Virus record (IMG/VR): IMGVR_UViG_3300045110_000325
Coordinates: 1-63,735 of that record
Origin: a virus
Lineage: Duplodnaviria > Caudoviricetes
Direction: 5' to 3' (one strand)
Length of the DNA stretch: 63,735 nucleotides
The position numbers and the translations under genes were made by a program. The notes beneath the pieces are model-generated. The model worked only from the letters and a program-made list of their open reading frames with translations, was not told the DNA's origin and did not search any database. Positions 1-63,735 of this stretch are shown piece after piece; within the stretch, counting starts at the first letter, position 1, and every line of letters starts with the position of its first letter.

Positions 1-46
1 GTCCGGACCAGCGGAATCAGGAAAAATGTCCGGCTTGTCCGCGCGG

Positions 47-370
47 TCACCAGCGAGCGAGCATCGCCCGTCTCATCGCGGCGCGTCGACTGCGGAGCCG
101 GTTGGCCTTGCGAGCCCCAGCGGCTTCGTTGCAGGCGACGTGCTCGGGGCCGCGGTAGATGGTGCGGTCGTGGTCGTCATGGCCGAGCTGCCATGACGAG
201 CGACGCTTGCCATCGCGGTTGACCAGTGGCCGCGGGTCGATCCACAGGCCGCATCGCCAGCAGTCGACCTGGCCTGCGTCGACGAGCGGCTTCCACCGTG
301 CCCGCTCGGCGACGTGCTCAGCGCCGTAGCCACGCTCTGCCCGACTGCCGTTGTTGCGGGCCACGCTCAC
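47..370 (-). CDS. HNH endonuclease, probably packaging-associated
   Basis: RGYG..H, CWRC, LGHDD..GPEHVACN motif; GTG start at 370 overlaps the upstream TGA; adjacent to terS if the genome is circularised. Confidence 0.8.
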   Translation of the reverse strand: MSVARNNGSRAERGYGAEHVAERARWKPLVDAGQVDCWRCGLWIDPRPLVNRDGKRRSSWQLGHDDHDRTIYRGPEHVACNEAAGARKANRLRSRRAAMRRAMLARW

Positions 371-519
371 CCGATCTTCAGCGGCGTGACGACGGCGAGG
401 AGCCACAGCTCCAGCCCGAGCACGAGGAAGAACCCAGGCCATGAGCGCAGGATGGCGTGCCACACCGCTGACACGGCGAGGCAGGCCAGGCCGAGGGTCA
501 TCAGCACCTCGTCCATCAC
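367..519 (-). CDS. small two-TM membrane protein (50 aa, not in ORF track)
   Basis: Hand translation VMDEVLMTLGLACLAVSAVWHAILRSWPGFFLVLGLELWLLAVVTPLKIG; fills the gap between neighbours. Confidence 0.6.
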   Translation of the reverse strand: MMDEVLMTLGLACLAVSAVWHAILRSWPGFFLVLGLELWLLAVVTPLKIG

Positions 520-522
520 GCC

Positions 523-816
523 TCACGCCTCCCGGACGCCGACCTCGGGCAACAGCCCGAGGTCGTCGAACTCGCCCTTGCGAACACCCTCCAGGAAAGC
601 CGCCCATGACTCGGGCGGGACCCGCAGGACGGGGCCGGGGTGCTCGGTCTCCCGCAGGGCGACGTGCCCGTCATGCAGGGACCGGGCCTCCAGACAGCCG
701 GACGTGGACGACGCCGAGGACTTGCGCCAGCCGGGGCCAGCCGCCTCGTCGGGCGTCACCTGGCACACCAGCCAGCCGGGCGCCGGTTCGTCGTGCCGGT
801 CCGCGATGTCGCTCAT
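523..816 (-). CDS. DUF397-family protein
   Basis: WRKSSAS..GCLEA..VALRETEHP..W.AFL.GVRKGEFD signature. Confidence 0.85.
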   Translation of the reverse strand: MSDIADRHDEPAPGWLVCQVTPDEAAGPGWRKSSASSTSGCLEARSLHDGHVALRETEHPGPVLRVPPESWAAFLEGVRKGEFDDLGLLPEVGVREA

Positions 817-1358
817 GACACCTCCTCGTCGGTGGCCAGGACGGTGAACGGCCCCGCGACCTCGCCAGTGAAGTGCTCAGCCGCGACCAGCGCCCGGTTG
901 ACGCGGTCCTCGGCGGGCCGCCCCGCGGTGGCGTGCAGCGACCCCAGCGCCACGAGATAGCCCGAGCCGACGGCGGCGTAGGAGTCGGCGGAGTAGCCGA
1001 TCTGGAAGTCGGCCTCGATCTCGTAAAGCCGGTCGCGGTAGCCCACGAGGAACGTCCCGCCCTGCTCCTGGCCGTTGTCGGTCTTGGCCCAACCGCCGTC
1101 CTTGAGGCATTGGCGGACGGCGTCGACGAACGCGGTGGCCATGAACCGGTCGATGTCCCAGCCGTCGGGCTCGGGGGCTTGCAGGCGGTAACGCAGCAGT
1201 TGGCCCATGCGGAAGCTGGTGGTGAACCCGAGCACGTAGGGGCCGTTCCGGAAGACCTTGGTGTCCGACCGGACGCGCACAGACCAGCCGTTGGATCCGG
1301 CGCTGTCTCCGCCGATCCACACCTGGCCCTTGTCGGCGACGCCGACGATGCACGTCAC
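813..1358 (-). CDS. Ntn-hydrolase peptidase (HslV/proteasome-beta-like)
   Basis: GTG start gives (M)TCIVG..GGDS with N-terminal Thr; AVGSG..ALGSL motif. Confidence 0.75.
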   Translation of the reverse strand: MTCIVGVADKGQVWIGGDSAGSNGWSVRVRSDTKVFRNGPYVLGFTTSFRMGQLLRYRLQAPEPDGWDIDRFMATAFVDAVRQCLKDGGWAKTDNGQEQGGTFLVGYRDRLYEIEADFQIGYSADSYAAVGSGYLVALGSLHATAGRPAEDRVNRALVAAEHFTGEVAGPFTVLATDEEVS

Positions 1359-1443
1359 CGGCTTGCCCCCGGACATGTGGATGCCCACCAGCTTCCGGGC
1401 ATGGTGGGCGTGGCGACATCATGGTTTATCCACAGGGGCCGTG

Positions 1444-2184
1444 TCAAGCCACGACCGCCTTCGGCTGCATGGCGGCGTCGATCCACTTCGCGAGCCACTC
1501 CCACTCCGGCTCAGGCCACGCCGGCCGGCCGCGCCACCACGTGCCGCAATGCGAGTCCGGCGGCGCGCAGTTCGTCCCGTGGCACACCACCGCGGGCACG
1601 CCGCCGGGGAGCACGTGGACGACGAGGGTCGCCGCGCCGCCCACCGGCCGGCGGACCGTCCGCCCGCCGCACCACGGGCACAACGCCGCCGGCAGCGGCC
1701 ACCCCGGGCGGACCACGCCAACCGCCCGCGCCAACTCCCCAGCGAGGGCGTGAGCCTGCTCGCAGAGGACGCTGAACGACGCCGGAGCCACGTCCCGCAA
1801 GCCGGCAAGGCCGGCGCGGACATGCCACAGCTTGGGCCGGGGGTCGGCCAACGCCGACGACGCGGGAGGCGGCCGGTCCTCGCCCAACGCTTGCGCAGCC
1901 AGCTCCGCGATGAGGTCCGCCGCCATGGCCACGTCCGCCATGAGGTCGATGACGGCAGGGTCGGCGGCGTCGCGGTGCTCGCCGGGCGCGAGGCCGTCCC
2001 GCTCGAGCCGCTCCGCGCGGGCCTGGGCGTCGATCTGGGAGCGGCGCTCGTCGGAGACTGCCGCGACGGCTGTGTCGCGGAGGCCGGTGGCGAGCGCCGC
2101 CTCCAACCCGGACCAGGCCACGGCCGCGAACGCGAGGTCGCAGTACGCCCGGTCCAGCGGCGTCGACGGCCACTGCGCGGTCAC
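1444..2184 (-). CDS. hypothetical protein with C-terminal Cys motifs
   Basis: CPWC and CHGTNC..C; start coupled to upstream stop. Confidence 0.6.
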   Translation of the reverse strand: MTAQWPSTPLDRAYCDLAFAAVAWSGLEAALATGLRDTAVAAVSDERRSQIDAQARAERLERDGLAPGEHRDAADPAVIDLMADVAMAADLIAELAAQALGEDRPPPASSALADPRPKLWHVRAGLAGLRDVAPASFSVLCEQAHALAGELARAVGVVRPGWPLPAALCPWCGGRTVRRPVGGAATLVVHVLPGGVPAVVCHGTNCAPPDSHCGTWWRGRPAWPEPEWEWLAKWIDAAMQPKAVVA

Positions 2185-2395
2185 TGCGCCGACCCCAAGC
2201 CGTGGACCTCGATCCGGTGGGCGACGGTGCGGGCCAGCCAGTCGACCGGCCATCGGATGTCCACGTCAGGGTGCCAGGGCGGGTCGAGCCACGGCGGGCC
2301 GTACTGGCCGCAGGTGCCGACACGGGGGCATTCCTGGCGGTGCAGCGAAACGTCCTCGGGCCAGGCCCCGCACGTCGGGCACCGCTCGTCGTCGC

Positions 2396-2698
2396 TCACA
2401 TCGCCACCGCCGCGCCGATCGGCGCGCCGCCCAGCTCGGCCCTGGCCGCGTTGACCTTCGCCAGGTCCTCGCCGTCGAGCACGTACTTCGCGCCGTGGAC
2501 CTCGGCGAGGCGCTCGCACCACGCGGTGCTCGGCTCGGTGAAGGCCACGATGTCGGGCCCCGGGGCGGTGCGCGCGGTGGTCTTGCGGACGACGAGGGTG
2601 GTGAACCGCAGGCCCTCGTGGACCGTGCCGCAGGGGCATTCGAGGGTCATCCGCAGCGCGACGTGGACGCGTCTCGAGCGGCTCACACGTCCCCCCAT
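2396..2698 (-). CDS. hypothetical protein
   Basis: ORF in gene train, CPC motif. Confidence 0.5.
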   Translation of the reverse strand: MGGRVSRSRRVHVALRMTLECPCGTVHEGLRFTTLVVRKTTARTAPGPDIVAFTEPSTAWCERLAEVHGAKYVLDGEDLAKVNAARAELGGAPIGAAVAM

Positions 2699-2892
2699 CC
2701 GACGGTCAGCCGCAGCCCCACGGCGTGCGCCATGGCCTCGAGGAACGCGGGGCTGCCGGCCTGTTTGCCGGTGAGGACGGCCGAGACGTGCTTCTCGCTG
2801 ACGCCGAGGTGGCGCGCCAGGTCGGCCTGCGTCGCGCCGTCGGCTCGCAGCTCGGCGCGGATGCGGGCCTTCATGGCGGCGAGGTCGCTCAT
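2683..2892 (-). CDS. XRE-type HTH protein
   Basis: GATQADLARHLGVSEKHVSAVLTGK. Confidence 0.8.
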   Translation of the reverse strand: MSDLAAMKARIRAELRADGATQADLARHLGVSEKHVSAVLTGKQAGSPAFLEAMAHAVGLRLTVGWGDV

Positions 2893-3216
2893 CCGGCCTC
2901 CTCGGCGTCGTGGCGCGGCCCGGTCCCCATCGTCCAGGCGTCTCGGCGGGTCGCGCACCAGGCCGCGCAGAACGCGCACAGGCGGCTGCCGGGCGCTGCC
3001 TCCGCCACGCACTGGTAGGCGGCCCGGCCCTCGGCGTACCGGCACTCGCATTGGCTCATCGCGGGTCCTCTCGTCGGAGCCCGAGCGCCTGCATGATCGC
3101 GAGCGCGTCGGGCCAGTCTCGGGCGTGGCGCAGCACCGTGCGGCGAGCGGCCTCCGCCTCGTCGTCGGTGACCTCGCACGGCAGGTTCGCGACCGTGATC
3201 TCGTCCAACCCGGCCA

Positions 3217-3546
3217 TCAGCGGGCCTCCTCGGCGGGCTCAGGCGGGGGTCCGACAGCGGCCTTGACGGCGGCGAGCAGCTCGGCCCGGGCGTCGTCGGC
3301 TGGCACCTCGCCGTGCGCCAGGCGCTGCCGGGAGTCGGCGAGCACGTCGGCGGCGAGCGGGACGGCGGACGTGGCGACAGGCCTGTCGCCGTCGAGACGC
3401 CAGCCTCGGCGGATGGCCTCCCGCCAGTACGCCTCGGCCTCAGACGCGCATCGCCGGCTGTCCCACGCCGCGGCGGATGAGGCGGCGAAACGGGCTGCGA
3501 GCGAGTTCACGGCGTCGGCGAACGCGACTTGCGGATGATGACTCAT
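3217..3546 (-). CDS. hypothetical protein
   Basis: ATG-started ORF downstream of the putative origin. Confidence 0.5.
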   Translation of the reverse strand: MSHHPQVAFADAVNSLAARFAASSAAAWDSRRCASEAEAYWREAIRRGWRLDGDRPVATSAVPLAADVLADSRQRLAHGEVPADDARAELLAAVKAAVGPPPEPAEEAR

Positions 3547-3658
3547 GCCCGTTTTTGGCCGTCTTCGCGCGTAACGGCCCGTAAGTTATACATCTTCAGT
3601 AACCACCTTCTCCGTCAGTCCGTCCGTACGTCCGTAGGACCTCTCGACCGGTCAGTTG

Positions 3659-3694
3659 AGCGATTCGGTCAGCGATTCGGTCAGCGATTCGGTT
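3659..3694. repeat. 3 x 12-bp tandem repeat AGCGATTCGGT(C/T), candidate replication iterons
   Basis: Seen directly, in non-coding DNA just 3' of the rep-like gene. Confidence 0.7.
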
Positions 3695-3741
3695 GGGGGA
3701 CCACTCCAGTCGTCGGTGAACCCGTCGGTATACCGAGCGGT

Positions 3742-4128
3742 CTAGGTATCGTTCTGCCAACAGCCACACCGAGGTCCGTGGTGACGTATGCAGTTGCCCT
3801 TCCGCCCACCGCGGGACTGCTGCTCGGACACCCACTCCGTCGTGGCCGCGCTCTGCTGCCGCTGCTCCCAATTGCGGATCACGTACCCTCCGTCGCCGTT
3901 GTGGGTCCAGAGCCGGCAGTCGACGAGCAGCCGGGCGAGCTTCGCGCTGCCGTGGATGACCGGCAGCGCGTATGCCGGTATGTGCCCGTCGGTGCCGTGC
4001 CCGCCCGCGTACCCGAGGGCGCACACGTAGAGGACGAACGCCTTCGACCCATCCCGCTGGGCAAGCAGATAGAGGATCTTGTCGTGGGACGCGATGTTCG
4101 CGTCCAACCGCACCCACGGCAACGGCAT
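3742..4128 (-). CDS. replication-initiator-like protein (N-terminal domain type)
   Basis: PWVRLD..HDKI..TDG.IP..LV..LW..GY.I.NW..Q pattern of actinophage Rep N-termini. Confidence 0.6.
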   Translation of the reverse strand: MPLPWVRLDANIASHDKILYLLAQRDGSKAFVLYVCALGYAGGHGTDGHIPAYALPVIHGSAKLARLLVDCRLWTHNGDGGYVIRNWEQRQQSAATTEWVSEQQSRGGRKGNCIRHHGPRCGCWQNDT

Positions 4129-4134
4129 CAGGCG

Positions 4135-4449
4135 TCACCCGCCGTCTCGTGCTGCTAGCCGCATCCGGTGCGCGCGCATCCGGACCCGTGCGGCGGCCTG
4201 GCTTGCCCCAAGCTGCTCCCCGCATTTGCAGGCCCAATGACCTGGCCCATCGTGCTGCAGCCGGTGGTTCCTGAACCGCGAGTGCTCCCTGGGCGGGTCG
4301 TATCCGACTGCGAGGAGCCGCCGGTTCGCGAGGATCCGCTCCGCCGTGAGGGGCGAGACGGCCGCGCCTGCGGGCTTGGGGACGGGGGTGGGCCTCTGTG
4401 GGACGCGTTCGGCCTCCAGGTCGCGGAGGAGCGCGCTGAGCCGGTCCAT
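4135..4449 (-). CDS. hypothetical protein with Zn-binding motif
   Basis: H..W.CKCG..H. Confidence 0.5.
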   Translation of the reverse strand: MDRLSALLRDLEAERVPQRPTPVPKPAGAAVSPLTAERILANRRLLAVGYDPPREHSRFRNHRLQHDGPGHWACKCGEQLGASQAAARVRMRAHRMRLAARDGG

Positions 4450-4824
4450 CAAACCCCTCCCCGGACGTTCTCGGCTTGGACTGCGCCCGGCCCGTGCCAG
4501 GTGACCTCGCACGCGCATTTCCAGAGGTGGCTGCGGCCGAGCCGCACGCTGTGTTTGGGCGTCTCCTGCGTGACGAGGCTGCCGCATGACCAGCAGGTGT
4601 CCTGGATGACGACGGTCGCCGCAGAGGAGCGAAGACAGCCGATGGAGGGCGTCACGCGGTCCTCCTCTTGGCCGTGGCCGGTGAGTCGTGCGCGGCGCGG
4701 CCGGGTTCGGGCCGTCTGGTAAGCGCGGCGGGTGTGTGCTCGACGCAGCGGTCACCGGGGAGGTACCGGCGGGTCGGCGTCGCGCCGCACACCTGGCCAT
4801 GGCTCCAGTAGCCGCAGGGACGTG

Positions 4825-5820
4825 TCAACGTTGACCACCCAATGCCAGTTCGGGCTCCTCGTAGGCGCCCGCTTCGATGGTGGCGAGGTTCTTCAGGGCC
4901 TGCCGGTAGTAGCTCCGCTTGAGTTCGACGCCGACACCGAGCCGACCGGCCTCCACGGCGGCGTACACCTCGGACCCGACACCCGCGAAGGGGGTGAGGA
5001 CTCGTTCGCCTAGGTTTGACCACAGCGCCACGCAGCGGCGGATCACGTCGAGCTGCAGCGGGTGGACGTGCTTCTCGTCTTCCCCATCGCGGGCCTCGCG
5101 GTAGGGCAGTACGCCGTCCTTGTCGAGCGTTCGGTTGCCCTGGTTGCCGCGGATGTCGTCCCAGAACGCGGAGGCATATTGCCGCCAGATCCAGTGCGAG
5201 TAGCGGTTCTCGATCTGGTTGCCGGCCCAGCCGCGATAGCGCAGCACGTCGGCCGGCGGCGTGCGGCAGCCGGCGTAGTCGGTGAGCCCAGTCGGGTGGG
5301 CGATCGGGACGGTGTTGTCGCCGCGCTTCCGGAACGCCAGGAGGTAGTCGGCGGAGGCGATGGTGGAGTAGGCGGCGTCTTCGACGATCGTCTTGTGCGC
5401 GAGCCCTTTGATCATGGTCCGGTTGCGGACCGCAAGGGGCTCCTTCCAGATGGCCCGTCGGCCGACGTAGAGGAAGCCGACGCGCTCGTGCAGGCGGAGC
5501 ACGTCGCCGGGGAAGTCGAGCAGCGCGTCCCGGCCGGTGTTTCCGGTGGGCACGTCCATGCAGTGCACGGCGCTGATGCGGCCGGGTGGGGCGAGGCGGT
5601 GCAACTCGCGGACGACGAACTCGTAGTGGGTGAAGAACTCCTCGTAGGTGCGTGCGTTGGACAGGTCCCGTTCGGAGGAGGAGTAGTGGTAGAGCCCGGC
5701 GAACGGTGGGCTGTAGACGGACAGGTGGACCGAGCCGTCTGGCAGGCTGGGCAGCACCTCCATGCAGTCGGCGTTGTAGACCGCCCACCGTTCGGTGACC
5801 ATCTGGCTCAGCACGCCCAT
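4825..5820 (-). CDS. amino-DNA methyltransferase (N4-C/N6-A, beta class)
   Basis: YSPPF motif IV near N-terminus, HVHP, VLTPFAGVGS motif I near C-terminus. Confidence 0.9.
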   Translation of the reverse strand: MGVLSQMVTERWAVYNADCMEVLPSLPDGSVHLSVYSPPFAGLYHYSSSERDLSNARTYEEFFTHYEFVVRELHRLAPPGRISAVHCMDVPTGNTGRDALLDFPGDVLRLHERVGFLYVGRRAIWKEPLAVRNRTMIKGLAHKTIVEDAAYSTIASADYLLAFRKRGDNTVPIAHPTGLTDYAGCRTPPADVLRYRGWAGNQIENRYSHWIWRQYASAFWDDIRGNQGNRTLDKDGVLPYREARDGEDEKHVHPLQLDVIRRCVALWSNLGERVLTPFAGVGSEVYAAVEAGRLGVGVELKRSYYRQALKNLATIEAGAYEEPELALGGQR

Positions 5821-7178
5821 GCTGGAACCTCCACTGGCTGGTCGTGGGACTCTGCTCCCGGCGCGGCCGCGGCTTGGCGCATGTGGGTCACGAGCGCGTC
5901 GAACATCCGGTCGGCCTGCGCGGCCTTGCGCTGCAGGTTCCGCAGCGCGTTGGCGCCGCCTTCGGCGCTCACCACGTCAACGACGACGGCGCAGGTCTGG
6001 CCGAACCGCCACATTCGGCGGACGGCCTGGTACCACCGCTCGTAGCTGTGGTCAGGGAAGTAGGACATGCGGCTGCAGTGCTGCCAGTTCAAGCCCCACG
6101 CGCCGATCGAGGGTTTCGTGACCAACCGCTTGATGTCGCCGCGGCTGAACGCGGCCAGCTTCTCCTCCTTGGCCTCGGGCGAGTCCGATCCGGCGACCTC
6201 CACTGCGCCGTCGATCAACCGAGTCAGCAGCCGACCCTCGTCGTTGAGCTGGCACCACGCGACCGCCGTGTCCGCGTCGTCGAGCGCGGCGGCTGCGGCC
6301 TCGCAGCGCTCGACCAGGGTGCGGCGTGCCTCCTCTCGCTCCTCCGCCAGCCCGACCGCGGGAAGGTCGAAGAGCTGTCCGTCGCGGGGCACCGCGGCCT
6401 TGACGATGTGGTGTCGGTGCTTGAGGGGCGGCAACGCAAACCCGGCGTCGTCGAATCCGAGGTCGGACGGGCGGCGCATCGCCCGCGCCCACGAGGCGAC
6501 CCATCGCCAGAAGGGCTCCTCGGCCCAGCCCTTGAGCCGCCACTCGGCGGCTTGGCCCTGTCGCCGGTTCGTCCCACTGGTCCGGTGCTGGTTGGTGAAG
6601 AATCGGTTGAGCATGTCGATATGGCCGAGGCAGCCGAGGGCCTCGCTGGACGTGCCGAGTTCGATGTAGTCGTTCGGCGCCGCCGTCGCGGTGGCCAGGA
6701 GCCGGTAGCGCAGCGTGCGGAGGAACTCGGTGACCAGAGCACGCGTTTTGCCGTCGAACGCCTTGATTGCGCTGGACTCGTCGCACACCACACCGCCGAA
6801 ACGCGCTGGGTCGAAGCGCGCCAGCCGCTCGTAGTTCGTGATGGTGATGCCGGCGGTCGGCCTGCCGTCTCGGGACACGGCGGCGTCGACGCCGAACTTC
6901 TCGGCCTCCAGTTGGGTCTGGAAGGACACCGCCAGTGGGGCGACGACGAGCACTGGTTTGCCGGTGCGGCGGCGGACGTTCTCGGCCCACACGAGCTGCA
7001 TCGGGCCTTTGCCAAGGCCGCAGTCGGCGAACAGCGCCGCCCGTCCCTGTCGTGCCGCCCATTCGACAAGTGACCGCTGGAAGGGGAACAGCCAAGCGGG
7101 CAGGACCTCGGGGGTGAAGCCGTGGCCGTCGGCCACTTGCGTCTTGGCGGCGAGGAACTCCTGGTAGGCCCCCGTCAT
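5808..7178 (-). CDS. SNF2-like superfamily 2 helicase
   Basis: DCGLGKG, DESS, TATAAPN, GLNWQ, QAVRR.WRFGQ motifs. Confidence 0.9.
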   Translation of the reverse strand: MTGAYQEFLAAKTQVADGHGFTPEVLPAWLFPFQRSLVEWAARQGRAALFADCGLGKGPMQLVWAENVRRRTGKPVLVVAPLAVSFQTQLEAEKFGVDAAVSRDGRPTAGITITNYERLARFDPARFGGVVCDESSAIKAFDGKTRALVTEFLRTLRYRLLATATAAPNDYIELGTSSEALGCLGHIDMLNRFFTNQHRTSGTNRRQGQAAEWRLKGWAEEPFWRWVASWARAMRRPSDLGFDDAGFALPPLKHRHHIVKAAVPRDGQLFDLPAVGLAEEREEARRTLVERCEAAAAALDDADTAVAWCQLNDEGRLLTRLIDGAVEVAGSDSPEAKEEKLAAFSRGDIKRLVTKPSIGAWGLNWQHCSRMSYFPDHSYERWYQAVRRMWRFGQTCAVVVDVVSAEGGANALRNLQRKAAQADRMFDALVTHMRQAAAAPGAESHDQPVEVPAWAC

Positions 7179-7615
7179 GCCGCGCCGCCTGCGGGGGTGT
7201 CCTCGGCGAGCCGCACCTCTGCGACGAGGACGGTCACGCCGTCTTCGCGGGCCTCGGTGTGGGCGCGTTCGGCGAAGGCGCGGTCGTCGATGCGGCCGTC
7301 CCAGATGACGTAGGGCCGCCTGTCGTCGTCGAAGTCGACGACGACCCAGCCGACGACCTCACCGCCGTATGCCCGTTCGTGGATGTGGATTCGCTCGAGG
7401 GCCACGCCGAGCACGGACGCAAGCTCAAGGCGTCCCCATCTCGGCTCGTTGAGCAGTCCGCGGGTGAGGTCCAGCGCGGCATCCGCGGGGCCGAGCTTGG
7501 GGACGGCTTTGGCGGCGGCGGTGAGGAGCCGTGCCAGGTCGTCGACCGCCTCGGCGTACGCCGCTTTGGCGAGAGGGTCGCCAAAGATAGTCGCGCCAGG
7601 CGTCTCCGCGCTCAT
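7175..7615 (-). CDS. hypothetical protein
   Basis: ATGA overlaps at both ends. Confidence 0.55.
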   Translation of the reverse strand: MSAETPGATIFGDPLAKAAYAEAVDDLARLLTAAAKAVPKLGPADAALDLTRGLLNEPRWGRLELASVLGVALERIHIHERAYGGEVVGWVVVDFDDDRRPYVIWDGRIDDRAFAERAHTEAREDGVTVLVAEVRLAEDTPAGGAA

Positions 7616-8589
7616 GGCGTCCCCTGTGGCGGCCCGTCGAGGAGCGCGCTGAGGCGGCCTTGCGGGTCGGGGTCGTCGACGCAGGCTTGCAGCACCTTCG
7701 CCAACTCCTCCGCCTCGAACGGCGACAGGTGGTTGAACGACCCGACCTGCGTCCGCAGCAGTTTGCTGGCGGCGGTGAGGCGTGCGGCGCGGTCGTCGGA
7801 CGCGTACCCGAGTTCCCCGAGTAGCGCGAAGACGCGGTTGAGGACGCGGCGGTCGGGTTTCGGCGCTTCGGCCGCCGGCTGCTTTGCTGGCTCTGTGATC
7901 TCGCCTGTCTCGAGGTCCACGCCGTCCGGCGGCGCGTCTTCACCTGTGGCCGGCTCGCCCATGATCTCGGCGGCGGTGACGCGGCCGACTGGCCGACCGC
8001 CCTCCACTGCTCCGATGAGCGGCTCGGCCAGCTCCTCTGCGGCGTAGGGCATCGCGAACAACACGTCGGCGGCGATGAGCCGGCAGATCTCGCCTGTGGC
8101 GCGCGCGGTGAGCATCGTCTGCGGCTGCTTCTTCCACTCAGCCTTGTCTGTCAGGCCCATCTGCGCGGCGCGTCCGATCGGCCAGTCGGCCTCTTGCACC
8201 GGCCCGAAGGACTGGCCCTCTCGACGCTGACCGCGCATGACGACCCGTTCGGGCGTCTGCTCGACGAGCCAGAGTTTGTGTCCGTGGGATTGGACGAGGC
8301 CGCGCATCGCGTGCGCGCGCAACGCGGGCGTGCCCTGGATGACATCCAAGGACCGCAGCATGGCCATCGGTCGCAGACCCAACTCCTGCCCGGCGAGGAT
8401 CGCCGCGGTGATGTCGTCTGGCTTGCCGCGCAGCGAGGCGGGCACGAACGATGTCCGCGACAGCGACACGGCTATCTGATGGGCTTGGCTCGCCTCGTAG
8501 ACCCATTGCACGAGCGGGCTCGGCGCGCCTGGGTGGCTCCCGGCGGAGCCGTTCTGCTGTTCTTCTTCGCGGACTGCGATCTCAGTCAT
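7612..8589 (-). CDS. RecT-like single-strand annealing protein
   Basis: AAILAGQELGL.PM..VIQG.P..W...P..ML.ARA; downstream of an exonuclease. Confidence 0.75.
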   Translation of the reverse strand: MTEIAVREEEQQNGSAGSHPGAPSPLVQWVYEASQAHQIAVSLSRTSFVPASLRGKPDDITAAILAGQELGLRPMAMLRSLDVIQGTPALRAHAMRGLVQSHGHKLWLVEQTPERVVMRGQRREGQSFGPVQEADWPIGRAAQMGLTDKAEWKKQPQTMLTARATGEICRLIAADVLFAMPYAAEELAEPLIGAVEGGRPVGRVTAAEIMGEPATGEDAPPDGVDLETGEITEPAKQPAAEAPKPDRRVLNRVFALLGELGYASDDRAARLTAASKLLRTQVGSFNHLSPFEAEELAKVLQACVDDPDPQGRLSALLDGPPQGTP

Positions 8590-9439
8590 ACAGGCTCTCT
8601 AGGTGTCGGCGCTCGGCCCATGCGGGGAGCGAGATGGTCTCCACGTCGTCGGCGTAGCCAGGCCAGCGGCCGGCGGCTTTGCATTCGGCGTACAGGTTGA
8701 TGGCTTGCCGCCACAGGGCCTCTCCGACGCGCAGCGCAAACTCGTCGAGCTGGACGACGGTCACCAGGTGCGGCGGGGACTTCTCTTGGAAGATGAAGAC
8801 GAAGGCGGCGTCGTCCTCGCCGAGGACTTGGGCGACGCCGTCGAGGTAGGCGGCGGCCTGGACGTGGTACCCGAAGTTGGCGACGGATTTGCGGATCGAC
8901 TCGGTGTCGGCGGCTTTCGCGGTCTTGTAGTCGGTCACGATCAGCCGCCGGCCCGGCGTCTGGTCTGGGAGCCAGTCGAGCCGCGCTCGGAGCGCGACGC
9001 CCGTGGCCGTGTCTTGCCAGATCAGGGTCTGCTCGGGCCTGCCGTGGTCGGGGTCGAGGAGCGCGGCTGCGACGGGGTGCTCGGCGAGCGCGTCGCGCAT
9101 GGCGTGGACCACTTTGACGCGTTCGGTGAGGAGCGGCACCTTCCCGGCCTCGCGTGCCTCGGCGGCGGATGCTTTCGCGGCGTCGGTGCGCCAGGAGTCG
9201 GCTTTCACCTCGACGATCTCCGCGCCGAAGCCGAGGACGAGCCCGTGCGCCGCGTGGCCTTCGTCCCACTCCGGCTTGGTCTCCTCGGGGTGTTCCGCGA
9301 ACCACCGGAACAGCGCCGGGCACGAGGGTGGTAGGAGCCTGCGCGCCCCGGTGGATGACAGCGAGCCGCCCGGCACCGGGTCGGCGAGGTAGTCCTCGAA
9401 CGGCATGTCGTAGACGCCGCGGTCGTTGACCACGCTCAT
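8582..9439 (-). CDS. RecE/ExoVIII-like PD-(D/E)XK exonuclease
   Basis: LSSTGAR, RARLD, DYKT, YHVQAAAY, F.FQEK.PP. Confidence 0.85.
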   Translation of the reverse strand: MSVVNDRGVYDMPFEDYLADPVPGGSLSSTGARRLLPPSCPALFRWFAEHPEETKPEWDEGHAAHGLVLGFGAEIVEVKADSWRTDAAKASAAEAREAGKVPLLTERVKVVHAMRDALAEHPVAAALLDPDHGRPEQTLIWQDTATGVALRARLDWLPDQTPGRRLIVTDYKTAKAADTESIRKSVANFGYHVQAAAYLDGVAQVLGEDDAAFVFIFQEKSPPHLVTVVQLDEFALRVGEALWRQAINLYAECKAAGRWPGYADDVETISLPAWAERRHLESLYD

Positions 9440-9861
9440 GCTGTCGCCGCCTCTCGCCTGGCGAGCGCCTCCACGAGCCGCTGCGCGGGGAGCAGGCCGC
9501 CGCGCAGGCCGTGGCGGAAGTGCGCGCCGACGACGGGGCGGCCGGTGCTGGAGGTCTCCTCGTCCAGGGCGGTGTCGAGGCAGTCCGCGCGGACGGGGCA
9601 GCGGTCGCAGTAGTAGGCCCGCGCCTGTTTGGCGCGTCCGTGCCAGGTGTGGACCTGGTAGACGGGGTGTGGCCCCTCGTCGGGGCACAACCGGCATGGC
9701 TCGTCGCAGAGCGCCAGCACCGCCTCGACGGCGGCGAGCAACGCGCGCACGTCGTTGTCGTGCGCGATGTCGGCCGGCATCCAGGCAGCCACGTCGTCGC
9801 AAGGATGGACCTCTGCGTGCCATGCCCGCATTTGGGCCAGCCGCTCCCGAATGTCAGGCAT
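9436..9861 (-). CDS. WhiB-like domain protein
   Basis: A..YCDRCPVRADCL..AL ... GLRGGL.P.QR. Confidence 0.65.
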   Translation of the reverse strand: MPDIRERLAQMRAWHAEVHPCDDVAAWMPADIAHDNDVRALLAAVEAVLALCDEPCRLCPDEGPHPVYQVHTWHGRAKQARAYYCDRCPVRADCLDTALDEETSSTGRPVVGAHFRHGLRGGLLPAQRLVEALARREAATA

Positions 9862-10261
9862 CGGCGCTCACCGGCAGGTCCACGTCGGGTCGCCAGAGCC
9901 CGAGCCGGCCTTTGCCGGGGACAGGCTCGGGGAACGGCTTCGGGTTGGCGAGTTGCAGGTGGACCATGGCGTCCGGCATCGCCCACGGCGACGTGCAGCA
10001 GCCGGGCCGGACGAGGTGCCCGGTGACGACCTGGACGGTGCCGAGGAACGCGCCGAGCGGCAGGTCGGCCGGCACCCGCGTCCCTGTGATGTCTTCGATC
10101 ATGCGGTCGGCGTGGCCCGGCTCTCGTTGTAGCCCGCTGTGGACGATGAAGGTGTCGAGCCAGCCGGGGATAAACCTCCAGTCCCGATTCTCGATGTCCT
10201 TGCCGAGGCGTAGCACAGCTTCGGCCCATGGCTGGCGGATCGACAGCGCGTAGGGGTTCAT
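9854..10261 (-). CDS. ASCH-domain protein
   Basis: ALSIRQPWA...GKDIENR.W ... GRLGLW. Confidence 0.85.
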   Translation of the reverse strand: MNPYALSIRQPWAEAVLRLGKDIENRDWRFIPGWLDTFIVHSGLQREPGHADRMIEDITGTRVPADLPLGAFLGTVQVVTGHLVRPGCCTSPWAMPDAMVHLQLANPKPFPEPVPGKGRLGLWRPDVDLPVSADA

Positions 10262-10740
10262 GACGCCTCGCCTTCGCGGTCGTCGGCGATGGGGGTTCCG
10301 TGCCCGGCCCAGCGGAGCAGCCGGCAGGCGTCGGCGAGGAGCATCCGCACAGGGACGGCGGGGGCTGCCTGCGCGAACACGGGTCCGACGCCGAGAAGTC
10401 TCGCGAGGGTCGTCGAGGTCAGCCAGGCGTGCCAGCGGCCGGCGTTGGCCTCGCCGACGCCGCGGCGCTGTGTGACGAGGACGGCGACCTCCGAGCCGGT
10501 GCGGGCACGCATCGCCTCGGCCTCGGCCATCCACGCGTCGATCAGGTTGTCGGACGCGTCCTTGGCCGCCGCGCCGCCTTTGACGGACCAGGCGACGCCG
10601 GGGGTGCCGGCGATGTCGCCCCAGTCGTCGACTCCGCGCAGCGCCCGCCGCTCGGCCTGGTCGAACCCGTTGGACCGGATGTGGCGGACGACCGCTGACT
10701 CGCTGGCGGTGCCGATGTCCTTGGGCCGGCGGGGTGTCAT
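10258..10740 (-). CDS. Holliday junction resolvase-like PD-(D/E)XK nuclease
   Basis: K.IGT..ES.VV..AERR.L.G..D.GDI..VK. Confidence 0.7.
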   Translation of the reverse strand: MTPRRPKDIGTASESAVVRHIRSNGFDQAERRALRGVDDWGDIAGTPGVAWSVKGGAAAKDASDNLIDAWMAEAEAMRARTGSEVAVLVTQRRGVGEANAGRWHAWLTSTTLARLLGVGPVFAQAAPAVPVRMLLADACRLLRWAGHGTPIADDREGEAS

Positions 10741-11135
10741 GTGGACGCTCCCGCTTCAAGCGTGGCCTGCTTGGGCGGCATTGGCAACCGATCCGGGAAG
10801 CCTTCGCGGACGCTGACCCGGTTGAACGTGGCAGCAACGCACTCGGCGATGTCGAGGCCGTAGTGCTGGGCGAGCAGGTCGAGGTACAGGTACACGTCGC
10901 CGATCTCCATGGCCAACTTCGCCCGCAGGTCGGCGACAGGCGGTGTCGTGTCCCGACCTGTGCCCAGCTCATGCCGTCGGAGCTTCTTGACGATGTTCGC
11001 CGTCTCGCCGGCCTCACCGCACATGGCGTTCGACCAGTCGGCGCCGGTCCAGGCGTCGCCGGGGAAGCCGGGGTGCCATCGCTCGCATCGCTTGCGGTTG
11101 GTTTCGCTCACCGTGCGGAAAGTCAGGTCGCTCAC
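10737..11135 (-). CDS. MazG-like nucleotide pyrophosphohydrolase
   Basis: GEAGE.AN.VKK ... EIGDV..YL. Confidence 0.85.
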   Translation of the reverse strand: MSDLTFRTVSETNRKRCERWHPGFPGDAWTGADWSNAMCGEAGETANIVKKLRRHELGTGRDTTPPVADLRAKLAMEIGDVYLYLDLLAQHYGLDIAECVAATFNRVSVREGFPDRLPMPPKQATLEAGAST

Positions 11136-11494
11136 GGCTCGACGACCTCCCCTGAGCACTCGGGGCATTTGCGGAGGCCGGTGGCGGGGTCGAGGCAGTC
11201 GTCGGGGTGGTCGACGGCGAAGTCCAGGCGGCACCACTCGCAGCGGACGTTGACGCCGGTGTAGCCGAGCACGGCCAGCTCGCCCATGGGGTAGAGCCGT
11301 TCCCCGTCCTGCGGGTCCATGTTGGGGCCGTAGAGGAACGCCCATTCCCCCCCGAGGTTCGCGACGACGAGCCGCCGGGCGTCGTGCTCGTCCGCCGCGT
11401 GGATCGTCACGTATCCGTCTGGGTGCGCCGCGGGGAATCGCGGGTGCGGGTCGCGGCGGAAACGCTGCCCGAAGGTGACTCGGTACTCACCCAT
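11132..11494 (-). CDS. hypothetical protein with C-terminal zinc ribbon
   Basis: TFGQ..HP..HPDG; CEWC/CPEC. Confidence 0.6.
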   Translation of the reverse strand: MGEYRVTFGQRFRRDPHPRFPAAHPDGYVTIHAADEHDARRLVVANLGGEWAFLYGPNMDPQDGERLYPMGELAVLGYTGVNVRCEWCRLDFAVDHPDDCLDPATGLRKCPECSGEVVEP

Positions 11495-11768
11495 CGGCCG
11501 CCTCCAGTCCGAGGGCGTCGGCGATGGCGGCGCGGATGCCTCGGGCGATCGCGATGTCGCCGTGGCGCTCGTGGTCTCGGGCCACGGCCAGCACCGCCTC
11601 GACGGCGGCAAGGAGTTGGGGGCCGGCGACGCACCAGGCGTCGCTGGCCGCCTGCCACGCGAGGTAGCCGCGTTCCGTGCCCTCGTAGGCCGCGTCGTAG
11701 TCGGCGCGGATCTGCTCGAGCCGCTTCCGGATGTCCTCGGGGTTGGGGCTGGGGTCAGCGGGCATCAC
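11487..11768 (-). CDS. hypothetical protein
   Basis: ORF in gene train. Confidence 0.45.
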   Translation of the reverse strand: MMPADPSPNPEDIRKRLEQIRADYDAAYEGTERGYLAWQAASDAWCVAGPQLLAAVEAVLAVARDHERHGDIAIARGIRAAIADALGLEAADG

Positions 11769-11867
11769 GCGCCTCCTCGGCGTGGGCGGGCGCGCGCCAG
11801 ATCCCCCAGGCGACGCAGAGGATGGGCGCGGCCGGGGCGCACAGCAGCGCGGCGGTCACAAGGGCGG

Positions 11868-12182
11868 TCAACGTGCCACCTCCTCCTCGGCGTGGGCGGA
11901 TCCGGGGATGAGGTCGGTGAGCGGTGTGGGCAGGGCCACGTCGGCGAGGTCCCAGCCGCGGACCATGTCCTCCAGCGCGGCAGTCGCGGCCATGGCCAGG
12001 TCGATCCGGTCGACGAACAGGCGCATGTCCCCGTTCGCCAAGGCGTAGTTGAGGCGGTCGCGGAGCTGCTCGGGGGTGCGGGCGGCGCGGACGACGCGGA
12101 CGCGGGCTCGCCGCGCTGACTGGTCCAGCTCGTACGCGGCGTGGTCGGCGGCCTGGTCGCGGATGTGCCCGGAGACGCTCAT
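11868..12182 (-). CDS. hypothetical protein
   Basis: GGAGG RBS before ATG (MSVSG). Confidence 0.5.
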   Translation of the reverse strand: MSVSGHIRDQAADHAAYELDQSARRARVRVVRAARTPEQLRDRLNYALANGDMRLFVDRIDLAMAATAALEDMVRGWDLADVALPTPLTDLIPGSAHAEEEVAR

Positions 12183-12605
12183 GTCGTCGCCTCCTGGCAT
12201 TCGCAGTGGGCGACAGGCTCCGTGGCCCATTGGTCGTCCGCTGGCGGCGCATCTTCTTGCCGCAAGCGGGGCATGGCAGGTTTTTTTCGTGCCGTCAACG
12301 GGACGACTTCGTAGCGCTCAACTCGCGTTGTCCAGCCCATCTCACTCCTCCCCGCGTGGACCGCGCGACGGGGCCGCTTGCACCGGGGCCGTTCTAAGCA
12401 AGTCGGCGCAGCGCTCGAGCAGCGCCTGCCGCTGGGCGAGGAGCTTGTCGCCTCGACGGCGGGGTGGTTGGGGGCGAAGGTCATCCGGTCACAGCCTCGA
12501 GTAGCGCGCGGATGACGTTGGTGGACAGCGCGCCGGGGATGAGGTCGTCGTCCTCTGGCAGCCACTCGGCGAAGGCGGCGTAGATGGGGGACATGGACTC
12601 GACGC

Positions 12606-12911
12606 TCATCCGGCTGCCCCCTCTTTCGACGCCGCGGCGGGGGTGCGGATGAGGACGGTGCCGTACGGGGTGCGGCAGCTCGCGGTGTGGGCGCCCGAGT
12701 TGTCCGGGTCGGACCCGCGGAACACGGCGAGGCCGTCGATCTCCCACGCGAGGTGGACGAGCATGTCCAGGCGCGCCCGCTCGGTGCCCTCGGCGAGGGG
12801 TATGTCGATGACGGCGTCGTGGCCGGTGATGGTGACGGTGTGGTGGGAGTCGGCCTCGGCGTGGTCCTCCCGGTCGGCGAGGACGCGCATCAGGCACGCC
12901 TGGCGGTTCAT
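12606..12911 (-). CDS. hypothetical protein
   Basis: Coupled start and stop overlaps. Confidence 0.5.
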   Translation of the reverse strand: MNRQACLMRVLADREDHAEADSHHTVTITGHDAVIDIPLAEGTERARLDMLVHLAWEIDGLAVFRGSDPDNSGAHTASCRTPYGTVLIRTPAAASKEGAAG

Positions 12912-13195
12912 CGCTTGCCGCCGATCCCCGCGGCCACCGACTCCGCGATGAGGCTTGCGGCCTTCGAGCGGACAGCGGCAACGACCTTCGCCTTTTCTTC
13001 ATTGACGACCTCGGCGAGTTCCTTGGCCGCCTGGACAGCGTGCTCGGGTCCGCCTACAACCCCGACGGCTATGAGGTCCAGGTCAATGCCAGATACGTTC
13101 ACTTCGAGGTTCACTCGCTTACACTTCCTCTCGTCTGGTGGCCGGCTCCGCGGTCTCACGGCTCGGGAGCCGGCCCCTGGCATCTGCGGGCTTGC

Positions 13196-13666
13196 TCAGT
13201 CCGCCACGATCCGGATCTCGTCGGCTTGCTCGCGCTTGCGCCGGAGTTCGTACTGGCCGACTCCGATGCCATTGGCTCCGTGCTCCTCGGTGTGGATCAG
13301 GTACGCCGCCCCAGCGGGCACGGTCAGGTAGCCGACGACCTGTCCGCGGTCCACGCGAGCCCAGAGCGCTAGGCGTTGCTCGTCAGCGTGCAGCCAGTGA
13401 GTGTTTCCCGTCGCCTCGCCGGTCACGACCTGCACGCCGTCGCCGACGAGTTGCCACGTCAAGCTGCCAGGAGTCTCCGCGACGGGCCGGATGAGGATGT
13501 CGCCCTGGTGCTGCAGGCCGGTGAGGACCGGGACAGCGGCCTGGGCCTCCAGGTGGTCAGGCACATCGACGCTGACGAGGCGGAGCGCGCATTCGAAGGT
13601 GAGCATCTCTAATTTCTCCATTCTTAGTTGATGCGACGGGGCGGCGATGGACTGCGCGCCGCTCAT
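13196..13666 (-). CDS. conserved phage protein, partner of the DUF6745-like gene (start may be 13621)
   Basis: QGDILI..GEATGNTH..H.EH..I.VG.Y..RR.RE. Confidence 0.7.
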   Translation of the reverse strand: MSGAQSIAAPSHQLRMEKLEMLTFECALRLVSVDVPDHLEAQAAVPVLTGLQHQGDILIRPVAETPGSLTWQLVGDGVQVVTGEATGNTHWLHADEQRLALWARVDRGQVVGYLTVPAGAAYLIHTEEHGANGIGVGQYELRRKREQADEIRIVAD

Positions 13667-14871
13667 GTGGCACGCTCCATCAGCGCGTACTCGTCGCGTG
13701 GTATGTCCCAGGCCCAGGCTTGGGCGGAAACGGGGTCGGCGATCTCAGCGGGCACGGTCTCGCCGTACCGCCTGCGGGTGCCGTCCCGGTCGGGGCTGGC
13801 GTTGGTCATGAGCACAACCCGGACCGGCTCGCCGTAGACCTGGCGGGGGATGTCGTACAGGTCGAGGGTGTGGGGGTGGTTTGCCGGGTCTGGCGCAGAG
13901 GACACGAGCCGCATGCCAGCCTCGGCGACGAAGCGGTCCCAGCCGCGACGTTCGATCGCGGCGCGTCGGACCTCTGTGTTCTCCTCGCGGAGGATGCGCT
14001 CGGTGTCCCAGCCGTCTCCGACGACGAGATCCTGCGGGACCCGCAGACCGTGCCAGGCGTGGAGGGTGTGGCCGTCGGCCCAGGCGAGCGCGGGGCCGTC
14101 CTCGGCGTGGAGGCGGGCTTGGTCGTCGCGGCGGATGACGGCAGGCCGGTCGGTGATGACGACGGCTCCCCGCATCGGCCACCACCAGCCTGCCTCGGCG
14201 ACAGCGAGCGCGAGGGCGTCGAGGCGCTCGGAGGCCGCGATGGGGGCGGCGGGGAGCGCGCACGTGTAGATACCCAGCCAGTAGGCGTCATACCACGGGC
14301 TCAACCCGAGGTCGAGCTGGCCCCAGAGCTGGCCCCCGAGCTGGTCCCGGAGCTGGTCCCCGAGCTGGTCCCGGAGCTGGCCCCCGAGCTGGTCCCGGAG
14401 CTGGTCCCCGAGCTGGCCCCCGAGCTGGTCCCCGAGCTGGCCCCCGAGCTGGCCCCAGAGCTGGTCCCCGAGCTGGCCCCAGAGCTGGTCCCCGAGCTGG
14501 CCCCAGAGCTGGCCCCCGAGCTGGCCCCAGAGCTGGCCCCCGAGCTGGCCCCAGAGCTGGCCCCCGAGCTGGTCCCGGAGCTGGTCCCCGAGCTGGTCCC
14601 GGAGCTGGTCCCCGAGCTGGCCCCCGAGCTGGCCATTGCGCAACAGGCCGGTCGCGAAGGCACCGCCGAGCGGCGAGTCCATCCAGACGGCAAGCTGTGG
14701 CGGATCGACGCCTGCCGCGCGGTACGCCGCGGCGATGGCGGCCTCGGCTTTTGGCCTGTCGCACCGCTCCGTTGACAGGCCGACGCGCATCCAATGCTCG
14801 CGCACAGCGGAGACGCGGGCGAGATCCTCCTCTGTGAGCGTCCCAGCGTACCGCCGCCGGTCGTCGGTCAC
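13663..14871 (-). CDS. DUF6745-like protein with a tetrapeptide repeat tract
   Basis: W..DSP N-terminus; GWWWP..DRP..RLH.EDGPA..W.DG..WHG; N.EVRR.AIER.GW. Confidence 0.8.
14314..14634 (-). repeat. 27 x 12-bp coding tandem repeat (xxQL)
   Basis: Units encode [12 protein letters not shown] or WGQL. Confidence 0.95.
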
Positions 14872-15241
14872 GGCTTGCCCTCCAGACGCTCCCAGGGCGG
14901 GGTGTGCCGGCCGTCGCGGTGGTCGATGAGGCGTCGCAGCTCGGGCACGACGGGCTCGGCCGGCGCGTTGCCGCTCTTCGCGTTGTCTGCCATGCGGGTC
15001 CTCAGACTGGGTTGGCCGCGCCGCTGGGCCGCCGGGTGTCGACTGGCGGAGCGGGCTTGGACGGGTGGGGGCGGGTCTGGGTCTGGGTCTGCTTTGCCAT
15101 GTCGCGGACCACCTCCGTGATCTCGCTTGGACTCGGCGGCTCGCCGGGCGTGGCATGATCGCCGCGCCGCCTGTCCGGTGGTGTCAGCCCGCGCGGGGCC
15201 GGAGGCCGCCGTCACCCGCGCGGGCTGAGCATTCTGGCCTG

Positions 15242-15775
15242 TCAGCTGATCGAGCAGCTGGCGCCCATATAGGTGTGCGACCCCGGCGCCCACCAGCCGG
15301 CGGTCACCGTGCCGATGTAGGTGTTGCTGGCCGCGCTGCGGAACTGGGCGTTCGTGTACGCGTGCGCGCCGAGGGGGAACGGGCCGACCTCGGGATGCGC
15401 CGCGTACCACAGGTACGCGAAGCCGCTGCCGGTCGCGCCCACCTGCACCGAGTACCACCCGGTGAGCCACTGCTGCTGCTGCGGCTCGCCGGTGCGCAGC
15501 TCGAAGCGGACTTCCACGTCCGGCCCGGTGGGCACGGAGACGGCTGAGACGTAGGGGTCCATCACTGTCGCGCCGAAGCAGTCGCGGGCGTCGAGGGTGG
15601 CCGTCTGCCCGCCGACAAGGCCGGCGCCGGCTTCCGACTGCCGCAGGTCGCCGGCTTGCGCGGGAGCCGCCCCTGCCGCCGTGAGGGCGAGGGTCGTCAG
15701 GGCTGCCAGCGCCAGGGCCGCCAGCTTCGGGCGGGGAGCCCGGCGGCGAGGTCGATGAAACAGGGACAGGGACAT
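15242..15775 (-). CDS. secreted protein with signal peptide
   Basis: Arg-rich N-region, hydrophobic core, APAQA cleavage site; aromatic beta-rich body with two Cys. Confidence 0.65.
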   Translation of the reverse strand: MSLSLFHRPRRRAPRPKLAALALAALTTLALTAAGAAPAQAGDLRQSEAGAGLVGGQTATLDARDCFGATVMDPYVSAVSVPTGPDVEVRFELRTGEPQQQQWLTGWYSVQVGATGSGFAYLWYAAHPEVGPFPLGAHAYTNAQFRSAASNTYIGTVTAGWWAPGSHTYMGASCSIS

Positions 15776-15922
15776 GGGTGGAAGGCCCTTCGCTAGATTG
15801 AGTTCGGGCAGGTTGGAAGGCCCGCCCAGTCCCTGCCGCTGTTGACCCAGCGGCAGGGACGCTTTGGCCTCGCGTCGCCCGGCTTTCCCGGGCACGTCGC
15901 ATTGCCCTCACCTCCCGTTGAC

Positions 15923-16747
15923 TCAAAGGGAAAACCTGAGTGGCCGATTCGGCGTTGACGCCGCCCGGAGAAGCGCCAGCAACTGGCGGCCGATGTGCTC
16001 GGTGTAGGCGGGTGGGATGGCCTGAGCCACCTCGTCTCGGGTCATCCAGTCGATGTCCATCGCCGCGCGCTTCTCATCGGCCGATCCTTGGTACGCGCCA
16101 CGGCGTGTTGCGCTGGGAGCCCAGCGCCCGTGGCCGTAAACGCCCAGCGAGTAGCCGACATGGGCGCAGGCGGTTCCGCTCAGCGCGGTGTTGGACTCGA
16201 ACAGCCGGTGCCGGCGCAACTGCCGCCACACGCCGTCAGCGCAACGCGCGCCCAGGCCCAACGACGACCCGCAGAACTGGATGGGGTCGACCAATGGAGC
16301 ACCGGGGACGTTCTCGATCACCCACGTCCCGCCCCATCCCGCCAGCAGGGTCCTGGTCCCGGAGATCAGGTCGGGATACTCGCGCGGGTTTGCTGTGCGG
16401 AGCGCCGTGAAGCGCTGGCAGGGCGGGCTGGCGTGGACCGCGTCAAAGCCGTTCAGGTCTGCCTTGAGCGCGTCCGCCTGGATGAACTCGAACGGGTAGC
16501 GCGGCTGCGGCTCGATGTCCACGCCGACGACGTCGAAGCCCGCGCGGTGGTAGCCCATGGCAGCCCCGCCCGCTCCGCAGAACAGGTCGAGTAGTTTCGG
16601 GCGCGTGGGGTGGTGCCAGCCGGGTGCCGGGGCGTCGCTCGGCGCGTTGTCGTTTGGGTCGGGCTCGTGAGCCGGCCCCGGCTGGGCATTGCCCGCCGCC
16701 CTCGCTGCGAGGGGGTAGAGGACGACGGGGGTCGGGGGAGCGGTCAT
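15923..16747 (-). CDS. C5 cytosine DNA methyltransferase
   Basis: LLDLFCGAGG, SPPCQ, ENV, R.R.F, AIPPAY. Confidence 0.9.
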   Translation of the reverse strand: MTAPPTPVVLYPLAARAAGNAQPGPAHEPDPNDNAPSDAPAPGWHHPTRPKLLDLFCGAGGAAMGYHRAGFDVVGVDIEPQPRYPFEFIQADALKADLNGFDAVHASPPCQRFTALRTANPREYPDLISGTRTLLAGWGGTWVIENVPGAPLVDPIQFCGSSLGLGARCADGVWRQLRRHRLFESNTALSGTACAHVGYSLGVYGHGRWAPSATRRGAYQGSADEKRAAMDIDWMTRDEVAQAIPPAYTEHIGRQLLALLRAASTPNRPLRFSL

Positions 16748-16968
16748 GAGGCGGCCTTGGGGACCCAGGTGTCGGCCTTGTCATCCCAGACGACGCAGGC
16801 CGGGCAGTAGTGCTGGCCGTCGATCTCCCGCCAGTCGCCTTCCTCGGCGTCGTCCCAGGCCGAGTCCTGCTCGCTCCAGCCGGCGTAGTCGGTCGTCGCC
16901 TGGGCGTTCGCCTTGCAGCCGGGACCGTCGCAGTCGACGGTCCACATGGTCACGGCGCGGTAGCTCAT
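16744..16968 (-). CDS. small zinc-binding protein
   Basis: CD..C ... HYCPAC. Confidence 0.6.
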   Translation of the reverse strand: MSYRAVTMWTVDCDGPGCKANAQATTDYAGWSEQDSAWDDAEEGDWREIDGQHYCPACVVWDDKADTWVPKAAS

Positions 16969-17519
16969 GGCCGCACCTGACCCTGGTCGAACGCGGCCTC
17001 GATCTGCCGCAGCCGGGCGCTAGGCACTAGCTCGGCGACGGTCGGGATGCGGACCAGGAACTCGCGCGCGGCGTCGGTCTCCAAGCCCTCCATCGCCAGC
17101 GCGCGGAGCAGGTCGGCCTCTTGCCTGTCCAGCGCGAGCATGGCCTGGCTGACCTGCTCCGCGATGCCGGCAAGCAGGGCGCGGTGGAGCTGATTGCGGT
17201 CCTCGGTCTTGCGGGACACCGGCCGGAGGCTCAACTGTCCGGCCCACCTGCCCCACTGCCCGCCTTCCACGTCCTCGCCGTGCGCCTTAAGCAGGTCGTC
17301 TATCTGGCGTTGCGCCTCGCGGGCCAACTCCTGGATGCGCCAGTTCAGGTCGTCGACCCTCTTGTCCTCGGCGCGGTAGCGGTCGACGAGGCGCCCCTCG
17401 GCCTCGGCCTCCAGCTCGAGGCGGCGCTGCTTCACCTCGGTCCGCAGTACCTTGAACTGCGCGCGGACGACGGACCGCAGCTCTCGGCGCTCGCCAGGCG
17501 GGATCGGCGCGGCGGTCAT
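16965..17519 (-). CDS. coiled-coil hypothetical protein
   Basis: Heptad-like, coupled overlaps. Confidence 0.65.
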   Translation of the reverse strand: MTAAPIPPGERRELRSVVRAQFKVLRTEVKQRRLELEAEAEGRLVDRYRAEDKRVDDLNWRIQELAREAQRQIDDLLKAHGEDVEGGQWGRWAGQLSLRPVSRKTEDRNQLHRALLAGIAEQVSQAMLALDRQEADLLRALAMEGLETDAAREFLVRIPTVAELVPSARLRQIEAAFDQGQVRP

Positions 17520-17939
17520 GGCCGGACCAGCCCGCGCAGGATGAGGCTGCCGGCGTAGCGGGCCTTCGCGTAGCGGAGCGGGCCGACCTCGACGTGGGTG
17601 TAGTCGTGGCCGTGGTGCTGCTCGGCGAGGGCGAGCGTCGTCCGGTCGCGGCCGATGTCAGGGCCGTGCCACGTCGCCAGGAGCCCGCAGTCGCGGCAGT
17701 GCAGCACCGAGAACGGCGGCCGGGCGGTCGGCTTGCCGTGCTTGCCCATGGCGCGTCGCCACGCCTGCCGGGCCGAGCGCGACCAGCCGTAGAGCGCGAA
17801 GGCGTAGAAGATTCCTCCCCAGAGGTGGAGCGACACCAGTGCGACAGCCAACGAGACCGCGACGATGAGGGCCGCTGCGGCGCAGACGCCGGCCGCGGTG
17901 AAGAAGGCCGTGCGCTTGGCGAACTCGCGGTCGTCCATC

Positions 17940-18260
17940 TCACGCTCCGAAGTTGTGTCGCGGCGGGTCGGCCTCGCGGATATCCACACCCGTCCCGCCT
18001 CCACACGGCCAGTCCACCCACACGTCGTCGTTCTCGCGTTCCTGGCGAGCTTTCGAACAGGGTCCGCAGACATCGCTGACGCGAGAGTCCTCGCAGGCCG
18101 GCACACCGTCTTCCCCGACGTAGAAGTGTGCTTCGCTCCACGCCTCCCACTCCGGCTCGCAGTCGTCTGGTTCGGGGTGGGCTACGCACTCCTCATATAC
18201 CGCGATCTTGTAATGCGCTGGAATCGCCAGTCGTTCGTCCATCACACCCGTCCCGCTCAT
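17940..18260 (-). CDS. acidic Cys-containing hypothetical protein
   Basis: ATGA overlap; C..C..DWPC. Confidence 0.5.
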   Translation of the reverse strand: MSGTGVMDERLAIPAHYKIAVYEECVAHPEPDDCEPEWEAWSEAHFYVGEDGVPACEDSRVSDVCGPCSKARQERENDDVWVDWPCGGGTGVDIREADPPRHNFGA

Positions 18261-18532
18261 GACGCCGCCTCGAACGCGAGGCGCGCCCAGGTCTGCACGT
18301 CGGCGTAGAGGGCTTTGCGCCGGCCGTGGAGGACCCGCGAGGGGATGCGGCCGGGGGTCACGTCGCCGGGCGGCGCGCCGTCCCCGGCGAGCATCAGCTC
18401 CCTGACGGCGACCTCCCCGAGGGCGAGCAGCGCCATCGCCGCCTTGATGTCGACGAGCAGCGGCGGGCTGGCCGGTGGGAGCGCCGAGGCCCCGTTAGGC
18501 GCGGCCGCCGAAAACTCGTTAGGCGTTGGCAT
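18257..18532 (-). CDS. excisionase-like HTH protein
   Basis: LLVDIKAAMALL.LG...V.EL..G..IPS...GRRK; early operon near int. Confidence 0.6.
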   Translation of the reverse strand: MPTPNEFSAAAPNGASALPPASPPLLVDIKAAMALLALGEVAVRELMLAGDGAPPGDVTPGRIPSRVLHGRRKALYADVQTWARLAFEAAS

Positions 18533-18703
18533 CGGTGACCACCACCTCCACCTGTGCTCCGTTCAGCCACGCAACACGCCCAGCCGCCTCATCGGAGCTG
18601 CCGTGGTCGCTCTCTGGCACCCAAGACCCGTCTGGCTTGTAGAAGCCCACCGTCCAAAGGCCAGGTTCCGACCGGACGTACACGTAAGAGCCGTTAGGCA
18701 CGG

Positions 18704-18979
18704 TCATGGCGCGGTCTCCTCGCATCGGCGCTCCCACGCGAGGTCGAGGACCTCTCGCACCTCGGCGCTCGCGCCCTCGGTAGTCCACGGGTGATCGGCG
18801 AGTCGCGTGATCAGCTCGTCGGCGAATGCGGCCGTGACCGCCTTGACGCCCTCGAAGTCCAGCGTCAGGACGGATCGGCGAGAGCGCGCGGTGGCGGCTT
18901 GGCAAATCCGCCGGGCGCTCTCACGGGTGGCGAAGAACTCGCCAGCGTCGGCGACTCGGTACACCGAAGGGTCGGTCAC
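18704..18979 (-). CDS. STAS-like (DUF4325-type) protein
   Basis: F.TRESAR ... LDFEGV...T.AFADEL. Confidence 0.7.
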   Translation of the reverse strand: MTDPSVYRVADAGEFFATRESARRICQAATARSRRSVLTLDFEGVKAVTAAFADELITRLADHPWTTEGASAEVREVLDLAWERRCEETAP

Positions 18980-19248
18980 GGCTCGTTCACGGGCGTCATG
19001 TCGTGGCCGCGCGCGAATTGCAGGCGGCTGACCGGGTAGGGGGTGCGCCGGTGGTCGATGGCGACCCACCCGCCCCGCTCCGTGGGATGGTCGCCCTCAG
19101 GTGTCCTGACTATGAGGACGCCCTCCTCGTCGAGCCACAGGCAGTCGGCGTCGCCGAGGTGCTCGGCCGCCCAGGCGCGGACCTCGGCGAGGTTCTCCCC
19201 GGTCCACGGGACGGCCTCCGTCGTTCCGACGCGCCGGTAGCGGGCCAT
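18976..19248 (-). CDS. conserved small phage protein, possible nucleotide-signal sponge
   Basis: YRR..EAV.WTG.N..EV..T.EG..G.W..YP..F. Confidence 0.55.
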   Translation of the reverse strand: MARYRRVGTTEAVPWTGENLAEVRAWAAEHLGDADCLWLDEEGVLIVRTPEGDHPTERGGWVAIDHRRTPYPVSRLQFARGHDMTPVNEP

Positions 19249-19484
19249 CAGGCCACGTCCGAGGCGGTGTCGGAGTAGTCCCAGATCGACTCGACTCGGA
19301 CGCCGAGCGCGGCGGCCAGGTTGATGCGGATGCGGTCGCCGGGGCTCGTCTCACCGCGCTCGATCCGGTAGAGGTATGAGTCCGTTATCCCGGCGGCTGC
19401 GGCGAGCTGGGTGCGGTTCATCTCGCGCTCTTCCCGGAGAGAGCGCACCTTCGCGCCCCAGGTCTTGTCGCGGTCACTAGGCAT
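19248..19484 (-). CDS. Cro-like XRE HTH regulator
   Basis: LREER.MNR.QLA.AAGIT.SYL.RIERG; first gene of the leftward early operon. Confidence 0.85.
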   Translation of the reverse strand: MPSDRDKTWGAKVRSLREEREMNRTQLAAAAGITDSYLYRIERGETSPGDRIRINLAAALGVRVESIWDYSDTASDVA

Positions 19485-19582
19485 GTTGTGACTCTCTCTC
19501 ATAGTCTGTGTGAGTGTCAAGCGTAACTTTGACCCGTGCTTGATTTGCATGCGCGAATGTGTGACGCTCATTCTCTGTGAGC
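19485..19582. promoter_or_regulatory. divergent cro/repressor promoter-operator region
   Basis: AT-rich; TTGACA on minus strand (19515-19520); CTCA-N9-TGAG and CTCA-N7-TGAG inverted repeats. Confidence 0.65.
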
Positions 19583-20014
19583 ATGCGGGACGAGGAGCAC
19601 GCGCGCAGGCTGGCCGCCGGCCGCTGGGTGCGTGACGCGCGCGTCCGCCGGGGTTTTCAGCATCAGACAGAGCTGGCGCAGGCGCTGAACGTCCACCCGT
19701 CGCTCGTCTCGGGCATCGAGCGCGGGCACGCTCCCGTGTCCGTCGAGGTCGCGCAGCGGCTGGCCGGCGTCCTCCACATGCCGCTGCTGGAGGTGTGGCG
19801 AAGCGTCGGCCTGCCGTTGCCGCCCGGCATCCCGGACGACCAGCTGGGGGACTACCCCCTGGCGCGGCACAACCTCAAGGACCACGAGTACGACGCGCTG
19901 ATCGCAGTGCTGCGGGCGCTGCGCGGCGAGGACGCCGCGGCCATCCTCGCCGGCCAGGACGCCGCCGACGAGCCCGAGCCGTCCGACCCCCGCCGCCGCG
20001 GCGTGGCCGGATGA
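19583..20014 (+). CDS. immunity repressor (XRE HTH)
   Basis: QTELAQALNVHPSLVSGIERG; divergent from cro. Confidence 0.8.
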   Translation: MRDEEHARRLAAGRWVRDARVRRGFQHQTELAQALNVHPSLVSGIERGHAPVSVEVAQRLAGVLHMPLLEVWRSVGLPLPPGIPDDQLGDYPLARHNLKDHEYDALIAVLRALRGEDAAAILAGQDAADEPEPSDPRRRGVAG

Positions 20015-20121
20015 GGAGCCTCCCCGCCCGCCCGCCATAGCGTCACCCCGCCCCGCATGGAGGCCGCCCCCCCATCCGTGGACGACGCTCCGCCTTTCGC
20101 CGGGTCAGGCGGGGCGAGGAG

Positions 20122-20526
20122 GTGTCAATGAGGTCGATGCCGACCAATCCGGCGGCACTCCGCAGGTCGGGCTGGGCGTGCGCCGCGAGCGGGCTGGCGG
20201 TGATGGCGGGCCCTGACGTGGCTCACATCCCTGATCACTGGGCCCGGCTCGGCTTGGTGCTGACGTACGCCGGCCTGTTGGCGTGGGCGACCGCGACGAT
20301 CCTGGCGCATCAGCGCAGGCTGGAGGAGCGGACTCTGGCCAGGGACGCGGAGGCGACCGCCACGCAAGTCCGGACCGGTTTCCAGCTCGGCTGCGCGTCG
20401 ATCCGCGCCGGGGCTGCTGCTCCGGCCGTGTCAGCCGGGTTGTCCGCTGACCGGCGGCGTCCCCGGCTGCGCCTCGTCAGCGACAGGGGAGTTGACGGGG
20501 CCGCCGGGGAGCAGGACTCGGCCTAG
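20122..20526 (+). CDS. two-TM membrane protein in the immunity cassette
   Basis: GAGGAGG RBS, two hydrophobic segments. Confidence 0.55.
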   Translation: MSMRSMPTNPAALRRSGWACAASGLAVMAGPDVAHIPDHWARLGLVLTYAGLLAWATATILAHQRRLEERTLARDAEATATQVRTGFQLGCASIRAGAAAPAVSAGLSADRRRPRLRLVSDRGVDGAAGEQDSA

Positions 20527-21846
20527 CCGGTCTGGCTCCGCCGGCTTCGCTGGCAGCACCTGCTCGCCCCACGCCTCGAGCGCCTGGCGCTGCGCCGAGT
20601 CGGGCGGGGTGTCGTAGCGGTCAAGCATCGCCCTCTGCGTCCAGCCGGCGATCGCCATCACGGTCCGGTCGGAGACGCCGAGGGCGCGCAGGCCGGTGGC
20701 CATGGTGTGCCGCAGCTCGTGGACGCGGCGGCGCGGCAGCCCGGCCTCGTCGAGGATCGCCTGCCACTCCGCCCAGTCGGCCTTCGCCTCGATCGGTCCG
20801 CCGGCCGGCGTGGTGAACACGAGCCCGCCGAACTCCGCGCCGGGGCCCTGCTTCCCGTTGGAGTCCTGCGGCGGCTGCCGGTCCCGCAGGCCGGCGAGGA
20901 GCACGGCCAGCGCCGGCAGCAGGGGGACGGTCTTGGACCTGTGCGTCTTCACGTCGCCGAGGACCAGCCCGCCCGTGCGGACGCCGGGCGGTGGCCGGCG
21001 CTGGGGGCAGTTCCCGCCGCGTTTGCGCCCGCACGACGGGCCCCGCCCGGGCTGGTCAGCGCCAGGACAGCCGTGCCGCCAGGGCAGCCGCTCCAGGTCG
21101 TGCCGAATCGTCACCGACGCGGCCAGGGGGTCGGCGATGTCCAGGTCGTCCCAGCACAGCCCGAGCGCCTCTCCCTGCCGCAGGCCGAGGAGCATGCCGA
21201 GCAGCCACCGCACGCCGTTGCGCCGGCCAGCCGCTGCGGCGGCGACTTGCCGGGCCTCCGCGGCGGTCAGCGGCTTGACCTCGCGGCGGCGCACCGTCGG
21301 AGGGTCGACGAGGTCGCATGGGTTGCGCACGTTGTGCTTGCGGCCGGCGAGGACGTAGAGCCGCGACAGGATGCGGTGCACGTGCAGCACCGTCTGCGGG
21401 GACAGCGGCCCGCCGTCCTTGCCGCCGTGGTCGAGGAGGTCGGCGTAGAGCCGCTCGACCCGCTGGGGTGTGACCCGGTCCAGCCGCAGCCCGCCGATGT
21501 GGGGCGCGATGTACCGCTCGACCTTCCCCCGGGCGCGCCACACCGTGCCGGGGGCGCGCTGCGAGGCGGGCATGACCACGTCGAGCCAGTGCCTGGCCCA
21601 CGCCTCCACCGTCGGGGGGCGGTCGGACGCGACCGCGCCGGAGTCCTCCATCTCGCGGCGGGCCTTCGCGAGCTTCGCCCGGACCTCGGCCTGGGTCCTG
21701 CCGTAGCGGGTGACCCGCCGCCGCCGGCCGGTGCCGTCGTCCACCGAGAACTGCCCCATGTAGGACCCGCTGGCCTTGTGCCAGCAGACCGTCCCCTCGC
21801 CGCGGGCCCGGCGCGGGCGGTCGCGTCGAGGGGGGTTGCGCGGCAC
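20431..21846 (-). CDS. int: tyrosine integrase
   Basis: GEGTV arm domain; LRQGEALGL.W, HELRH, GW..MLDRY; Cys-rich insertion. Confidence 0.95.
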   Translation of the reverse strand: MPRNPPRRDRPRRARGEGTVCWHKASGSYMGQFSVDDGTGRRRRVTRYGRTQAEVRAKLAKARREMEDSGAVASDRPPTVEAWARHWLDVVMPASQRAPGTVWRARGKVERYIAPHIGGLRLDRVTPQRVERLYADLLDHGGKDGGPLSPQTVLHVHRILSRLYVLAGRKHNVRNPCDLVDPPTVRRREVKPLTAAEARQVAAAAAGRRNGVRWLLGMLLGLRQGEALGLCWDDLDIADPLAASVTIRHDLERLPWRHGCPGADQPGRGPSCGRKRGGNCPQRRPPPGVRTGGLVLGDVKTHRSKTVPLLPALAVLLAGLRDRQPPQDSNGKQGPGAEFGGLVFTTPAGGPIEAKADWAEWQAILDEAGLPRRRVHELRHTMATGLRALGVSDRTVMAIAGWTQRAMLDRYDTPPDSAQRQALEAWGEQVLPAKPAEPDRLGRVLLPGGPVNSPVADEAQPGTPPVSGQPG

Positions 21847-21865
21847 GTCCCCAAGCCTATCGGAG

Positions 21866-22122
21866 TACTGCCAGACTACTGCCTACAGGATGTCCCGTGC
21901 TGTCGAGCTATGTAGACCTGCGTCGTGCGACACACGGTCTCGCCTGGGCGGTTGTCCCGCAGTGTCCCGCCATGTAGAGTGGCACCCGTACTGGTCGGCG
22001 GTTTCCTAAACCGTGTGTCGGAGGTTCGAATCCTCTCGGGGGCACAACCTCGCTGACCTGCCAGTTCGGCACTCGGCGGCGGGAACCTCGAACAGCCAGG
22101 TACTGCCAAGTCTACTGCCAGA
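21866..22122. other. attP: attP: tRNA-Arg(CCT) 3'-half core flanked by TACTGCC arm-type repeats
   Basis: Core ~21998-22045 (GCGGT-TTCCTAA-ACCGT, GGAGG-TTCGAAT-CCTCT, CGGGGGCA); TACTGCC at 21866, 21877, 22101, 22113. Confidence 0.88.
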
Positions 22123-22140
22123 GAGGACGGGCCTCCCCCA

Positions 22141-22719
22141 ATGGCTGACATGACCGATCAAGTGCGGCGCAGCAGCCAGGTGTCCATCGACGGCGGCCCG
22201 CTGCTGGAGTGCGAACTGGCGACTGAGCGCGAGGTCGAATACGTCCGCTCACTCCACGCTGTCAAGCCGGACACGCAATGGGCGTTCGTCGACAGCCAAG
22301 GACACCAGCACCAATTCGCCGAAGGCCGTGCTCTGCCGACTCTCACCCCGCAATCTGAGCACGTTCCCTGCGATGGGTCCTGTGGCGGCGTCTGCGAGGG
22401 CGAGGGCTACCACATCACCGTTTACACCTGCTCGCTGTGCGGCGATGTCGTCGAGCCGAGCTGGGTGCCGGACCACGATGCGATGACCGTCGGCACGCCG
22501 GTGGTCATCGCCGAGAGTCAGACCCTGACGGTGCTGCAAGACCCAGGCTTGCGCGATTACGCCTATGGCTCTGAGTTGCCGGTTCGAGTCCAGTTCGGCG
22601 ACCGGTGGATGACCGGTGTGGGGTGGATAAACAGCCTGCAAGTGACCACATGGCCGGTTCCTCGATTCGCGCTGACGATGCCCTGTCGACTTCAGCCGGA
22701 AGAGGAGCGCGCGTCATGA
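22141..22719 (+). CDS. hypothetical Cys/His protein
   Basis: D.QGH.H, C..C motifs. Confidence 0.55.
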   Translation: MADMTDQVRRSSQVSIDGGPLLECELATEREVEYVRSLHAVKPDTQWAFVDSQGHQHQFAEGRALPTLTPQSEHVPCDGSCGGVCEGEGYHITVYTCSLCGDVVEPSWVPDHDAMTVGTPVVIAESQTLTVLQDPGLRDYAYGSELPVRVQFGDRWMTGVGWINSLQVTTWPVPRFALTMPCRLQPEEERAS

Positions 22720-22964
22720 CCGACCTGCCTGAGACCTCCCTCATTCGCTCCACGGAGGCTGTGGAACTTCTGCGTCGAGCTGCCGCCGATGCCCGCGAGC
22801 AGCACGGCCCGGCGCACGCTCGCCACGAGTTCTGGTGTCGGTTGTCGAACTGGTGGGACAAGACGGCCTGGATGATTGAGATGGACGCCGACTTGCTCCA
22901 TCGCATCGGATGCGACGAGGCCGTCGCCGCTGCTCGCGCCTACCTTGGCAGGCCGGCGTCATGA
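22716..22964 (+). CDS. hypothetical protein
   Basis: ATGA overlap; A.A.ARAYL C-terminus. Confidence 0.55.
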   Translation: MTDLPETSLIRSTEAVELLRRAAADAREQHGPAHARHEFWCRLSNWWDKTAWMIEMDADLLHRIGCDEAVAAARAYLGRPAS

Positions 22965-23239
22965 GCCTCAACCTCTACTGGCAGCCCGTCGTCCCGCAGG
23001 AGCGGCATTGCCTCGGCGGGCACCCCGTCAAAGGCGTCCTGGTCCGCGCGTTCGGCGACGGCGACGGCTCGCGGATGACCGAGTTCGAGTTGACCGCGGC
23101 GAACTTCGGCGAGTTGCGGATGCTCCAGCGAGTCCACGACAGCCCGTCCGAGAATCACCAGGAGATCAGGGACGGGATCGAGAAAGTGATCGAGGCGGTC
23201 GAGCGTTATGGCGCTGTCCAATGCTTCACCGCCGATTAG
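22961..23239 (+). CDS. hypothetical protein
   Basis: ATGA overlap. Confidence 0.55.
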   Translation: MSLNLYWQPVVPQERHCLGGHPVKGVLVRAFGDGDGSRMTEFELTAANFGELRMLQRVHDSPSENHQEIRDGIEKVIEAVERYGAVQCFTAD

Positions 23240-23362
23240 ATTCCGCCGCACATGGAGTAGTGGCACACTGACCAGGACCGCTGACTCAAGGCGGCCGGAG
23301 CCGATGATTCCCGCCACCGGCCCCGGCCTTGCCCGACCCCCGATCCAACCGGGAGACGGACC

Positions 23363-25492
23363 GTGGAGAAACCTACCGACGTAGCGCAGCGCACGTCACC
23401 GCCCGGCCGGCTGATCCAGCTCCGCCGGAAGGCGGAGCCTGAGGTCGCAGAGGCGGCCGAGCTGCCCGCTGTCGCGGACGAGGTCGTCGACGGCGAGCTG
23501 GTCGACGACGGCGAGGGCCGGGACCTGGAGCCGGCGCTCCCTCCGCAGTTCACGGCTCTCCCCGCGCGGCCGATCATCGCGGACTGGCTCCGCTCCAGCG
23601 GGCAGCGCCGGATGGCCGCGAAGTGGGCGCTGCGGTTCGCCGGCCACGTCGTCGCGTTCCACATCGCGCGCCTGCCGTTGTACGCGGGGAAGCTGGCCCT
23701 TTACGCCCCGCGGGGCCTTGCCCGGTCGTCTCTGGCCGCGGCGTGCTGGCTCGCGGACCTGGAGGCCCGGCCGCTGCGGAGGGCGGCCGTGGACAAGGTG
23801 GAGATCGGCGAGTACATCAAGCTCGCGCGGCTGCGGGACGACCGGATACGCGGGCGGCTGATCTGGGCCGGGGTGCTGGCGGTCCCCGTCCTCGTCGTCC
23901 TCGCCGTCGGCTGGTTCTTCTACCGCCCGTACTTCACCGTCGGGCTGGTTGTCGCCGTCGCCATGCTCGGCTGGCTTGGCCGGCGCAGAGACAAGCCGCT
24001 GATCCCCCACGCCGTGATCCCCACGGAGGCGAAGCCGCTGACCGCGGACACGGTGACCGCGGCCCTCGGGTCGCTGGGGATCTCGAAGATAGACCAGGCC
24101 GTCGCCAAGGGGCCGGGGTTGGCGTTCCCCGCGCCGATCTGCCGCGACGGCCCCGGGTGGCGCGCCGACGTGGACCTCCCCCTGGGCGTCACCCCCGGGG
24201 AGGTGATGGAGCGGCGGGAGAAGCTGGCGTCGGGGCTGCGCCGGCCGCTGGGCTGCGTGTGGCCGGGGGCTGATCCGGAGATTCACGAGGGGCGGCTGGT
24301 GCTGTGGGTCGGCGACCAGGACATGTCCAAGATGCGCCAGCCGCCGTGGCCGTTGGCGAAGTCGGGGACGACGGACCTGTTCAAGGAGTTCCCGTTCGGC
24401 ACGGACCAGCGCGGCCGGGACGTGTCGCTGACGTTGATGTTCGCGTCGATGGTGATCGGCTCGGTGCCGCGGATCGGGAAGACGTTCGCGCTGCGGCTGA
24501 TCCTCCTCGCCGCGGCGCTGGACGTGCGCGCGGAGATCCACGCCTTCGACCTGAAGGGCATGGGCGATTTCTCCGCGCTGGAGCCGGTGCTGCACCGCTA
24601 TGGCCGGGGCTGCCGCGACGAGGTGGTCGAGCGGATACGCGCGGACCTGCTGGACGTGCGGGCCGAGCTGACCCGCCGCACCGACGTGGTTGACGCCCTG
24701 CCGCGGGAGATCGCGCCCGAGTCGAAGATCACCCCCGAGTTGGCTTCGCGGCGGCAGCTGCGGCTCCACCCGATCGTGATCGCCATCGACGAGTGCCAAC
24801 TCGCCTTCGACCACCCCGTGTTCGGCGACGAGATCGAGGCGTTGTGCGACGACTTGAACCGCCGCGGCCCGGCGGCCGGGATCATGTTGATCCTCGCCAC
24901 GCAGCGCCCCGACGCGAAGTCGATCCCGTCAGGGGTGAAGGCGAACTCGGTGCTGCGGTTCTGCCTCAAGGTGACCGGCCATTTGGAGAACGACATGGTG
25001 CTCGGGACCGGCGCGTACAAGGCCGGGGTGCGGGCGACGATCTTCTCCCGCCGGGACCTGGGCATCGGGTACCTGGTGGGCGAGGGGGCCGACCCGACGA
25101 TCACCCGCACGTACTACGTCGACAACCCGGGCGCGGAGCGGATCGCGGCGCGGGCGCGGCGGCTGCGGGAGGCCGCGGGCACGCTGTCGGGGCACGCGCT
25201 CGGGGAGGAGCCGGAGACGGGCCCGGTCTGCACGGTCCTCGACCACGTGCGGATGGTGCTCGCGCCGGGGGAGGAGAAGGTTTGGTCGGAGACGCTGCTG
25301 GAGCGGATGCGGGAGCGATGGCCGGAGCGGTACGACGGCTGGTCGACGACGCAGCTGGCACTGGCGCTCAAGCCGTACGACATCGCCACCAAGCAGATCC
25401 CGCGCCGCTTCGGCGAGCGGGTCGTGAACAACCGCGGGGTCGAGACGGCGGACGTTCTGGCCGCCTCGGCGTCGCCGCTCGAAAGGCGCTGA
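23363..25492 (+). CDS. traB: FtsK/SpoIIIE-family DNA translocase, TraB-like
   Basis: N-terminal TM pair; Walker A GSVPRIGKT, Walker B IAIDECQ, LATQRP; C-terminal winged-helix-like tail. Confidence 0.85.
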   Translation: MEKPTDVAQRTSPPGRLIQLRRKAEPEVAEAAELPAVADEVVDGELVDDGEGRDLEPALPPQFTALPARPIIADWLRSSGQRRMAAKWALRFAGHVVAFHIARLPLYAGKLALYAPRGLARSSLAAACWLADLEARPLRRAAVDKVEIGEYIKLARLRDDRIRGRLIWAGVLAVPVLVVLAVGWFFYRPYFTVGLVVAVAMLGWLGRRRDKPLIPHAVIPTEAKPLTADTVTAALGSLGISKIDQAVAKGPGLAFPAPICRDGPGWRADVDLPLGVTPGEVMERREKLASGLRRPLGCVWPGADPEIHEGRLVLWVGDQDMSKMRQPPWPLAKSGTTDLFKEFPFGTDQRGRDVSLTLMFASMVIGSVPRIGKTFALRLILLAAALDVRAEIHAFDLKGMGDFSALEPVLHRYGRGCRDEVVERIRADLLDVRAELTRRTDVVDALPREIAPESKITPELASRRQLRLHPIVIAIDECQLAFDHPVFGDEIEALCDDLNRRGPAAGIMLILATQRPDAKSIPSGVKANSVLRFCLKVTGHLENDMVLGTGAYKAGVRATIFSRRDLGIGYLVGEGADPTITRTYYVDNPGAERIAARARRLREAAGTLSGHALGEEPETGPVCTVLDHVRMVLAPGEEKVWSETLLERMRERWPERYDGWSTTQLALALKPYDIATKQIPRRFGERVVNNRGVETADVLAASASPLERR

Positions 25493-25581
25493 CACGCTTA
25501 TCCGCAGGTCAGGAGTCTGTGGATTGATTACTTGGCCGCTTACAGTAAGCGACCTCGCCGATTACAGAAGGGACCGAAGCC

Positions 25582-25752
25582 ATGGGATTGTTCAGCGACC
25601 GGCGGGAGTACAAGGCCGCGCAAGAGGCGCAGGCGAAGCTGCAGCGGAGCCAGAAGCGGCGCAAGATCCGCGAGGAGACGCCGTCGTACCTGAAGGCGAA
25701 CAAGAGGACGAACGCCGCCGTCAACAAGCTGCCGTGGTGGGCACGGATCTAG
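25582..25752 (+). CDS. small basic protein (56 aa, not in ORF track)
   Basis: MGLFSDRREYKAAQ...ETPSYLKAN...LPWWARI; AAGGGA RBS. Confidence 0.65.
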   Translation: MGLFSDRREYKAAQEAQAKLQRSQKRRKIREETPSYLKANKRTNAAVNKLPWWARI

Positions 25753-25766
25753 GGAGGACAGAAGTC

Positions 25767-25919
25767 ATGGGCATCTTCGACGGGGACCCGAGGTACCAGG
25801 AGCTGAAGCGCATCCGCGAGAAGGAGGGCTACAAGGGTTGGTTAGACCAGGACAACAAGAAGGTGTCCGACAAGGACGTGAAGTCGGGCGCGTGGAAGGG
25901 CAAAGGCAAGAAGAAGTGA
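25767..25919 (+). CDS. small basic protein
   Basis: GGAGGA RBS; MGIFDGDPRY...GWLDQD. Confidence 0.65.
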   Translation: MGIFDGDPRYQELKRIREKEGYKGWLDQDNKKVSDKDVKSGAWKGKGKKK

Positions 25920-26170
25920 TCATCGCCGCCGCCGCGTCGTCGGGTGTGTCGCCTTGGCATTGGCTGTGGATAGCCGCCGCCATGGCCGCCCTGTACCTCG
26001 TCGGGTGCTGGGTGTACCCGTACGCGCCGTGCCGTGTGTGCATGGGCTCGGGGCAGCGCCGCTCCGGCGGGGTGCTCGGCGAGGGCGGGTCGTGGCGTCG
26101 GTGCTGGCGCTGCGGCGGACGCGGGGAGCGGATCAGGCCCGGCGCGAGACTCCTCGGGAGGGGCAAGTGA
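25916..26170 (+). CDS. TM + DnaJ-type CxxCxGxG zinc finger protein
   Basis: PYAPCRVCMGSG ... CWRCGGRGER.R. Confidence 0.7.
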   Translation: MIIAAAASSGVSPWHWLWIAAAMAALYLVGCWVYPYAPCRVCMGSGQRRSGGVLGEGGSWRRCWRCGGRGERIRPGARLLGRGK

Positions 26171-26436
26171 TCGGCAGAATCGTGCACACGCCGCCAGGCG
26201 GGCACTCGTGCATGCCTGGATGGGAGACCATCCGGACAACCCCCGGATCGCCGGCGCCGTACTCCGCCCACTCCGTCAACACCGGCTGCTTCGCCCCCGA
26301 GGGCAGCGTGTGGGAATGCGAGTGCGCCCGGACGTTCGTCGCGTTCTACGACCGCCGGCATGGCTGCCTGGCCGCGTTCTGGCGGCCGGAGCGGCGCCGC
26401 GAGCGCAAGCGCCGGCTCAAGGCGGCTGCCTCGTGA
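26167..26436 (+). CDS. hypothetical protein
   Basis: GS.WECEC; GTGA overlaps. Confidence 0.5.
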   Translation: MIGRIVHTPPGGHSCMPGWETIRTTPGSPAPYSAHSVNTGCFAPEGSVWECECARTFVAFYDRRHGCLAAFWRPERRRERKRRLKAAAS

Positions 26437-27113
26437 GTGGGCGAGCCTGGGCGTACACCGGCGTCGTCCTCGGCGCGGCGGTGTCGGTCGCGGCGAACGT
26501 CGCCCACTCCTACGTCCCCCCCGAGGACGCGCCGCCTGCCTGGTCTCCGCACGCCGGGGCGGTCGTCGGCGCGGTGTTCTGGCCCGTGGCGCTGCTCGTG
26601 TCGCTGGAGATCCTCGCCCGGGTGGAGTGGCCGTCCGGGTGGCGGTGGACAGCTGTCCGCTACCTCGGACTGATCCCGGTCGGCGTGGTGGCAGCCGTGG
26701 TCAGCTACCGGCACATGTCCGGACTGCTGGAGTGGTACGGCGAGGAGAGCATCACGTGCGACCTCGGGCCGTTGGCGGTGGACGGCCTGATGGTGATGTC
26801 CGCCGGGGCGCTGCTGGCCACGGCTCGGACAGCCCGGGCAGTCGAGGCGGCGGCCGAGGACAGCCCGACCGAGCCGCTGGCGACGGAGCCCGCCGAGACC
26901 GTGAAGCCGCAGGTCGTGCTTGACCTCGTGGCGACCCTGGACCGCCTCGGCGTGCCACCTGGCACCGGCCGGGAGAAGTCCCGACAGGAGCTCGCGAAGG
27001 TCGGCCGGCGGGCGTCGACGGGCGACCTGTCCGAGGCTGTCCGGCTGCGGAAGACAGGTGACCGTGCCAAGGTCAACGGCGTGGACCGAGAACTGGAGAG
27101 GGCAGGGACATGA
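26433..27113 (+). CDS. DUF2637/SpdA-like multi-TM protein
   Basis: S..ANV.HS, WP..L, SY.H..L, P.AVDG motifs. Confidence 0.75.
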   Translation: MSGRAWAYTGVVLGAAVSVAANVAHSYVPPEDAPPAWSPHAGAVVGAVFWPVALLVSLEILARVEWPSGWRWTAVRYLGLIPVGVVAAVVSYRHMSGLLEWYGEESITCDLGPLAVDGLMVMSAGALLATARTARAVEAAAEDSPTEPLATEPAETVKPQVVLDLVATLDRLGVPPGTGREKSRQELAKVGRRASTGDLSEAVRLRKTGDRAKVNGVDRELERAGT

Positions 27114-27244
27114 CCGACCGACACGCTGGGTACATCGTCATGCTCGACCACGACCACCGCGACGAATCCGCATGTGCACTACCCGTGCGACACGGTTCGC
27201 CTCGTGGCCTCGGCCTGGTTTGACCACGACCGCTACGACTCAGC

Positions 27245-27718
27245 GTGGAGCGTGTGACCGTGGACATCGTGGAGTTAATCCGGCGCAACCTGGCGGCTGA
27301 CCGGGAGGCGGCTGAGGCGGCGACGCCGGGGCCGTGGCGGCACAACCCCGACAAGCATTGGCGGAAGCCAGGCACTTCGTGGTTCGAGGAGGCAGTCTTT
27401 GCCGGACCAGCCGGGGATGATGCGACCTGCGTCGCGGGCACGGGAGAAACCGAGGACCCGCAGAGCCACGCCGACGCCGCCCACATCGCCCGCCAGGACC
27501 CGGCCGCGACGCTGCGCCGCGTCGAGGCCCTGGAGCGGATCGTGGAACTGCACGCGGTTGAGCACAAGTGCCCAACATTGTTGGACGACGGCGTCGCGGG
27601 GGACCTGTTCACCTTTCAGGTGGGCGGTCGTTTCCCGTGCCAGACCTTGCGCTTGATCGCCTCGACCTGGCCCAACGCCCCCGGCTACGACCCGGCGTGG
27701 ACGGTGCCGCCGCTGTGA
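27245..27718 (+). CDS. DUF6221-like protein (start approximate)
   Basis: AATPGPW, A.HIARQDPA..L..V.A, TLR.IA..W...PGYDPAW. Confidence 0.7.
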   Translation: MERVTVDIVELIRRNLAADREAAEAATPGPWRHNPDKHWRKPGTSWFEEAVFAGPAGDDATCVAGTGETEDPQSHADAAHIARQDPAATLRRVEALERIVELHAVEHKCPTLLDDGVAGDLFTFQVGGRFPCQTLRLIASTWPNAPGYDPAWTVPPL

Positions 27719-27751
27719 CCCCCTCGCGTCGTTGTGTAGTGCGCTTGACAA

Positions 27752-27961
27752 TCAATCGGTGCGTGGTGCGCTTGTCTCGCTCGCACGAACGATCTGCCGA
27801 ATCCGTTCACGGCTGTAACCAGTCGCTCTAACGATGTCGACTTGGCGGACACCATCGCGGGTAGCTTCAACGATGACATGGGCGAGACGCTCACGAGCCT
27901 CGTCTCCTTTGCTGACCATGCGAGCGAGGTCGGCCATGTCGCGCAGCAAGTCTCTAGTCAT
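27752..27961 (-). CDS. small HTH protein, antisense to its neighbours
   Basis: GVRQVDIVRATGYSRERIRQI. Confidence 0.7.
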   Translation of the reverse strand: MTRDLLRDMADLARMVSKGDEARERLAHVIVEATRDGVRQVDIVRATGYSRERIRQIVRASETSAPRTD

Positions 27962-27984
27962 GCCAAGAGTGTAGGCCGAGCCCC

Positions 27985-28029
27985 TTGACATTGCCAGGGT
28001 GCCATGCCAAGCTAATTGGCATGGCACCC
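27985..28029. promoter_or_regulatory. TTGACA promoter overlapped by a 14-bp perfect inverted repeat
   Basis: GGGTGCCATGCCAA-gctaa-TTGGCATGGCACCC at 27997-28029. Confidence 0.7.
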
Positions 28030-28542
28030 GAACCGTCCACACTTACGGGAACGATCCCCGTTCAAGATGGCTGTAAGCCAACCAGTGTCTACCGTCTTTA
28101 CAATGATAGCGGGACATTGTTATACGTAGGCATTGCGACCAATCCATCTCACCGATTCAGGCAACACGCCAAAGACAAACGTTGGTGGTCGGATGTCACC
28201 AGTGCGCGGATCGAAATGGCCGGTAGCGTGGATGATGCGCTCAGGATTGAACGAGAGGCAATCATGGAGGAAGCTCCTTTGCATAACGTCATGGGGAGAC
28301 TGCCACCAAGCGTGAATGCGCTAAGGAATGGGGCTGAAATCAGACGTGCGGCGCGGCAGGAGTTGGCTGATGCCACAGAGGAACGGAAGCGGAGAGCTCC
28401 GGTAGTTGAGCAACAGTGGCGGCAGTCCATCTGCCAGGCCGTGGCGGGGGGTGTCCCCGTGGTGGAGGTCGCCGCGTTGGCGGGGATCTCCCGTGAGCGC
28501 GTCTACCAGATCCGGCGTCAACGCACGGAGGAGACATCGTGA
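28021..28542 (+). CDS. GIY-YIG nuclease domain fused to a C-terminal HTH
   Basis: VYRLY...LLYVG....R..QH...K.WW...E..AI..E.P.HN; VAALAGISRERVYQI; lower GC. Confidence 0.8.
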   Translation: MAPEPSTLTGTIPVQDGCKPTSVYRLYNDSGTLLYVGIATNPSHRFRQHAKDKRWWSDVTSARIEMAGSVDDALRIEREAIMEEAPLHNVMGRLPPSVNALRNGAEIRRAARQELADATEERKRRAPVVEQQWRQSICQAVAGGVPVVEVAALAGISRERVYQIRRQRTEETS

Positions 28543-28561
28543 CGGACAGGAAGGACCGGGA

Positions 28562-28729
28562 ATGGGACTGTTAGACAAGGCCAGGAAAGCTAGCGCGATC
28601 CAGGACATCGTCTTAAGTGGGTCAACGAAAGCTCCTGACGGGACATGGGTCAGAACGCGCAAGGAATACAAGGCAGCCGAGGCGCGCGCGAAGAAGTCGA
28701 AAAGCGGCAAGCGGGCGGCGAAGCGGTGA
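28562..28729 (+). CDS. small basic protein
   Basis: MGLLDKARK..RKEYKAAE. Confidence 0.5.
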   Translation: MGLLDKARKASAIQDIVLSGSTKAPDGTWVRTRKEYKAAEARAKKSKSGKRAAKR

Positions 28730-29457
28730 TGGACCGAGCAGAGCTTGAGTCATCTATTCGGGGGCTTCGCCGCGTCGCCGCTGATTTCTGTGCCAGCGGA
28801 CAACTCAATAACGCGGTGGAAGTGGAGCGGATCATACGGGATCGTCAGGCGGAATTGGCCGCTCTTGACCCCGGCACTTCGCCGGCAGTCAGCGCCGAGG
28901 CGGTGGAGGCGATCTGCGAGGCGCTGCGTGAGCGGTACGGCGTCGACCCGAGCAACCCGTACCGGCCGGAGCGAGCGGCCGACGAGACGTGCACGACGAC
29001 GTTCGTCGACAGCGACGGCGGGCTGTCGATTCGGGCGCTGACGTTCGGCGAGGTCGCAGAGGTCGCCGCCGGCCCCCACCTGCACGCCGGGTGCGTCCCG
29101 GCCGAGGCGCAGGCCGAGAGCTATCCTCACGAGCCGTCCATAGGCCAGCTTGCCTTAGGCGGCTTCGGCGTGTTTTGCGTCGAGTGCTCGCGCCAGGCAG
29201 GCGATTACGTCTATCCGTGCGCGGTGAAAACAGAGTGGCCCTATCCGTCCAAAGTGGTGCCGGCCGACGGTGCCGACGACCACGCCTGCGTTCCCCTCGC
29301 CGAGCTGGCGGAGCTGCGGGTGCTGTTTGGCAAGTGGGAGGCGGAGTGGCACATGCCGACTGTCATGGCCAGGGCATGCGGCGAGCGCATCCGGCTCATT
29401 CTCGACACGCTCGCGTCTAGTCCGGCCGGCTTGTCGCTGAACGGCGAGGCCCCGTGA
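28729..29457 (+). CDS. hypothetical protein
   Basis: Long ORF coupled at both ends. Confidence 0.5.
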   Translation: MDRAELESSIRGLRRVAADFCASGQLNNAVEVERIIRDRQAELAALDPGTSPAVSAEAVEAICEALRERYGVDPSNPYRPERAADETCTTTFVDSDGGLSIRALTFGEVAEVAAGPHLHAGCVPAEAQAESYPHEPSIGQLALGGFGVFCVECSRQAGDYVYPCAVKTEWPYPSKVVPADGADDHACVPLAELAELRVLFGKWEAEWHMPTVMARACGERIRLILDTLASSPAGLSLNGEAP

Positions 29458-29783
29458 CCGGCACCGCGCCCAGCGAGGTGGAGATGGTCCTGCGCGACTT
29501 CCCCTGCCGTTGGTGCGGCGCATCGCCGGGATCAAGGTGCAAGGTCCGCGGGACTGACAGGCGTGTGTCTCGCTCGCACGGCGACCGCCACGCGCAGGCC
29601 GTCGCGGTCGGGCGACTGCCGCTTGGCGACACGCTCGCGACCGATCGCTACGGCGTCTCGACCGGTCGCCGCTGCCCGAACCCGAGGTGCGCCTACCCGG
29701 ACATGGAGCGCGTCGGAGTCGACGACGACGGCCAGGGCGGCTACCTGTGCTGCCCCGCATGCGGAACCGAGCTGGAGGAATGA
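29454..29783 (+). CDS. double zinc-finger protein
   Basis: CRWC.A.PG..C..H..R; CPNPRC..CPAC. Confidence 0.6.
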   Translation: MTGTAPSEVEMVLRDFPCRWCGASPGSRCKVRGTDRRVSRSHGDRHAQAVAVGRLPLGDTLATDRYGVSTGRRCPNPRCAYPDMERVGVDDDGQGGYLCCPACGTELEE

Positions 29784-30169
29784 CGGGCGACGAGCGGTGG
29801 TTGGGCGTCTACGGCTCCCCCGACGGCAGGTGGCTGCTCATCACCGGTCCAGTCGGGTTGATCGGCCCAGCGGAGGTCGCCGCTCAGGTTCCCAGACAAC
29901 CGCTAGCCGGACCGCTCGTCTGGCTCGGCTCCCCAAGTGACTTGATCACCTTGATCTACGCCCACCTGGCCGAGAAGCTTCCCAGGGGATACCGCGGGCG
30001 ACGCGGACCCGCTCAAAGGACGCTCGCCGACTACCTCAGCGTGAAGCAGCAGGACATCTCGCATTACGTGGGCGGTGGCAACCCTCGGTTCACCGACGAT
30101 CAGTGGCGACGACTCGTGGTCGCGCACTTTGACCCGGACGTCCTACTCCCCGCTGGCAGACCGTCATGA
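29780..30169 (+). CDS. HTH-containing protein
   Basis: QRTLADYLSVKQQDISHY. Confidence 0.55.
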   Translation: MTGDERWLGVYGSPDGRWLLITGPVGLIGPAEVAAQVPRQPLAGPLVWLGSPSDLITLIYAHLAEKLPRGYRGRRGPAQRTLADYLSVKQQDISHYVGGGNPRFTDDQWRRLVVAHFDPDVLLPAGRPS

Positions 30170-30299
30170 CCCGTCCGACGCTTGAGCAGCAGGCCGCGAA
30201 CCAGGCGTACGTCGACGCGATCCGCCGCGTGGTCGCCGAGTGCGCCGACGCGATAGCCGCGGCGCGGCAAACAACCGACCAAGAGGAGGAGTGATCGAC

Positions 30300-30590
30300 A
30301 TGGGCTACGCCTTCTACACCGTCCGACGCAATGGCGAGGAGATCGAGGCCGGATACGGCGTCGAGACGACATGCGAGGAGCCCGGCTGCGACGAGGCGAT
30401 CGACCGCGGCCTCGGCTGCCTGTGCGGCCAGACGCCAGGCGGTGACGAGCACGGGTGCGGCGGCTACTTCTGCGGCCAGCACCTGTTCTACGGTGACACT
30501 GGCCAGGGACAGCAATGCCGGCGATGCGTTCGTGCGACCCAGGCTGATCAGATCTCCGCCGCCGACCCGCAGGTCGGAGGTCGCACATGA
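30300..30590 (+). CDS. Cys-rich conserved phage protein
   Basis: GYGV...C..PGC...IDRGL..LCG..GCG.YFC..HL. Confidence 0.7.
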   Translation: MGYAFYTVRRNGEEIEAGYGVETTCEEPGCDEAIDRGLGCLCGQTPGGDEHGCGGYFCGQHLFYGDTGQGQQCRRCVRATQADQISAADPQVGGRT

Positions 30591-30847
30591 GCACGCTGAT
30601 CGCGCGCAGCTTCATCCGTCCCAGTGTCAGCCTAACGCTGGAGGGGCCGGTCGACATCCGCGTGCACAAGGAGATCGGCACGGCCCGCGGTGTTTATCAG
30701 ATGGTCATCGACTCGCAGCCGGAGTTCGGGGGCGTGTGCTCGGTCGGCTTGTTCCTCGACGCCGAGGCTGCCCGCCTGTTGCGTGACGCCTGCGACGAGG
30801 TGCTGGCACTCGCCGCAGCGGCCGGGACACCGGAGTCGACTCGATGA
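30587..30847 (+). CDS. hypothetical protein
   Basis: GGAGG RBS, ATGA overlap. Confidence 0.5.
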   Translation: MSTLIARSFIRPSVSLTLEGPVDIRVHKEIGTARGVYQMVIDSQPEFGGVCSVGLFLDAEAARLLRDACDEVLALAAAAGTPESTR

Positions 30848-30878
30848 CCGCCCGAGAACAGCCGCCTATCGACTCGCG

Positions 30879-31283
30879 ATGCCTGACCTGACCACGGTGC
30901 TCATGCTCGCGGTGCTGCTGCACTTCGTGGGCGACTACCTGACCCAGTCGCACTGGATGGCCACCGAGAAGACCAAGCGGTGGCTGCCAGCCGCCATCCA
31001 CGCGGGCGTCTACGGCCTGCCGTTCCTGCTGGTGACCCGATCACCAGCCGCCTTGGCCGTCATCGTCGGCACGCACGCGGTGATCGACCGGTACCGGCTG
31101 GCCCGGCACGTCGTGTGGGTGAAGAACCTGATGGCCCCGGCCGGTCACCGCCATTCGTGGTCGGAGTGCTCGACGACGGGTTACCCGGCTGCCACCCCAG
31201 CGTGGCTGGCGGTGTGGCTCCTGATCATCGCGGACAACACGATTCATGTGGCGATCAACTCAGCGGCGGTGGTGCTGCTATGA
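30879..31283 (+). CDS. DUF3307-family membrane protein
   Basis: H.VGDY..Q..WMA..K, H..ID, DN..H. Confidence 0.8.
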   Translation: MPDLTTVLMLAVLLHFVGDYLTQSHWMATEKTKRWLPAAIHAGVYGLPFLLVTRSPAALAVIVGTHAVIDRYRLARHVVWVKNLMAPAGHRHSWSECSTTGYPAATPAWLAVWLLIIADNTIHVAINSAAVVLL

Positions 31284-31380
31284 CCCCGCGAAAATAACGC
31301 CCAAGCTTCCTTGAACGCGACCGGCCGAGGTTCAAGCAATCGCCGACTTGCTTGAACCACCAGCGGGCGGAGACAGCGAA

Positions 31381-31408
31381 GAACGCCCCCGCCGAAGCGG
31401 GGGCGTTC
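31381..31408. terminator. intrinsic terminator hairpin between convergent units
   Basis: GAACGCCCCCGC-cgaa-GCGGGGGCGTTC (UUCG loop on minus strand). Confidence 0.75.
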
Positions 31409-31533
31409 CGGGGTGAGCAGCGAGCCCAATATATATTACCGCGGCGCGAACACGATCACTGCGGCCGAGAGCAGCAGCGCCGCCAGCCACATCCACTCAG
31501 TCGCCGTCCACCGGTGGTGTGGGGGGCCGGGCA

Positions 31534-31872
31534 TCAGGTCACGGCTTCCCCCTCGGGTGTCGTGCCGTCCCGACGGCTGGGCTGCTCGGGGACACCGGGA
31601 TCAGGGTAGTCCGCGCGGACGGCGAGCCGTTCAAGCTGCGCCTCGGTCAGGCCGTTGGCGGGGGGCCGGCGTTCCCGTGTGATGTAGCCGGCGGCCCACA
31701 TCAGCGCCCCGGCGACGGCGAACGCGACCCCCTCCGGCACCGGCCAGCCCGCGAGATCGGCGACGGTGACGACGCCGAACGCGACCAGGCCGACGGTCCC
31801 GCTTGCTGCCATCTTGCGGGTTGGGAGCCGGGTGGGTTGTTCGACGGTGGTCGCCCGCTTGGTCGCGTTCAT
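31534..31872 (-). CDS. holin-like two-TM protein
   Basis: RK.AA..two TM segments..AGY; GGAGG RBS. Confidence 0.6.
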   Translation of the reverse strand: MNATKRATTVEQPTRLPTRKMAASGTVGLVAFGVVTVADLAGWPVPEGVAFAVAGALMWAAGYITRERRPPANGLTEAQLERLAVRADYPDPGVPEQPSRRDGTTPEGEAVT

Positions 31873-31909
31873 GACGCCTCCAGGGTCTCCTGAACTTTAC
31901 CGCACGGTG

Positions 31910-31939
31910 TTGACAACTCACAGCGCCACGCTGTAAGGT
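31910..31939 (+). promoter_or_regulatory. housekeeping-sigma promoter with an operator palindrome in its spacer
   Basis: TTGACA-18 bp-TAAGGT; ACAGCG-cca-CGCTGT at 31920-31934; ATG 7 nt after the -10 (leaderless). Confidence 0.75.
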
Positions 31940-31946
31940 AGTGCAC

Positions 31947-32279
31947 ATGACGACGACGCAAACAGCGCAGGCAGCCAGGGTCACCTACCGGAAGACCCGC
32001 GACGGCGAGTGGGTCGCCTTCGGCCCCATCTCGGCCATCAAGCCGATGACGGTCGTCACCGTGACCAAGCGGGACGGCTCCACCAAGACGGAGGAGATCG
32101 TCGAGGTCGGCAAGACCTTCGTCGTCGGCGGCGAGCGGATGCGCTACGGCTACCTGTACAAGCCAGCCACCTCGCGCAACGGATACAGCGCCTCGTACTC
32201 CTGTGCAGACTGCCAGGACATCGAGGACGCGGGCGACGGGCGGGGCTGCTCCCGCCACCGTGGCAACCCCCGCAACTGA
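31947..32279 (+). CDS. small protein, beta-rich N-terminus with C-terminal C/H zinc motif
   Basis: TY.K..DG.W..G..V.VTKRDGS; CADC..C..H. Confidence 0.7.
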   Translation: MTTTQTAQAARVTYRKTRDGEWVAFGPISAIKPMTVVTVTKRDGSTKTEEIVEVGKTFVVGGERMRYGYLYKPATSRNGYSASYSCADCQDIEDAGDGRGCSRHRGNPRN

Positions 32280-32298
32280 CCAGATCTAGGAGCCTGCA

Positions 32299-32721
32299 GT
32301 GATCATCAGGAATTGCACGAGTAAGACCGTCAAAATCCAGAACCCCGTATCCGGGAGGACTGTCACCTTTCCGCCGGGATGGGTTGTGGGGAAAGTCCAA
32401 ATGGGCGACGGACATGCCCTGCACACGGAGAACCAGGACGGTGTGCGATTTGACATCGTTCAGCTTGCGCCAGAGATCTATGTCGACCTGCCGTTCAAGA
32501 GCCCGGACACCCTCCTGATCGTCGACCGGGAGGTCGCTCGGGCGACCAATCGCGATGATTTGGTAACCCCGATCCGGCCGATAAGAGCGACCCCCGGATC
32601 GGATGAGGTCATCGCATACAGCGCCCTCGGGCGATTCTCGCCAGCGTGGCCGCCAGCGCCGCTGGTACCAACTCACGGGTACGACGTATCCGAGATCGGC
32701 CTGTGGGGAGACGAGGTGTGA
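32299..32721 (+). CDS. divergent NLTPH-family paralogue (NCTSK)
   Basis: Aligns by eye to 33013-33519: RN.T, LP, LLIV.R.VA, R.DL..P. Confidence 0.65.
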   Translation: MIIRNCTSKTVKIQNPVSGRTVTFPPGWVVGKVQMGDGHALHTENQDGVRFDIVQLAPEIYVDLPFKSPDTLLIVDREVARATNRDDLVTPIRPIRATPGSDEVIAYSALGRFSPAWPPAPLVPTHGYDVSEIGLWGDEV

Positions 32722-32778
32722 CCGTCCGAATGGATATCCCCGTACTCCCGCGATGCAACGACGGATGGAGGGTGACCA

Positions 32779-32982
32779 ATGAACCGGGACCACCTCAAGG
32801 CGGGTGACGAAGTCGTGATCAACGCCGAGTCATCGTCGTCAGGAGAGGAGCAGGCCGGCACGATCCGGGAGGTCGTCAGCCGAGACGCCATCAACGGGAC
32901 GGTCACCTACTTGGTCGCCGCGCCCGATGGTGACCATGAGTTCGCCGACTGGGAGATCCACCGCGGCAGTCCCCGCAACTGA
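32779..32982 (+). CDS. small SH3/KOW-like protein
   Basis: LKAGDEV...G.I.EV...Y.V; GGAGG RBS. Confidence 0.55.
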   Translation: MNRDHLKAGDEVVINAESSSSGEEQAGTIREVVSRDAINGTVTYLVAAPDGDHEFADWEIHRGSPRN

Positions 32983-33012
32983 CCGTCCCCCATCAACCGA
33001 GAAGAGACACTC

Positions 33013-33519
33013 ATGACCACGGTTCGCAATCTCACGCCTCACCCGGTCGTGCTCGTCGACGGCGAGGCCACTCACACCATTCCCGTTGACGGGCCGCCCG
33101 CCCGGCTCGTGCTTCACCCGGACGAGCCGATCGACCAGGTGACCGTCGGACCGCTGACGGTTCCTGTCGTCCGAACCGCGGCCAGTTCGGAGACGACGGG
33201 ACTGCCGCCGCAAGAGGGGGGCGTGCTTCTCATCGTCGCCCGCGCGGTGGCTGAGGAGTTCCCGGAGCGCACCGATCTGCTGTTCCCCCACCGAACTGTC
33301 CGCGGAGAAGGCGGTCGGGTGGTCGGGTGCGCCGCGTTCGGGATCGCTTCCCCGCTGGTGTCGCCTGCGGAGTCAGGCGATTACACCAGCGAAGACGACA
33401 CGGCTGCGGCAGCCCGTCTCCGAACAGCGGAAGCCAACCTTGAGCGCGCCAAGTTCGCGGCCGAGATGGCCGCGCAGAATCACCTGGCCATCCGGCTGGC
33501 GCGACTGGGGAACCTTTGA
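33013..33519 (+). CDS. NLTPH-family protein, candidate Crn4-like ring nuclease
   Basis: VRNLTPHPV ... GLPP..G.LLIVAR.VA...RTDLLFP...VR...GRVVGC. Confidence 0.6.
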   Translation: MTTVRNLTPHPVVLVDGEATHTIPVDGPPARLVLHPDEPIDQVTVGPLTVPVVRTAASSETTGLPPQEGGVLLIVARAVAEEFPERTDLLFPHRTVRGEGGRVVGCAAFGIASPLVSPAESGDYTSEDDTAAAARLRTAEANLERAKFAAEMAAQNHLAIRLARLGNL

Positions 33520-33884
33520 TGCCTGAGACCGGGAGCGACCTGCCCCTGGTCGAGCGCTGGCCCGAGGACACCACGTGCGCGTTCGGCGACGAGCCCGCCG
33601 TCGCCGAGGTGTCGTTCTGCTTCGCCAACGCCGACCCGCCGGACCGGCTCGTGCCGCTGTGCGCCGAGCATCTTGACTGCGACCAACTGGTGTTCACGCC
33701 GTCCGCTGTGGCGGCGCTGCGGCCGGACCTGGGCATGCGCGTCTCCCGCGACTCCTGGGACCGCATCCGCGCGCTCGCCGCCTCCTGGGACGCCATCGAC
33801 CGGACCGTCTTCGTCGAAGCCTGGGGGATGTGCAGCCGGGACCTGACGCGCCTGCTGGGCGAACTGGAGGACCACGATGCCTGA
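33516..33884 (+). CDS. hypothetical protein
   Basis: C ... LCAEH; coupled to neighbours. Confidence 0.5.
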   Translation: MMPETGSDLPLVERWPEDTTCAFGDEPAVAEVSFCFANADPPDRLVPLCAEHLDCDQLVFTPSAVAALRPDLGMRVSRDSWDRIRALAASWDAIDRTVFVEAWGMCSRDLTRLLGELEDHDA

Positions 33885-34341
33885 GACGCCTCTCACCGTG
33901 CGGGACGCCGCAGCGTGGGCTGGCGTCACCCCATCCACCTGGCGCTCCTACGTCGCACGCGGGCAAGCCCCCGCCGCGGACGGACACCTAGGCGCGACTC
34001 CCTACTGGCACGAGTCGACCGTCCGGGCATGGCTGGACAACCGCCCAGGCCAAGGCCGCCGCACCTGGGGGCTTTGGACCGTCGAGACCGACGCCACCTA
34101 CGACCAGGCGCAATCAGCCACGGGCATCCCGGCCAACCGGTGGTCAACGGCGGGCCGGCGCGGACTGGAGCTGACCACCGGCGTGTCCGAGGCGGTCGAG
34201 GCGGCGCTCGCTCTCCGGTCCGCAGGCCGGGTCGCGTGGCTCACCCCCGGTCCCGGCAAGGTGCCGCCCGCAGACTTCGCGCTCGTGGCCGGCTACGACC
34301 GGCTGACTTGGGACGCCCGCCTCAAGGCCAGCTACACCTGA
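33877..34341 (+). CDS. AlpA/MerR-like HTH regulator
   Basis: LTVRDAAAWAGV.PSTWRSYV.RG.AP..D...P.W...TV..W...RPGQG. Confidence 0.8.
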   Translation: MPETPLTVRDAAAWAGVTPSTWRSYVARGQAPAADGHLGATPYWHESTVRAWLDNRPGQGRRTWGLWTVETDATYDQAQSATGIPANRWSTAGRRGLELTTGVSEAVEAALALRSAGRVAWLTPGPGKVPPADFALVAGYDRLTWDARLKASYT

Positions 34342-34345
34342 GCGC

Positions 34346-34864
34346 TCAGCTTCCCAACAGCCGGGTCATGATCCCGACGATCTCCTCGCCGTAAGTCGGC
34401 GACGGCGCCCACAACCCACCCAACTGCTCAACGGTCGGCGCGGAGCCGAACCGCGGCCCGCCCGGCCAGACGTAGACCGCGCGGGGGTCGGGGGAGTCGT
34501 CCGGCGAGTCGTAGCCGGCGGGGACGCGGCCGGCGTAGAGGGACAGGTGGTCGGCGTGGGCGCGCGCGCCGGTCGCCATGTCGGGGAACAACGCGTGGTC
34601 GGCTGTCGTGTCGCCGGTCGGGTTGCGCACCTTGAGGCCGCACGGGTTGTTCATCGACGGGGTGACCGCGCCGCCGAAGCGCCCCCAGCCGGTTTCCTTC
34701 GCGCATTGCGCGACCAGGACCACCGGGTCGACGCCGACGGCCAGGCCGGCAGCGGCGAGGTGCGGCAGCGCGCTGAAGAACCACGGCGAGGCGGTCGCTG
34801 GTATGTCCTCGTAGTGGATGACGTGGGCCGGCCCCGCAAGGAGGATCGAAACCGGCCGAGTCAG
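34346..34864 (-). CDS. glucosaminidase (GH73-like) domain, reached by -1 frameshift from the amidase
   Basis: G.DP.V..AQ..KETGWG.FGG...NNPCGLK, F.D...G..AH, L.G.WAPS..YG; no canonical start before the conserved core. Confidence 0.75.
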   Translation of the reverse strand: MTRPVSILLAGPAHVIHYEDIPATASPWFFSALPHLAAAGLAVGVDPVVLVAQCAKETGWGRFGGAVTPSMNNPCGLKVRNPTGDTTADHALFPDMATGARAHADHLSLYAGRVPAGYDSPDDSPDPRAVYVWPGGPRFGSAPTVEQLGGLWAPSPTYGEEIVGIMTRLLGS

Positions 34865-34870
34865 TTTCCC
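34806..34870 (-). other. -1 ribosomal frameshift signal (G_GGA_AAC, 6-nt spacer, pseudoknot)
   Basis: Heptamer 34864-34870; S1 34857-34847/34836-34826; S2 TCCTC/GAGGA. Confidence 0.75.
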
Positions 34871-35721
34871 GGGCTCGCCGGAAGCGCGGCCTTGATCTCA
34901 GTGACGGTGGCAAGGATCAGCGTGAGCGCGTCTTCCATCGCGGCGACGCGCTCGGCCAACACGGCCTGCGACTCGCCGAACTTGACGACCATGCCGCTCA
35001 ACGCGTCGGCCTTCCGGGACGCGGCGTGGGAGTTGCTCGCGGCCCACTCGGCGAGGTCGCCCATTCGGACCGCAGTGTGCCCCAACTCGGTCCTGGCCCC
35101 GGTGCCCAGCTCCTCCTCGCGGTTCCACACGTCGTTCGCGTCAGGCATGTCGGCGACCTCCAGGATCACGATCGGGGGGGCTTCGGCGGCGACCAGCGGC
35201 AGCGCCGCGCGGAGCACGGGGCCGGGGCATTCGGTGTCGCCGAAGATGGAGTGGGGGACCACGCGGGTCGCGCCCGGCGTCCGGCTGAGCGCCTTGGCCC
35301 GACACCAGCGCATCCCCTCCACCAGCGCCGGCGTGACCTGGCCGTCGTCGTTGCCGAAGACGACGAGGACGGCGTACCACTCGTCGTTCTCGCTGCCGGC
35401 GAGGTTCGGGTTGTCCTGCCCGGCGGAGCGCCGGTCGAAGGTGCGGCAGGGGTAGACGTGCGCCTGGCCGGCCACGTCGGCGACGGCCCACTGGTAGGCG
35501 ATGTCGCAGTACCCGCGGCCGCCTTCGGACCGGGGGTTCATGTGGTCGTCCTGCCAGCCCCGCAGCCTCGAGCAGACCTGCGCCTCGGTGAGGCCGAGGA
35601 GCGTCCCGGCGCTGCCGGGGTGGTGGTAGACGACGCCCCTGATCCCGGACGTGGCCATGGCGGCGCATCCCGTGCCGGCGCGGCTGGTCCAGTCGGAGCG
35701 GGTGTGAACGACGACGGTCAT
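34861..35721 (-). CDS. endolysin, N-acetylmuramoyl-L-alanine amidase (PGRP/Amidase_2) with helical C-terminal domain
   Basis: R.DW, VYHH, Q..HM..RGY.DIAY, PH....TECPG. Confidence 0.9.
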   Translation of the reverse strand: MTVVVHTRSDWTSRAGTGCAAMATSGIRGVVYHHPGSAGTLLGLTEAQVCSRLRGWQDDHMNPRSEGGRGYCDIAYQWAVADVAGQAHVYPCRTFDRRSAGQDNPNLAGSENDEWYAVLVVFGNDDGQVTPALVEGMRWCRAKALSRTPGATRVVPHSIFGDTECPGPVLRAALPLVAAEAPPIVILEVADMPDANDVWNREEELGTGARTELGHTAVRMGDLAEWAASNSHAASRKADALSGMVVKFGESQAVLAERVAAMEDALTLILATVTEIKAALPASPGN

Positions 35722-35745
35722 CGATGCCTCAACTCCTCTCGGCGG

Positions 35746-36051
35746 TCACATCGCCTGCCGTTGGATGCGGTCGAGTCCGAGCTCGGCCAGGGCGCGGACC
35801 TTCCGGCCGAACGTCCGCCGGAACGCCCACGGCGGCTTTGGGTCGGCCTTGAGGAGCCGGTCGAGGTAGGAGTGGACCGCGCCGTGGGCGTTGGAGCACA
35901 ACGGCACCCGGTTCGCCGGGATGTCAGGCTCGCCATGCCCCAAAGGCCAACAATGATGGACCTCGATCGGCACCCACTCGCGGTGCCGGTGGACGGCGCA
36001 CGCCTTCGGGGCTTTCGGGACGGTCACAGCCACAGGACCGCCGCCGCTCAC
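35746..36051 (-). CDS. HNH endonuclease
   Basis: HH.WPL..G...N.V.LC.NAH..VH. Confidence 0.75.
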   Translation of the reverse strand: MSGGGPVAVTVPKAPKACAVHRHREWVPIEVHHCWPLGHGEPDIPANRVPLCSNAHGAVHSYLDRLLKADPKPPWAFRRTFGRKVRALAELGLDRIQRQAM

Positions 36052-36386
36052 TTCGGCCGAAGCGCGAAGTACAGGCCGACGAGCACGCCGATCGCGCCGA
36101 TGACAGCGATGACCCGCGACATCGGCGACCACGACTGCTCCACCTTGTCCCGCCGCGCCTCCTCCGCGTCCTTCAACGCGGCGGCGGTGGTCACAACGGT
36201 CGCGTCCCGGGCGACAGCCTGATCGCCGAGACGCTGCACGGCCAACTTCAACCCGTGCAGCTCCTCCGCGATCTTCTCCAGGCTGCCATTGATGGCCTCA
36301 AAATGCTTGTCATGGCCTGCGAGCCGGGCTCCGATCTCCCCGGCCACAGCGCCCCGGTCATAGGCCTCCTGCGGCGTCTCGCTCAC
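36048..36386 (-). CDS. coiled-coil protein with C-terminal TM (lysis accessory)
   Basis: HDKHF..INGS; terminal hydrophobic helix. Confidence 0.65.
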   Translation of the reverse strand: MSETPQEAYDRGAVAGEIGARLAGHDKHFEAINGSLEKIAEELHGLKLAVQRLGDQAVARDATVVTTAAALKDAEEARRDKVEQSWSPMSRVIAVIGAIGVLVGLYFALRPK

Positions 36387-36387
36387 G

Positions 36388-36717
36388 TCAGCCGCCTCCG
36401 CAGGTGTCGCGGATCTCCGCGACGACCCGGTCGTTGTCACCGGTGAGCGAGCGGACCGCGTCGGCCATGCGACGCTGCCCGTCCCGGTAGCAGCCGCCGG
36501 CGACATGCCACCCCGTCGCCACGACCCTGACACCGGGGGTGGTGCAGTCGTACAGGCGGAACGCGACCGCGCCGCCGACGACCGTGCCGCAGAGAGTCAG
36601 GACCACCAGGCCGATGACCCACGCCTGCCGGCGTCTCAACCCTTGGACCGCTCCGGCGAACTCCCGTGTCGCGGCGCCGAGGCCGCTGACGGCTGTAGCC
36701 AGGTCGCGCTCAGGCAT
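36388..36717 (-). CDS. single-TM protein with Cys residues (lysis accessory)
   Basis: TM followed by DCTTPG..CY. Confidence 0.6.
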   Translation of the reverse strand: MPERDLATAVSGLGAATREFAGAVQGLRRRQAWVIGLVVLTLCGTVVGGAVAFRLYDCTTPGVRVVATGWHVAGGCYRDGQRRMADAVRSLTGDNDRVVAEIRDTCGGG

Positions 36718-36848
36718 CGGACCGCCTTTCCCGCTCGCTTTCGACTTCCGCCAGCAACGCGTCGGCCTGCTCCTTGAGTTGCTCGGCCAGCAGTTGCAGG
36801 CGGCTCAGCCACGCCTCGCCGCTTTGGCGGCGCGGCGGCTCATCACGC

Positions 36849-37217
36849 TCACGTGTCACGCCGGCTGTCTGCTCCCTCCGCCCTGGCGGCAGCGATCTCG
36901 TCGTCGTGTCGCTGACGGGCCAGGAACTCGCGGTACGAGGCAAGGGTCTCGGCGGTGGAGGCCAGCGCCGGCCCCACCGCCTGGTACACGGCCAGCAACT
37001 CCGCCTTGTGCTTCTCGGCCTGCGTCAGGAGCCGGTCAGACAGCTCCTCGACACGTTTCTGCAGCGCCGCCCGCTCGGCCTCGGTGCGGGTCCACTGCCG
37101 GCCGGCGAACACCAGGCCGAGAGTCGCAATGAAACCGACGACGCCGTAGCCCAAGAAGGGGGACAGATCCCCTGGGGGAGTCTCGGTTTGCAGCCACCAC
37201 AACGCGAGCGCAGGCAC
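36849..37217 (-). CDS. TM + coiled-coil protein (holin-like)
   Basis: YGVVG TM segment followed by heptads. Confidence 0.6.
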   Translation of the reverse strand: MPALALWWLQTETPPGDLSPFLGYGVVGFIATLGLVFAGRQWTRTEAERAALQKRVEELSDRLLTQAEKHKAELLAVYQAVGPALASTAETLASYREFLARQRHDDEIAAARAEGADSRRDT

Positions 37218-37223
37218 TCCGGC

Positions 37224-37562
37224 CTAGCGCCCGGTCCGGTCCTCGTACGACACGCCGGCCATCGCGTCCCACACGTTGCGGGCCACGGCCTGCAGGTCCG
37301 CGTCGCTGATCGAGCCGGCGCCGCCGAACGCGTACGTGGCGACCGCCAGGTCCCAGGCCAGCCGGGAGGTCATCCCCACGGGGTTGGTGAGGATCGACTC
37401 GGCGAGCGCGGCCCTCTTGCGGCGGTGCGGGATCTTGTCCCCGGCCCCCGGGTCGCCAGGAGCCTCGCCGATGACCGAGTTCGCGACGAGTATCCCGCAG
37501 GCCGTGACACGGCCCTGCCACGCCGTGTCGGCCGCGAGCGTCGCCGCGTCGGAGAAAGCCAC
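37224..37562 (-). CDS. virion-associated protein, paralogue of 51105-51638
   Basis: A.LA.D..W..RV ... GE ... KR..LA..L.NP ... D.D ... D.AGV. Confidence 0.65.
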   Translation of the reverse strand: MAFSDAATLAADTAWQGRVTACGILVANSVIGEAPGDPGAGDKIPHRRKRAALAESILTNPVGMTSRLAWDLAVATYAFGGAGSISDADLQAVARNVWDAMAGVSYEDRTGR

Positions 37563-37567
37563 TTAGC

Positions 37568-37720
37568 TCACGGCCCCCACCGCTGCGCGTCAGAGTCGCA
37601 CTGGTGCTGCTGCCAGTACGGGTCCGGGTCGGTCTCGTGGCCGGCGTCCCGGCCACAGGTGCAGGTGTGGAAATCGATGTCCGGAGTCCCCTGGGTCTTC
37701 TGCGCCATGCACGCGGCCAT
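37568..37720 (-). CDS. small Cys/His protein (50 aa, not in ORF track)
   Basis: AAGGAG RBS; HTCTCGR..GH...HQC. Confidence 0.5.
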   Translation of the reverse strand: MAACMAQKTQGTPDIDFHTCTCGRDAGHETDPDPYWQQHQCDSDAQRWGP

Positions 37721-37737
37721 TGGGTTGCTCTGCTCCT

Positions 37738-38184
37738 TTAGCCGATGTAGGTGACGATGAGGTACGCCGGCAACGTGGCCGACGCCGAGCGGTTGATGAG
37801 CCCGGTGCCGGCCACCTTCTGGCCGGTCATCGAGAAAGTCTTCGAACCCGAGGACACGGCGATGTACTCGGCGAAGGCGTGGAACCTGGGACTCACGCTG
37901 GTGGCGCGGACCATGTTCTCCGCGACCATCACCGTGCCGGACGCGCTGTCCTCGCGGAGCGTCATGCCGATGACATCCCCGGCGACACTGCTGGTCATGC
38001 TGACCTCGCCCTGCACCCGGTACTTCCGCCCGGACACCAGGGTCACCGTCACCGTCATGATCTGCGTCTCAGCGGTGAACGTCGACGAGTCCGATGTGAA
38101 GACCTGTTGGCCGACGCGTTGCATCATGTTGTCGTTCAGGTCGGCGGCGTCGAGGATCTGCCCGTCGACAAAGGTCTGAGCCAA
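37738..38184 (-). CDS. minor tail / tail-tip protein
   Basis: F.DG.IL.AADLN N-terminus, beta-rich; follows the minor tail gene. Confidence 0.7.
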   Translation of the reverse strand: MAQTFVDGQILDAADLNDNMMQRVGQQVFTSDSSTFTAETQIMTVTVTLVSGRKYRVQGEVSMTSSVAGDVIGMTLREDSASGTVMVAENMVRATSVSPRFHAFAEYIAVSSGSKTFSMTGQKVAGTGLINRSASATLPAYLIVTYIG

Positions 38185-38193
38185 GGCGTCTCC

Positions 38194-39462
38194 TTATATC
38201 GCTAACGCGTTCTGGCCGAGGACGCCCAGCGTGGACGAGCCCAAGACGAACCCGCCCCACTTCGTCGCGGACTGCAGCGTGAACGTCACCCGCCACCGGG
38301 CGGGGCTCGCCGACCACTCGTGCTCGACGCCTCGGATGAACACGTCCCGTTGGATCGCCGATCCTGTCGGCGGGCGGCGGATGATCGTGATCCGATCCCC
38401 GATCTCCCGGGACAGCACCGCGGGCCACAGGTTGTCCGGGTCGCGCAGCGGCTCCACGGACAGCGCCGCGAACCGGTACTCCGGATCTTTCGACTGCGAC
38501 ACGACCCAGTTCGCGTAGGACAACGCCACCGAGTCCGTCTGCATGATCAGGTCGGACCGGTCGAACGAGCGGGTCAAGTTCGCGGTCTTGCTCGCCACGT
38601 CCTGCGCGACCTGCTCCGTCCCGCCGACCCGAGTCACCCTGGCGACGTTCACCAACTGCTCGTCGTCGTATTCCGGGACCACGTCCTGGTACTTCAACTC
38701 CCCCGCGTTGTCCCCGAAGGTCGCCTGGGAGGTCGCCGACCGCGCGTCGGTGAAGATCGCCTGCCGGTTGCGGAAGAACGCGCGCCCGCCGGAGTCGATG
38801 TAGAACTCCCCGAGTTCCGTGTCCGCCGTGAGTTGCAGCTCCTGCAGAGCGTTGCCCTCCAGCGTGGTCGCCTGCACCGTCGTGTTCCCGGTGGCCACCA
38901 ACCGGTCCTCGCTCGGCCAGTCCGCTGAGTTGAGAATCCGGTCGACCCGAGTGCCCGAGTCCTCGCCGGCTCCAACCGCGGCCCCGGCGGCGCGGTCCAC
39001 CTGCCCGAGCACCTTGAACCCGTCGGTGGCGGCGACCGTCGTCTCCGCGTACCGGGGCTTGGTGTATTCCGTGGTCCACGAGTCCGCGAAACCCCGCCAA
39101 ATGTTGTAGGTGACGCCGGCCCACGTCGCCCGCAGCCGCACCACCCTCATCGGGCGGACCTGCGTCACCCCGCCCGACACGTACGGCCCGGCCAGGTTCG
39201 ACGCGTCGAACCTGCGGTCGTCGTCGCGGAGCACCAACGACGCGTTGCCCGCGCCGTAGGAGACCACCGGGGACGACACCCGGTCGGAGCCGCGCCGGGT
39301 CGTGAAAGACCGCAGCCACGGGGTCACATCCGTGTACGCCTGGCCGTCACCAAGCGTGCCCGTGCCGAGGAGTCCCCGCGCCGAGTCGCCCAAGTGCAGC
39401 AACGTCCCCGACGACGCGCCGATCCCGAACCCGACCTCAGCGATGATCGTCGGCTGCTGCAT
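38194..39462 (-). CDS. minor tail (hub-like) protein
   Basis: Directly after TMP; DVT..R..RG..G...L...D.RFD; F.LG....G.LG...L C-terminus. Confidence 0.8.
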   Translation of the reverse strand: MQQPTIIAEVGFGIGASSGTLLHLGDSARGLLGTGTLGDGQAYTDVTPWLRSFTTRRGSDRVSSPVVSYGAGNASLVLRDDDRRFDASNLAGPYVSGGVTQVRPMRVVRLRATWAGVTYNIWRGFADSWTTEYTKPRYAETTVAATDGFKVLGQVDRAAGAAVGAGEDSGTRVDRILNSADWPSEDRLVATGNTTVQATTLEGNALQELQLTADTELGEFYIDSGGRAFFRNRQAIFTDARSATSQATFGDNAGELKYQDVVPEYDDEQLVNVARVTRVGGTEQVAQDVASKTANLTRSFDRSDLIMQTDSVALSYANWVVSQSKDPEYRFAALSVEPLRDPDNLWPAVLSREIGDRITIIRRPPTGSAIQRDVFIRGVEHEWSASPARWRVTFTLQSATKWGGFVLGSSTLGVLGQNALAI

Positions 39463-42400
39463 CAGGGGCGGATCTTCAGCCGAATGCCGCCGTTGCTCCT
39501 CGCGTACGCCTGCAGCTCGTCGACGAGCTGCTTGACGTTCTGCACGCCATGCAGAACCAAGTCGCCGTGGACGACGACGCCTCCGCCCCCGCTTCTCGGC
39601 ACCACCGTCTCGCCCGCCTGGAAACCGTAGGTCCGCCCCGAGCGGCCGACGCCCATGATGTCCTCGGTGATCGGCCCCCCGCCGTGGTACCAGTGCGGGG
39701 AGCGCGACGACCACTTGGCGTACGCGTTGACCGGGTTTCCATACGAGCCCTTGATGTAACGGCCGGTGTACACAGCCTGCAGATACGGGTCGAAAGTCTT
39801 GTGGCCGCCCACTGTGGCCCAAGTGCTGTCCAGGAACTGGCCAATTCCGAGCGCGGAGCTTGTCGGGTTTTGGGCGGTGTTGCGGAAACCGGACTCGCCC
39901 ATGAGCAGCCTGTACGCGGCGTTCCACTGACCACCCGACCAGCCGAACATGCTCGCGAAGACCTGCTTCACCAACGCGGCGTTGCCTGACACGTTCGACT
40001 GCGCGCCCAGAGTCGCCGCGCCATCGCCGCCAGCACCCCCAGCGCTGCCGAGTGCCTTCTGCAGGCGGTCCGGCAGGTCGGACAACGCCCGCACGATGCC
40101 CTGGTACGGCTGGCCGGAGACGACCAGCGGGACCGTCGCCGACGGCCGCACCGGGCCGCCGCGAGCATAACCCCCGGCCAGCACGGCCTTGCGCATCCGC
40201 CGCACGGACTGATGGCCGCCAGCGGCCCGCACCTCCTTGGCGGTCCACATGTGCTCACCGGCGCTGGCCCAGATCGGCACGTCATCCGACGTGCCCGTCC
40301 CCGGGCCAGTGATCGCCCCGCCGGCCGCCTTCTTGCGGCCCGCCATGGCAAGCTCCTGCTTCACCAGGGACGTGGCCTGCGCCTTGGAGATGTGCGCCGA
40401 CTTCCACACGTGGTCGATGCGGGCATTGAGATTGTCGAAGCCGTGGATGGCGTCCTTCAACCCAGGCGTCGACACCTTGACCTTCAGGTCAGACGGGACC
40501 TTGAACATCTGCTCAAGCAGCTTGTGCGTCTCCGTCTTCGAGTACCCGGCCTGGATCGCCTGGTTCTCCAGATCCTTCTTCTGCTGCCGGAGGCTCGCGT
40601 TCACCACGTCAACGGACTTGCCGGCCGCCCTGTCGGCTTTCGCCTTCGCGTAGGCGGCGTCGACCGCGGACTGGAAAGCCGCGACGTTCTCCCGGCCCGC
40701 CGCGGTCATGATGTTCAACGAGTGCGACCCGACCTCGCCGGCCCGTTTCTGCGCCGCCGCGACGTTGCGCGCCGCGTCCGCGACCGCCCTAGCCGTGTCC
40801 TGCTGCGCCTTCGCGATGCCGCGCTGCGCCTCGGCGACCGCCCTCGCCGAGTCCTCATGAGCCTTCGTCAACGCCACCCGGGCGTCACGCGCGGCCCCGT
40901 CCGCGGACGTGACCGCTTTCTGCGCGGCGACCACCGCCGGGGTGGCGTTGACGCCCTCGCGCTCCACCTTGTTGCTCTCCCGCACCGCCTGGGCGCGTTC
41001 CCGCTGCGCGTCGGAAAGGCTGTCCTGCGCCAGCGCCAACGCCAAGATGGCCTCGCGGCGGTCCAAATCCGTCGACTTGGCGTCCTTGTTGACCTCCTTC
41101 AGCCGCTGCTGCGCGCGCAGCACCTGCAGAGTCGCCCCCTCCTCTGCGAGCAGAGCGTCGTCGACGGTCTCCTTCAAGTCCCGGAGCTGGCCGGCGGCGT
41201 CCCTGCGGGCCTGCGTCAAAGACCGCTGCGCCTCCCGCTGCCGGTCCTGCGCGCCGGTCAACGCCTCCTCCGCGGACCGCACCGACTCCGCGCCCGCCTT
41301 GTACGCGTCGCCCAGGGCGCGCTGCGCCGATGTGATCTGCTCCGCGCCCGAGGACTGCGCGTCCGCCAACGCCCGCTGCGCGTCGCCCACCTCCCGAGAA
41401 GCGTCAGCCGCCTCCCGGGACCGGTCGCCGAGCTGATGCAACGCCGCGTTCCACGCCGAAGTCGAGGACACCGCGTCCCGACCAGTCGAGGCGATCAGAT
41501 CCAGCCCCGACGCGTAGGCGCCAGCCGCCTGCTGGTTGTCCAGCAACACGCGAAGGCTCTTGTCGACAGCAGGGGTCAAGCCGAGGCCCAGCGCCTCCGC
41601 CGCGGCCTTCGCCTTCTGCGCGGTCTCGTCGAGTTTTCCGCTCAGGTTGCCGGCCGCGTCGGCGTGGGCGTTGGTCGCGCCCGCCGCGACCTTGTCGACC
41701 TCCGCCTTCTCCCGGGTCTTGTCCAACGCCTTGCCCGTCGCCTCAGACTCGCCGTGGATGCCCTCCTTCACCGCGTTCAACGCGTCCAGGCGCTCGCTGC
41801 TGACCTGCCCCGTCAACTGCAAGTGCGCCTGCTCCTGGCGGATCTGCTCGTCGATGATCCCGGTGACGCGCTTGCGCGCGTCGCCCTCGTTCAGGGTGGC
41901 GGCCAGGACATCCTTCGCCGCGATCCCGAACTGCGCCGCACGCTGGATGACCTTGTCCTGCGCGAGCGCCTGCGCCACGTACTCGCGGGTCGTCCCGCCG
42001 ATCGCGCCGCCGTCCTGCTCGATGGCGGCCGTCAGCGAGTCGATGTGGTCCTTGGCACGCTTCGACGCCGCCGCGAACAGGCCGACCCCGGCGGTCGCGC
42101 CCACAAGCGCGACACCCCACGGCCCGCCGAGGAACCCGGCCAGGCCGCCAGCGGCCCCGCGCAACTTGCCGACCGAGCTGGCCGCCGAGCCCATCGCGAA
42201 CTTGCCGCTCGCGGTCTGGGCGGCGACACCGGCCGTGGCGATCCCCGCCGCGGCCGCCTCCGCGTCCGCGCCGACGACCAGCAACGCCTTGCCCGTGCGC
42301 AAGCTGCTGATGCCCAACTGGTCCATCGCCGTGCGGACCGCGCCCACGCCCTTGCCCGCGACAACCAAGCCGACCAAGCCGAGGACAGCAGCCTTCGCGA

Positions 42401-43538
42401 CATCGTTGGACGCGATCGTGGCTATGCCCTTCGCGACCGCCTGAATCGCCGGAGCCGCGTCGACAAACGCCTTCGTCAGCTGCAGCTGGACGGGGAGCAG
42501 GCCAGCGCCAAGCTCCGCCTTGGCGTTCTCGAACTCGGCGGTGGCGATCCGCTGCTGGTTGGCGAGGCCGCCGGACGTGCGCGCGAAGTCGCCAGCCGCC
42601 GCGCCCGTCTGCTTCAAGATCAAGCCGTACGTGGCCTGCGCCTTGATCGCCGGGGTGATGTCGGCCTTGGTCTTCGCCAGGCCAGACCGCAGCGCCTCCT
42701 GCTCGACGGCGGCGGCGGTGATCGCGAACCCGAACCGCTGCAGCGGGTCGAACTCGCCGGCCAGCGCGGACTGCAACGCCCCGAGCATCTCCTCCGGCGA
42801 CGCGTTGTTGAAGCTCGCCAGGTCGCCCGCGGTCTTGACGAGCTGGATCGACATCTTCGCCGAAGCCTTGTCCGTCAACCCCAGGTTGTGGAACAAATTG
42901 CCAAAGTTGCCCGCCGCGGTGAGCGCCTGGTTCTGCGACTGGCCCAGCGACTTCGCCGCGGACTTGCCGAAGGCGATCACCGCGGTCGCCGAGTCACCGA
43001 AGACCACCCGGGTCTTGGAGGTGGTCTCGTTCAAATCGGACGCGGCCTTGATCGACTCGCCGCTGAGCTGGGCCATCTTGCGGAGCGCGCCGACCGCGAC
43101 GACCCCCGCGCCAAGCTTCCAAGCGGCGCCCGTGAGCGTGGCCGCCTTTGACTGCCTGTCACCCAGGTCGCTGACCGTCAAAGCGGCGCGTTTCTGCTCG
43201 CCGGTGAGCTTCGACTGGGCGGCCAGGGTGTCCCGGCTGGACGACGCGACGCCGCGCTGCGCCTTCGCCAACTGCTCCTCAGCGGCGACCAGCTGCGATG
43301 TCTTCGCCTTGCCTGACCCGCGCAGGTCCGCGAGTTTCGCCTCCGCGGCCCGCACGCGGCCGGACGCGTCCTTCTCCCGGTCCTGCGCCTTCGCCAGGTC
43401 CAAGGTGGCGGCCTCGAGCGCCTCCACCGACGTGGCCGCCGTCTTCGCCGCTCCGCCGAGCGTTTTGAGGTCTCTGGCCCCCGACGCCGCGCCATCGACC
43501 TCAAGGAGGAGCTGCAGCTTCTCGGTTGTCGTCCCCAC
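39462..43538 (-). CDS. tape measure protein with C-terminal lytic-transglycosylase-like domain
   Basis: 1358 aa Ala-rich; AS.LNE..SK, GE.DPL; GPGTGTSD; ESG...AQNP.SSA.G.GQFL..TW. Confidence 0.92.
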   Translation of the reverse strand: MGTTTEKLQLLLEVDGAASGARDLKTLGGAAKTAATSVEALEAATLDLAKAQDREKDASGRVRAAEAKLADLRGSGKAKTSQLVAAEEQLAKAQRGVASSSRDTLAAQSKLTGEQKRAALTVSDLGDRQSKAATLTGAAWKLGAGVVAVGALRKMAQLSGESIKAASDLNETTSKTRVVFGDSATAVIAFGKSAAKSLGQSQNQALTAAGNFGNLFHNLGLTDKASAKMSIQLVKTAGDLASFNNASPEEMLGALQSALAGEFDPLQRFGFAITAAAVEQEALRSGLAKTKADITPAIKAQATYGLILKQTGAAAGDFARTSGGLANQQRIATAEFENAKAELGAGLLPVQLQLTKAFVDAAPAIQAVAKGIATIASNDVAKAAVLGLVGLVVAGKGVGAVRTAMDQLGISSLRTGKALLVVGADAEAAAAGIATAGVAAQTASGKFAMGSAASSVGKLRGAAGGLAGFLGGPWGVALVGATAGVGLFAAASKRAKDHIDSLTAAIEQDGGAIGGTTREYVAQALAQDKVIQRAAQFGIAAKDVLAATLNEGDARKRVTGIIDEQIRQEQAHLQLTGQVSSERLDALNAVKEGIHGESEATGKALDKTREKAEVDKVAAGATNAHADAAGNLSGKLDETAQKAKAAAEALGLGLTPAVDKSLRVLLDNQQAAGAYASGLDLIASTGRDAVSSTSAWNAALHQLGDRSREAADASREVGDAQRALADAQSSGAEQITSAQRALGDAYKAGAESVRSAEEALTGAQDRQREAQRSLTQARRDAAGQLRDLKETVDDALLAEEGATLQVLRAQQRLKEVNKDAKSTDLDRREAILALALAQDSLSDAQRERAQAVRESNKVEREGVNATPAVVAAQKAVTSADGAARDARVALTKAHEDSARAVAEAQRGIAKAQQDTARAVADAARNVAAAQKRAGEVGSHSLNIMTAAGRENVAAFQSAVDAAYAKAKADRAAGKSVDVVNASLRQQKKDLENQAIQAGYSKTETHKLLEQMFKVPSDLKVKVSTPGLKDAIHGFDNLNARIDHVWKSAHISKAQATSLVKQELAMAGRKKAAGGAITGPGTGTSDDVPIWASAGEHMWTAKEVRAAGGHQSVRRMRKAVLAGGYARGGPVRPSATVPLVVSGQPYQGIVRALSDLPDRLQKALGSAGGAGGDGAATLGAQSNVSGNAALVKQVFASMFGWSGGQWNAAYRLLMGESGFRNTAQNPTSSALGIGQFLDSTWATVGGHKTFDPYLQAVYTGRYIKGSYGNPVNAYAKWSSRSPHWYHGGGPITEDIMGVGRSGRTYGFQAGETVVPRSGGGGVVVHGDLVLHGVQNVKQLVDELQAYARSNGGIRLKIRP

Positions 43539-43557
43539 CGTTGGCTACCCTCCTGAC

Positions 43558-43833
43558 ATGCGGACAGTCATGGTCGCTGCCGTCATCGCGTCAGCGACCC
43601 TTGCCCTCGGATGCCAAAGCAGCGACGACACGGCAGACAAATGCGCCGCCATCCGGCACGCCATCGTCACCGACAAACAGCAGGTCATAGACGCGATGCA
43701 GGCAGGGGACGAGATGTCGGCCGCGAGGGCGCGGGTCGACGTTGACGCCGACGCCCGCGCGGCGCGCGACCCCGCCGCGGTCGGCGGCGTCTGCGACATC
43801 GACGACCTGGTGGGACCAGGCGTGGGCCGCTAG
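43558..43833 (+). CDS. antisense lipoprotein (moron-like)
   Basis: Signal peptide with lipobox LALGC; TACCCT -10 just before ATG. Confidence 0.7.
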   Translation: MRTVMVAAVIASATLALGCQSSDDTADKCAAIRHAIVTDKQQVIDAMQAGDEMSAARARVDVDADARAARDPAAVGGVCDIDDLVGPGVGR

Positions 43834-44272
43834 CCGGCCTGCGCCTGCGCCGCGTCCATCAGCAGGAACAGGTCCCGCCACGAGTGCTGACGGACAACAG
43901 AGGGCGGCCAGCCGAAACGGCGGACCGCCCACACCACTAAGTCGTCGCCGGTTCTCCCGGCTCCGATTTTGGGTCGACCACGGGCAGCCCGTCGACCCAC
44001 TCGATCGGCCGGTCGTGGTCGTCGACGAGCTCGAACGCGTCGACCATCTGCCGCGCGGTCATCGCGCCGACCCGCTTCGCGGCCTCGGCCTTGCCATGAG
44101 TCCGAGCGGAGAGCGCGGTGAGGATCGCCCGCGCATGCTTCGCCGTCTTGACCGGGGCGGTGACGACGAACCACCAGTCGTCCTCGACGGCGGCCTCGAT
44201 CTCGCACGTCTCGTCGACGGTGAGGTCTTCGGACAACCACGACTTGCCGTCGAGGGTGACACGGAACGGCAT
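43830..44272 (-). CDS. tail assembly chaperone: short form 43937-44272, long form by -1 frameshift to 43830
   Basis: C_CCA_AAA at 43967-43973; -1 frame continues IGAGR..FGWPPS.V....WRDL. Confidence 0.8.
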
Positions 44273-44446
44273 CTAGGCCACCGCCCACGTCGGCTCGCGT
44301 CCGCTGCCTTGGCAATGGACGCAGGTCACCTTGCGCACGCGACGGAAGGTGGCCAGCGAATCCAGGGGGGAATGACCCAGATAGGAGCCGTGGCCACCGC
44401 AATAGGAGCACCGGTCCCGGCCCAGCAGTCGGGTGAGCAACCTCAT
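44273..44446 (-). CDS. small CxxCxGxG zinc-finger protein
   Basis: CSYCGGHG / CVHCQGSG. Confidence 0.6.
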   Translation of the reverse strand: MRLLTRLLGRDRCSYCGGHGSYLGHSPLDSLATFRRVRKVTCVHCQGSGREPTWAVA

Positions 44447-44694
44447 GACTCGTCCAGGCGTGCCGTCAGGTCGGCGATACGCGCCCGGACCCACTCGGAA
44501 GCATTCCCGTGGCCATCTTCCAGCCACGAGATGAGCTGGTCCGCGACCTCATCCGGGTCAAGGCCCAGGCTGTGATGCGCAAGCGCGTTCACAACCGTCC
44601 CGACCAGCTCCGCGCGTTCGGTGCGTGGACGATACAACGCCATGTACAACAGGCGGCGCGTCTCATCCAGATCCTTGCTGATGCCTTCGTCCAT
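44443..44694 (-). CDS. hypothetical protein
   Basis: AGGAGG RBS before ATG. Confidence 0.6.
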   Translation of the reverse strand: MDEGISKDLDETRRLLYMALYRPRTERAELVGTVVNALAHHSLGLDPDEVADQLISWLEDGHGNASEWVRARIADLTARLDES

Positions 44695-44775
44695 CGGAGT
44701 CCTCCTGCGGTGTGCGGTGGTTGACCTCCGGCCGGCGACCACCGCTGAGCGCCGGCCGGAGGAGGGGAGAGCCGG

Positions 44776-45177
44776 CTATCCGACCTTCTGGAACGTCGTC
44801 GCGGCAGACCAAGCGCCGGAGCCCTCCACCGCGCCGTCGACCGCGGACTGGACGGAGAAGTCGACGAAACCTGTGCCGAACCAGTAGACGCCAGGCGCGA
44901 GCACGAAATCGGGGTAGATGTACAGCTTCCGGGCGATCCCGTCCACGGCCGCGCTGTACGTCTGAACCGTCGCGTCGTCCCACCAGAAGTCGAACGACCC
45001 CTGCGCGTCCGGCAGGCCGGCGACATAGACCTTGGAGCCGTCGCCGAACGCTGTCACCTCGGTCTTGTCAGAGGTCGCTGACATACTCAGCGACTTCACG
45101 AATGCGATCGGCTCGGCGGTCCCAGCCGAGGTCAGGTTCATGAAGACCCGACCGTTCCTACCTGCGCGCCTGGCCAT
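44776..45177 (-). CDS. major tail protein
   Basis: EVTAFGD..K.YV.GLPD.QGS; position upstream of TAC and TMP. Confidence 0.8.
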   Translation of the reverse strand: MARRAGRNGRVFMNLTSAGTAEPIAFVKSLSMSATSDKTEVTAFGDGSKVYVAGLPDAQGSFDFWWDDATVQTYSAAVDGIARKLYIYPDFVLAPGVYWFGTGFVDFSVQSAVDGAVEGSGAWSAATTFQKVG

Positions 45178-45189
45178 GAATCCTGCTCC

Positions 45190-46221
45190 TTATGCCGTGA
45201 CGGGTTGTTGGTCGAACATCCGCAGCAATCGGGCCGCGTGGTTGGCAAACGTCCGCTCGGAGACCGCGGCGCGGGCCTGCCGCGCGGCCTCGACGCGGTC
45301 CGCCGGGTGGTCCAGCCACCACCGCAGCTGCTCCCCCGCGTCCTCCGGGCCGGCGAACGTCGGCAGCATCGGGAACAGCTCGTCGCCCTCCGGGCGCGGG
45401 TCGCGCAGGTAGAAGCACCCCGTGGCCGCCAACTCGATCTCCCGCGGCCCGCAGGCCCAGCCGACCGCCAAGTCCTCAGTCTCGGCCTCGCGGCGGTAGA
45501 TGTTCACCGACGCTGACGCCGCCCGGTACAGGTCGACCGCGTCTGCGTTGTCGAAGCACCCGTCGATGTCATGGATGACGTGCCGGCGCAGCGGCGAGTC
45601 CTCGTCGAGGCCCATCCAGTTGCCCGCCAGCGCCACCCGCAGCCCGTCCAAACCCATGCGGTCGAAGAAGTCCACACGGGACGGGTAGCCGGTGCCGACG
45701 AACGCCAAGTCGGACGGCGCGGCCTCGCTAGGCCCCGGGCAATGGACCCGCTCCCGGTAAGCGTGAGGGGCGTACACGGTTGGGGTCAGCGTCTCGTACT
45801 CGGCGAGGTTCGTCGGGTCGTTGAGCAGCACCAAGTCGGCGTGCGGGGCCAGCAGGAGCTGCCGGCCCTCCTCGTACGGGCTCTCCGTGTTCAGAAGGAC
45901 GACACGAGTGCCGTTGCGGCGGGCCTGGTCCAACACCGCGGCGTCGGAGAAGAAAGCCGAGACGACGAACAGCATGTGCGGGCGGATCTTGAACAATGCG
46001 GCGGCCAGGCGGTCGGTGGTCAGCGCGACCACCTGCTCAGCAGACAGCGCCTTCTTGAACCCGTCCCCGGCGTCGATGTGCGCGGCGTCATAGAAACACA
46101 GCAGGTCGCCGAGGGGGAACTCGAGCACGTTCTGGCCGAGTTCCCGGAACGCCTCCACCCAGCCCGCGTAAACGTCCGCCACGGAGAACCCCGGTCCTGG
46201 CGCGACCGCGAGAATCCGCAT
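45190..46221 (-). CDS. GT-B glycosyltransferase (CgeB/YkvP-like)
   Basis: TESPYE, DL.FVGTG..SR, Y..A....N..R, PRE.E.AA.G, R..T...A. Confidence 0.8.
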   Translation of the reverse strand: MRILAVAPGPGFSVADVYAGWVEAFRELGQNVLEFPLGDLLCFYDAAHIDAGDGFKKALSAEQVVALTTDRLAAALFKIRPHMLFVVSAFFSDAAVLDQARRNGTRVVLLNTESPYEEGRQLLLAPHADLVLLNDPTNLAEYETLTPTVYAPHAYRERVHCPGPSEAAPSDLAFVGTGYPSRVDFFDRMGLDGLRVALAGNWMGLDEDSPLRRHVIHDIDGCFDNADAVDLYRAASASVNIYRREAETEDLAVGWACGPREIELAATGCFYLRDPRPEGDELFPMLPTFAGPEDAGEQLRWWLDHPADRVEAARQARAAVSERTFANHAARLLRMFDQQPVTA

Positions 46222-46587
46222 TCAGAAGTCCTCGCGGGGCACGACCAGCGTTGTCGTCGCCACGTACGCCCCCAGCGACTCGACCCACGCGTAGGTCCAG
46301 CCGACGCGAGGCGTGGGCGTCGACCCGAGCGCCTGCTCGCACGCCAACACGAGCACGTCGAGGTCGTCCTGGGCCTGCTGAGCGTCGGCGGTGGTGTCCA
46401 CATACACCCGCACCGCGACGATCCACTCGTACGGCGAGATGCCCGCCGGGGAGACCGTGACCGCTTTCGGGCGGGGCAGGCTCGCAGGCAGCGGCTCATG
46501 GTCGAGCACCGCCGTCGCGCCCAACCCGCCGACGCCGACAAGCGCCGCGTGGACAGCGGTGCGAGCGGCCTTCGGGGTGGCGGTCAC
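46222..46587 (-). CDS. tail terminator-like protein
   Basis: Size and position. Confidence 0.55.
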   Translation of the reverse strand: MTATPKAARTAVHAALVGVGGLGATAVLDHEPLPASLPRPKAVTVSPAGISPYEWIVAVRVYVDTTADAQQAQDDLDVLVLACEQALGSTPTPRVGWTYAWVESLGAYVATTTLVVPREDF

Positions 46588-47069
46588 CTGAATTGCTCCT
46601 CAAGGTATTTGCGCAGCGCCGCCTGGAACACGCCGGGCACCTTCGGGACGGCGGCGTCGACGGCCTTCGACCAGGTTCTCTTGCCACGGGTGCCTGGGTG
46701 ATGGACCTTGCGCCGGTAGCCGCCTGGAAGTCTCAACGCGTGCCGGCCCTTCGCACGGCGCTCGATCATGTGGCCGGCCGTGGGCGACTGCAGCAGATGC
46801 AGGGGGCCGGCAGAGCGGACCAGCATCATCCACGCGCCCTTCGGCTGCACAACCACGTCCACCCTCGCGCCGTCTTCTCCGACACCGGACAGGCGCATGT
46901 CCCCGCCCGAGTCACGTCGGACCGCGTCCCGGGCGGCGTCGCCGACCACAGCCGCCGCCTCCAGCAACGCCTTGCCCATCACCTCGTCCAAGCCGGCCGC
47001 CGCGGCGTCGACCTTCACGCCGAACTGGGCGATGACACGGGTTCGCCCGACGCTGCCTCGAGGCATCAC
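46584..47069 (-). CDS. neck protein (HK97 gp10-like)
   Basis: T.GH.I ... V.HPGTRG. Confidence 0.65.
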   Translation of the reverse strand: MMPRGSVGRTRVIAQFGVKVDAAAAGLDEVMGKALLEAAAVVGDAARDAVRRDSGGDMRLSGVGEDGARVDVVVQPKGAWMMLVRSAGPLHLLQSPTAGHMIERRAKGRHALRLPGGYRRKVHHPGTRGKRTWSKAVDAAVPKVPGVFQAALRKYLEEQFR

Positions 47070-47860
47070 ACCCCCCAGGAGTTGCGCAGGTGTTTGACCA
47101 TCTCCGCGGCGGCGCGGGGCACGGCGAACCCGAACCCCGTCGGAAGCTCGTCGCCGCCGCCGAACGTGTCGGTGCCCATGCCGTGGTCACGCCGCCACAT
47201 GTGCGCGGCGATCTCCGCGGTCGCGACAACCGCCTCCTCGGGGCACTGGTTCGCCCGGCCAGCGACATAGGTCACGCGGACGGGGCCGTAGACGCAGCCG
47301 CCGTCTTTGCGCTCCACGATCCCCGAAGGACCGTCCACGTCGAGGTCAGCCACGGTCTGGGCGACCCCGCCGGTGCGAATCGGAACGACAGAGGTCACCG
47401 AGACAACGGGGATCTTCCGCAGCGCCAACGCGTGGCCGCCGAGGTGCTTCTCGACCACGGTCTCGTTCGCGACCGGGCCGATGCGCGACTCCACCCATGC
47501 CGTGGCCATCTGCAGCAGCTCGCCGATCTCGTCGAGGTCGCCCTGCCCGTTGAGCAGGGCCTGCACGTCCTCGGCCGACGCGATCCACCGCGGCGACCCG
47601 GCGCGAACATAGAACACGCCTTCTCTCGCGCCGGCCGGCGTCGTCGTCACCCACCGGTAGACGTGCCGGCCCACATCAGCGGTGGTGTAGTCGACCTCGT
47701 AGTGGCCGGTCGGCGAAGGCGCGGGGACCGTCGGCGCAGTCGTCGTCAGGTCCGGCTTCGTGATCGTCAGCACAGCCGTGGCGGCGTTGAGAGGAGTCGG
47801 CGGTGTCGCGCCGTCGTCCACGTCGATCGCCAGCGAAACCTGCGCGCCGAGCGAGAACAC
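47066..47860 (-). CDS. head-tail adaptor with N-terminal Ig-like domain
   Basis: ITKPD..TG.Y..G...W; LR..PVVSVTSV; VTYVAG. Confidence 0.75.
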   Translation of the reverse strand: MFSLGAQVSLAIDVDDGATPPTPLNAATAVLTITKPDLTTTAPTVPAPSPTGHYEVDYTTADVGRHVYRWVTTTPAGAREGVFYVRAGSPRWIASAEDVQALLNGQGDLDEIGELLQMATAWVESRIGPVANETVVEKHLGGHALALRKIPVVSVTSVVPIRTGGVAQTVADLDVDGPSGIVERKDGGCVYGPVRVTYVAGRANQCPEEAVVATAEIAAHMWRRDHGMGTDTFGGGDELPTGFGFAVPRAAAEMVKHLRNSWGV

Positions 47861-47863
47861 GAC

Positions 47864-49405
47864 TCACCTCACTCTCGGTGCGCTGCCCGTTCCCGGGTTG
47901 ACCTTCGCTGCCGTGCCAGAGCCGGAGCTGACGCCTGCCGCCGCGCCGATGCCGACCCGAATGCGGCCAGGGATGCTGGCCGACACTGACGCGGCTGCAG
48001 CCACGTCAGTCAAGCCCGCCACGTCGGCCAACACCAGCGCCTGCGACCAGGCGACGCTGTCGACGAGGCCTGCGATGTCGCTCAGCTCAAGCGACCGCAG
48101 GATCAGCCGGGTGTCGGCGAGGCCAGCCGAGTCGGTGGCTGCCATATCACGCTGCAGACCGGTCGAGGTGGCGTCGGTCAGCCCAGCCGAGTCGGTGAGG
48201 ACTTTCGCCTGACTGAACGCGGTCGCGTCCATTAGGCCGGCCGAGTCGGTGAAGACTTGAGTTCTAGAGAACGCCGCGGAGTCGGCCAGACCCGCGTCAT
48301 CGGTCGGTGTGATGAAACGCGCCGACTGGATGAGCTGCGTGTCCACCAGGCCAGCGCTGTCCGTGAGGACCCTCGCCTGATCCAGCACCACGGCGTCGAC
48401 AAGCCCTGCGGAGTCGGTGACGCCCTTGCTCTGCGCCAAGAGGACGGCGTCAGTGAGGCCTGCGGCGTCGGTCTGTGCGACGGTCTTGATCAGCTCGACG
48501 GCGGCGGCGTCGACAAGCCCTGCGGAGTCGGTGAGCACCGGCGCGACCATCAGCGCCGCCGAGTCGACCAGACCGGCGGAGTCGGTCTCGATGTACTGCT
48601 GCTCGAGGACCGCGGCGTCCGTGAGCCCGGCGGAGTCGGTCTGGTCGACCGGGAACGTGGTCCCGCCTGCCGCCGGGGCTTTGACGGCGAGGCTCAGTGC
48701 CTCCCAGCCCACTGACGCGGAGCACGTCGCCGTGCGGGTGCCCGTCGCGCCTGACACCGTCAGCCGCTCAGAGCAGACCTCCACCACGATCCACGACGAG
48801 GACGGCTGCGCGTCGACCTCTTCGCTCATCGGCGGCGGCGGGGTGTATGTCCGCGCCGTGCCCAGGGTCAGCCCGTAGAACCCGCTGATCAGCAGGTCGT
48901 CGGCGACCGTCGGGGAGATCGTCGGCGCGACGTGGCTGGCTGATGTGCCGCCCGCGCCGAACGTCGCGGCCACGTCGACCGGCGTCGTCGCGTTCACGTT
49001 GGCGACATCGAGGATCACGACCTCGTTTGAGGACGCCGCGTCCCCGCCGAACGTGTAACTGGCGCCCTCGCTGGCGGCGGTCTTCGTCCAGATCTTGATG
49101 TCGCCGTTCGCGGTCGACTGGGTCGAGCCTGACTGCGTCCAGCCGCCCGGGGCGGTCATGCTGGCGGTGCTGCCGTCCGGGTCGGCGAAATGCAAGGCGA
49201 TCAGCAGGTCGCCGTCCACTGTCGCCGGGGGCTTGTTGACGACGATGCTGCCGCCGGCCGAGCCTGCGGACGTTCTGTCCCGCACGTACGGAGCGGTCGG
49301 GGGGAGCCCGTCGGCTCGCCGGTAGTACCGGGTGACGTACCGCGTCTCGTTGAACTCGGCGATGTACCGCTTGCGCAGCCGCCCGTAGTAGGTGCGGACA
49401 GGCAT
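47864..49405 (-). CDS. head fibre/whisker-like protein with TDSAGLxD repeats
   Basis: P..T.DGDLLIA..P.GWT beta domain, then 12 repeats. Confidence 0.7.
   Translation of the reverse strand: MPVRTYYGRLRKRYIAEFNETRYVTRYYRRADGLPPTAPYVRDRTSAGSAGGSIVVNKPPATVDGDLLIALHFADPDGSTASMTAPGGWTQSGSTQSTANGDIKIWTKTAASEGASYTFGGDAASSNEVVILDVANVNATTPVDVAATFGAGGTSASHVAPTISPTVADDLLISGFYGLTLGTARTYTPPPPMSEEVDAQPSSSWIVVEVCSERLTVSGATGTRTATCSASVGWEALSLAVKAPAAGGTTFPVDQTDSAGLTDAAVLEQQYIETDSAGLVDSAALMVAPVLTDSAGLVDAAAVELIKTVAQTDAAGLTDAVLLAQSKGVTDSAGLVDAVVLDQARVLTDSAGLVDTQLIQSARFITPTDDAGLADSAAFSRTQVFTDSAGLMDATAFSQAKVLTDSAGLTDATSTGLQRDMAATDSAGLADTRLILRSLELSDIAGLVDSVAWSQALVLADVAGLTDVAAAASVSASIPGRIRVGIGAAAGVSSGSGTAAKVNPGTGSAPRVR
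48005..48640 (-). repeat. 12 x TDSAGLxD with 18-18-20 aa periodicity
   Basis: Spacers of 10,10,12,10,10,12,10,10,12,10,10 aa. Confidence 0.9.
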
Positions 49406-49425
49406 GGGCTAGCCCCCTTTTTGGA

Positions 49426-49878
49426 CTAGCCGATCTCCACGAGCGTCCAGCCGTAACGCCATGTCTGGCTGGCGGGGGCCGCGGCAAACCGGGAGCCGAG
49501 GATGCCCGCCGCCGCCACCACCAACTGCTCGTCTGGTGTCGGCAGCCAAAGCCAGCCGTTGACGACGTTGAAGCCCTCGCCGTCGTGCACGTCTGTGACG
49601 GTTCCCTCGGCGCTGGCGTTGTGGCCGGCGGTGAACGAGGCCGCGCTGGTCGACGGCCGCACGACGACCGGGGTCACCGCCGTGGTGGTGCCGGCGCCTG
49701 TCTTCCGCACGATCTCGATGCCCGCCTGCGCGGCGGTGGCGCTAGCCGACTCGGTGACCCACGCCCGCACAGCAACGAGCGGCTTGGCTGAGGCCGCGAC
49801 CGCCTGGATGATCGTGATCGCGGTGGAGATCGTCGCCGTCTGGCGGATCGTGTAAGGGTTGCCAAGCTCAGTCGCCAT
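49426..49878 (-). CDS. probable virion structural protein
   Basis: Ala/Thr-rich beta protein, FN..NGWLW.PTP.E. Confidence 0.6.
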   Translation of the reverse strand: MATELGNPYTIRQTATISTAITIIQAVAASAKPLVAVRAWVTESASATAAQAGIEIVRKTGAGTTTAVTPVVVRPSTSAASFTAGHNASAEGTVTDVHDGEGFNVVNGWLWLPTPDEQLVVAAAGILGSRFAAAPASQTWRYGWTLVEIG

Positions 49879-50143
49879 CGACGGCCTCGCTCGCACGCCG
49901 CCAGAACGTCAGCTCGTACATGAAGGGGTGCAGTCGCCCGTCGGCGTACCGCTGCCGTGTCACGACCGTCACCGCGTCGGCGTCAGGGACCGCGTCACCC
50001 GGCGGCGGGACGAAATCAGGGCCGCCGACATGGAACGAGGCGACCCGCTCGAAGCCGGGCAGCGCAGGCTCCGAGTCGGGGGGGAGCTCAATCGCGTCGT
50101 CGTCGAAGGGCACGCCGAACGGCAGCCCGGTTATGCCAGCCAT
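49868..50143 (-). CDS. hypothetical protein
   Basis: GGAGG RBS. Confidence 0.5.
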   Translation of the reverse strand: MAGITGLPFGVPFDDDAIELPPDSEPALPGFERVASFHVGGPDFVPPPGDAVPDADAVTVVTRQRYADGRLHPFMYELTFWRRASEAVDGD

Positions 50144-50149
50144 GCCTGG

Positions 50150-50365
50150 TCACCTCCCTTTCCGTGTCGCGCGCTGCGTGAGAGTCCAGGCGCACGCGGC
50201 GCACACGTACGGCCGGTTGTCCTCAGAGAGGGTCAACACCTGCCCGCACAGCAGGTGCCCCAACTCGCCGCACGCCGAGCAGACGTAAGTCGCCCGCAGA
50301 GGTATCCGCTCCCCGCATGTCCCACAGCACGGGGAGCGTGTCGTCTGGAACCCGTAGAGGCTCAC
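50150..50365 (-). CDS. small Cys-rich zinc-binding protein
   Basis: CGTC, CSAC, H..C, CAAC. Confidence 0.5.
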   Translation of the reverse strand: MSLYGFQTTRSPCCGTCGERIPLRATYVCSACGELGHLLCGQVLTLSEDNRPYVCAACAWTLTQRATRKGR

Positions 50366-51105
50366 CAGTTGCTCGCCGTCGCGTACTGCTGCTGCTGCGT
50401 CCACTGCGATCCTCTCGCCGCCGCACCCGCCTCGGCGGACACCACCGACGCGTACGCGATGTGGTACAAGCCGCCGGCCGGGAGCCCCGTGATCCCCAGT
50501 GAGGTGGAGAAGCCGGCCACGTCGTCGGGATCAGTGCGCTGCACCACCGCGTAGCTGATCTCTCCCGCGAGTGTGCCCTTGTTCACGATCGTGCACCCCG
50601 ACGCCGCCGCCCACGCCGATGTCGAGTTCGCCTGCCAATCGGAGACCACCATGAAGCCCTGGCCGCCGTCGATCGTCGCCGTGTAGCTGACCGTCAGCGT
50701 GCTCCCGCCGTTCTGCCTCGTCCCGTTCGCGTTCGCGATCGGCGTGACAAGATCATGGCCGGTGAGCACGTACGGCTTGAGGATGCTGCCGCGTTCGGCG
50801 GCGGTGTTGTGGCCGTTCGTCACCGTCAGGACAGTGCTGCCCGGCGCGGTCCCCACAAGCGCGTGGAAGAAAGCCGCCTGCCCATCCAGCGACGGCGTGC
50901 CCGACCCCTTGTGATCCCAGGCGTCCGTCGTCCAGGTCTGTGCGGGACTGCTGGACTTCGACGGGGCCAACGGGTCCACCGAGCCCGTGTTCCCCGCCCA
51001 GAGCGCGATGATCAGCGAGTTGTCCGGCGGAGTGAAAGCCGTCGACGCGTTCGCCTGCGCTGACGTGGTCGACGCCGCCGGGGAGGAGTCGATGACCAGC
51101 GGCAT
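50362..51105 (-). CDS. probable virion fibre/decoration protein
   Basis: ID.S.PA..T.FTPP..SL..A; Ser/Thr-rich. Confidence 0.6.
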   Translation of the reverse strand: MPLVIDSSPAASTTSAQANASTAFTPPDNSLIIALWAGNTGSVDPLAPSKSSSPAQTWTTDAWDHKGSGTPSLDGQAAFFHALVGTAPGSTVLTVTNGHNTAAERGSILKPYVLTGHDLVTPIANANGTRQNGGSTLTVSYTATIDGGQGFMVVSDWQANSTSAWAAASGCTIVNKGTLAGEISYAVVQRTDPDDVAGFSTSLGITGLPAGGLYHIAYASVVSAEAGAAARGSQWTQQQQYATASNW

Positions 51106-51638
51106 CAGTCGCTCGCGATGACCCCGGCGATGTCATCAAAGCTCGCCGTGACCTGGAACTCCACATCGGAGTCGATGGGATGCTTCCGCGCGTACCCGCT
51201 GGCTGTGCCCACGCCGTTCGCGCCGACTGCGACAGTGAACGTCGTGGTCGAGCCGACGACGGTGACCTCCCAGCCGCCGTTCGCGTTCGTGTTCACCAGG
51301 TGCGACGCGATCTCGACGGTGTCCCCCACCGCCAGGCCGTGCGCCGCGGCGGTCGTCACCACCGTCGGGGTCGCGTTCGTCGATGACGAGATCGCGACCG
51401 GCGAGCCCATCGCGACCGTCGAGTTCTGCACCACCGCGTAAACGAATCGGTCGAGGTACGCCGACGGGTTGTTCAACACCAGCGTGGCGAGCTGCTGGCG
51501 TTTCTGCCACTTCGCGTTGCCCATCGCGGCCTGGGCCTCGCCCTGGACCGCGGTGGCGACCTTCGCCATCGCGACCTGCACCCGCGACCGAAACGTCCCA
51601 TTGCCCGCCAGCGACGCCTGCGAAATGAAGTTCGCCAC
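51105..51638 (-). CDS. virion protein with inserted NATP..HGL..GD.V beta domain
   Basis: Paralogue of 37224-37562 plus an insertion. Confidence 0.65.
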   Translation of the reverse strand: MANFISQASLAGNGTFRSRVQVAMAKVATAVQGEAQAAMGNAKWQKRQQLATLVLNNPSAYLDRFVYAVVQNSTVAMGSPVAISSSTNATPTVVTTAAAHGLAVGDTVEIASHLVNTNANGGWEVTVVGSTTTFTVAVGANGVGTASGYARKHPIDSDVEFQVTASFDDIAGVIASD

Positions 51639-51641
51639 CGG

Positions 51642-52202
51642 TCAGACCCCCAGAAACTTGGCGTTCCAGGTAATTACTAAGGTATCTGAGGCGCTTTTAT
51701 TTATCGCTGTGAACACGACTCGATGAGCTGTGTTCGCTGCCGTCGTGGTCGCGTCGGTGGCCGCGTCGTTGACGATGACTGCCTCGGTGATCGCCGCGTT
51801 CGTCACGTCCCCCGCAGCCCACGTCGTTTTGTACTGGCCGTTCACGCCCAGGCCGGCGCCGAGGTTCTGTGTCGCCGGGAACGACGCGTCGAACGGGTTG
51901 TTCGACGCCGCGATGTAGGTGACCAGCGCCGCGCCAGCCCCCGACTTCGCCGCGGCCGTCGTGCCCGTGCCCAACTTCATCCCGGTCATCTTCGTGGGCT
52001 GCGGGGGCGCGGCCGGGGTCACCAACGCGATCGCCATGCCCGCGTAGTACAGGTCACCCGCGTCGGTTATCAGGTTGTCCGCGCGGCGCTCGTCCTTGAC
52101 TTGCCCATCGGGGCCGATCAACTGGATGAGGATGTTGCCTTTGAACCCGCCGTCTGGCCCGGCCGGGTCCTGCTCTTCGACTTCGATCGGCTCAACAGGC
52201 AC
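51642..52202 (-). CDS. virion structural protein (fibre or decoration type)
   Basis: NLIT..G, M.LGTG.TA, AITEA, V.F..INK...DTL..TW. Confidence 0.7.
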   Translation of the reverse strand: MPVEPIEVEEQDPAGPDGGFKGNILIQLIGPDGQVKDERRADNLITDAGDLYYAGMAIALVTPAAPPQPTKMTGMKLGTGTTAAAKSGAGAALVTYIAASNNPFDASFPATQNLGAGLGVNGQYKTTWAAGDVTNAAITEAVIVNDAATDATTTAANTAHRVVFTAINKSASDTLVITWNAKFLGV

Positions 52203-52303
52203 AGGGGATTCCCTTCTGGCGGGCTCGGTCAGTCAAGTCGAGCCGGCGGCCGGGGCGGGAGTCGAGGCCGCCCCGGCCTGCTAGTGGTTACCTGCCGACG
52301 GCT

Positions 52304-52537
52304 CTACGTGGCCTGGCGCTGCTTGACGGTCCGGCTCTGCGGCGGCTCCGACTTCGCGTCGTCGCTCTTCGCCGCCGCCTTGCGCTCCTCAGCGGCGTCG
52401 GCCTTCAGGCCCAGCTCCGCGAGTTGCTTGTCGACCGCGCGGACGCGCTCCGAGTTGCCGTAGGCCACGGCGTTCTCGCGCTCGTTGCGGAGCTGCTGCA
52501 CCAGAGTGGCCTGCTGGTAAGGGACCTCGTCGCTCAC
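52304..52537 (-). CDS. small capsid-associated protein
   Basis: L..ER....G...R...VD..L. Confidence 0.6.
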   Translation of the reverse strand: MSDEVPYQQATLVQQLRNERENAVAYGNSERVRAVDKQLAELGLKADAAEERKAAAKSDDAKSEPPQSRTVKQRQAT

Positions 52538-53055
52538 TGAAGCTCCAATCGCGGGTAGTGCAGATGCACGGGCCGAACATGCCAAGCGATGGGCACGTCC
52601 TCAGAGACGTTGCGGTGATGCCACCCCGACAACGTGCCGTCGGAGACATGCCCCGCGGGATTCGCGGACATGTACGCCTCGACGAAGACTCGCGGCAGGT
52701 ACGTCATGCCCAGACCCCACAGGTGGCAGGTCCGGTCATCGGGGGTGACGTGCCGCAGGTGGCCGGTCTCCGGCGTCCCCTCGTAGCGGCGGTGAGCCCA
52801 CTGGCCAGGTGGCCGGGTGTCGTACAGCCGGTACGGGGCGACAAGGACCCGATCCGGCTCCGACTGGGCCATGTTCGCGAACGCCCGAAGATCCTCTTTG
52901 CCGACCGCGATATCCCACTCGAGAAGCAGGATGTCGTCGGCCACGTCGGCGAGGCACCGGTAGTCGTGGCCGTCCATGGCCAGCCGCGGCAGGTCGTCCT
53001 GGACATAGGACCGGCCCTCCGGCACCGTCGCCGGCCAGGAGCGGATCAGCCTCAC
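52534..53055 (-). CDS. 'RLxRSWP' family paralogue 3, putative GT-A-like enzyme
   Basis: LLEWDIA, VLVAPYRLY, G.G.TYLPR, V.PVHLHY. Confidence 0.65.
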   Translation of the reverse strand: MRLIRSWPATVPEGRSYVQDDLPRLAMDGHDYRCLADVADDILLLEWDIAVGKEDLRAFANMAQSEPDRVLVAPYRLYDTRPPGQWAHRRYEGTPETGHLRHVTPDDRTCHLWGLGMTYLPRVFVEAYMSANPAGHVSDGTLSGWHHRNVSEDVPIAWHVRPVHLHYPRLELQ

Positions 53056-53624
53056 GTGTGGTAGTCCACGGTCACATCGCCGACGAAGGCCCACTCCGCG
53101 CCGGCCTGCATCCAGCGGTCCACGATGTCCCAGTCGATCGTCGGCAGCGACGGCTCCCACGTGCCTAGGTCGAGCAGTTCACGGCGATGGACGATGATCG
53201 ACGTGTCGATGCCGCAGTACACCGGGGGGTCGGTGCCCACCACCGAGCCCGACGGGTGGACGAGCATCTGGCTGTACGCGAACGCGGCGTCGGGGTTGTC
53301 CTCCAGCGCCGCCACGAGTAGCTCCAGGTGCCGGGGGCGGTAGGCGTTGTCGTCGTCGAGGTAGGCGATCAGCTCGCCCTTCGCGAGCTCCAAGCCGCGC
53401 AGGCGTGCCCAGTGCCCCCATCGCGCGTCGTCGTCGTGCTCGTCGAGGGCCTCGAAGACGACACCGGCCGGCAACTGCTCGGCCAACCCCACGTCCGGGC
53501 CGTCCGAGACGACGACGTGCTCCACGGCCGGGTGGGTCTGCGCCTGCACCGACGGGACGCAACGATCGAGCAGCTCCCAATGCCTCTGCCAAGTAGGGGT
53601 TATCACGGACACGGTCGGGGTCAC
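53052..53624 (-). CDS. GT2 glycosyltransferase
   Basis: VSVITPTW..SV.AQT..VSDG ... IAYLDDDN ... IDWD. Confidence 0.9.
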   Translation of the reverse strand: MTPTVSVITPTWQRHWELLDRCVPSVQAQTHPAVEHVVVSDGPDVGLAEQLPAGVVFEALDEHDDDARWGHWARLRGLELAKGELIAYLDDDNAYRPRHLELLVAALEDNPDAAFAYSQMLVHPSGSVVGTDPPVYCGIDTSIIVHRRELLDLGTWEPSLPTIDWDIVDRWMQAGAEWAFVGDVTVDYHT

Positions 53625-54265
53625 CGGTGGTCCCGATGGCCGAGCAGGCTGAACCGCTTGTTCCCCTGCCAGTCGATCGGGATGTCGGCCGGCCGCAAGC
53701 CGGCGCGGAGGAGCACATACGGCTCGCTGATCTGGTCCTCATACGTCCAGCGGACCATCTCAGCCAGCCACGCGTCGCCGAAGGCAGGACAGTCGGCCGC
53801 GCGGACCATGAGCCCCGTCCACCACACACCCCAGTCCACCGGGTGGCCGTCGGCGATGTAATGCCGCGCTTGCTCCCAGACCGGCAGCCCGTCGTACTTC
53901 GGCATTCCCGACGCGACCGACGCCTCCGCGAGGAGGCTGGCGCGCTCGACGCTGTGGTGCTGCGCCAAGTCTTCGTCGCCGAGGGAGTCGACACACCAGC
54001 GGACAAAATCCGGGGACTCGATCCGCAGGTTGCCGTCGACCCAGATCAGCACGTCCGCGTCGGAGTACTGCTCGGGGTTGGCCTTCGCGACCTTCGCCGC
54101 GAGCCGCGGATGCAGCTGCGGGCGGGGCTCGACGACGACCTTCCACGGCTCGCACTGGAGCGGCTGGTCGGTGACCATCACCCAGTCGCACGGCATGTCC
54201 TGCGCGACCGGGGCGAGCGGCTGGTCGTATCCACCGAAGATCGAACTGATTACGGCGACGCTCAT
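53621..54265 (-). CDS. glycosyltransferase-like protein (DUF616/TOD1-MUCI70-like)
   Basis: SIFGGYD, AK..K..P, IWVDG, DQIS.PY. Confidence 0.75.
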   Translation of the reverse strand: MSVAVISSIFGGYDQPLAPVAQDMPCDWVMVTDQPLQCEPWKVVVEPRPQLHPRLAAKVAKANPEQYSDADVLIWVDGNLRIESPDFVRWCVDSLGDEDLAQHHSVERASLLAEASVASGMPKYDGLPVWEQARHYIADGHPVDWGVWWTGLMVRAADCPAFGDAWLAEMVRWTYEDQISEPYVLLRAGLRPADIPIDWQGNKRFSLLGHRDHR

Positions 54266-54459
54266 CAGGCCGACACCCACTCGGGGCCGAACTGGTGATC
54301 GCATATCAGGCACAGATGCGCGACGACCTCGCCGCTGATGGACTCGACCGGCACGACTTCCAAGTGGAGGCACCGGACCTGGACAAGCACCGGCTCAGGG
54401 TCGCCGAACGTCTGGACGCTGGCCCACTCCCACCGCGGGTCCGGCTCGACACCGCTCAC
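54265..54459 (-). CDS. small Zn-binding protein
   Basis: C.H ... VA.LC..CD. Confidence 0.55.
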   Translation of the reverse strand: MSGVEPDPRWEWASVQTFGDPEPVLVQVRCLHLEVVPVESISGEVVAHLCLICDHQFGPEWVSA

Positions 54460-55352
54460 CGCGCCGCCAAATAGTCGCGGTACCAGGCCACCGTCTCGTC
54501 GAGCCGGTGCGGCCACGGGTTGAGGCACCTCGGATCGGCGGCCACGACCTCCGCGCCCTCAGGCTCACCCGGGCGCATCGGCACGTGCGTCACCTGCGAC
54601 CGCGAGCCGGCCGCCTCGATGACCGCCCACGCCGCGTCCAGCACCGTCGTGGGCTTCCCGGTGCCGGCCTCGACGACCTCGCCGTACGGGCCGCCGACCG
54701 CGTCGACCAGGACCCTCGCCACGTCGTCGACGTGGACAAGGTCGACGACCTGCGCGCCCGAGCCGTTGACCTCCACGTCCATGCCCGTGAGCGCGCGACA
54801 CGCGAACGAGGGGATGATCTTCCGGACCGTCGACTTGCCGTGCGGCGGGCACGCCTTCTGGCCTGGGCCGTAAACATGGTAGGCGCGGACCACGGCGATC
54901 TTCTCGCCGCGCCATTGCGCCCGCGCGAGGCCGATGTCCTCCGCCGCGCCCTTCGTGATCGCATAAGGGTTCGGCTGGCCCTTGTGCCCGGTGCCGATCT
55001 GCACCACCGGGACGCCCGCGTGGGCCGCGGCGTCGTAGACGTTGATCGCGCCGATGATGTTGACATCGGCGGCGGCCAACTCGGCAGGACAGGGCCGAGA
55101 CAACCACCCCGGACCCCCGGGCAGAGATGGCGGCGCGCTGGCCGGGTCAACCTGCAGAAGCTCGGACGTGCCGAGCATCCCCGCGAGGTTGACCACCGCA
55201 TGGGCCTCGGCGACCGCCGGCCACAGATCCTGCTCCAGCAGAATGGTCTTCGTCGGCAGGTCGAACGGGACGCACTCCATGCCGCGCGACTCCAACTCGC
55301 GGCGGACCGCCGAGCCGATGAAGCCACGAGAGCCCGTGACCAGGACCCTCAT
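54456..55352 (-). CDS. NAD-dependent sugar epimerase/dehydratase (extended SDR)
   Basis: TGSRGFIG, YAITK, VYGPG, HVDDVA. Confidence 0.92.
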   Translation of the reverse strand: MRVLVTGSRGFIGSAVRRELESRGMECVPFDLPTKTILLEQDLWPAVAEAHAVVNLAGMLGTSELLQVDPASAPPSLPGGPGWLSRPCPAELAAADVNIIGAINVYDAAAHAGVPVVQIGTGHKGQPNPYAITKGAAEDIGLARAQWRGEKIAVVRAYHVYGPGQKACPPHGKSTVRKIIPSFACRALTGMDVEVNGSGAQVVDLVHVDDVARVLVDAVGGPYGEVVEAGTGKPTTVLDAAWAVIEAAGSRSQVTHVPMRPGEPEGAEVVAADPRCLNPWPHRLDETVAWYRDYLAAR

Positions 55353-55882
55353 GGCCTGACCACGAACAGCGTGTCGACCAGCTCGTCCGGGCCGTCCGGC
55401 GGCCAGCCGTCCAGCGCCGCGCGAACGCCCGGGCAGCAGCAGTCCTCGCCGTAATCGTGACAAGCCAGAACCCCGCCAGGAGCGAGAAGCTTCAGCCCCC
55501 ACGACACGTCGTGCTCCACGGCCTCGCGGGCGTGGTCGCCATCGACGAACACCAGGTTGAACCGCTCACCCGCGTCAGCCAGCGCAGGAAGCGCCTCGTT
55601 GCTGCGGCGGCGGTCGACAACCACTCGGTCAGCGACCCCGTAGAAGCCCAGGTTCGCGGCCATGACACCCGCCGACTGCAGCCAGTCGTGCGGGTCGACC
55701 GCGTGGACCTCGGCTCTCGCCAGGGCCATCACGACCGCGCTGTACCCGAACGCCGAGCCGACCTCCAGCACACGCCGGCCTTCCCCTGCCAGCTCGCGCA
55801 ACTTGGCCGACTCGGCGTCGGTGATGGACGTGGCGATCGCCGGGCCGGGGCCCGGGGCGACATCTCGCCAGGGCAGATGCAT
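55349..55882 (-). CDS. class I SAM methyltransferase (Methyltransf_24-like)
   Basis: VLEVGSAFGYS, FVDGDH, GG.LACHDY. Confidence 0.88.
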   Translation of the reverse strand: MHLPWRDVAPGPGPAIATSITDAESAKLRELAGEGRRVLEVGSAFGYSAVVMALARAEVHAVDPHDWLQSAGVMAANLGFYGVADRVVVDRRRSNEALPALADAGERFNLVFVDGDHAREAVEHDVSWGLKLLAPGGVLACHDYGEDCCCPGVRAALDGWPPDGPDELVDTLFVVRP

Positions 55883-55947
55883 GTTGGGGACACCTCCGCA
55901 TCGGTGTCCACCGGCCGGCGATGCGGGCGCCGGCCGGTGGCCTGTGG

Positions 55948-56508
55948 TCAGAACGCCGGGAAGTCGAAGTGCAGATGCACGGGCCGGACATCCCAGCAGA
56001 TCGGCACGTCCCGCTGGATGTGGTTGTGATGCCACAACGAGAACGACGTGTCGTTGAGCTTGCGCAGCAGCGGGAACCGCCGCGCCGCCTCGACATAGCC
56101 GCGGATCAGATCCCGCGGCAAGTAGGTCAGGCCGAACCCGAAGGTCTGGCAGAACGGGTCGCCCGTCGCCACCGGCTCCATCAGCAGCCCGTCGTAGCGC
56201 AGGTGGACCCAGAACCCCCCGTCGGCGTTCATGTGGCCGGACCACTTCCGCTCCAGGTCGCCACCCGGCGCGGCGTAGAGGCGATACGGGGCCACCAGCA
56301 CCCGCGACGGGTCACGGCGGGCGTCGGCGGCGAAGAACAGCAAGTCTTCGGCGGTCGTCGCGATGTCCCACTCGATCAACAGGATGTCGTCGTCGTAGTC
56401 GGCGAGCGGCGAGTAGTCGAAGCTGTCCATGACCAGTCGCTCGCACCCGTCGACCACATGCGCGCGGTGCTCTGGGACCGCCGCCGGCCAGGAGCGGATC
56501 AGGCGCAA
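55948..56508 (-). CDS. 'RLxRSWP' family paralogue 2, putative GT-A-like enzyme
   Basis: Same motif set; TTG start overlapping paralogue 1. Confidence 0.65.
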   Translation of the reverse strand: MRLIRSWPAAVPEHRAHVVDGCERLVMDSFDYSPLADYDDDILLIEWDIATTAEDLLFFAADARRDPSRVLVAPYRLYAAPGGDLERKWSGHMNADGGFWVHLRYDGLLMEPVATGDPFCQTFGFGLTYLPRDLIRGYVEAARRFPLLRKLNDTSFSLWHHNHIQRDVPICWDVRPVHLHFDFPAF

Positions 56509-57044
56509 AGATCAACCGACCGGTAGTTCAGATGCACCGGACGCGCCTCCCAGCAGATCGGGACCTCCCGGGTCACCCGCGCGTGGTGCCACATCGAGAA
56601 CTCCACGTCCCCGAAATGCGCGGACCACCTCGACTCGACGAACCGGCGCACAAGGTCGCGCGGCAGGTGGGCCATGCCGAATCCGAACAGGTTGCACACC
56701 GGGTCGCCCGTCGCCACCGGCCGCGCGCCAGTCGGAGAAGTCGTCCCCGAGCCCGTGCCGTCCCACCGGCGATGCGCCCAGATGTCCGCCGGCAAGTGGT
56801 AGGCGTCCGCGTAAAGCAGGTACGGGGCCACCAACACCCGGTCGGGAGCGGCCCGCGCGCGCTCGGCGAACGAGCGCAGGCCCTCCCGGTCGACAGCGAT
56901 GTCCCACTCGATCAGCAGGCAATCCTCGTCCAGCTCCGCGAGCGGGGTGTAGTCGCAGTTGTCGATGACCAGCCGGTCCATGTCGTCGACGACGTGGCTA
57001 CGACCCGGTGGGATGCGGGCCGGCCAGGAGCGGACGAGGCGCAT
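56499..57044 (-). CDS. 'RLxRSWP' family paralogue 1, putative GT-A-like enzyme
   Basis: GGAGG RBS; LIEWDIA, VLVAPY, FGFG..LPRDL, D..FS.WHH. Confidence 0.65.
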   Translation of the reverse strand: MRLVRSWPARIPPGRSHVVDDMDRLVIDNCDYTPLAELDEDCLLIEWDIAVDREGLRSFAERARAAPDRVLVAPYLLYADAYHLPADIWAHRRWDGTGSGTTSPTGARPVATGDPVCNLFGFGMAHLPRDLVRRFVESRWSAHFGDVEFSMWHHARVTREVPICWEARPVHLNYRSVDLCA

Positions 57045-57057
57045 CTGGCCTCCGAGG

Positions 57058-57723
57058 CTACGAGCTATACAGCTCCAGGTACTCAGCGGCGCGACGGAGA
57101 AGGGCTGGGTCGTCGCACATCTGGCCAAGGATGCTGTTGCAAGGCGCGCACAGCAATCCACGAACAACACCCGTCTTGTGGCAGTGGTCCACAACCAGCT
57201 TCCGGGGGCGGCGGCAGATCTTGCAGGTGCCACCCTGCTCGGCCAGCATCGCGTCGTAATCTGCCTGGACGATCCCGAACTTGTACGTGAGCGTCCAGTC
57301 CCGGAAGCAGGCCGGGCAGTAGCTCAGGTGAGCGCTGTCGCCGCGGGGCTTCCCGCACCGCGAGCAGTTAACCGTCGGCTTCTGCGGGTTCTTCGTCCTG
57401 TAGTCCCGCTCGTACGCTCGCCGACACGTCTTGCAATAGCTGGCGTCGACCCGCGGCTCGGTCCCGCATCGCGAACATAGGCGTAACTGCTGCTCCGCGC
57501 GCTTCGCTCGATAGCAGTCACGGCAGTAAGACGGGTGAGCCCCGTCGTCATTCTGACGAGGTTGCTTGCACCGCGAACACTGCTCGGCCTTTATCCGCCC
57601 ACCTCGACGGTGATAAGCCTCGCGCTCTATCTCCCGTTTGCATTCGACGCAGTAGGACTTAAGCGTGCTATTCCGGGGGCGCTCACCGCAGCGAGCACAC
57701 AGGTCACCGTTACGCTTAGACAT
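57058..57723 (-). CDS. endonuclease VII-family homing endonuclease with four N-terminal Cys4 zinc-finger repeats
   Basis: Y..ML..Q.G.C.IC...VDHCH.TG.VRGLLC..CN..LG; repeated C.RC...YC..C. Confidence 0.88.
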   Translation of the reverse strand: MSKRNGDLCARCGERPRNSTLKSYCVECKREIEREAYHRRGGRIKAEQCSRCKQPRQNDDGAHPSYCRDCYRAKRAEQQLRLCSRCGTEPRVDASYCKTCRRAYERDYRTKNPQKPTVNCSRCGKPRGDSAHLSYCPACFRDWTLTYKFGIVQADYDAMLAEQGGTCKICRRPRKLVVDHCHKTGVVRGLLCAPCNSILGQMCDDPALLRRAAEYLELYSS

Positions 57724-57842
57724 GTCGACTCCAGCTCAGTCGGCCAGCCCCGGGGGTGTTGCCACACCCGCCGGGGCGTCTCTTGCTCTGATTCTATCCC
57801 GCTAGCCTCTCGATGTCCGGTTAGAGCGAACCGGACATTATA

Positions 57843-59279
57843 TCAAAAGGCTGGCGTTACCAGACCTGTGCCGCTAACCGACTGAAATGCGGAGCTATAA
57901 CGCCGAAAACTGTAGGCGTAGTAACCGTACAAGACCATCAAAATACCCAGAGTCGCCGCTGCGGCCTGTTCCGCCCTAATGAAGACAGGGGCGTTGGGAT
58001 CTTCCCAAAGGTGGCACTCGGCGTCGGCGACGACGTAGATGGCGTCTTCGTTGCTGCCGGTGCCGGCGTTGGTCACGATGTTGTTGTCGACGACGACGAG
58101 GGTCCCGTTGGGCAGCACGCCGCGGATGCCCTTGTTGTAGCCGGCGCCGTAGTTCGCGCCGCCGGTCTGGCCCTGCGGCACGATTCCGGGCTGGTTGATG
58201 AACGGCCACGTGCTGACGAGCTGGCTGCTCATCCAGTGCCACCGACGGGAGTGCATGACGGCGTGGGATGGGATGGCCTGCGCGAGCAGAGCCGCCTCCG
58301 CGCCTGCGATCGCGCCGAGGATCTTCGGGTACAGGCCGGCGGCGGTCGGCGCGGTGGCGGTGTACGCCACGTCCACGGACACCGCCTCCAGGCCGGTGGT
58401 GGCCTGGTTGATCAGGTTGGCGTCGAGCGCCGTGGCGTACCGGCGGAACAGGTCGTTCATGAGCACGTCGTCGACGCCGGTGCCGCGTTCGATGGCCTGC
58501 CGGGACACGGTCTGCTGGCCGGCGGCAGTCTGGATGTTCTCGGTGAGCAGGGTGTCGTCGGCGTTGGTCTCCTGGACGGCGGTGTTCTCCGCGGTCTGCA
58601 ACGCCACGCCGGTGGAGGTGGTGATCCGGGAGATGTTGACGGTCATGCCGTCCGGCGGCAAGTCGTGCTTGTTGCAGATGTCCGCGAACGGCCGCAGCGC
58701 GGCGGTCGCCGGGGCGTACATGTCGGTCAGGTACTGCGGGACGACGAGGCCGGTGAAGGCCCCGGTGCCGACAGCGCGGGTCAGGTACTCGGCCCGCTCC
58801 ACCCGCTCCTCGGCCATGTGCTGGCTGAGGCGAGTTCCGGCTTGCACATCGTTGAACAGGAACTGCCGGACCACGTCCCACAGGAACTGGGTGCCGCGCT
58901 TGTCGGTGTCGGGGCGGTAGGTCCGCTCCTCCCGGCCCACCCGCGCCACCCGGTCGTACGACGGCTTGGACGCCGCCTTCGCCGCCGCGGGCGTGGGCTT
59001 GACCTCCCGCGCCGCGTCGTCAGCGGCGCGCTCCTCGGTCTTGACGCGCTCCGCGTTCTCCAACTTCGTCTGGATGCCGCGGATGTCGGCCTTCGCCTGG
59101 TCGCGCTCGGCGAACAGTTGGGCGGTGGTGGCGTCCTCCTCCTGGGTCAGGTTCGCGCGGCCCTCCTGCGCGGCCTGCGCCAGGATCGTCTTCACCTGGT
59201 GGATGGTCTTGTCGCGGCGCTTCTTGGCCGCTTCGAGCTCGACTTCGATGCCCGCGATGATGTCGTCGATGGTCGCCAT
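57843..59279 (-). CDS. major capsid protein (HK97 fold, N-terminal scaffold/delta domain)
   Basis: Coiled-coil N-terminus, then R-AVGTG..GLVVPQY, RPFAD, VVVD.NI. Confidence 0.9.
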   Translation of the reverse strand: MATIDDIIAGIEVELEAAKKRRDKTIHQVKTILAQAAQEGRANLTQEEDATTAQLFAERDQAKADIRGIQTKLENAERVKTEERAADDAAREVKPTPAAAKAASKPSYDRVARVGREERTYRPDTDKRGTQFLWDVVRQFLFNDVQAGTRLSQHMAEERVERAEYLTRAVGTGAFTGLVVPQYLTDMYAPATAALRPFADICNKHDLPPDGMTVNISRITTSTGVALQTAENTAVQETNADDTLLTENIQTAAGQQTVSRQAIERGTGVDDVLMNDLFRRYATALDANLINQATTGLEAVSVDVAYTATAPTAAGLYPKILGAIAGAEAALLAQAIPSHAVMHSRRWHWMSSQLVSTWPFINQPGIVPQGQTGGANYGAGYNKGIRGVLPNGTLVVVDNNIVTNAGTGSNEDAIYVVADAECHLWEDPNAPVFIRAEQAAAATLGILMVLYGYYAYSFRRYSSAFQSVSGTGLVTPAF

Positions 59280-59423
59280 GTCGGCGCTGTCCTTCCGGCA
59301 GTCGGAAGTGCCGCTGGCTCATGCGAGGACGGTCTGAGAGCCGGACTCGCGCGAACCCGCAACCGGTCTGACTGCCGGCGATGCGTGCTACAGGCACAGA
59401 TTCAGGGGGTTTGAGTTGTCGGC

Positions 59424-60263
59424 TCACTCTTCGTCGCTGAGCAGCAGGGTGCTGATCAGCGCCACGGACCGGCCCGTGCTGGCCGGTGACGCCGCGCGGG
59501 TCTGACCGCCCGCGCGCGCGACCCCGCCGTGAGAGGCGGGGAGGTCTGTCCGCAGCGACAACCGGTCCAACGCGGCCCGGGCCGCGCCGGCCGGCAGGTG
59601 CTCGAGGTCGGCGAGGATCTCCCGCGACCGGGCCGCGATGGAGGTGTAGGGGTTCGCGCCGTAGTTCACGGCCGACACGTCGCCGCGGTTGATGTCCACC
59701 TTCGAGATCTTGAAGGTGGAGAAGTCGTCGGACCACCAGCCCTCTTCGAGCATGAACGCGAAGCTCATCTCGGTGATGTTCTTGTCGTCGACGGCGACCA
59801 CGAGATCGGACACGTCCTGGCGTTTCGGGTTCAGCCAGGCGTCGGAGCCCAGGCCCTCGTCGACCATGCCGAGGTCGAGGGTCCCGTTCGTGGTCCGGGC
59901 CATGGTCACGCCGCGGTGGTTGACCAGGAACGCCACGTCGGGCTCGGCCGCCAGCGTGTCATCGAACGCGGAGTGCTCCACGATCTCCTCGTACGGGCCG
60001 AACATGTCCCACATCTCGTACGGGGTGTCCGTCACAGACGCGATGCCGTTGAGGTGGTACAGCTCCTGGCCGTTGCGCTTCTCCAGCTTCGCCCGCAACT
60101 GCGCCGGGAACGCCAGCGAGCGGGCTCCCCCGACGCCGCGAGGCGACTCCTGGCACCGTTGCGAGCGCCCGCCCTGCGTGGAAAGCGCCTCGGCTCTCCG
60201 CTCGGCCGCCGCCTGGCGTTCAGGGGTCATCCCGGCTGCGCCCTTCATATCGGACCTGTCCAT
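59424..60263 (-). CDS. HK97-family prohead protease
   Basis: FLVNH.G..MART, EMSFAF, DVS.V.YGANP.T. Confidence 0.92.
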   Translation of the reverse strand: MDRSDMKGAAGMTPERQAAAERRAEALSTQGGRSQRCQESPRGVGGARSLAFPAQLRAKLEKRNGQELYHLNGIASVTDTPYEMWDMFGPYEEIVEHSAFDDTLAAEPDVAFLVNHRGVTMARTTNGTLDLGMVDEGLGSDAWLNPKRQDVSDLVVAVDDKNITEMSFAFMLEEGWWSDDFSTFKISKVDINRGDVSAVNYGANPYTSIAARSREILADLEHLPAGAARAALDRLSLRTDLPASHGGVARAGGQTRAASPASTGRSVALISTLLLSDEE

Positions 60264-60264
60264 C

Positions 60265-61545
60265 TCAGACCACCTTCGCCACTGGCGCAGCCGGGAAGTT
60301 CGGCCCCGGGACCGGCAGATTCCCACCTGCCTCGTTGACGATCTCCCGCGCCTCGTCCGATGTGATCACCTTGCCGACGCCGAGGTAGATCTTCTGAATC
60401 GTCTCAGCGATGTCCCGGTTGGTTCCGAACAGCTTCTCGAACTCCTTCACCTGCTCATCCGTCAGCGGTGGCAGGTTGTCCAGCTCCCGCGCCTCGGACG
60501 GGGCGCGCTGCCGAGATGTGATCTGCAATGCGAGCATCTCCGCGCGGGTCTTCGGGTCCATCCGCAGCAGCGCGTCGGTGTTCAGCTTCACGAACCGCGG
60601 CCGGGACAGCAGGCTCGACAGCGCCCGCTCCCGGCGGACCACCGCTGGGCCGATGTTGTGGATCAGCAGCTGCAAGTTGCGCTGCACGATGTTCGCGTAG
60701 GTGACCGACGAGCCGGACACCGCCGCGTCGATCACGTCGCCGGGGCAGTCGAAGAACCGGGCGATGTCGTTGACGCCGTAGCGCTTGGCCTCGATCCAGT
60801 CCGCGCCGGCCTGCGCCGCGCCCATCATCTCGTACTCCCAGTCGCCGCCGAGGACGAGCACGCCGCCGTGCTGCATCGACGCCTGGTGGCGCTGCTGCAA
60901 CGTCGCGGCCTGCTCGTTCGTCAGCTCCTGCGTCTTGTTCCGCAGCAGCGCCTTCGGCACGCCGCCGCCGGAGAACCACGACAGCGCGAAGTCCTGGATG
61001 GACAGGTACTCGCCGATCGACCATGCCGCGTGCGCCACCGGCGAGAGCCCCACATGCAGGCCGCTCTTGGTGTACTGCCGCTCGTGCCACACCTCCGACG
61101 GGTCGTACTCCTTCCCGCCGATCCGGTAGTGGTCCAGGCTGCCGGCCTTGACCCTGACCGACACACTCGACACCGGCTGCAGGTCGATGCGGGCCGGCAG
61201 GCCGCGGCCGTCCGTCTCGGTGATCAGGCCGAAGGTGTTCCCCGTCTCGTCGAGGTCGAACTGCGACGAGAACAGCCACTCGAGGATGTCGACACGCTCG
61301 CCGCCAGGGTTGACCAGGACCGGCGGCTTCGGAACCTCGACCTGCACGCCCTGCACCCGCCGGTAGGCGTCGACCGGCATCGTGGAAATCAAGTTCGCCC
61401 GCAGCCGCAGGCACGCCCACACCGCCGAGTGGCGAAGCGCCGTGTCCGCGTTCACCGCGACGATGCCGGCCATCTGCGTGGGCCGTTGCGCCATCAGCTC
61501 CGTCGCCGTCGCCCCGGCCCAGTCCCGTTTGGAGAACAGGCTCAC
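60265..61545 (-). CDS. portal protein (HK97 family)
   Basis: AL..SAVWAC, GN.FG, GLSPV, IARFF..P, YAN, E.RE..NLPP. Confidence 0.93.
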   Translation of the reverse strand: MSLFSKRDWAGATATELMAQRPTQMAGIVAVNADTALRHSAVWACLRLRANLISTMPVDAYRRVQGVQVEVPKPPVLVNPGGERVDILEWLFSSQFDLDETGNTFGLITETDGRGLPARIDLQPVSSVSVRVKAGSLDHYRIGGKEYDPSEVWHERQYTKSGLHVGLSPVAHAAWSIGEYLSIQDFALSWFSGGGVPKALLRNKTQELTNEQAATLQQRHQASMQHGGVLVLGGDWEYEMMGAAQAGADWIEAKRYGVNDIARFFDCPGDVIDAAVSGSSVTYANIVQRNLQLLIHNIGPAVVRRERALSSLLSRPRFVKLNTDALLRMDPKTRAEMLALQITSRQRAPSEARELDNLPPLTDEQVKEFEKLFGTNRDIAETIQKIYLGVGKVITSDEAREIVNEAGGNLPVPGPNFPAAPVAKVV

Positions 61546-61745
61546 GTCTTGGCCCCAGGCGGCCTGGGGGGCTTGGGCGGCCGCGCGATCAGCCAGGAGC
61601 CGGCGAGGACCACGACGCCCCCCGATCCCAGCGCCCACGCGCCTATCCAGGGCCAGAGGCCGCCGGTCGGGGCCGCCGCCAGGAGCAGGAGCCCCAGCGC
61701 GTCCAGCGCGTCGGTGTACCGCTCATGGCTTGGCCGGCTCGGCAA
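61542..61745 (-). CDS. small two-TM protein upstream of portal
   Basis: Hydrophobic; typical position. Confidence 0.6.
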   Translation of the reverse strand: MPSRPSHERYTDALDALGLLLLAAAPTGGLWPWIGAWALGSGGVVVLAGSWLIARPPKPPRPPGAKT

Positions 61746-63285
61746 CCCCGGCCTCCTCGCTGTCCGCGTCCCCCGGGCCGTAGAGCGGCAGGAAGGACAT
61801 CATCACGTCGTAGGACGGTCGGTTCCGCAGCAGCCACGCGGCGCCGGTCACGGCCACGAGCGGGGAGATGTCGCCGGACTTGCGCCGTGACCACGTCCAC
61901 AGGTCGTCGCCGATGTCCCGGGCTGCCGCCACCGACAACGCCTGGACGAGCAGCGGGTCCCCCGAATGGGTCACGGCCCGGTCCGCGACCAGTTTCTGCA
62001 GGTGCGCGCAGCCGCGGCCCATGTCCTGGTTCGTCAGTTGGTCCGGCTCGAGCCCGGCCTCGGCCAGATCCGGCAGCAACGCCGACACAGCGCCCGTGCC
62101 CAGCAACGCGAACCGCGCCCCGGGATGGTCCGCCTTCAGCTTCTTCGCCCGCCCGGCCAGCCAGCCAGCGCCCGACCGGTGGTCGGCGACCTCCAGGTGC
62201 GGCTTGCCGCTCGCGGTCGCCGCGACGCCGATAGACGCGGACGCGAGGCCAGGGGATGCGTCGAGGAAGAACACCGGGCGGCCGTCGACCTTGGGCAGCT
62301 TGTCCAGCGCGCAGGCCGACCAGTCGTCGACGGTGATGCGGCTGCCCGCCTCGTCGGGGGCGTCCCACCAGCCCAGACGCTCGCGGGCGAACTCCTCCGG
62401 CGTCAGCGCCAGACGCTCGGCCCGCAGGTAGTCCACGGTGATCCGCCGGCCAAGCGCCGGGTTGGCGAGCAGCCACAGCTCCTCGCGGTCCAACGCGCAG
62501 CCTTCGACCCCGGGCCGGTGCGGGCACTGGTCGCGACGCTCGCACGTCGGCTTGTCCAGCGACCCAGGCGCGCACCACTCGATGTACGCCGGAGCGTCCT
62601 TGCCGCCGGCACGGCCGCGGTCCCGCACGCCACGCAGCACCGCCGACTCGGGAAGCCCAGCCGAGGAGCCGTACAGCACGTGGGCCCGCCGCCGGGTGCT
62701 CAACGTCGGCAGCAACGCGCCCATGTGTCCCGGCTGCAGCGCGAACGCCTCGTCGAGGACCACGAAGTCGCCGCTGAGCCCCCGGCCGCCGGACTTCGAT
62801 CGGGCCTTGAACTTCAGCCGCCGCGTCGGCCCGTCGCCATGGCCCTTGAGCTCGAACTCCTCCTCGCCGTTGCCGCGGTGGACCTTCTTCACGCGGCGGG
62901 ACAGGTGGGAGAAGCCGGCGAACAGCTCGTCGAAGTTGCGGAACGACTCCTGCGCCGTGTCGAAGAGCTGCGACGACCAGATGCCCAGCCGGAACGGCGG
63001 GAGACCAGGCCGGTCCGGCTCTAGCAGCTTCGTCAGCACGATGCCCTCGAGGACGAAGGTCTTCAGGTTCTGCCTCGCCGAGACGACCGCGCCCTCTAGG
63101 GCCGCCGGCATGCCCGCCGCGTTGACCGACATGAGCACGTCGGCGGCCAGGCGCTGCTCCTCGTCGAAGTCACGGCCGACGCTCGCGCACACCAGGGCGA
63201 CTTTCTCGCCGAGAGAGCCGGCGCGCGGCGGGATGTGCAGGTGGGCCGGCTCGACCATGAGCCGGCCGGGCGCGACGGCGGTCAC
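61723..63285 (-). CDS. terL: terminase large subunit
   Basis: ARQNLKT, GRGLSGD.VVLDEA, ANPALG, F.RERLG.W, DISPLVA. Confidence 0.95.
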   Translation of the reverse strand: MTAVAPGRLMVEPAHLHIPPRAGSLGEKVALVCASVGRDFDEEQRLAADVLMSVNAAGMPAALEGAVVSARQNLKTFVLEGIVLTKLLEPDRPGLPPFRLGIWSSQLFDTAQESFRNFDELFAGFSHLSRRVKKVHRGNGEEEFELKGHGDGPTRRLKFKARSKSGGRGLSGDFVVLDEAFALQPGHMGALLPTLSTRRRAHVLYGSSAGLPESAVLRGVRDRGRAGGKDAPAYIEWCAPGSLDKPTCERRDQCPHRPGVEGCALDREELWLLANPALGRRITVDYLRAERLALTPEEFARERLGWWDAPDEAGSRITVDDWSACALDKLPKVDGRPVFFLDASPGLASASIGVAATASGKPHLEVADHRSGAGWLAGRAKKLKADHPGARFALLGTGAVSALLPDLAEAGLEPDQLTNQDMGRGCAHLQKLVADRAVTHSGDPLLVQALSVAAARDIGDDLWTWSRRKSGDISPLVAVTGAAWLLRNRPSYDVMMSFLPLYGPGDADSEEAGVAEPAKP

Positions 63286-63668
63286 GCCGAGTCGAAGATC
63301 CGGTCGATGATGTCGGCGTCCTGGCCGGCGTCCTTCGTCGCCGCGTCCAGCGCCTTCGCGTAGGCGTTCGCCAGCGAGGCCAGCGCCGAGCCCGCGTGGC
63401 CACCTGCGTCGATCCGACGGGCCAACTCCAGGACTAGGACACCCTCAGGCGTGAAAAGCCGGGAGCAGCCGCTCAGGCGCTTCTCCGTGGCGGTCTCCAG
63501 CGCCCCCTGCGCCGGAACCGGCGCGGCGGCGCGCTGCTCGACCCCGCGAAGGCTTACGACGCCGCTCTGCTGCCGATTCGACCTCACCCGGCACTTCGCC
63601 GAGCAGAACCTCGACCTCGGACGCTGAGCCTCGTAAGCGTTTCCGCATCCGTCGCAAGCACGCTGCAT
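63282..63668 (-). CDS. terS: terminase small subunit with N-terminal Zn ribbon
   Basis: C..C...FCS..CR; L.LARRID; directly upstream of terL. Confidence 0.75.
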   Translation of the reverse strand: MQRACDGCGNAYEAQRPRSRFCSAKCRVRSNRQQSGVVSLRGVEQRAAAPVPAQGALETATEKRLSGCSRLFTPEGVLVLELARRIDAGGHAGSALASLANAYAKALDAATKDAGQDADIIDRIFDSA

Positions 63669-63735
63669 AGCGGCCTCCGGTAACGGTGCGTCACTGATTA
63701 CGTTACGGGCGCCGTTCAGAGAGGGAAACGATCAC

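What the first reader, a model, noticed from the sequence alone, without database searches (positions are those of the whole stretch)
23363..27113. Tailed phage carrying an AICE/plasmid-type TraB translocase and spread-like module
Seen: an intact 709-aa FtsK-family ATPase (TM segments, Walker A/B, wHTH-like tail), followed by small basic ORFs, a TM zinc-finger protein and a DUF2637/SpdA-like membrane protein, close to attP. Known: in filamentous actinomycetes TraB alone transfers double-stranded DNA between hyphae, and Spd proteins spread it within the mycelium. Inference: the excised prophage circle may move by conjugation as well as by virions, making it a phage-AICE hybrid that could bypass receptors and entry defences.
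Basis: partly seen in the sequence, partly recalled or inferred. Interest (0 to 1): 0.8.

Follow-up and report, generated by a model that had tools for sequence, protein, structure and literature searches.

The report
Tailed phage carrying conjugation DNA pump
A temperate tailed phage of soil actinomycetes carries an intact copy of the membrane DNA pump that actinomycete plasmids use for mating, and dozens of other phage genomes do too, which hints that some phages may also spread by cell contact.

Summary
The window is a non-integrated temperate siphovirus genome with TerL, portal, protease, capsid, tape measure, lysins, RecT, a repressor-like gene, a tyrosine integrase and an intact tRNA-Arg(CCU) attP. 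Beside attP lies an intact 709-aa FtsK-fold ATPase with a membrane hairpin, P-loop, Walker B and C-terminal winged helix. Five small, partly stop/start-coupled genes follow, including a TM zinc-ribbon protein and a four-helix DUF2637-family membrane protein (226 aa, not 359). In trees the ATPase nests among AICE-context TraBs of Micromonosporaceae, apart from chromosomal FtsK and EccC. A second assembler links it on one 33-kb contig to lysis and tail genes. The case is not unique: 42 of 50 IMG/VR records with a relative also encode TerL or portal, all six terminal-repeat genomes among them, and the closed 41.9-kb 'plasmid' pPaSha2 is a phage with the same layout. AICE relatives and a phage-only TraB clade carry clade-specific short-repeat arrays just after traB, where pSVH1 has clt. 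This window has none, and it lacks Kor/Pif regulators and an AICE replication gene. The phage-AICE hybrid gene content is shown. Conjugative or intramycelial transfer is plausible but untested, and weaker for this phage than for its relatives.

The parts
523..19571 (-). Phage early/replication-recombination block (RecT 7612-8589, helicase 5808-7178, DNA methyltransferases 4825-5820 and 15923-16747)
   Evidence: GC3 gene map; PHROGs phrog_4171 6.6e-51, phrog_62 2.6e-44, phrog_67 4.1e-32, phrog_363 7.6e-40
19577..20014 (+). XRE/cI-like repressor candidate
   Evidence: PHROGs transcription-regulator families, best 9.2e-06
20431..21846 (-). Tyrosine integrase (471 aa). It is the only recombinase found in the window with the seeds used
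   Evidence: Pfam PF00589 7.8e-12; tblastn with six recombinase seeds finds only this one
21866..22122 (+). attP. The core 21999-22046 matches the 3' two-thirds of tRNA-Arg(CCU). The 10-mer TACTGCCAGA occurs on both sides (21866, 22113) as candidate arm-type sites
   Evidence: Rfam tRNA 36.9 bits with truncated D-arm; ARAGORN finds no tRNA; 92-94% match to tRNA-Arg(cct) genes of Asanoa and Micromonospora; repeats; assembly graph branches exactly at 21999-22028
22141..22719 (+). 192-aa acidic Cys-rich protein, first gene after attP; function unknown
   Evidence: ORF; no Pfam, PHROG, NCBIfam or PADLOC hit; composition
22910..23239 (+). Small ORF directly upstream of traB (109 aa as listed; an in-frame ATG at 22961 would give 92 aa, unassessed); function unknown
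   Evidence: GC3 0.86; no family hits; start candidates
23363..25492 (+). TraB-type FtsK-fold dsDNA translocase, 709 aa: disordered N-terminus, membrane hairpin about 165-207, motor about 340-535, winged helix 625-703
25534..25554 (.). Imperfect palindrome GGCCGCTTAC-A-GTAAGCGACC, 42 nt after the traB stop. It is the only repeat-like feature where relatives have clt-like arrays
   Evidence: the repeat finder; sequence
25582..25752 (+). 56-aa basic ORF (15 K+R, 5 D+E)
   Evidence: frame-specific GC3 0.92-0.95; composition
25767..25919 (+). 50-aa Lys-rich basic ORF; ATG preceded by GGGAGG
25916..26170 (+). 84-aa TM + zinc-ribbon (CxxC...CxxC) protein. GTG overlaps the preceding stop. Homologues sit directly after traB in pPaSha2, in an AICE and in 4 viral contigs
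26167..26436 (+). 89-aa Cys-rich, Arg-rich ORF. GTG overlaps the preceding stop
   Evidence: frame-specific GC3 0.87-0.95; start codon and GGGAGG
26433..27113 (+). 226-aa DUF2637-family membrane protein: four long helices plus a helical tail. GTG overlaps the preceding stop
27245..27718 (+). DUF6221 / phrog_6326 protein. The same family follows traB in DTR-complete phage G042
   Evidence: Pfam 3.4e-18; phrog_6326 1e-13; tblastn hits after traB in L053, L026, L045; phrog_6326 6.7e-28 in G042
34346..35721 (-). Lysis enzymes: glucosaminidase-domain protein 34346-34723 and endolysin 34861-35721
   Evidence: Pfam PF01832 6.7e-09; phrog_1493 5.9e-08
39462..63668 (-). Virion module: tape measure 39462-43538, major head 57843-59279, protease 59424-60326, portal 60265-61638, TerL 61723-63285
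   Evidence: PHROGs phrog_7025 8e-48, phrog_2263 3.8e-47, phrog_7053 1.3e-25, phrog_12 4.1e-57, phrog_9 1.9e-43

Best explanation
Shown: this is the excised (attP-form) genome of a temperate siphovirus of a Micromonosporaceae-like mycelial actinomycete. In the accessory slot between attP and the lysis genes it carries the transfer part of an actinomycete integrative conjugative element. That part is a TraB-type FtsK-fold dsDNA translocase plus a short operon of small basic, zinc-ribbon and four-helix membrane proteins. The element's replication and Kor/Pif regulatory genes are absent.

Inferred: TraB assembles as a membrane ring, as pSVH1 TraB does, and pumps double-stranded phage DNA across hyphal walls or septa, helped by the co-encoded membrane proteins. 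This would give the phage genome a contact-dependent route, either conjugation between hyphae or spreading within a mycelium, in addition to virions.

For this phage the cis site that TraB would recognise is not identified, so self-transfer is less certain here than in relatives that carry repeat arrays.
For: Homology:
- Best matches are AICE and plasmid TraBs: 46 plasmid records, top an 18.4-kb excised AICE at 52% identity over 90% of the query; pSVH1 TraB E 1e-17.
- The 80 best genomic relatives have 0/80 phage markers within 10 kb, 39/80 AICE markers and 36/80 a GntR hit only.

Trees:
- Window + L004 (95) lie inside a 10-row set (98) with Micromonosporaceae AICE-context TraBs.
- The TraB clade is separate (95) from chromosomal FtsK, EccC and other FtsK-domain proteins of two Micromonosporaceae genomes.

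Fold: FtsK motor E 3e-12, then the conjugation coupling protein TcpA; winged helix 625-703.

No decay: 135/141 columns invariant in 19 relatives are kept, within the 92.5-100% range of the others.

Linkage: a 33,010-bp contig from another assembler runs from 21999 through traB to about 55 kb. There is one recombinase and one att copy. The att-core node has depth 15.6 against 13.1-13.3 on the flanks, and the same 10-mer lies on both arms, which indicates the attP form.

Recurrence:
- 60 IMG/VR loci encode a relative. Of the 50 records searched, 39 have TerL and 3 more have a portal, including 6/6 DTR genomes.
- pPaSha2, a closed 41.9-kb circle from an isolate, has the same int-DUF2637-TraB-lysis layout.

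Cis sites in relatives:
- pSVH1 control: 5 copies of GACCCGGA right after traB.
- TAGCGGC is 94.5-fold enriched in the 230 bp at the traB end in 80 AICE-context loci.
- CGAAACC is 286-fold enriched there in 43/43 loci of a phage-only clade, with 38 distinct sequences.

Gene organisation: three successive overlapping stop/start codons in the downstream small genes. Thoma et al. 2015 describe this for spd operons (PMC4447253, passages).
Against: - No clt-like array in this window. The 230 bp at the traB end holds at most 2 copies of any 7-mer (rank 0.989 among tiles), and neither TAGCGGC nor CGAAACC. Whole-window scans show nothing convincing outside coding repeats.
- Three of the six lost invariant residues lie in the winged helix (D628H, L649M, R690N).
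- With the seeds used, no GntR kil-kor regulator, NUDIX/Pif or AICE Rep was found.
- No SpdB2 homologue. No published function for DUF2637 was found (search).
- Pfam PF01580 is not reached, and NCBIfam plasmid_TraB scores 24.6 bits against a cut-off of 800.
- The deep relation to pSVH1/pSG5 TraB is unresolved.
- No expression or transfer data exist.
Confidence: 0.4

Rival explanations
1. Intact but idle passenger. The phage picked up an AICE transfer segment by recombination. The genes are still open, but without a cognate clt the phage genome is not a TraB substrate. At most TraB acts on other DNA, such as host chromosome or resident elements with matching sites.
For: No clt-like array in the window, while 79/80 AICE relatives have at least 3 copies of a 7-mer after traB and the sister phage L004 has 5. 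No Kor/Pif or Rep genes were found with the seeds used. The window sits on a long terminal branch (0.75).
Against: 135/141 invariant positions are kept. The best relative is only about 55-62% identical, so this is not a recent capture. The partner zinc-ribbon gene is co-retained. TraB is retained in many independent phage lineages.
Confidence: 0.2
2. Vertical maintenance rather than horizontal transfer. The pump clears or delivers episomal or replicating phage DNA across closing septa and sporulation septa, as FtsK-type proteins do for chromosomes, so that compartments and spores inherit the phage.
For: FtsK motor fold. The hosts are mycelial and spore-forming. pPaSha2 is recorded as a free 41.9-kb circle in an isolate. 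In G042 traB lies between replication and packaging genes. Authors of Streptomyces phage papers link phage FtsK-like genes to host development (PMC13587820 and bioRxiv 2024.02.16.580700, passages).
Against: The protein groups with conjugative-element TraBs, not chromosomal FtsK. The FtsK-like genes of isolated phages are only 23-27% identical over the motor. This phage has an integrase and attP, so it need not persist as an episome.
Confidence: 0.15
3. Competition or exclusion device. The prophage-expressed TraB and membrane proteins interfere with incoming AICEs, plasmids or phage DNA, or act as a defence module.
For: It sits in the attP-proximal accessory slot where temperate phages often keep lysogeny-expressed genes (general knowledge). 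There are weak PADLOC hits: mad8 2e-07 and SspH 1.1e-05.
Against: The PADLOC hits cover only the generic P-loop core and are far weaker than the TraB matches. The clade-specific repeat arrays next to traB in relatives point to cis-acting DNA recognition, not exclusion.
Confidence: 0.12
4. Artefact: an assembly chimera, or two elements (an AICE and a prophage) lying in tandem and called as one virus.
For: The window is a metagenome-derived linear record with CheckV 77%. The assembly graph branches at the att core. Four of 60 viral loci show only AICE-type markers within 10 kb.
Against: One 33-kb contig from a different assembler joins traB to the lysis and tail genes at even depth (13.1-13.3). 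There is a single att copy and a single recombinase. Both att arms carry the same 10-mer. The layout is reproduced in closed pPaSha2 and in DTR genomes. Caveat: the run may be the source sample, so this is a second assembly, not second data.
Confidence: 0.03

Closest known systems
TraB of actinomycete integrative conjugative elements (AICEs), e.g. the excised 18.4-kb element NZ_CP107792.1 of Streptomyces sp. NBC_00562
   Same: 52% identity over 90% of the protein. Same length class and same tree clade. The same small TM zinc-ribbon gene lies directly downstream (E 1.5e-05). A DUF2637 gene is in the neighbourhood.
   Different: The AICE has GntR, NUDIX, prim-pol, YfjI and no virion genes, and TAGCGGC-type repeats after traB. 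The window has virion, lysis and phage early genes, no AICE Rep or Kor/Pif genes found, and no repeat array.
TraB of Streptomyces plasmids pSVH1 and pSG5 (the biochemically studied dsDNA conjugation motor)
   Same: Homologous motor (29.5% identity over residues 258-588, E 1e-17). The membrane segment, FtsK-like motor and C-terminal DNA-recognition domain match the architecture described in PMC4447253 (passages).
   Different: This is a different, deeply separated clade. Pfam PF01580 detects pSVH1 and pSG5 TraB (about 1e-11) but not the window protein. pSVH1 has 5 copies of GACCCGGA after traB, SpdB2 and a GntR regulator. The window has none of these.
pPaSha2 (CP052773.1), filed as a 41.9-kb circular plasmid of Pseudonocardia alni
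   Same: It is a complete tailed-phage gene set with the order HTH regulator, integrase, small ORFs, DUF2637, FtsK/TraB (47% identity), zinc-ribbon ORF, holin. It too has no repeat array after traB (3 copies, rank 0.41).
   Different: Different genus and a smaller genome. DUF2637 lies upstream of traB and overlaps it. No tRNA-like attP was detected. No paper mentions it (search).
SpdB2 homologues on temperate actinophages phiC31 and VWB
   Same: [quoted passage not shown]
   Different: Those phages are cited for SpdB2, not for the TraB motor. The window has the motor but no SpdB2 homologue.
FtsK/SpoIIIE-like genes of isolated phages (e.g. Streptomyces phage Gilgamesh; phrog_1358)
   Same: Same superfamily (phrog_1358 5.9e-25).
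   Different: The window TraB has no tblastn hit in 50,697 phage records at 1e-5. Relatives' TraBs reach only 23-27% identity over the motor. Authors interpret those genes as development-related.
'Conjugative prophage' Phi1207.3 and phage-ICE tandems of streptococci
   Same: A prophage that moves by cell contact, or together with a conjugative element (PMC4260502 and PMC13651849; search listing and start of abstracts only).
   Different: These are Firmicutes elements. The window uses the single-protein dsDNA system of mycelial actinomycetes, embedded in the phage genome and not in tandem.

Membership tests
TraB (FtsK-like conjugative dsDNA translocase of Streptomyces plasmids/AICEs) | FtsK/SpoIIIE-type motor with P-loop and Walker B | tested here: met
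   Foldseek FtsK motor 6t8o E 3e-12. PDB profile hit FtsK 3.6e-06. GKT and DE are invariant in 20/20. However, Pfam PF01580 gives no hit at 0.01 and the P-loop has one extra residue.
TraB (FtsK-like conjugative dsDNA translocase of Streptomyces plasmids/AICEs) | N-terminal membrane anchoring | tested here: met
   Hydrophobic stretch 162-189 (Kyte-Doolittle 2.43) and AF2 helices 148-185 and 188-209. Prediction only.
TraB (FtsK-like conjugative dsDNA translocase of Streptomyces plasmids/AICEs) | C-terminal winged-helix domain that reads clt | tested here: inconclusive
   The AF2 topology H-E-H-H-E-E-H at 625-703 has pLDDT about 90. The domain was not searched alone against structures and binding was not tested. 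Three conserved residues are changed.
TraB (FtsK-like conjugative dsDNA translocase of Streptomyces plasmids/AICEs) | Cognate clt: array of short direct repeats near traB (PMC4447253) | tested here: not met
   The window has at most 2 copies of any 7-mer at the traB end (rank 0.989). The pSVH1 control is positive. 79/80 AICE-context relatives have at least 3 copies.
TraB (FtsK-like conjugative dsDNA translocase of Streptomyces plasmids/AICEs) | Groups with conjugative-element Tra proteins rather than chromosomal FtsK or EccC | tested here: met
   Trees. NCBIfam's best hit is plasmid_TraB, but at 24.6 bits against a cut-off of 800, so it is not that equivalog.
TraB (FtsK-like conjugative dsDNA translocase of Streptomyces plasmids/AICEs) | GntR-type TraR/KorA kil-kor partner | tested here: not met
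   Two-round tblastn with GntR seeds finds nothing in the window. No GntR appears among the annotated neighbours.
TraB (FtsK-like conjugative dsDNA translocase of Streptomyces plasmids/AICEs) | traB-dependent transfer of double-stranded DNA | not testable with these tools
   Needs mating assays.
AICE (element level) | Int + Rep (RepSA, RepAM or Prim-Pol) + Tra within one small element (definition in PMC3218068, passages) | tested here: not met
   Int and Tra are present. No prim-pol, YfjI or pSVH1-type Rep was found with the seeds used. RepSA and RepAM were not searched directly. The element is 63.7 kb with virion genes.
Spd spread proteins (SpdB2) | Sequence homology to SpdB2 of pSVH1/pSG5 | tested here: not met
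   blastp and tblastn find no hit in the window or in any viral locus.
Spd spread proteins (SpdB2) | Integral membrane protein with four TM helices that binds DNA (PMC4447253) | tested here: inconclusive
   The 226-aa protein models as four long helices. 11/23 family members match HTH_23, but no HTH was detected in the window's copy.
DUF2637 (PF10935) | Score above Pfam's gathering threshold | tested here: inconclusive
   The window protein scores 19.4 bits against 22.8. 21/23 homologues (46-56% identical) match at E up to 0.01, best 4.1e-07.
Temperate tailed phage (siphovirus type) | TerL, portal, protease, major head protein, tape measure, lysin, integrase, attP, repressor | tested here: met

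The most novel reading that the evidence does not exclude
A widespread and so far undescribed class of temperate actinomycete phages are two-route elements. They package into virions, and they also pump their double-stranded genome through a TraB pore between hyphae or across septa, using their own clt-like repeat arrays (CGAAACC type in the phage-only clade). Because some also share the int / prim-pol / TraB backbone of AICEs, AICEs and these phages would be two states of one evolutionary continuum.
Probability: 0.3. Interest if true: 0.9.

Novelty: new variant of a known kind. Interest (0 to 1): 0.7.

Why it matters
If TraB works in these phages, a tailed phage could enter new hyphae without a receptor, as double-stranded DNA delivered by a donor. 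That would change how host range, entry-level defences and lysogen spread are understood in mycelial, antibiotic-producing actinomycetes. It would also blur the line between prophages and AICEs in genome annotation: pPaSha2 is filed as a plasmid, and IMG/VR holds at least 42 such records.

The question is directly testable, because a cultured isolate carries a closed example. The clade-specific repeat arrays found here give concrete candidate binding sites for the winged helix.

Tried and rejected
- Megablast of the window halves against GenBank phages found nothing, or only a 348-bp patch shared with Arthrobacter phages.
- A single-sequence scan of viral contigs found nothing. The profile scan then worked.
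- Complex prediction on TraB + DUF2637 protein gave no verdict (score 0.00). It counts neither for nor against binding.
- Promoter/terminator scan of 21800-28100 found 0 promoter-like sites and 1 terminator-like site against 2.2 expected, so it was uninformative.
- Rfam on L004, pPaSha2 and part of G042 found no tRNA-like attP.
- The PLSDB Nonomuraea record was too large to search. FtsK/EccC references were taken from two other genomes instead.
- PADLOC hits (mad8, SspH) were judged to be generic P-loop similarity.
- TAGCGGC-like half-sites near the window's traB stop (1-mismatch 7-mers at 25404, 25474, 25535, 25654) were not counted as an array, because they are common GC-rich words.
- Vogelmann 2011 (PMC3117642) is not held. 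Its content is cited only through passages in PMC4447253 and PMC3218068.
- The notes of earlier sessions were closed.
- Searches for a published phage-borne TraB or AICE module returned nothing relevant. Supplementary tables of the AICE surveys (PMC3218068, PMC9513070) could not be seen and might list such elements.

Full report
WHAT THE WINDOW IS. The window is a 63,735-bp IMG/VR virus record, linear, with a CheckV completeness estimate of 77% and about 70% G+C. A GC3-filtered ORF map and family searches give a standard temperate siphovirus.
- Minus strand, 39.5-63.7 kb: tape measure, major head protein, prohead protease, portal and TerL (PHROGs E 8e-48 to 1.3e-25).
- 34.3-35.7 kb: two cell-wall hydrolases.
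- 0.5-19.6 kb: early genes including RecT, a helicase and two DNA methyltransferases.
- An XRE-type regulator at 19577-20014 and a tyrosine integrase at 20431-21846 (Pfam 7.8e-12).
- No close relative exists among 50,697 GenBank phage records.

attP AND THE PHYSICAL STATE OF THE GENOME. ARAGORN finds no tRNA. Rfam finds a tRNA-like element at 21982-22044 (36.9 bits, gathering score 29) with an intact anticodon arm (CCU), T-arm and 3' acceptor strand but a truncated D-arm. From 21999 to about 22046 it is 92-94% identical to tRNA-Arg(cct) genes of two Asanoa genomes and one Micromonospora genome. The differences are three changes confined to the two strands of the T-stem. The core occurs once in the window. 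The 10-mer TACTGCCAGA lies on both sides of it, at 21866 and 22113, as expected for the arm-type sites of an intact attP.

Contigs made by a different assembler from the one public run that holds this DNA break only at 21999-22028. One 6,985-bp contig ends there, and one 33,010-bp contig starts there and runs through the whole TraB module to about 55 kb. The 38-bp node has depth 15.6 against 13.1-13.3 on both flanks. One core copy per genome plus a minor second context fits these depths. Two copies per genome (attL + attR) would give about 26. The run may be the sample the window came from, so this is an independent assembly, not independent data.

I conclude that the record is an excised or virion-form phage genome, that traB is physically linked to the lysis and tail genes, and that the integrase side and the TraB side are the two arms of one attP.

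THE OBSERVATION. ORF 23363-25492 is open (709 aa, GC3 0.95). Pfam gives no family at E 0.01. PHROGs gives phrog_1358 'FtsK/SpoIIIE-like protein', 5.9e-25. NCBIfam's best hit is 'plasmid transfer protein TraB', but at 24.6 bits against a cut-off of 800.

The AlphaFold2 model (20-row alignment, mean pLDDT 68.9) shows a disordered N-terminus, long helices at 79-209, an alpha/beta core and a confident C-terminal helix-strand-helix-helix-hairpin domain at 625-703. Foldseek's top hits are FtsK motor domains (E 3e-12), then the conjugation coupling protein TcpA, then EssC/EccC. The P-loop is GSVPRIGKT, one residue longer than the classical pattern. Its G, P and GKT, and the DE of Walker B (IVIAIDE), are invariant in 20/20 homologues.

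Downstream, frame-specific GC3 and start-codon inspection resolve five genes:
- a 56-aa basic ORF (25582-25752);
- a 50-aa basic ORF (25767-25919);
- an 84-aa TM + double-CxxC protein (25916-26170);
- an 89-aa Cys/Arg-rich ORF (26167-26436);
- a 226-aa membrane protein (26433-27113).

The last three starts each overlap the preceding stop codon.

The 226-aa protein has 1,054 homologues, mostly from Micromonosporaceae. Of 23 aligned members, 21 match DUF2637 and 11 match HTH_23, while the window's own copy is just under Pfam's threshold. It models as four long helices plus a helical tail.

WHICH FtsK-FAMILY PROTEIN IS IT? tblastn finds 46 plasmid records, 40 of them Streptomyces.
- The best (52% identity over 90%) is an 18.4-kb circle with GntR, NUDIX, XRE, DUF2637, a zinc-binding protein, FtsK, prim-pol, YfjI, HTH and integrase. 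That is an excised AICE.
- pSVH1 and pSG5 TraB match at about 29% over the motor.
- A profile scan of one genome per species found 548 relatives. For the best 80 (47-57% identity), the 10-kb flanks hold phage structural or lysis markers in 0/80, AICE markers (prim-pol, YfjI, NUDIX) in 39/80, only a GntR hit in 36/80 and none in 5/80.
- A FastTree tree of 144 rows places window + L004 together (95) inside a 10-row set (98) with Micromonosporaceae AICE-context proteins.
- An IQ-TREE tree of 37 rows added chromosomal FtsK, EccC domains and other FtsK-domain proteins from an Asanoa and a Micromonospora genome. It keeps the AICE/phage TraB clade on one side of a branch (95), apart from all of these. 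The deep relation to pSVH1/pSG5 TraB is unresolved, and several reference rows are long or partial.
- Leaving each sequence out in turn, the window keeps 135/141 columns that are invariant in the other 19, inside the range of the others (92.5-100%).

IS IT A ONE-OFF? No.
- A profile scan of IMG/VR returned 60 loci with a relative at 36-52% identity.
- I searched the whole records behind 50 of them, leaving out the 10 shortest. Of these, 39/50 have a TerL (phrog_9), including 6/6 records with direct terminal repeats and 14/16 records at least 90% complete. Three of the remaining 11 have a portal, giving 42/50.
- The second-best 'plasmid' hit, pPaSha2 of Pseudonocardia alni, is a closed 41,938-bp circle from an isolate. 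It is annotated with capsid, protease, portal, terminase, Bet, an HTH regulator, integrase, DUF2637, FtsK (47% identity) and holin, which is the window's layout. No paper mentions it.
- G001, which holds the window's sister TraB, has a portal, a tyrosine integrase about 4.4 kb from traB on the other strand, and a resolvase between them.
- G042 is 36,848 bp with a 123-bp terminal overlap. It reads integrase, prim-pol/primase, TraB (PF01580 1.3e-07), DUF6221, HNH, TerS, TerL, portal, capsid.
- In the tree, 43 viral rows form a clade of their own (support 100), and 25 of them have phage structural genes within 10 kb.
- Other viral rows, including the window and pPaSha2, are scattered among AICE-context rows. 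This suggests several exchanges between AICEs and phages.
- Conserved companions of traB are the zinc-ribbon ORF, found directly downstream in pPaSha2 (1e-06), the AICE (1.5e-05) and four viral loci, and DUF6221/phrog_6326.
- Among isolated phages in GenBank this clade is absent. The window TraB has no hit at 1e-5. The G042 and pPaSha2 proteins hit only remote 'FtsK-like DNA translocase' genes at 23-27% identity.

THE cis SITE. According to Thoma et al. 2015 (PMC4447253, passages), TraB binds clt, which contains direct 8-bp repeats read by the TraB C-terminus. As a control, a blind k-mer cluster search on pSVH1 recovers 5 copies of GACCCGGA in 8158-8256, immediately after traB, against a null maximum of 2-3. 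I applied the search to the 230 bp from 30 bp before to 200 bp after the traB stop in every locus.
- AICE-context genomic loci: 79/80 have at least 3 copies of some 7-mer and 51/80 have at least 4, dominated by the core TAGCGGC. That core has 228 hits in 18.4 kb of such tiles against 221 in 1,685 kb elsewhere (94.5-fold), and 54/80 loci have at least 2 copies.
- Phage-only clade: a different core, CGAAACC, with 148 hits in 9.9 kb against 38 in 726 kb (286-fold). All 43/43 loci have at least 2 copies, across 38 distinct tile sequences.
- Specificity: TAGCGGC does not occur at all in the phage-clade tiles, and CGAAACC is near background in the AICE-context tiles (6 hits, 2.4-fold, 1/80 loci with at least 2 copies).
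- The window's sister L004 has 5 copies of CCGCTAG.
- The window has at most 2 copies of any 7-mer (rank 0.989 of tiles) and neither core. It has only an imperfect palindrome at 25534-25554.
- Whole-window scans show no convincing array outside coding repeats.
- pPaSha2 and five other viral loci are similarly bare.

Related sequences share arrays by descent, so locus counts overstate independent events. The positional enrichment and the clade specificity are the informative parts.

WHAT IT PROBABLY DOES. Shown: an AICE-lineage TraB and conserved small membrane partners are embedded in a bona fide temperate phage genome. They are intact and conserved, and this is recurrent across phage lineages, many of which also keep a clt-like array.

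Inferred: the pump moves phage dsDNA across hyphal envelopes or septa. The analogy is with pSVH1, where only traB deletion dramatically reduced transfer and the spd genes are needed for intramycelial spreading. The spd genes are small, diverse and often have overlapping stop/start codons (PMC4447253). [quoted passage not shown] The idea therefore has a printed precedent for Spd proteins, but I found none for the motor.

For this window the missing array, the three changed residues in the winged helix and the absence of Kor/Pif/Rep genes with the seeds used keep the passenger, vertical-segregation and exclusion readings alive. A phage-AICE tandem is unlikely: there is one recombinase and one att copy.

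WHAT IS KNOWN. 'FtsK/SpoIIIE-like' genes are noted in lytic Streptomyces phages and linked by the authors to host development (PMC13587820 and bioRxiv 2024.02.16.580700, passages). [quoted passage not shown] 'Conjugative prophage' and phage-ICE tandems are described in streptococci (search listing and abstracts only). Seven searches found no report of a TraB/AICE transfer module inside tailed-phage genomes. Supplements were closed and subscription journals are mostly not held, so this is not proof of absence.

VERDICT. I rate it a new variant of a known kind, with interest 0.7.

Noticed in passing
L016-L063 (43 IMG/VR loci; e.g. L053 11923-12150 = G042): A TraB clade made up only of viral contigs (support 100). 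Its members carry arrays of CGAAACC/GGTTTCG immediately after traB, 286-fold enriched and present in 43/43 loci. This is a candidate phage clt with its own recognition word.
   Followed up: partly
L067-L146 (80 genomic loci), L002 10090-10240, L004 4893-4982: TAGCGGC-type repeats are 94.5-fold concentrated in the 230 bp at the 3' end of traB in AICE-context loci. This is a candidate recognition sequence for this AICE TraB clade. I found no description of it.
   Followed up: partly
L065 (CP052773.1, pPaSha2): A record filed as a 41.9-kb circular plasmid of Pseudonocardia alni is annotated with a complete tailed-phage gene set. It is a phage genome or phage-plasmid in a cultured isolate.
   Followed up: partly
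L150/L151 (G042) 12386-14619: The DTR-complete 36.8-kb phage has a prim-pol plus primase/polymerase pair, an integrase and TraB. This is the same backbone type as Prim-Pol AICEs, with virion genes added.
   Followed up: partly
window 14313-14634: A 12-bp tandem repeat with 26.8 copies (consensus CGAGCTGGCCCC on the + strand) encodes (G/D)QL(G/R/W)-type tetrapeptide repeats inside the minus-strand early ORF 13663-15156.
   Followed up: partly
window 21999-22046 vs L152-L154: The attP copy of the tRNA-Arg 3' part differs from the Asanoa and Micromonospora genes at three positions confined to the two strands of the T-stem (GGAGG...CCTCT against GCAGG...CCTGC). After integration the rebuilt tRNA would carry the phage's T-stem.
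   Followed up: no
window 813-1388 and 54456-55502: An HslV-family peptidase-like gene lies in the early block (phrog_1040, 1.8e-21). A gene matching 'nucleotide-sugar epimerase' (phrog_540, 2.1e-34) lies in the virion block.
   Followed up: no
window 30917-31264: This is the only nucleotide-level similarity to isolated phages: about 73% identity over 348 bp to hypothetical genes at the right ends of Arthrobacter phages (BillyTP and others). It overlaps the DUF3307 ORF 30690-31283.
   Followed up: no
L064 (NZ_LT559118.1): PLSDB holds an 11.85-Mb Nonomuraea gerenzanensis replicon labelled 'plasmid I'. Its size is that of a chromosome. It carries a TraB relative at 39% identity.
   Followed up: no

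Follow-up and report, generated by a model that had tools for sequence, protein, structure and literature searches.

The fourth gene of a six-gene block in a phage genome from a soil metagenome likely encodes a ring nuclease of the Crn4 family with its catalytic residues kept, judging by sequence comparison and a predicted structure. The gene is a new find of this analysis; phage Crn4 genes as such are already published. The block probably represents a familiar kind of counter-defence cassette. On balance, and with some reserve, we favour the reading that it forms one plus-strand transcription unit of a temperate Micromonosporaceae-type phage, and that it serves mainly to counter host defences that signal through cyclic oligoadenylates (cOA). 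The window referred to below is the whole stretch that was analysed, the 63,735-bp phage genome.

Gene block and flanking lysis genes

The block consists of six open reading frames (ORFs), all on the plus strand, which span 31947–34341 and are wedged between minus-strand endolysin genes and a minus-strand holin-like gene. The first-pass annotation had described six short ORFs with an HTH gene last, placed opposite to the lysis genes with endolysin on one side and a holin-like gene on the other. The ORF coordinates, the HTH_17-type domain of ORF6 and the phrog matches of the flanking genes bear this description out. The features are as follows.

31280–31400, minus strand: three strong hairpins on the downstream side of the holin-like gene (fold z-score −4.3; 0 of 200 shuffles as stable)
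31534–31872, minus strand: divergent holin-like gene (phrog_9284 holin, 7.8e-8), with two hydrophobic stretches seen by eye in the translation
31910–31939, plus strand: promoter-like site, with TTGACA (31910–31915), an 18-nt spacer and TAAGGT (31934–31939)
31920–31934, no strand: 15-bp palindrome ACAGCG-CCA-CGCTGT (6+3+6) in the spacer, its last T being the first base of the −10 element; candidate operator
31947–32279, plus strand: ORF1, 110 aa; first, probably leaderless gene, from a small phage family; GC3 0.92
32255–32281, plus strand: copy 1 of a 27-nt direct repeat, at the 3' end of ORF1 and including its stop codon
32299–32721, plus strand: ORF2, 140 aa; diverged Crn4-fold paralogue in which NCTSK replaces NLTPH; GC 0.61
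32779–32982, plus strand: ORF3, 67 aa; orphan, the last eight codons being repeat copy 2
32958–32984, plus strand: copy 2 of the 27-nt direct repeat, at the 3' end of ORF3 and including its stop codon
33013–33519, plus strand: ORF4, 168 aa; Crn4/Unk01 domain (aa 1–111) and long C-terminal helix (aa 127–166)
33519–33884, plus strand: ORF5, 121 aa; orphan whose start overlaps the ORF4 stop (ATGA); GC3 0.93
33877–34341, plus strand: ORF6, 154 aa; N-terminal HTH_17-type domain (33892–34044) and orphan C-terminal part of ~95 aa
34346–35721, minus strand: endolysin genes converging on ORF6, with the ORF6 and endolysin stop codons 4 nt apart

All six ORFs show a coding signature, with third-position GC of 0.73–0.93 exceeding that of positions 1 and 2. 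The structure is operon-like: the ORFs are separated by short gaps or overlap, ribosome-binding sites can be read from the sequence 5' of ORF2 and ORF3, and stop and start codons overlap at both the ORF4/5 and ORF5/6 junctions. A megablast search of 31000–36200 against 50,697 phage records returned no match, and an NCBIfam search with seven proteins returned nothing meaningful. The possibility that the block is itself a defence system was considered and set aside; PADLOC gave only Unk_01 and C3a69 for ORF4, C3a69 (E 0.001) for ORF2, and an HTH-level mad1 match for ORF6.

On the minus strand, both endolysin genes have family matches: 34346–34723 to Glucosaminidase and to endolysin phrog_8124 (1.4e-16), 34861–35721 to endolysin phrog_1493 (5.9e-8). 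The convergent stop codons of ORF6 and endolysin fall inside the palindrome TGAGCGCTCA. There is no hairpin signal 3' of ORF6 (fold z 0.17), and no plus-strand terminator-like site was found in a scan of 21000–37000. Strong hairpins occur only past the holin-like gene, with a terminator-like site among them (31318–31297), and probably mark the end of the minus-strand late transcript. Such an arrangement could serve lysis timing, with block transcription converging into the endolysin genes, the late minus-strand transcript running antisense through the block to the holin-like gene, and the encoded proteins being secondary. However, this explanation is extremely improbable in view of the coding signature of all six ORFs and the catalytic residues of a known enzyme kept by ORF4. 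Furthermore, actinobacterial terminators often lack a T-tract, and the terminator scan may therefore miss sites of this kind.

ORF4, a likely Crn4-family ring nuclease

ORF4 resembles Crn4b (PDB 9r7b; PMC12830947) in sequence, in predicted fold and in the threonine, histidine and arginine of the active site. As a single sequence it matches the PDB chains of Crn4b, Crn4a and Crn4 H15A at 1.1e-10, 1.2e-7 and 4.4e-7, respectively, and a 28-sequence profile matches the same chains at 7e-33, 6.3e-29 and 7.2e-26. The PADLOC family Unk_01 also matches ORF4 (1.5e-16), Unk01 being the earlier name of Crn4 (PMC12830947). In a Foldseek search of the PDB with the AF2 model (pLDDT 93.5), only Crn4 entries reach E≤1e-3; there are seven of them, led by 9r7b (E 1.1e-9, TM 0.80). 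The predicted fold is that of Crn4, built of pairs of beta-strands, a single short helix and an extended hairpin. Crn4 enzymes are homodimers whose active site is composite.

Positions N6, L7, T8, P9, H10, R31, R86, D88, P92 and G105 of ORF4 are invariant in the 28-member family alignment; R97 is shared by at least 90% of its members. In the register of the single-sequence alignment with Crn4b, residues T8, H10 and R97 align with T13, H15 and R112 of Crn4a (H17 and R103 of Crn4b for the latter two). The H15A and R112A substitutions abolish the activity of Crn4a, an enzyme reported to ease type III immunity when tested by plasmid challenge, while Crn4b cleaves cA3 and cA4 (PMC12830947). ORF4 has the length of Crn4b, without the ~10-residue insert of Crn4a. 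It adds a confidently predicted C-terminal helix of ~40 residues, whereas some phage and plasmid orthologues carry N-terminal extensions of 60–80 aa (PMC12830947).

The closest relatives of ORF4 (52–58% identity) come from 10 loci in Micromonosporaceae/Actinomycetales genomes. Next to the relative with 58% identity (L035) are genes matching 'CARF fused to a diverged HEPN' (7.2e-95) and Cas10/Cas10d (6.7e-89 and 3.1e-54), a relative with 52% identity (L032) has a Cas10 neighbour (6.6e-33), and one with 37% identity (L036) has a Cas7_IIId neighbour (8.7e-38). The nearest relatives thus lie in type III-D CRISPR loci of Micromonosporaceae, while ORF4 itself is phage-borne. A CARF-HEPN effector together with Cas10d is the context given for group a of the family (PMC12830947). 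Among the 50,697 phage records, tblastn with ORF4 found only two weak matches, both to archaeal viruses.

Crn4 was first described in late 2025 and has been found in 11 of 28,137 phage genomes; its phage and plasmid orthologues have already been proposed as likely anti-CRISPRs, a viral role that is still a proposal (PMC12830947). The present phage offers a clean test case, as its Crn4 gene is apparently intact and is most closely related to the type III-D ring nucleases of the host family itself, and as it also carries a candidate regulator and a candidate operator. The working principle would be that of AcrIII-1/Crn2, a small dimeric viral enzyme that uses an essential histidine as general acid, removes cOA and so disarms type III effectors (PMC12830947). 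However, the folds of the two are unrelated, and the specificity of AcrIII-1 for cA4 is not shared by Crn4 enzymes, which cleave cA3 as well.

ORF2, a Crn4-fold paralogue without the catalytic histidine

ORF2 resembles Crn4 in sequence and in predicted fold. An hhalign comparison with the Crn4 family alignment gives 95% probability (E 2e-8, 115 columns), and a Crn4-family profile search of the phage's own genome matches 32290–32640 (ORF2) at 7.9e-11; the single sequence matches Crn4b at E 0.019 only. The AF2 model of ORF2 compares with Crn4b at TM 0.74, although the alignment behind it consists mostly of Crn4 members and the model therefore leans to the Crn4 fold. ORF2 is a near-orphan, with three non-self matches among 1.84 billion representatives; tblastn against the 50,697 phage records gave no match and an IMG/VR scan no relatives.

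Residues N5, T7, R85, D87, P91 and R96 are kept in ORF2, and the catalytic histidine is replaced by K9. Because of this replacement ORF2 is filed as a Crn4-fold protein and not as a ring nuclease. With a lysine in place of the general acid, the protein would most likely bind cOA with altered or no cleavage. The Acb2 and Tad1/Tad2 sponges provide a working analogy, in that a protein lacking the histidine could sequester the signal, although they have no sequence or fold relation to ORF2; Csx15 is discussed as a possible sponge in PMC12409355. However, the arginine partner of the histidine (R96) is kept, which makes residual or altered activity no less possible. A complex prediction for ORF4 (residues 1–118) with ORF2 (residues 1–122) has a median score of 0.24, set against a mark of 0.32, and gives no verdict on an association. 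Occurring naturally in the same block as ORF4, this His-to-Lys paralogue is a ready probe of the Crn4 fold as a sponge or with altered chemistry.

Promoter and candidate operator

The promoter-like site 5' of ORF1 is the only instance of TTGACA-N16–19-TANNNT on either strand of the window (mean of 0.13 in 100 mononucleotide shuffles). It had been called near-consensus in the first-pass annotation. The site is indeed present and unique, but the term is generous: the −10 element TAAGGT agrees with TATAAT at three of six positions and conforms just to TANNNT, the actinobacterial form; a generic sigma-70 scan of 21000–37000 called no promoter. The ATG at 31947 sits 7 nt past the −10 element, which is a leaderless geometry, and alignment of homologues favours this start of ORF1 over the GTG at 31941.

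The palindrome described in the promoter spacer is also present, although at 31920–31934 it is narrower than the 31917–31937 first assigned to it. On its own it carries little weight, because 7.0% of random 30-nt windows taken from the genome contain arms of at least 6 bp. The exact palindrome exists in a single copy in the genome, which fits a regulator that acts locally better than a global one, and a search allowing up to two mismatches gives 10 matches where 6.55 are expected.

ORF1, ORF3, ORF5 and the direct repeat

ORF1 has eight homologues, and its family is represented at 30 metagenome loci. It matches no Pfam, NCBIfam or PADLOC family and has no recognisable DNA-binding domain; tblastn against the 50,697 phage records gave no match, and an IMG/VR scan no relatives. 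The ESM Atlas returns unnamed viral clusters only (score 0.91, taken as a lead). A strict TTGACN-N16–19-TANNNT promoter lies within 160 nt upstream of the ORF1 homologue at 11 of the 30 metagenome loci, five of them in leaderless arrangement. Of 12 strict promoters that precede ORF1-family genes, 4 contain a palindrome with arms of at least 6 bp, compared with a background of 7%, and the promoter palindromes at three loci (L048, L051 and L060), with arms of 6–8 bp, all differ in sequence. None of the 30 loci contains a homologue of ORF2 to ORF6. The arrangement of promoter, palindrome and ORF1 thus recurs in other phages without an ORF6-type HTH, which indicates that the operator may belong to another protein. 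The module of a promoter with ORF1 as first gene is recurrent in soil phages, and ORF1 could serve as a marker in the search for further early or counter-defence operons.

ORF3 has only sub-threshold Pfam matches and no tblastn match in the 50,697 phage records. For ORF5, neither a family nor a phage sequence was matched (tblastn against these records; IMG/VR scan), and its ESM Atlas scores of at most 0.80 are leads only. In the Pfam, phrog, NCBIfam and PADLOC searches, neither these two nor ORF1 match any anti-defence or other functional family. The two copies of the 27-nt repeat are identical at 24 bases, a level reached in none of 60 simulated regions. They bracket ORF2 and ORF3; this and the low GC of ORF2 are both signs of mosaic assembly.

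These signs and the promoters of the ORF1 family lend some weight to a different explanation, doubtful yet credible, in which the six genes form an early or accessory operon of mosaic make-up. Here only the Crn4 gene would be counter-defence, the palindrome would be the operator of ORF1 or of the immunity repressor, and ORF6 would be an excisionase/RDF or a general early regulator rather than an Aca. The lack of a recognisable DNA-binding domain speaks against ORF1 as the binder of the palindrome. The immunity repressor was considered as another possible binder; no second copy of the palindrome was found at the divergent HTH_3 switch region. The remaining evidence on this explanation concerns ORF6.

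ORF6 and comparison with acr-aca operons

Residues 6–56 of ORF6 match Pfam HTH_17 with an E-value of 8.4e-5 and 23.2 bits, under the 27-bit cut-off. ORF6 also matches phrog_597 'DNA binding protein' (3.5e-16) and phrog_66 'excisionase and transcriptional regulator' (2.4e-5), HTH_17 being also the excisionase fold. The latter match agrees with the excisionase role offered by the mosaic-operon explanation, as does the presence of an integrase and attP core in this phage; no excisionase was identified in its temperate genome. However, ORF6 is located 12 kb away from the integrase, and it is translationally coupled to ORF5 and ORF4. This coupling by overlap would tie its dosage to that of the ring nuclease.

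No full-length homologue of ORF6 was found among 5.8 billion clusters, the homologues spanning 31–38% of the protein (the HTH part). With tblastn, 49 of the 50,697 phage records were matched, in the HTH part only except for one (80% coverage, 34% identity), and an IMG/VR scan gave no relatives. ORF6 is absent within ±6 kb of all 37 other Crn4 loci and from all 30 ORF1-family loci. DNA-binding families are represented among the 98 neighbours of 25 viral Crn4 genes by RHH_1, NikA-like, DUF6290 and a transposase HTH alone, one each; at the ORF1-family loci HTH_17 occurs in one of 80 scanned neighbours, a further point for the mosaic-operon explanation. HTH families are therefore not enriched beside either gene, although these neighbour counts may miss short genes because genes at the related loci were called with a rough GC3/length script. 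At other loci, homologues of Crn4 or ORF1 are not accompanied by any further gene of the block.

Like acr-aca operons (Aca1–Aca13 HTH repressors), the block combines small counter-defence genes with a strong promoter that contains an inverted repeat, and it has a DNA-binding gene at its 3' end. ORF6 is co-oriented with and downstream of the counter-defence-like ORF4, to which it is linked by the ORF4/5/6 overlaps, and the inverted repeat lies inside the operon promoter (chance background 7%). However, the regulator family of ORF6 does not recur beside varied acr genes. ORF6 further differs from the Aca proteins in its HTH_17-type domain, its length of 154 aa, its orphan C-terminal part and the lack of a recurrent acr association. 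A precedent for ring-nuclease homologues in Aca-regulated operons exists in csx20 homologues that occur behind an RHH Aca motif, as described in PMC13551039; the words HTH_17, MerR and excisionase are absent from the main text of that paper.

The first-pass annotation had proposed both an Acr/Aca-like architecture and an anti-defence island. For the architecture, the layout, the HTH of ORF6 and the promoter repeat hold, but a recurrent association of ORF6 with Crn4 or ORF1 does not. The anti-defence proposal fares unevenly across the genes. It is supported for ORF4, by homology and by the predicted fold with catalytic residues in place, and it is plausible for the paralogue ORF2, but ORF1, ORF3 and ORF5 match no anti-defence family.

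Proposed mode of action

Under the counter-defence reading, a sigma-70/HrdB-type promoter at 31910–31939 would fire a leaderless mRNA starting at about the ATG at 31947. ORF4 would then cleave the cOA made by the Cas10 of type III CRISPR systems, namely cA3 and cA4 (as Crn4b does) and possibly cA6. As a result, CARF effectors, among them the Csm6-2-like CARF-HEPN protein of the Micromonospora loci, would stay unactivated, and cA3-based CBASS could also be blunted by ORF4. A type II Panoptes system would be set off by the loss of cA3 (PMC13577387). ORF6 is the best local candidate to shut the promoter off at the palindrome in the fashion of an Aca.

A more elaborate version, which we regard as unlikely, casts the block as a two-component cOA countermeasure. 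In it the ORF4 ring nuclease would act with ORF2 as a sponge or as a partner subunit, the latter giving an asymmetric enzyme suited to cA3. The operon would be autoregulated by a new HTH_17-type class of Aca, and ORF1, ORF3 and ORF5 would be unrecognised inhibitors of other defences.

Phage lifestyle and host

The phage genome encodes an integrase (20431–21846), a divergent HTH_3 pair and an immunity repressor (near 19.6 kb). The attP core (21999–22045) matches the 3' portion of tRNA-Arg(CCT) with 94% identity in three of three Micromonospora genomes searched. These sequence features are consistent with a temperate phage of Micromonosporaceae type. A 7-mer shared at the divergent HTH_3 region was seen by eye only and is not used as evidence.

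A temperate lifestyle also allows a very unlikely alternative in which the block is expressed from the prophage. The ring nuclease would keep host type III signalling low, so that the lysogen tolerates its own prophage transcripts, and the HTH protein would hold expression at a low steady level. Cellular Crn4 has exactly such a role in damping type III CRISPR signalling (PMC12830947). However, the form of the promoter is silent on timing, and strong transcription under the control of an operator would be in keeping with a burst early in lytic growth as well. The genomic position accords with prophage expression, as the block lies on the strand opposite to the structural and lysis genes, in a central region flanked by the lysis genes and the integrase, where other plus-strand accessory genes occur too, such as an FtsK/SpoIIIE-like 'moron' and a membrane-protein 'moron'.

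ORF4, a predicted Crn4 homologue

The block inside the lysis cassette consists of six ORFs on the + strand:

31534-31872, -, holin-like gene flanking the block
31910-31939, +, promoter-like site: TTGACA (31910-31915), 18-nt spacer, TAAGGT (31934-31939)
31920-31934, palindrome ACAGCG-CCA-CGCTGT within the promoter spacer
31947-32279, +, ORF1
32299-32721, +, ORF2
32779-32982, +, ORF3
33013-33519, +, ORF4
33519-33884, +, ORF5
33877-34341, +, ORF6
34346-34723 and 34861-35721, -, endolysin genes flanking the block

Sequence comparison and structure prediction identify ORF4 as a homologue of the ring nuclease Crn4, earlier named Unk01 (PMC12830947). Its 51 relatives among 5.8 billion clusters are all unnamed. 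A profile of 28 relatives strongly matches only three solved proteins, Crn4b (7e-33), Crn4a (6.3e-29) and Crn4 H15A (7.2e-26); the single sequence already matches solved Crn4 at 1.1e-10 and the PADLOC Unk_01 model at 1.5e-16. The AF2 model (pLDDT 93.5) has a TM-score of 0.80 to 9r7b, and all seven of its PDB structural matches at E<=1e-3 are Crn4. ORF4 is similar in length to Crn4b, plus a confidently modelled C-terminal helix (aa 127-166). The motif NLTPH, R31, R86, D88, P92 and G105 are invariant in the family, and R97 nearly so. T8, H10 and R97 align with T13, H15 and R112 of Crn4, in which the H15A and R112A variants are inactive (PMC12830947). Crn4a cleaves cA3, cA4 and cA6, and Crn4b cleaves cA3 and cA4; in a plasmid challenge, Crn4a counteracts type III immunity (PMC12830947). 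Of 28,137 phage genomes and 59,895 plasmids, 11 and 10 respectively carry homologues, which were proposed as anti-CRISPRs (PMC12830947); phage-borne Crn4 is already in print.

The ten loci with the closest ORF4 homologues (52-58% identity) come from Micromonospora, Plantactinospora, Dactylosporangium and an Actinomycetales MAG. By rough gene calls, eight share a frame with an ~820-860 aa gene upstream on the opposite strand and genes of ~700-760 aa and ~555 aa downstream. The family scan covered three of the ten. In L035 the upstream gene matches 'CARF fused to a diverged HEPN' at 7.2e-95 and the 557-aa gene matches Cas10/Cas10d (6.7e-89 and 3.1e-54); L032 has a Cas10 match at 6.6e-33, and the L027 upstream gene was assigned no Pfam family. 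A more distant Streptomyces locus (L036) has a Cas7_IIId match at 8.7e-38. As judged from such family matches, the closest loci are type III-D with a Csm6-2-like effector, and Crn4 was first identified in loci of this kind (PMC12830947). The 25 viral-contig homologues are far more distant (27-47% identity). With its closest kin in cellular type III-D loci and its viral homologues remote, phage ORF4 appears related to the off-switch that the likely host family itself carries.

The gene order at L035:3383-10322 is CARF-HEPN effector (-), Crn4, a ~700-aa protein and Cas10d, and similar frames occur in the Micromonosporaceae loci L026-L029, L031, L033 and L034. The ~700-aa protein has no match in Pfam or PADLOC.

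ORF2 and the anti-defence reading

The Crn4 family profile also finds ORF2 in the genome (7.9e-11), and hhalign aligns it with the family over the whole domain (95%, E 2e-8). Its model (pLDDT 87, TM 0.74 to Crn4b) was built from a mostly-Crn4 alignment. ORF2 retains N5, T7, R85, D87, P91 and R96 but reads NCTSK against the family's NLTPH, so that the essential His is Lys. It is a near-orphan, with three non-self matches among 1.84 billion representatives, one of which (P0072) lacks both the His (NLTPT) and the Arg. P0072 is a 209-aa Crn4-fold protein with an N-terminal extension of ~110 residues, and may be a second natural non-catalytic Crn4 variant.

ORF2 has a GC content of 0.61, lower than the genome's 0.70. 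A 27-nt direct repeat (32255-32281 and 32958-32984, 24 of 27 bases identical) brackets ORF2-ORF3, each copy supplying the final eight codons plus the stop, in ORF1 and in ORF3; none of 60 simulated regions reached 24 matches. The peptide ending RHRGNPRN, found in four of nine ORF1-family members (the window's own included), is native to that family. The bracketing repeat and this native ending together suggest that ORF2-ORF3 was inserted later, at the ORF1 3' end.

The first-pass annotation had proposed an anti-defence island with the small ORFs as inhibitor candidates. For ORF4, as a Crn4 homologue, this seems right in substance, and for the His-less, Crn4-fold ORF2 it is plausible. ORF1, ORF3 and ORF5 lend it no support, having no explanatory match in Pfam, NCBIfam, PHROG functions or PADLOC. 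The relatives of ORF1 form a small family of unnamed proteins, and the ESM Atlas clusters closest to ORF1 are viral; no relative of ORF3 or ORF5 turned up in the phage records searched. Features that set this case apart and merit testing are that ORF2 lacks the His, that ORF4 carries a C-terminal helix, that the partner gene is of HTH_17 type and that the block sits inside the lysis cassette.

Candidate promoter, probable operator and ORF6

The annotated promoter and spacer palindrome are present, as are the six short coding ORFs ending in an HTH gene, antisense between endolysin and holin-like genes that both lie on the - strand. The description 'near-consensus' goes rather far for the -10, which agrees with TATAAT at just three of six positions, and a generic promoter scan did not call the site. 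TTGACA-N16-19-TANNNT occurs nowhere else in the genome (0.13 expected), and the palindrome is likewise single-copy. The ORF1 ATG at 31947 is 7 nt downstream of the -10 and is the start preferred by the homologue alignment, so the transcript would be leaderless. All six ORFs have a coding signature (GC3 0.73-0.93). Plausible ribosome-binding sites precede ORF2 and ORF3, and ORF4/5 and ORF5/6 show stop-start coupling.

In 11 of 30 metagenome loci, the 160 nt preceding the ORF1 homologue contain a strict TTGACN-N16-19-TANNNT site, and by this measure the promoter travels with ORF1. The start codon is within 6 nt of the -10 in 5 of these 11, and three (L048, L051 and L060) have spacer palindromes with 6-8 bp arms and unrelated sequences. 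Counting the window, 4 of 12 promoters carry a palindrome where the background rate is 7% (binomial p about 0.008), and for this reason the block palindrome is probably a real operator.

Across L043-L072, ORF1-family genes often come first behind such a promoter; many are leaderless, and some have a spacer palindrome particular to the phage. The promoter-ORF1 unit may be a portable early-promoter module.

ORF6 matches phrog_597 at 3.5e-16 and, with a score below the cut-off, Pfam HTH_17 (E 8.4e-5); no other gene of the genome has this HTH_17-type domain. This, with a palindrome lacking a second copy, suits a local regulator, and ORF6 is a candidate reader of the palindrome; ORF1 itself or another phage protein may read it instead. 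The block is laid out like an Acr/Aca cassette, with a gene for counter-defence, an HTH gene at the end and a palindrome in the promoter, and a 2026 paper reports csx20 ring-nuclease homologues that follow an RHH-type Aca motif (PMC13551039). However, the Acr/Aca-like architecture holds for layout and not for recurrent association: ORF1, ORF3, ORF5 and ORF6 are absent within 6 kb of 37 other Crn4 loci, and ORF2-6 are absent from the 30 ORF1-family loci. HTH proteins are not enriched among 98 neighbours of viral Crn4 genes or 80 neighbours of ORF1 homologues. Relatives of ORF6 match its HTH part only (31-38% of the protein).

Predicted convergent transcription

The ORF6 and endolysin stop codons are 4 nt apart within a 10-bp palindrome, TGAGCGCTCA (34339-34348). 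No hairpin signal follows ORF6 (z 0.17), so the block's transcripts would run into the endolysin genes. On the - strand, three strong hairpins (z -4.3) lie past the holin-like gene; with hairpins only there, late - strand transcripts would have to cross the block antisense to reach that gene. Shut-off of the block promoter later in infection could relieve this conflict.

The glucosaminidase ORF (-, region 34346-34912) has a frame open upstream to 34897, so that it overlaps the final part of the 286-aa endolysin ORF, whose stop lies at 34861. Its first ATG/GTG/TTG, at 34723, would drop the first ~16 of 123 Pfam Glucosaminidase profile positions. The two ORFs may be one frameshift-joined endolysin, or one split by an assembly indel.

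Phage lifestyle and probable host

The record (63,735 bp, 69.8% GC, classed linear, 77% complete by CheckV estimate) carries most genes on the - strand, and its DNA was found in one sequencing run, a soil metagenome; the run listing shows no RNA run for it.

5808-7178, -, helicase
19290-19448, -, HTH_3 gene, one of a divergent pair
19631-19792, +, HTH_3 gene, the other of the pair
20431-21846, -, tyrosine-type integrase (phrog_1, 2.3e-50)
39462-43538, -, tape measure protein
61723-63285, -, large terminase

The HTH_3 pair (46.7 and 39.3 bits), separated by an AT-richer gap of ~100 bp, resembles an immunity switch of the cI/Cro type; one more HTH_3 match lies at 2707-2859 (-). Adjoining the integrase, a 47-bp stretch at 21999-22045 shares 94% identity with the 3' part of tRNA-Arg(CCT) in all three genomes searched, all Micromonospora. 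It is a probable attP core, in which case the phage would integrate into that tRNA gene. On the integrase, the HTH_3 pair and this stretch, the phage is judged temperate. Its host is probably in or near Micromonosporaceae.

The + strand accessory region encodes a 709-aa FtsK/SpoIIIE-like protein (23363-25492, +; phrog_1358 at 5.9e-25), the DNA of which matches stretches on three contigs of a single Micromonospora genome (G003) at 65-72% identity.

Follow-up and report, generated by a model that had tools for sequence, protein, structure and literature searches.

We report a probable case of conserved -1 programmed ribosomal frameshifting at the end of a phage endolysin gene, in which ribosomes would pass from the endolysin frame into a GH73 glucosaminidase that has no initiation codon of its own. 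The site lies on the minus strand of IMGVR_UViG_3300045110_000325, a metagenome-derived viral contig of a soil phage of high-GC bacteria, analyzed here over 63,735 nucleotides (hereafter the window). The same layout was found in four separate contigs, namely the window, L004 (=L075/L239), L153 and L245 (=L260), and their comparison strongly supports the core idea of the initial annotation, a -1 shift at a heptamer joining an amidase to a start-less GH73 domain. In the window, the upstream reading frame ends with the codons CCG GGA AAC TGA, and the features of the locus are as follows:

34861–35721, minus strand: upstream endolysin reading frame (0 frame), 286 aa, from the ATG at 35721 to the stop TGA at 34863–34861
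34864–35166, minus strand: C-terminal extension of the upstream protein, residues 186–286, ending PASPGN, from alignment with L004, L153 and L245
34864–34870, minus strand: slippery heptamer G_GGA_AAC in 0-frame register, with GGA in the P site and AAC in the A site, from the sequence
34861–34863, minus strand: 0-frame stop TGA adjoining the heptamer, the -1 codon across it being CTG (34864–34862), from the sequence
34826–34857, minus strand: GC-rich 11-bp hairpin (three G-U pairs, loop of 10 nt), 6 nt 3' of the heptamer, from folding
34806–34811, minus strand: CGAGGA, with which the hairpin loop was proposed to pair in a pseudoknot, a pairing that a shuffle test did not support
34346–34864, minus strand: coding part of the -1 frame, GH73 glucosaminidase, 172 codons from the junction plus the stop at 34348–34346
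34361–34762, minus strand: Pfam PF01832 Glucosaminidase domain, residues 46–179 of the 183-codon frame, with the invariant Glu at 34696–34694
34721–34723, minus strand: GTG, first canonical start of the -1 frame, residue 59, after core helix 38–54

In the proposed mechanism, most ribosomes would read GGA AAC and terminate at TGA, giving a 286-aa protein that consists of a catalytic domain and the C-terminal extension. A fraction would slip back by one base on G_GGA_AAC, re-pair on GGG AAA and continue through CTG ACT CGG for 172 codons. No stop interrupts the -1 frame between 34897 and 34349, and the slipped product would be a 458-aa protein (286+172) carrying both the amidase and the GH73 glucosaminidase. 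As the glucosaminidase lacks a start of its own, it would be produced exclusively in fused form. The adjacent stop codon and the downstream GC stem may help slippage, which we infer, together with slippage itself and its efficiency; that the fusion is a minor product at a fixed ratio, as the initial annotation proposed, is likewise an inference. The initial annotation had described an endolysin frame with the heptamer adjoining its stop, a 6-nt spacer (TGACTC) and an 11-bp stem with three G-U pairs, followed by a GH73-like -1 frame of 172 codons; re-examination of the sequence reproduced all of these elements, and the match to PF01832 lies above the cut-off.

The -1 frame encodes a glucosaminidase of the GH73 family. 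PF01832 was matched with 43.7 bits against a cut-off of 30.2 in the window and with 40 bits in L004, and the model of the window protein reached a pLDDT of 89.7 and a pTM of 0.85, with pLDDT values of 93–97 in the block of helix 38–54. The ten top Foldseek matches are all GH73 enzymes (Auto 3fi7; FlgJ 2zyc, 3vwo, 3k3t and 5dn4; AtlA 7qfu; LytB 7pj3; 4qdn), with probabilities of 0.98–1.00 and TM scores of about 0.43–0.50. The ETGWG motif aligned with the Glu of AQSALETGWGR in 4qdn and of HETGNG in 5wqw. Glu68 is invariant in 34/34 sequences, the residues of the catalytic motif are likewise invariant, and the conserved Glu of the (A/H)ETG motif is the residue that we take to be the catalytic acid.

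We then considered the part of this frame that precedes any canonical start. As the initial annotation had held, no ATG, GTG or TTG occurs ahead of a GTG that already lies inside the conserved core; the only one is the GTG at 34723, past helix 38–54. Over the 47 codons ahead of it, GC at codon positions 2 and 3 is 0.53 and 0.87, a coding signature. The glucosaminidase is about 50–58% identical to stand-alone proteins of about 172 aa (the usual size in the family is about 170–176 aa); in the alignment, the Met of these proteins falls one to two residues past the junction. GC3, the conserved family N-terminus and helix 38–54 thus mark this part as coding and needed, and the downstream frame of the window encodes it without an initiation codon of its own. 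The first canonical start falls 47 codons after the junction in the window and 17, 34 and 12 codons after it in L004, L153 and L245, respectively, a position that is not conserved; it follows the core helix in the window, and in L153 it is an ATG inside the helix. Gene calls in such frames are truncated (P0001, 125 aa; P0018, 137 aa; P0059, 131 aa), P0018 and P0059 being likely two further members. The GTG codons 12 and 17 codons past the junction in L245 and L004 could yield a slightly shortened protein.

The heptamer G_GGA_AAC has the canonical form of a -1 site, X_XXY_YYZ, and lies in 0-frame register where the two frames overlap. As a bare word, GGGAAAC is not enriched in the genome (4 found versus 5.1 expected). 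The coding frames of the genome hold 5 in-register X_XXW_WWN heptamers per 10,784 codons, and two of these five are the endolysin junction and the phage's own tail-chaperone site, C_CCA_AAA at 43973–43967. The number expected by chance is 0.0056 in the 12-codon overlap of the window and 0.003–0.006 per junction. From the opening of the -1 frame to the 0-frame stop there are 12 codons in the window, 6 in L153 and about 5–7 in L245, and the heptamer is in register in 4/4 members, as G_GGA_AAC in three and as C_CCA_AAC in L245. The start-less homologues have therefore kept GGGAAAC or CCCAAAC in register, and the changes between these diverged sequences preserve slipperiness. Transcriptional slippage was rejected as an explanation, homopolymer runs at the site being at most 3 nt. 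In the parts of the reports available to us, the tail-chaperone frameshift of Microbacterium phage Trackstar has GGGAAAC annotated as its slippery sequence (PMC13460127), and GGGAAAC directly 5' of TGA is the predicted site in Burkholderia phage KL1 (PMC3483164). Statements in the accessible portions of two further sources (PMC4066793, 2014; PMC5009743, Atkins et al., 2016) were counted against the frameshift reading; if they are valid in the host, the yield of glucosaminidase would be very low. The sites described here would provide natural X_XXA_AAC examples from high-GC hosts, in which the slippery-sequence rules of E. coli may not hold.

The four members are well separated from one another. 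Their glucosaminidases are about 47–55% identical, and in flanks of 4–12 kb nothing matches the window beyond the glucosaminidase and the junction. The frame is intact over 170–186 codons in the three complete members, and in L153 it is open to the contig end (87 codons). The upstream frame of L245 ends in TAG, one codon later than the TGA of the window, with no NTG across the stop; between the point where its -1 frame opens and the conserved N-terminus PVPIAGRPS there is no NTG codon at all. The sequences establish the layout, its conservation and the register, and show that the four members have no start codon in common.

To place these loci among their relatives, we assembled a control set of 27 distinct high-GC loci of the stand-alone type. 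Exactly 4 of the 27 carry an in-register X_XXW_WWN heptamer at most 5 codons away from the projected N-terminus, and the same four loci are without ATG, GTG or TTG from the opening of the frame to 8 codons past the projected N-terminus. A canonical start lies no more than 8 codons from that N-terminus in 20 of the remaining 23, and none of these 20 normal-start high-GC loci has a slippery heptamer near the junction. The overlaps of normal-start relatives read ATGA in L003 and L010, GTGA in L008 and TGATG in L002 and L005. On the tree, the start-less lineages form three successive deep branches outside a clade of 63 rows with 99/94 support, and the layout has therefore been kept over a long divergence. 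Because the relatives of the glucosaminidase are mostly ordinary stand-alone genes with their own ATG or GTG, the putative frameshift characterizes a few deep lineages and not the whole family.

Searches for closer relatives, by blastn among deposited phages and by pattern scans of viral contigs, found none. With tblastn, deposited phages gave only distant lysins of Firmicutes phages (19 records, all below 60% identity). An exact 15-mer scan of viral contigs returned 9 stretches, of which one was real, the L004 contig, and a scan with a degenerate junction pattern returned 4, comprising 2 known contigs and 2 chance matches. A search for longer, fused close relatives of the glucosaminidase also found none, which is weak evidence.

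Several explanations dispense with a frameshift. An assembly or sequencing error might have introduced a one-base indel and so broken up what is in fact one in-frame amidase-glucosaminidase gene; the window, a viral contig, does come from a metagenome, and in-frame amidase-GH73 fusions of 400–530 aa are present in low-GC relatives. However, a separate Logan assembly (a 33-kb contig, depth 13, possibly from the same sample) agreed with positions 34300–35800 with 0 differences and 0 gaps, and L004, L153 and L245 change frame at the equivalent place. Among public sequencing runs, no RNA run with the locus was listed, and run X2 contains nothing but small unrelated pieces. As far as the present data reach, the indel explanation, to which we assign a negligible probability, counts as refuted. 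The glucosaminidase could also be a decaying or silent remnant, or the junction, without any function in translation, might mark a conserved boundary at which a mobile lysin module recombines. This would suit the mosaic character of the module, since only the glucosaminidase and the junction are common to otherwise dissimilar loci with four different amidases upstream; it is scarcely credible in view of a frame that remains intact despite about 50% divergence, of invariant catalytic-motif residues, and of the change from GGG to CCC with the register kept, which a boundary does not predict. Independent initiation at whichever canonical codon comes first downstream (in the window, GTG 34723), giving a shortened working protein next to an incidental heptamer, is what gene callers chose for P0001, P0018 and P0059, and in L245 and L004 the GTG is only 12 and 17 codons past the junction. 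We regard it as very unlikely: the position of the start varies (47, 34, 17 and 12 codons), initiation at the GTG of the window would remove core helix 38–54 and the ATG of L153 lies within it, the stretch before the start has a coding GC3 and the conserved family N-terminus, and no Shine-Dalgarno-like sequence was seen before GTG 34723.

A separate glucosaminidase might instead be produced by termination-reinitiation on the CTG of CTGA, used as a weak non-canonical start. The geometry is the same as in the ATGA, GTGA and TGATG overlaps of the normal-start relatives, a CTG start would give a protein of 172 aa, the usual family size, CTGA is present in 3/4 start-less members, and the family is mostly stand-alone. 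The presence of CTG is not independent evidence, however, because it follows from the lack of a start combined with TGA: once TGA adjoins the heptamer, every xTG codon other than CTG would be a canonical start. L245, with a TAG stop and without CTG or any NTG at the junction, retains the start-less layout and the conserved N-terminus, and a CTG start therefore cannot explain the layout; initiation at CTG or ATC, which the initial annotation had itself raised, fails on the same member. Reinitiation also gives no reason for an in-register XXXYYY in the six bases before the CTG in every member. Inspection of the sequence showed no Shine-Dalgarno-like element at a usable distance, and a stem of -19 to -22 kcal/mol begins 4–5 nt past the CTG, compared with -7 to -16 kcal/mol in 8 normal-start relatives. 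We consider reinitiation quite unlikely, and favor the -1 frameshift at the heptamer. The GAGGA at 34810–34806 was considered as the Shine-Dalgarno sequence of a hidden start and rejected, as no near-cognate codon occurs at a usable spacing in the glucosaminidase frame.

The structure downstream of the heptamer was also examined. In the window, positions 34857–34847 pair with 34836–34826 around the loop ATCCTCCTTG, and a stem built on GCCGG...CCGGC is present 5–7 nt 3' of the heptamer in 4/4 members. Its stability is not clearly exceptional: against the genome background the stems fall at percentiles 6, 7–10, 13 and about 50 (the window at about the 6th among 45-nt windows, L245 at the median), and folding of the whole region gave z-scores of -0.8, -0.4 and +0.1. 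The stem also encodes a conserved peptide and may for that reason be kept for the protein; only four sequences are available for any covariation. The initial annotation had further proposed an H-type pseudoknot, with the loop paired to the GAGGA within CGAGGA (34811–34806, 15 nt beyond the stem). This part did not hold. The pairing amounts to 6 bp in the window, a value reached by 115 of 2000 shuffles, and to 2, 3 and 5 bp in L004, L153 and L245, so that it is at chance level and confined to the window, and we rejected the pseudoknot. No Rfam family matches at the junction.

The upstream protein of the window is less readily classified. Residues 3–173 match phrog_1493 'endolysin' (E 5.9e-8) and residues 7–108 weakly match the PGRP-domain structures 4z8i and 4zxm (E about 1e-4), and no Pfam family was found at E up to 1, including PF01510 (Amidase_2). 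The label 'amidase' of the initial annotation is hence backed by the PHROG endolysin match and the weak PGRP match, and lacks Pfam support. The single-sequence model of the protein (pLDDT 40) is too poor for the catalytic domain; within it, residues 251–280 of the extension alone are confidently helical (pLDDT 80–94). Equivalent extensions occur in L004, L153 and L245, 15–23% identical and ending P[AV][ST]P[GP]N. The single relative of the window amidase, P0074, is 69% identical in the catalytic part and has another C-terminus that does not end PGN. The upstream proteins belong to different families, phrog_1493 in the window, phrog_29733/17214 in L004, Pfam Amidase_2 (PF01510) in L153 and Pfam Amidase_3 (PF01520) in L245, and those of the window and L004 match by BLASTP only at E=1. 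The unit formed by the end of the extension, the slip site and the glucosaminidase therefore appears to behave as a mosaic module behind four amidase families.

This behavior invites a broader and more speculative reading, which we think rather unlikely as a whole. The end of the extension, the slip site and the start-less GH73 frame might constitute a portable cassette that makes any amidase endolysin a two-enzyme system in which the ribosome determines the ratio; the short form and the long form might co-assemble through the shared extension into a mixed lytic complex; and the frameshifted form might be ancestral, the stand-alone gene having arisen by gain of a start at the overlap. If the cassette reading were true, this would be the first endolysin built by recoding, and would stand beside the heteromeric endolysins that arise from internal starts as their recoding-based equivalent. 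The frameshift itself, if true, would represent a novel route to a lysis protein with two enzyme activities, and recoding would join the means by which phages assemble their lysis enzymes and set their dosage. The truncated 'glucosaminidase' calls of metagenomic phages, in P0001 and probably also in P0018 and P0059, would then have an explanation, and annotators could follow a simple rule: where a lysin gene precedes such a frame, its 3' end should be inspected for X_XXA_AAC.

Domain shuffling, split genes and internal starts are the usual explanations of endolysin diversity, while -1 programmed frameshifting in tailed phages is textbook knowledge for tail chaperones and known for some capsid and tail proteins. 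The initial annotation knew of no frameshift-tuned endolysin with dual activity, and our literature search likewise found no description of a two-enzyme endolysin joined by a frameshift; in the text accessible to that search, the only printed -1 prediction in an endolysin gene was that for Alteromonas podovirus vB_AspP-H4/4 (PMC5658483). There, a predicted -1 frameshift in genes 39/40 also begins in the endolysin gene, but as far as the announcement is available the shifted product is called an internal virion protein and not a second lytic enzyme, and the prediction is a single sentence on a Gram-negative podovirus, given without comparative support. The accessible part of a report on Streptomyces cluster BI phages remarks on putative frameshifts in genes near endolysins (PMC9671017).

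Several known systems resemble parts of the arrangement. The two-polypeptide endolysins CTP1L, LysIME-EF1 and phi2638A, as described in the available part of a survey (PMC9430671), likewise yield a long and a short product that share sequence, and in systems of this type the two products co-assemble. They arise from an alternative in-frame start and have a common stop and a shared C-terminal wall-binding part, whereas here the second product would come from recoding at the gene end, in the -1 frame and with its own stop, and the shared part is N-terminal; the word 'Frameshift' occurs 0 times in that part of the survey. In-frame amidase-glucosaminidase lysins, which include many low-GC GH73 relatives of 400–530 aa with Amidase_2- or Amidase_3-like N-termini (P0058, for example, combines PF01832 and PF01520), unite the same two activities in one polypeptide, but they need no recoding and the fusion is their sole product. 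The stand-alone GH73 genes of high-GC phages belong to the same family (50–58% identity), lie beside a lysin gene and have the same overlap geometry; in contrast to the loci described here, they have their own ATG or GTG and no slippery heptamer.

Outside lysis genes, the transposases of the IS3 family provide a parallel in which, according to the accessible part of the source (PMC13313380), a -1 shift fuses the two domains of orfA and orfB and the second frame has no independent initiation. That system differs in belonging to a mobile element, in its regulatory logic and in its motifs, usually of the A_AAA_AAG type, while the site reported here lies between peptidoglycan hydrolases. The tail assembly chaperones of the lambda G/GT type are likewise comparable: the upstream frame carries an X_XXY_YYZ heptamer a few codons short of its stop, the downstream frame is start-less and read only as a fusion, and the phage has such a site of its own. 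They serve virion assembly as a chaperone, whereas the present product would be a lysis enzyme, and the part added by the shift is here a complete catalytic domain that is a free-standing gene in most relatives.

The window (69.8% G+C, estimated completeness 77%) encodes a terminase that shares approximately 39% identity with its counterparts in Mycobacterium, Gordonia and Arthrobacter phages, and thus comes from a divergent actinobacteriophage; all public runs that contain it are labelled soil metagenome. Its lysin locus comprises the following elements:

35721..34861, minus strand: upstream endolysin ORF, 286 aa, 3' end CCG GGA AAC TGA
34870-34864, minus strand: heptamer G_GGA_AAC, in the 0 frame of the endolysin ORF
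Open as far as 34349, minus strand: glucosaminidase -1 frame, CCC GGG AAA CTG ACT CGG..., 172 codons from the junction
Residues 46-179 of the -1 frame, minus strand: GH73 Glucosaminidase domain (Pfam, 43.7 bits, cut-off 30.2)
34723, minus strand: GTG at residue 59, first canonical start in the -1 frame and the sole one ahead of the core

The upstream protein gave no match in a Pfam search, matches PHROG endolysin family 1493 and weakly resembles solved PGRP domains (E about 1e-4). The initial annotation had proposed a pseudoknot-stimulated -1 frameshift here, and its sequence details (heptamer coordinates, 6-nt spacer, 172 codons, 458 aa) are all correct; the 11-bp stem with three G-U pairs, the loop TCCTC and GAGGA 15 nt past the stem are likewise present. 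As a check for an indel or assembly error, positions 34300-35800 recur without difference or gap in a separate Logan assembly, on a 33-kb contig of depth 13 from run X1, which may share the window's sample and so tests assembly, not biology. The same frame change in other contigs is the stronger argument against error.

The stop of the glucosaminidase gene (34348-34346, minus strand) faces that of a plus-strand 154-aa ORF (33877-34341), and the 4 nt between these convergent stop codons (34339-34348) leave no space for an intergenic terminator. Directly 5' of the lysin, a 128-aa ORF (35746-36132, minus strand) shows by eye an HNH nuclease-like motif (HHCWP...N..PLC..AH..VH), had no match in a Pfam search up to E 0.01, and is overlapped by the 3' end of a 161-aa ORF (36048-36533) whose C-terminal segment is hydrophobic. 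Small ORFs with membrane-like segments further upstream (36388-36717 and 36849-37217) may be holin candidates.

Apart from the window's own gene call, 71 relatives of the glucosaminidase were identified, almost all of 131-190 aa. The 33 that were aligned start MIPII..PS, and their Met falls on residue 13 of the window's frame, 1-2 residues past its junction. An overlap with the preceding gene is common among normal-start relatives, through ATGA (L003/L010), GTGA (L008) or TGATG (L002, L005), so the usual form of the family is an independent gene coupled to its upstream neighbor. More distant relatives of the GH73 domain, mostly on low-GC contigs (L011, L012, L013 and many more), carry Amidase_2 or Amidase_3-like N-termini fused in frame, in proteins of 380-550 aa, or 400-530 aa for the low-GC relatives, so both activities share a single frame in these cases. 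The AlphaFold model of the glucosaminidase, computed from the family alignment (pLDDT 89.7, pTM 0.85), has GH73 enzymes as its top structural matches, and the invariant Glu of ETGWG, which we take to be the catalytic residue, aligns with the equivalent motif in 4qdn and 5wqw.

When viral, metagenome and genome contigs were scanned with protein guidance, 248 loci matched (201 distinct), and three of them resemble the window:

L004 (=L075/L239): upstream ORF ends ...ASPGN, stop TGA; junction GCGAGCCCGGGAAACTGACT, 20 nt identical to the window
L153: upstream ORF is a Pfam Amidase_2, ends ...VTPGN, stop TGA; core CCCGGGAAACTGAC
L245 (=L260): upstream ORF is a Pfam Amidase_3, ends ...ASPPNQ, stop TAG; junction GCG AGC CCC CCA AAC CAG TAG

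The glucosaminidases of these four start-less members are about 47-55% identical. Their upstream enzymes come from four separate families, those of the window and L004 being unrelated (BLASTP E = 1), and flanks of 4-12 kb compared with the window match in nothing but the glucosaminidase. A slippery heptamer is kept in register in all four lysins. In L245 it is C_CCA_AAC in place of G_GGA_AAC, in a register that again allows both tRNAs to re-pair in the -1 frame; the stop comes one codon later than in the other members and the -1 frame opens four codons ahead of the heptamer. The conserved N-terminus reads PVPIAGRPS in L245 and PVPILGPAS in L004 (family consensus IPIIxxPS).

As a control, 27 distinct high-GC stand-alone-type loci were searched for X_XXW_WWN in register and <=5 codons from the projected N-terminus. 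Exactly four carry one, the very four in which no ATG, GTG or TTG occurs between the frame opening and the eighth codon beyond the projected N-terminus. A canonical start lies within eight codons in 20 of the remaining 23 and further upstream in L089; the distant loci L125 and L070 have neither start nor heptamer, the N-terminus projection being unreliable at such distance. One of the 23, L229, has A-rich heptamers 55-67 codons upstream. L125 (Ga0137369_10378973) resembles a secreted bacterial GH73 enzyme with a signal-peptide-like stretch. In-register heptamers number 5 per 10,784 codons in the window's likely coding frames, giving an expectation of 0.0056 in its 12-codon overlap and about 0.003 in the L153 and L245 overlaps. 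The bare word GGGAAAC is not enriched in the window (4 found versus 5.1 expected); the evidential weight is in the register, place and conservation of the heptamer. Elsewhere in the window, in-register heptamers are found at:

43830-44272, minus strand: tail assembly chaperone pair, with C_CCA_AAA (43973-43967) 11 codons before the stop of a 111-aa ORF
16658-16652, minus strand: CCCAAAC, stop 244 codons further on, -1 frame open for 71 codons
19651-19657, plus strand: GGGTTTT, -1 frame open for 129 codons, long open frames on both strands
45655-45649, minus strand: GGGTTTG, -1 frame open for 28 codons

The 1358-aa tape measure gene (39462-43538, minus strand) closely follows the chaperone pair, whose -1 frame adds 47 codons with a typical ...WAVRRFGWPP...SWRDL... 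extension. C_CCA_AAA has the appearance of a textbook -1 site and was used as an internal reference. The tape measure protein shows by eye a lytic transglycosylase-like motif near its C-terminus (...GESGF.N.A.N....A.GIGQF...).

The first ATG, GTG or TTG lies 47 codons past the junction in the window, 17 in L004, 34 in L153 and 12 in L245, so the start position is not conserved. From the junction to that codon, GC at codon positions 2/3 measures 0.53/0.87 for the window and 0.53/0.91 for L153. The window's GTG comes after the first long helix of the AlphaFold model (residues 38-54, block pLDDT 93-97), and the ATG of L153 interrupts that helix. Codon composition and predicted fold thus both indicate that the stretch ahead of the first canonical start is translated. 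The main rival to frameshifting is translation of the glucosaminidase from a CTG start through reinitiation, raised by the window's CTGA, which shares the overlap geometry of the ATGA, GTGA and TGATG of normal-start relatives. However, the -1 frame of L245 contains no NTG codon from its opening to the conserved N-terminus, so a CTG start cannot be the mechanism common to the four. Nor is the CTG of the other three separate evidence for such initiation, since a TGA directly after the heptamer leaves CTG as the sole non-canonical xTG and its presence follows from the layout.

With -1 frameshifting, ribosomes on GGA AAC would slip back to GGG AAA at the junction, where the stem and a delay in terminating at the neighboring stop codon may assist them, and would then read on into the glucosaminidase frame, yielding the 458-aa two-enzyme protein alongside the 286-aa amidase. 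The minor, fixed proportion that the initial annotation gave to the longer product is not established. A stem on GCCGG...CCGGC starts 5-7 nt past the heptamer in all four members. Its stability is -19 to -22 kcal/mol in three of them, versus -7 to -16 for the same stretch in eight normal-start relatives; among 45-nt genome windows it ranks at the 6th percentile in the window, the 7th-10th in L004, the 13th in L153 and the median in L245. Because the same bases encode conserved peptide, the stem is compatible with a stimulator and is not evidence for one. The pseudoknot of the initial annotation is not supported: the window's loop and CGAGGA pair over 6 bp, equalled in 115 of 2000 shuffles, and the other members over 2, 3 and 5 bp. 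An Rfam search at the junction gave no match.

Maximum-likelihood analysis of 81 rows places the start-less lineages on three successive branches, namely L004 with P0018 (99/93), L245 with L153 and P0059 (100/100, 98/82), and the window. All fall outside a clade of 63 rows (support 99/94), in which the 8 loci examined as DNA have ATG or GTG and 33 proteins start at the family N-terminus, the short calls P0017 and P0039 standing outside these counts. P0018 and P0059, glucosaminidases called from an internal Met and about 40-45 residues short, are probably additional start-less members. The simplest history is one gain and one loss, in a direction not fixed by a root placed only at the midpoint. 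The four upstream proteins each bear a C-terminal extension of about 75-100 aa (15-23% identical) that ends P[AV][ST]P[GP]N and is confidently helical only across its last ~30 residues in an otherwise poor model; it might let the short and long forms assemble together. An acidic D/E-D/E-M-x-x-E-like motif opens these extensions just past the catalytic domain (window 35166-35100, minus strand), as it does in P0074, a 69%-identical relative of the window's amidase with a different tail, and may be a common linker or module boundary.

The layout, the register, the conservation with a compensating change and the lack of a common start are established, and the junction feature is real and conserved. 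In a few deep high-GC phage lineages, we consider it likely that the glucosaminidase can be made only by -1 programmed frameshifting. Against this, AAC-to-AAA shifts are described as poorly tolerated in E. coli (PMC4066793; PMC5009743), whose preference for A_AAG is linked to its single lysine tRNA (Atkins review, PMC5009743). In its favor, GGGAAAC is annotated as the slip site for the tail chaperone in a Microbacterium phage of 69% G+C (PMC13460127), and GGGAAAC+TGA is the predicted site in Burkholderia phage KL1 (PMC3483164).

Our full-text literature search, with most subscription journals and supplements outside its scope, found no frameshift-joined two-enzyme endolysin. The word 'frameshift' does not occur in a 2022 two-polypeptide-gene screen of >3,000 endolysins (PMC9430671), nor in a 2012 mycobacteriophage endolysin survey, where none of the enzymes appear to have glucosaminidase activity (PMC3314691); 'endolysin' is absent from the 2016 recoding review (PMC5009743) over the 300,000 characters covered. 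Within the literature searched, a known mechanism would thus operate in a gene class for which it has no earlier description. Putative frameshifts are mentioned for genes near endolysins in Streptomyces cluster BI phages (PMC9671017). The nearest printed case is a one-sentence prediction, for Alteromonas podovirus H4/4, of a -1 shift out of the endolysin gene into an internal virion protein (PMC5658483), whereas in the window the shift would lead into a glucosaminidase.
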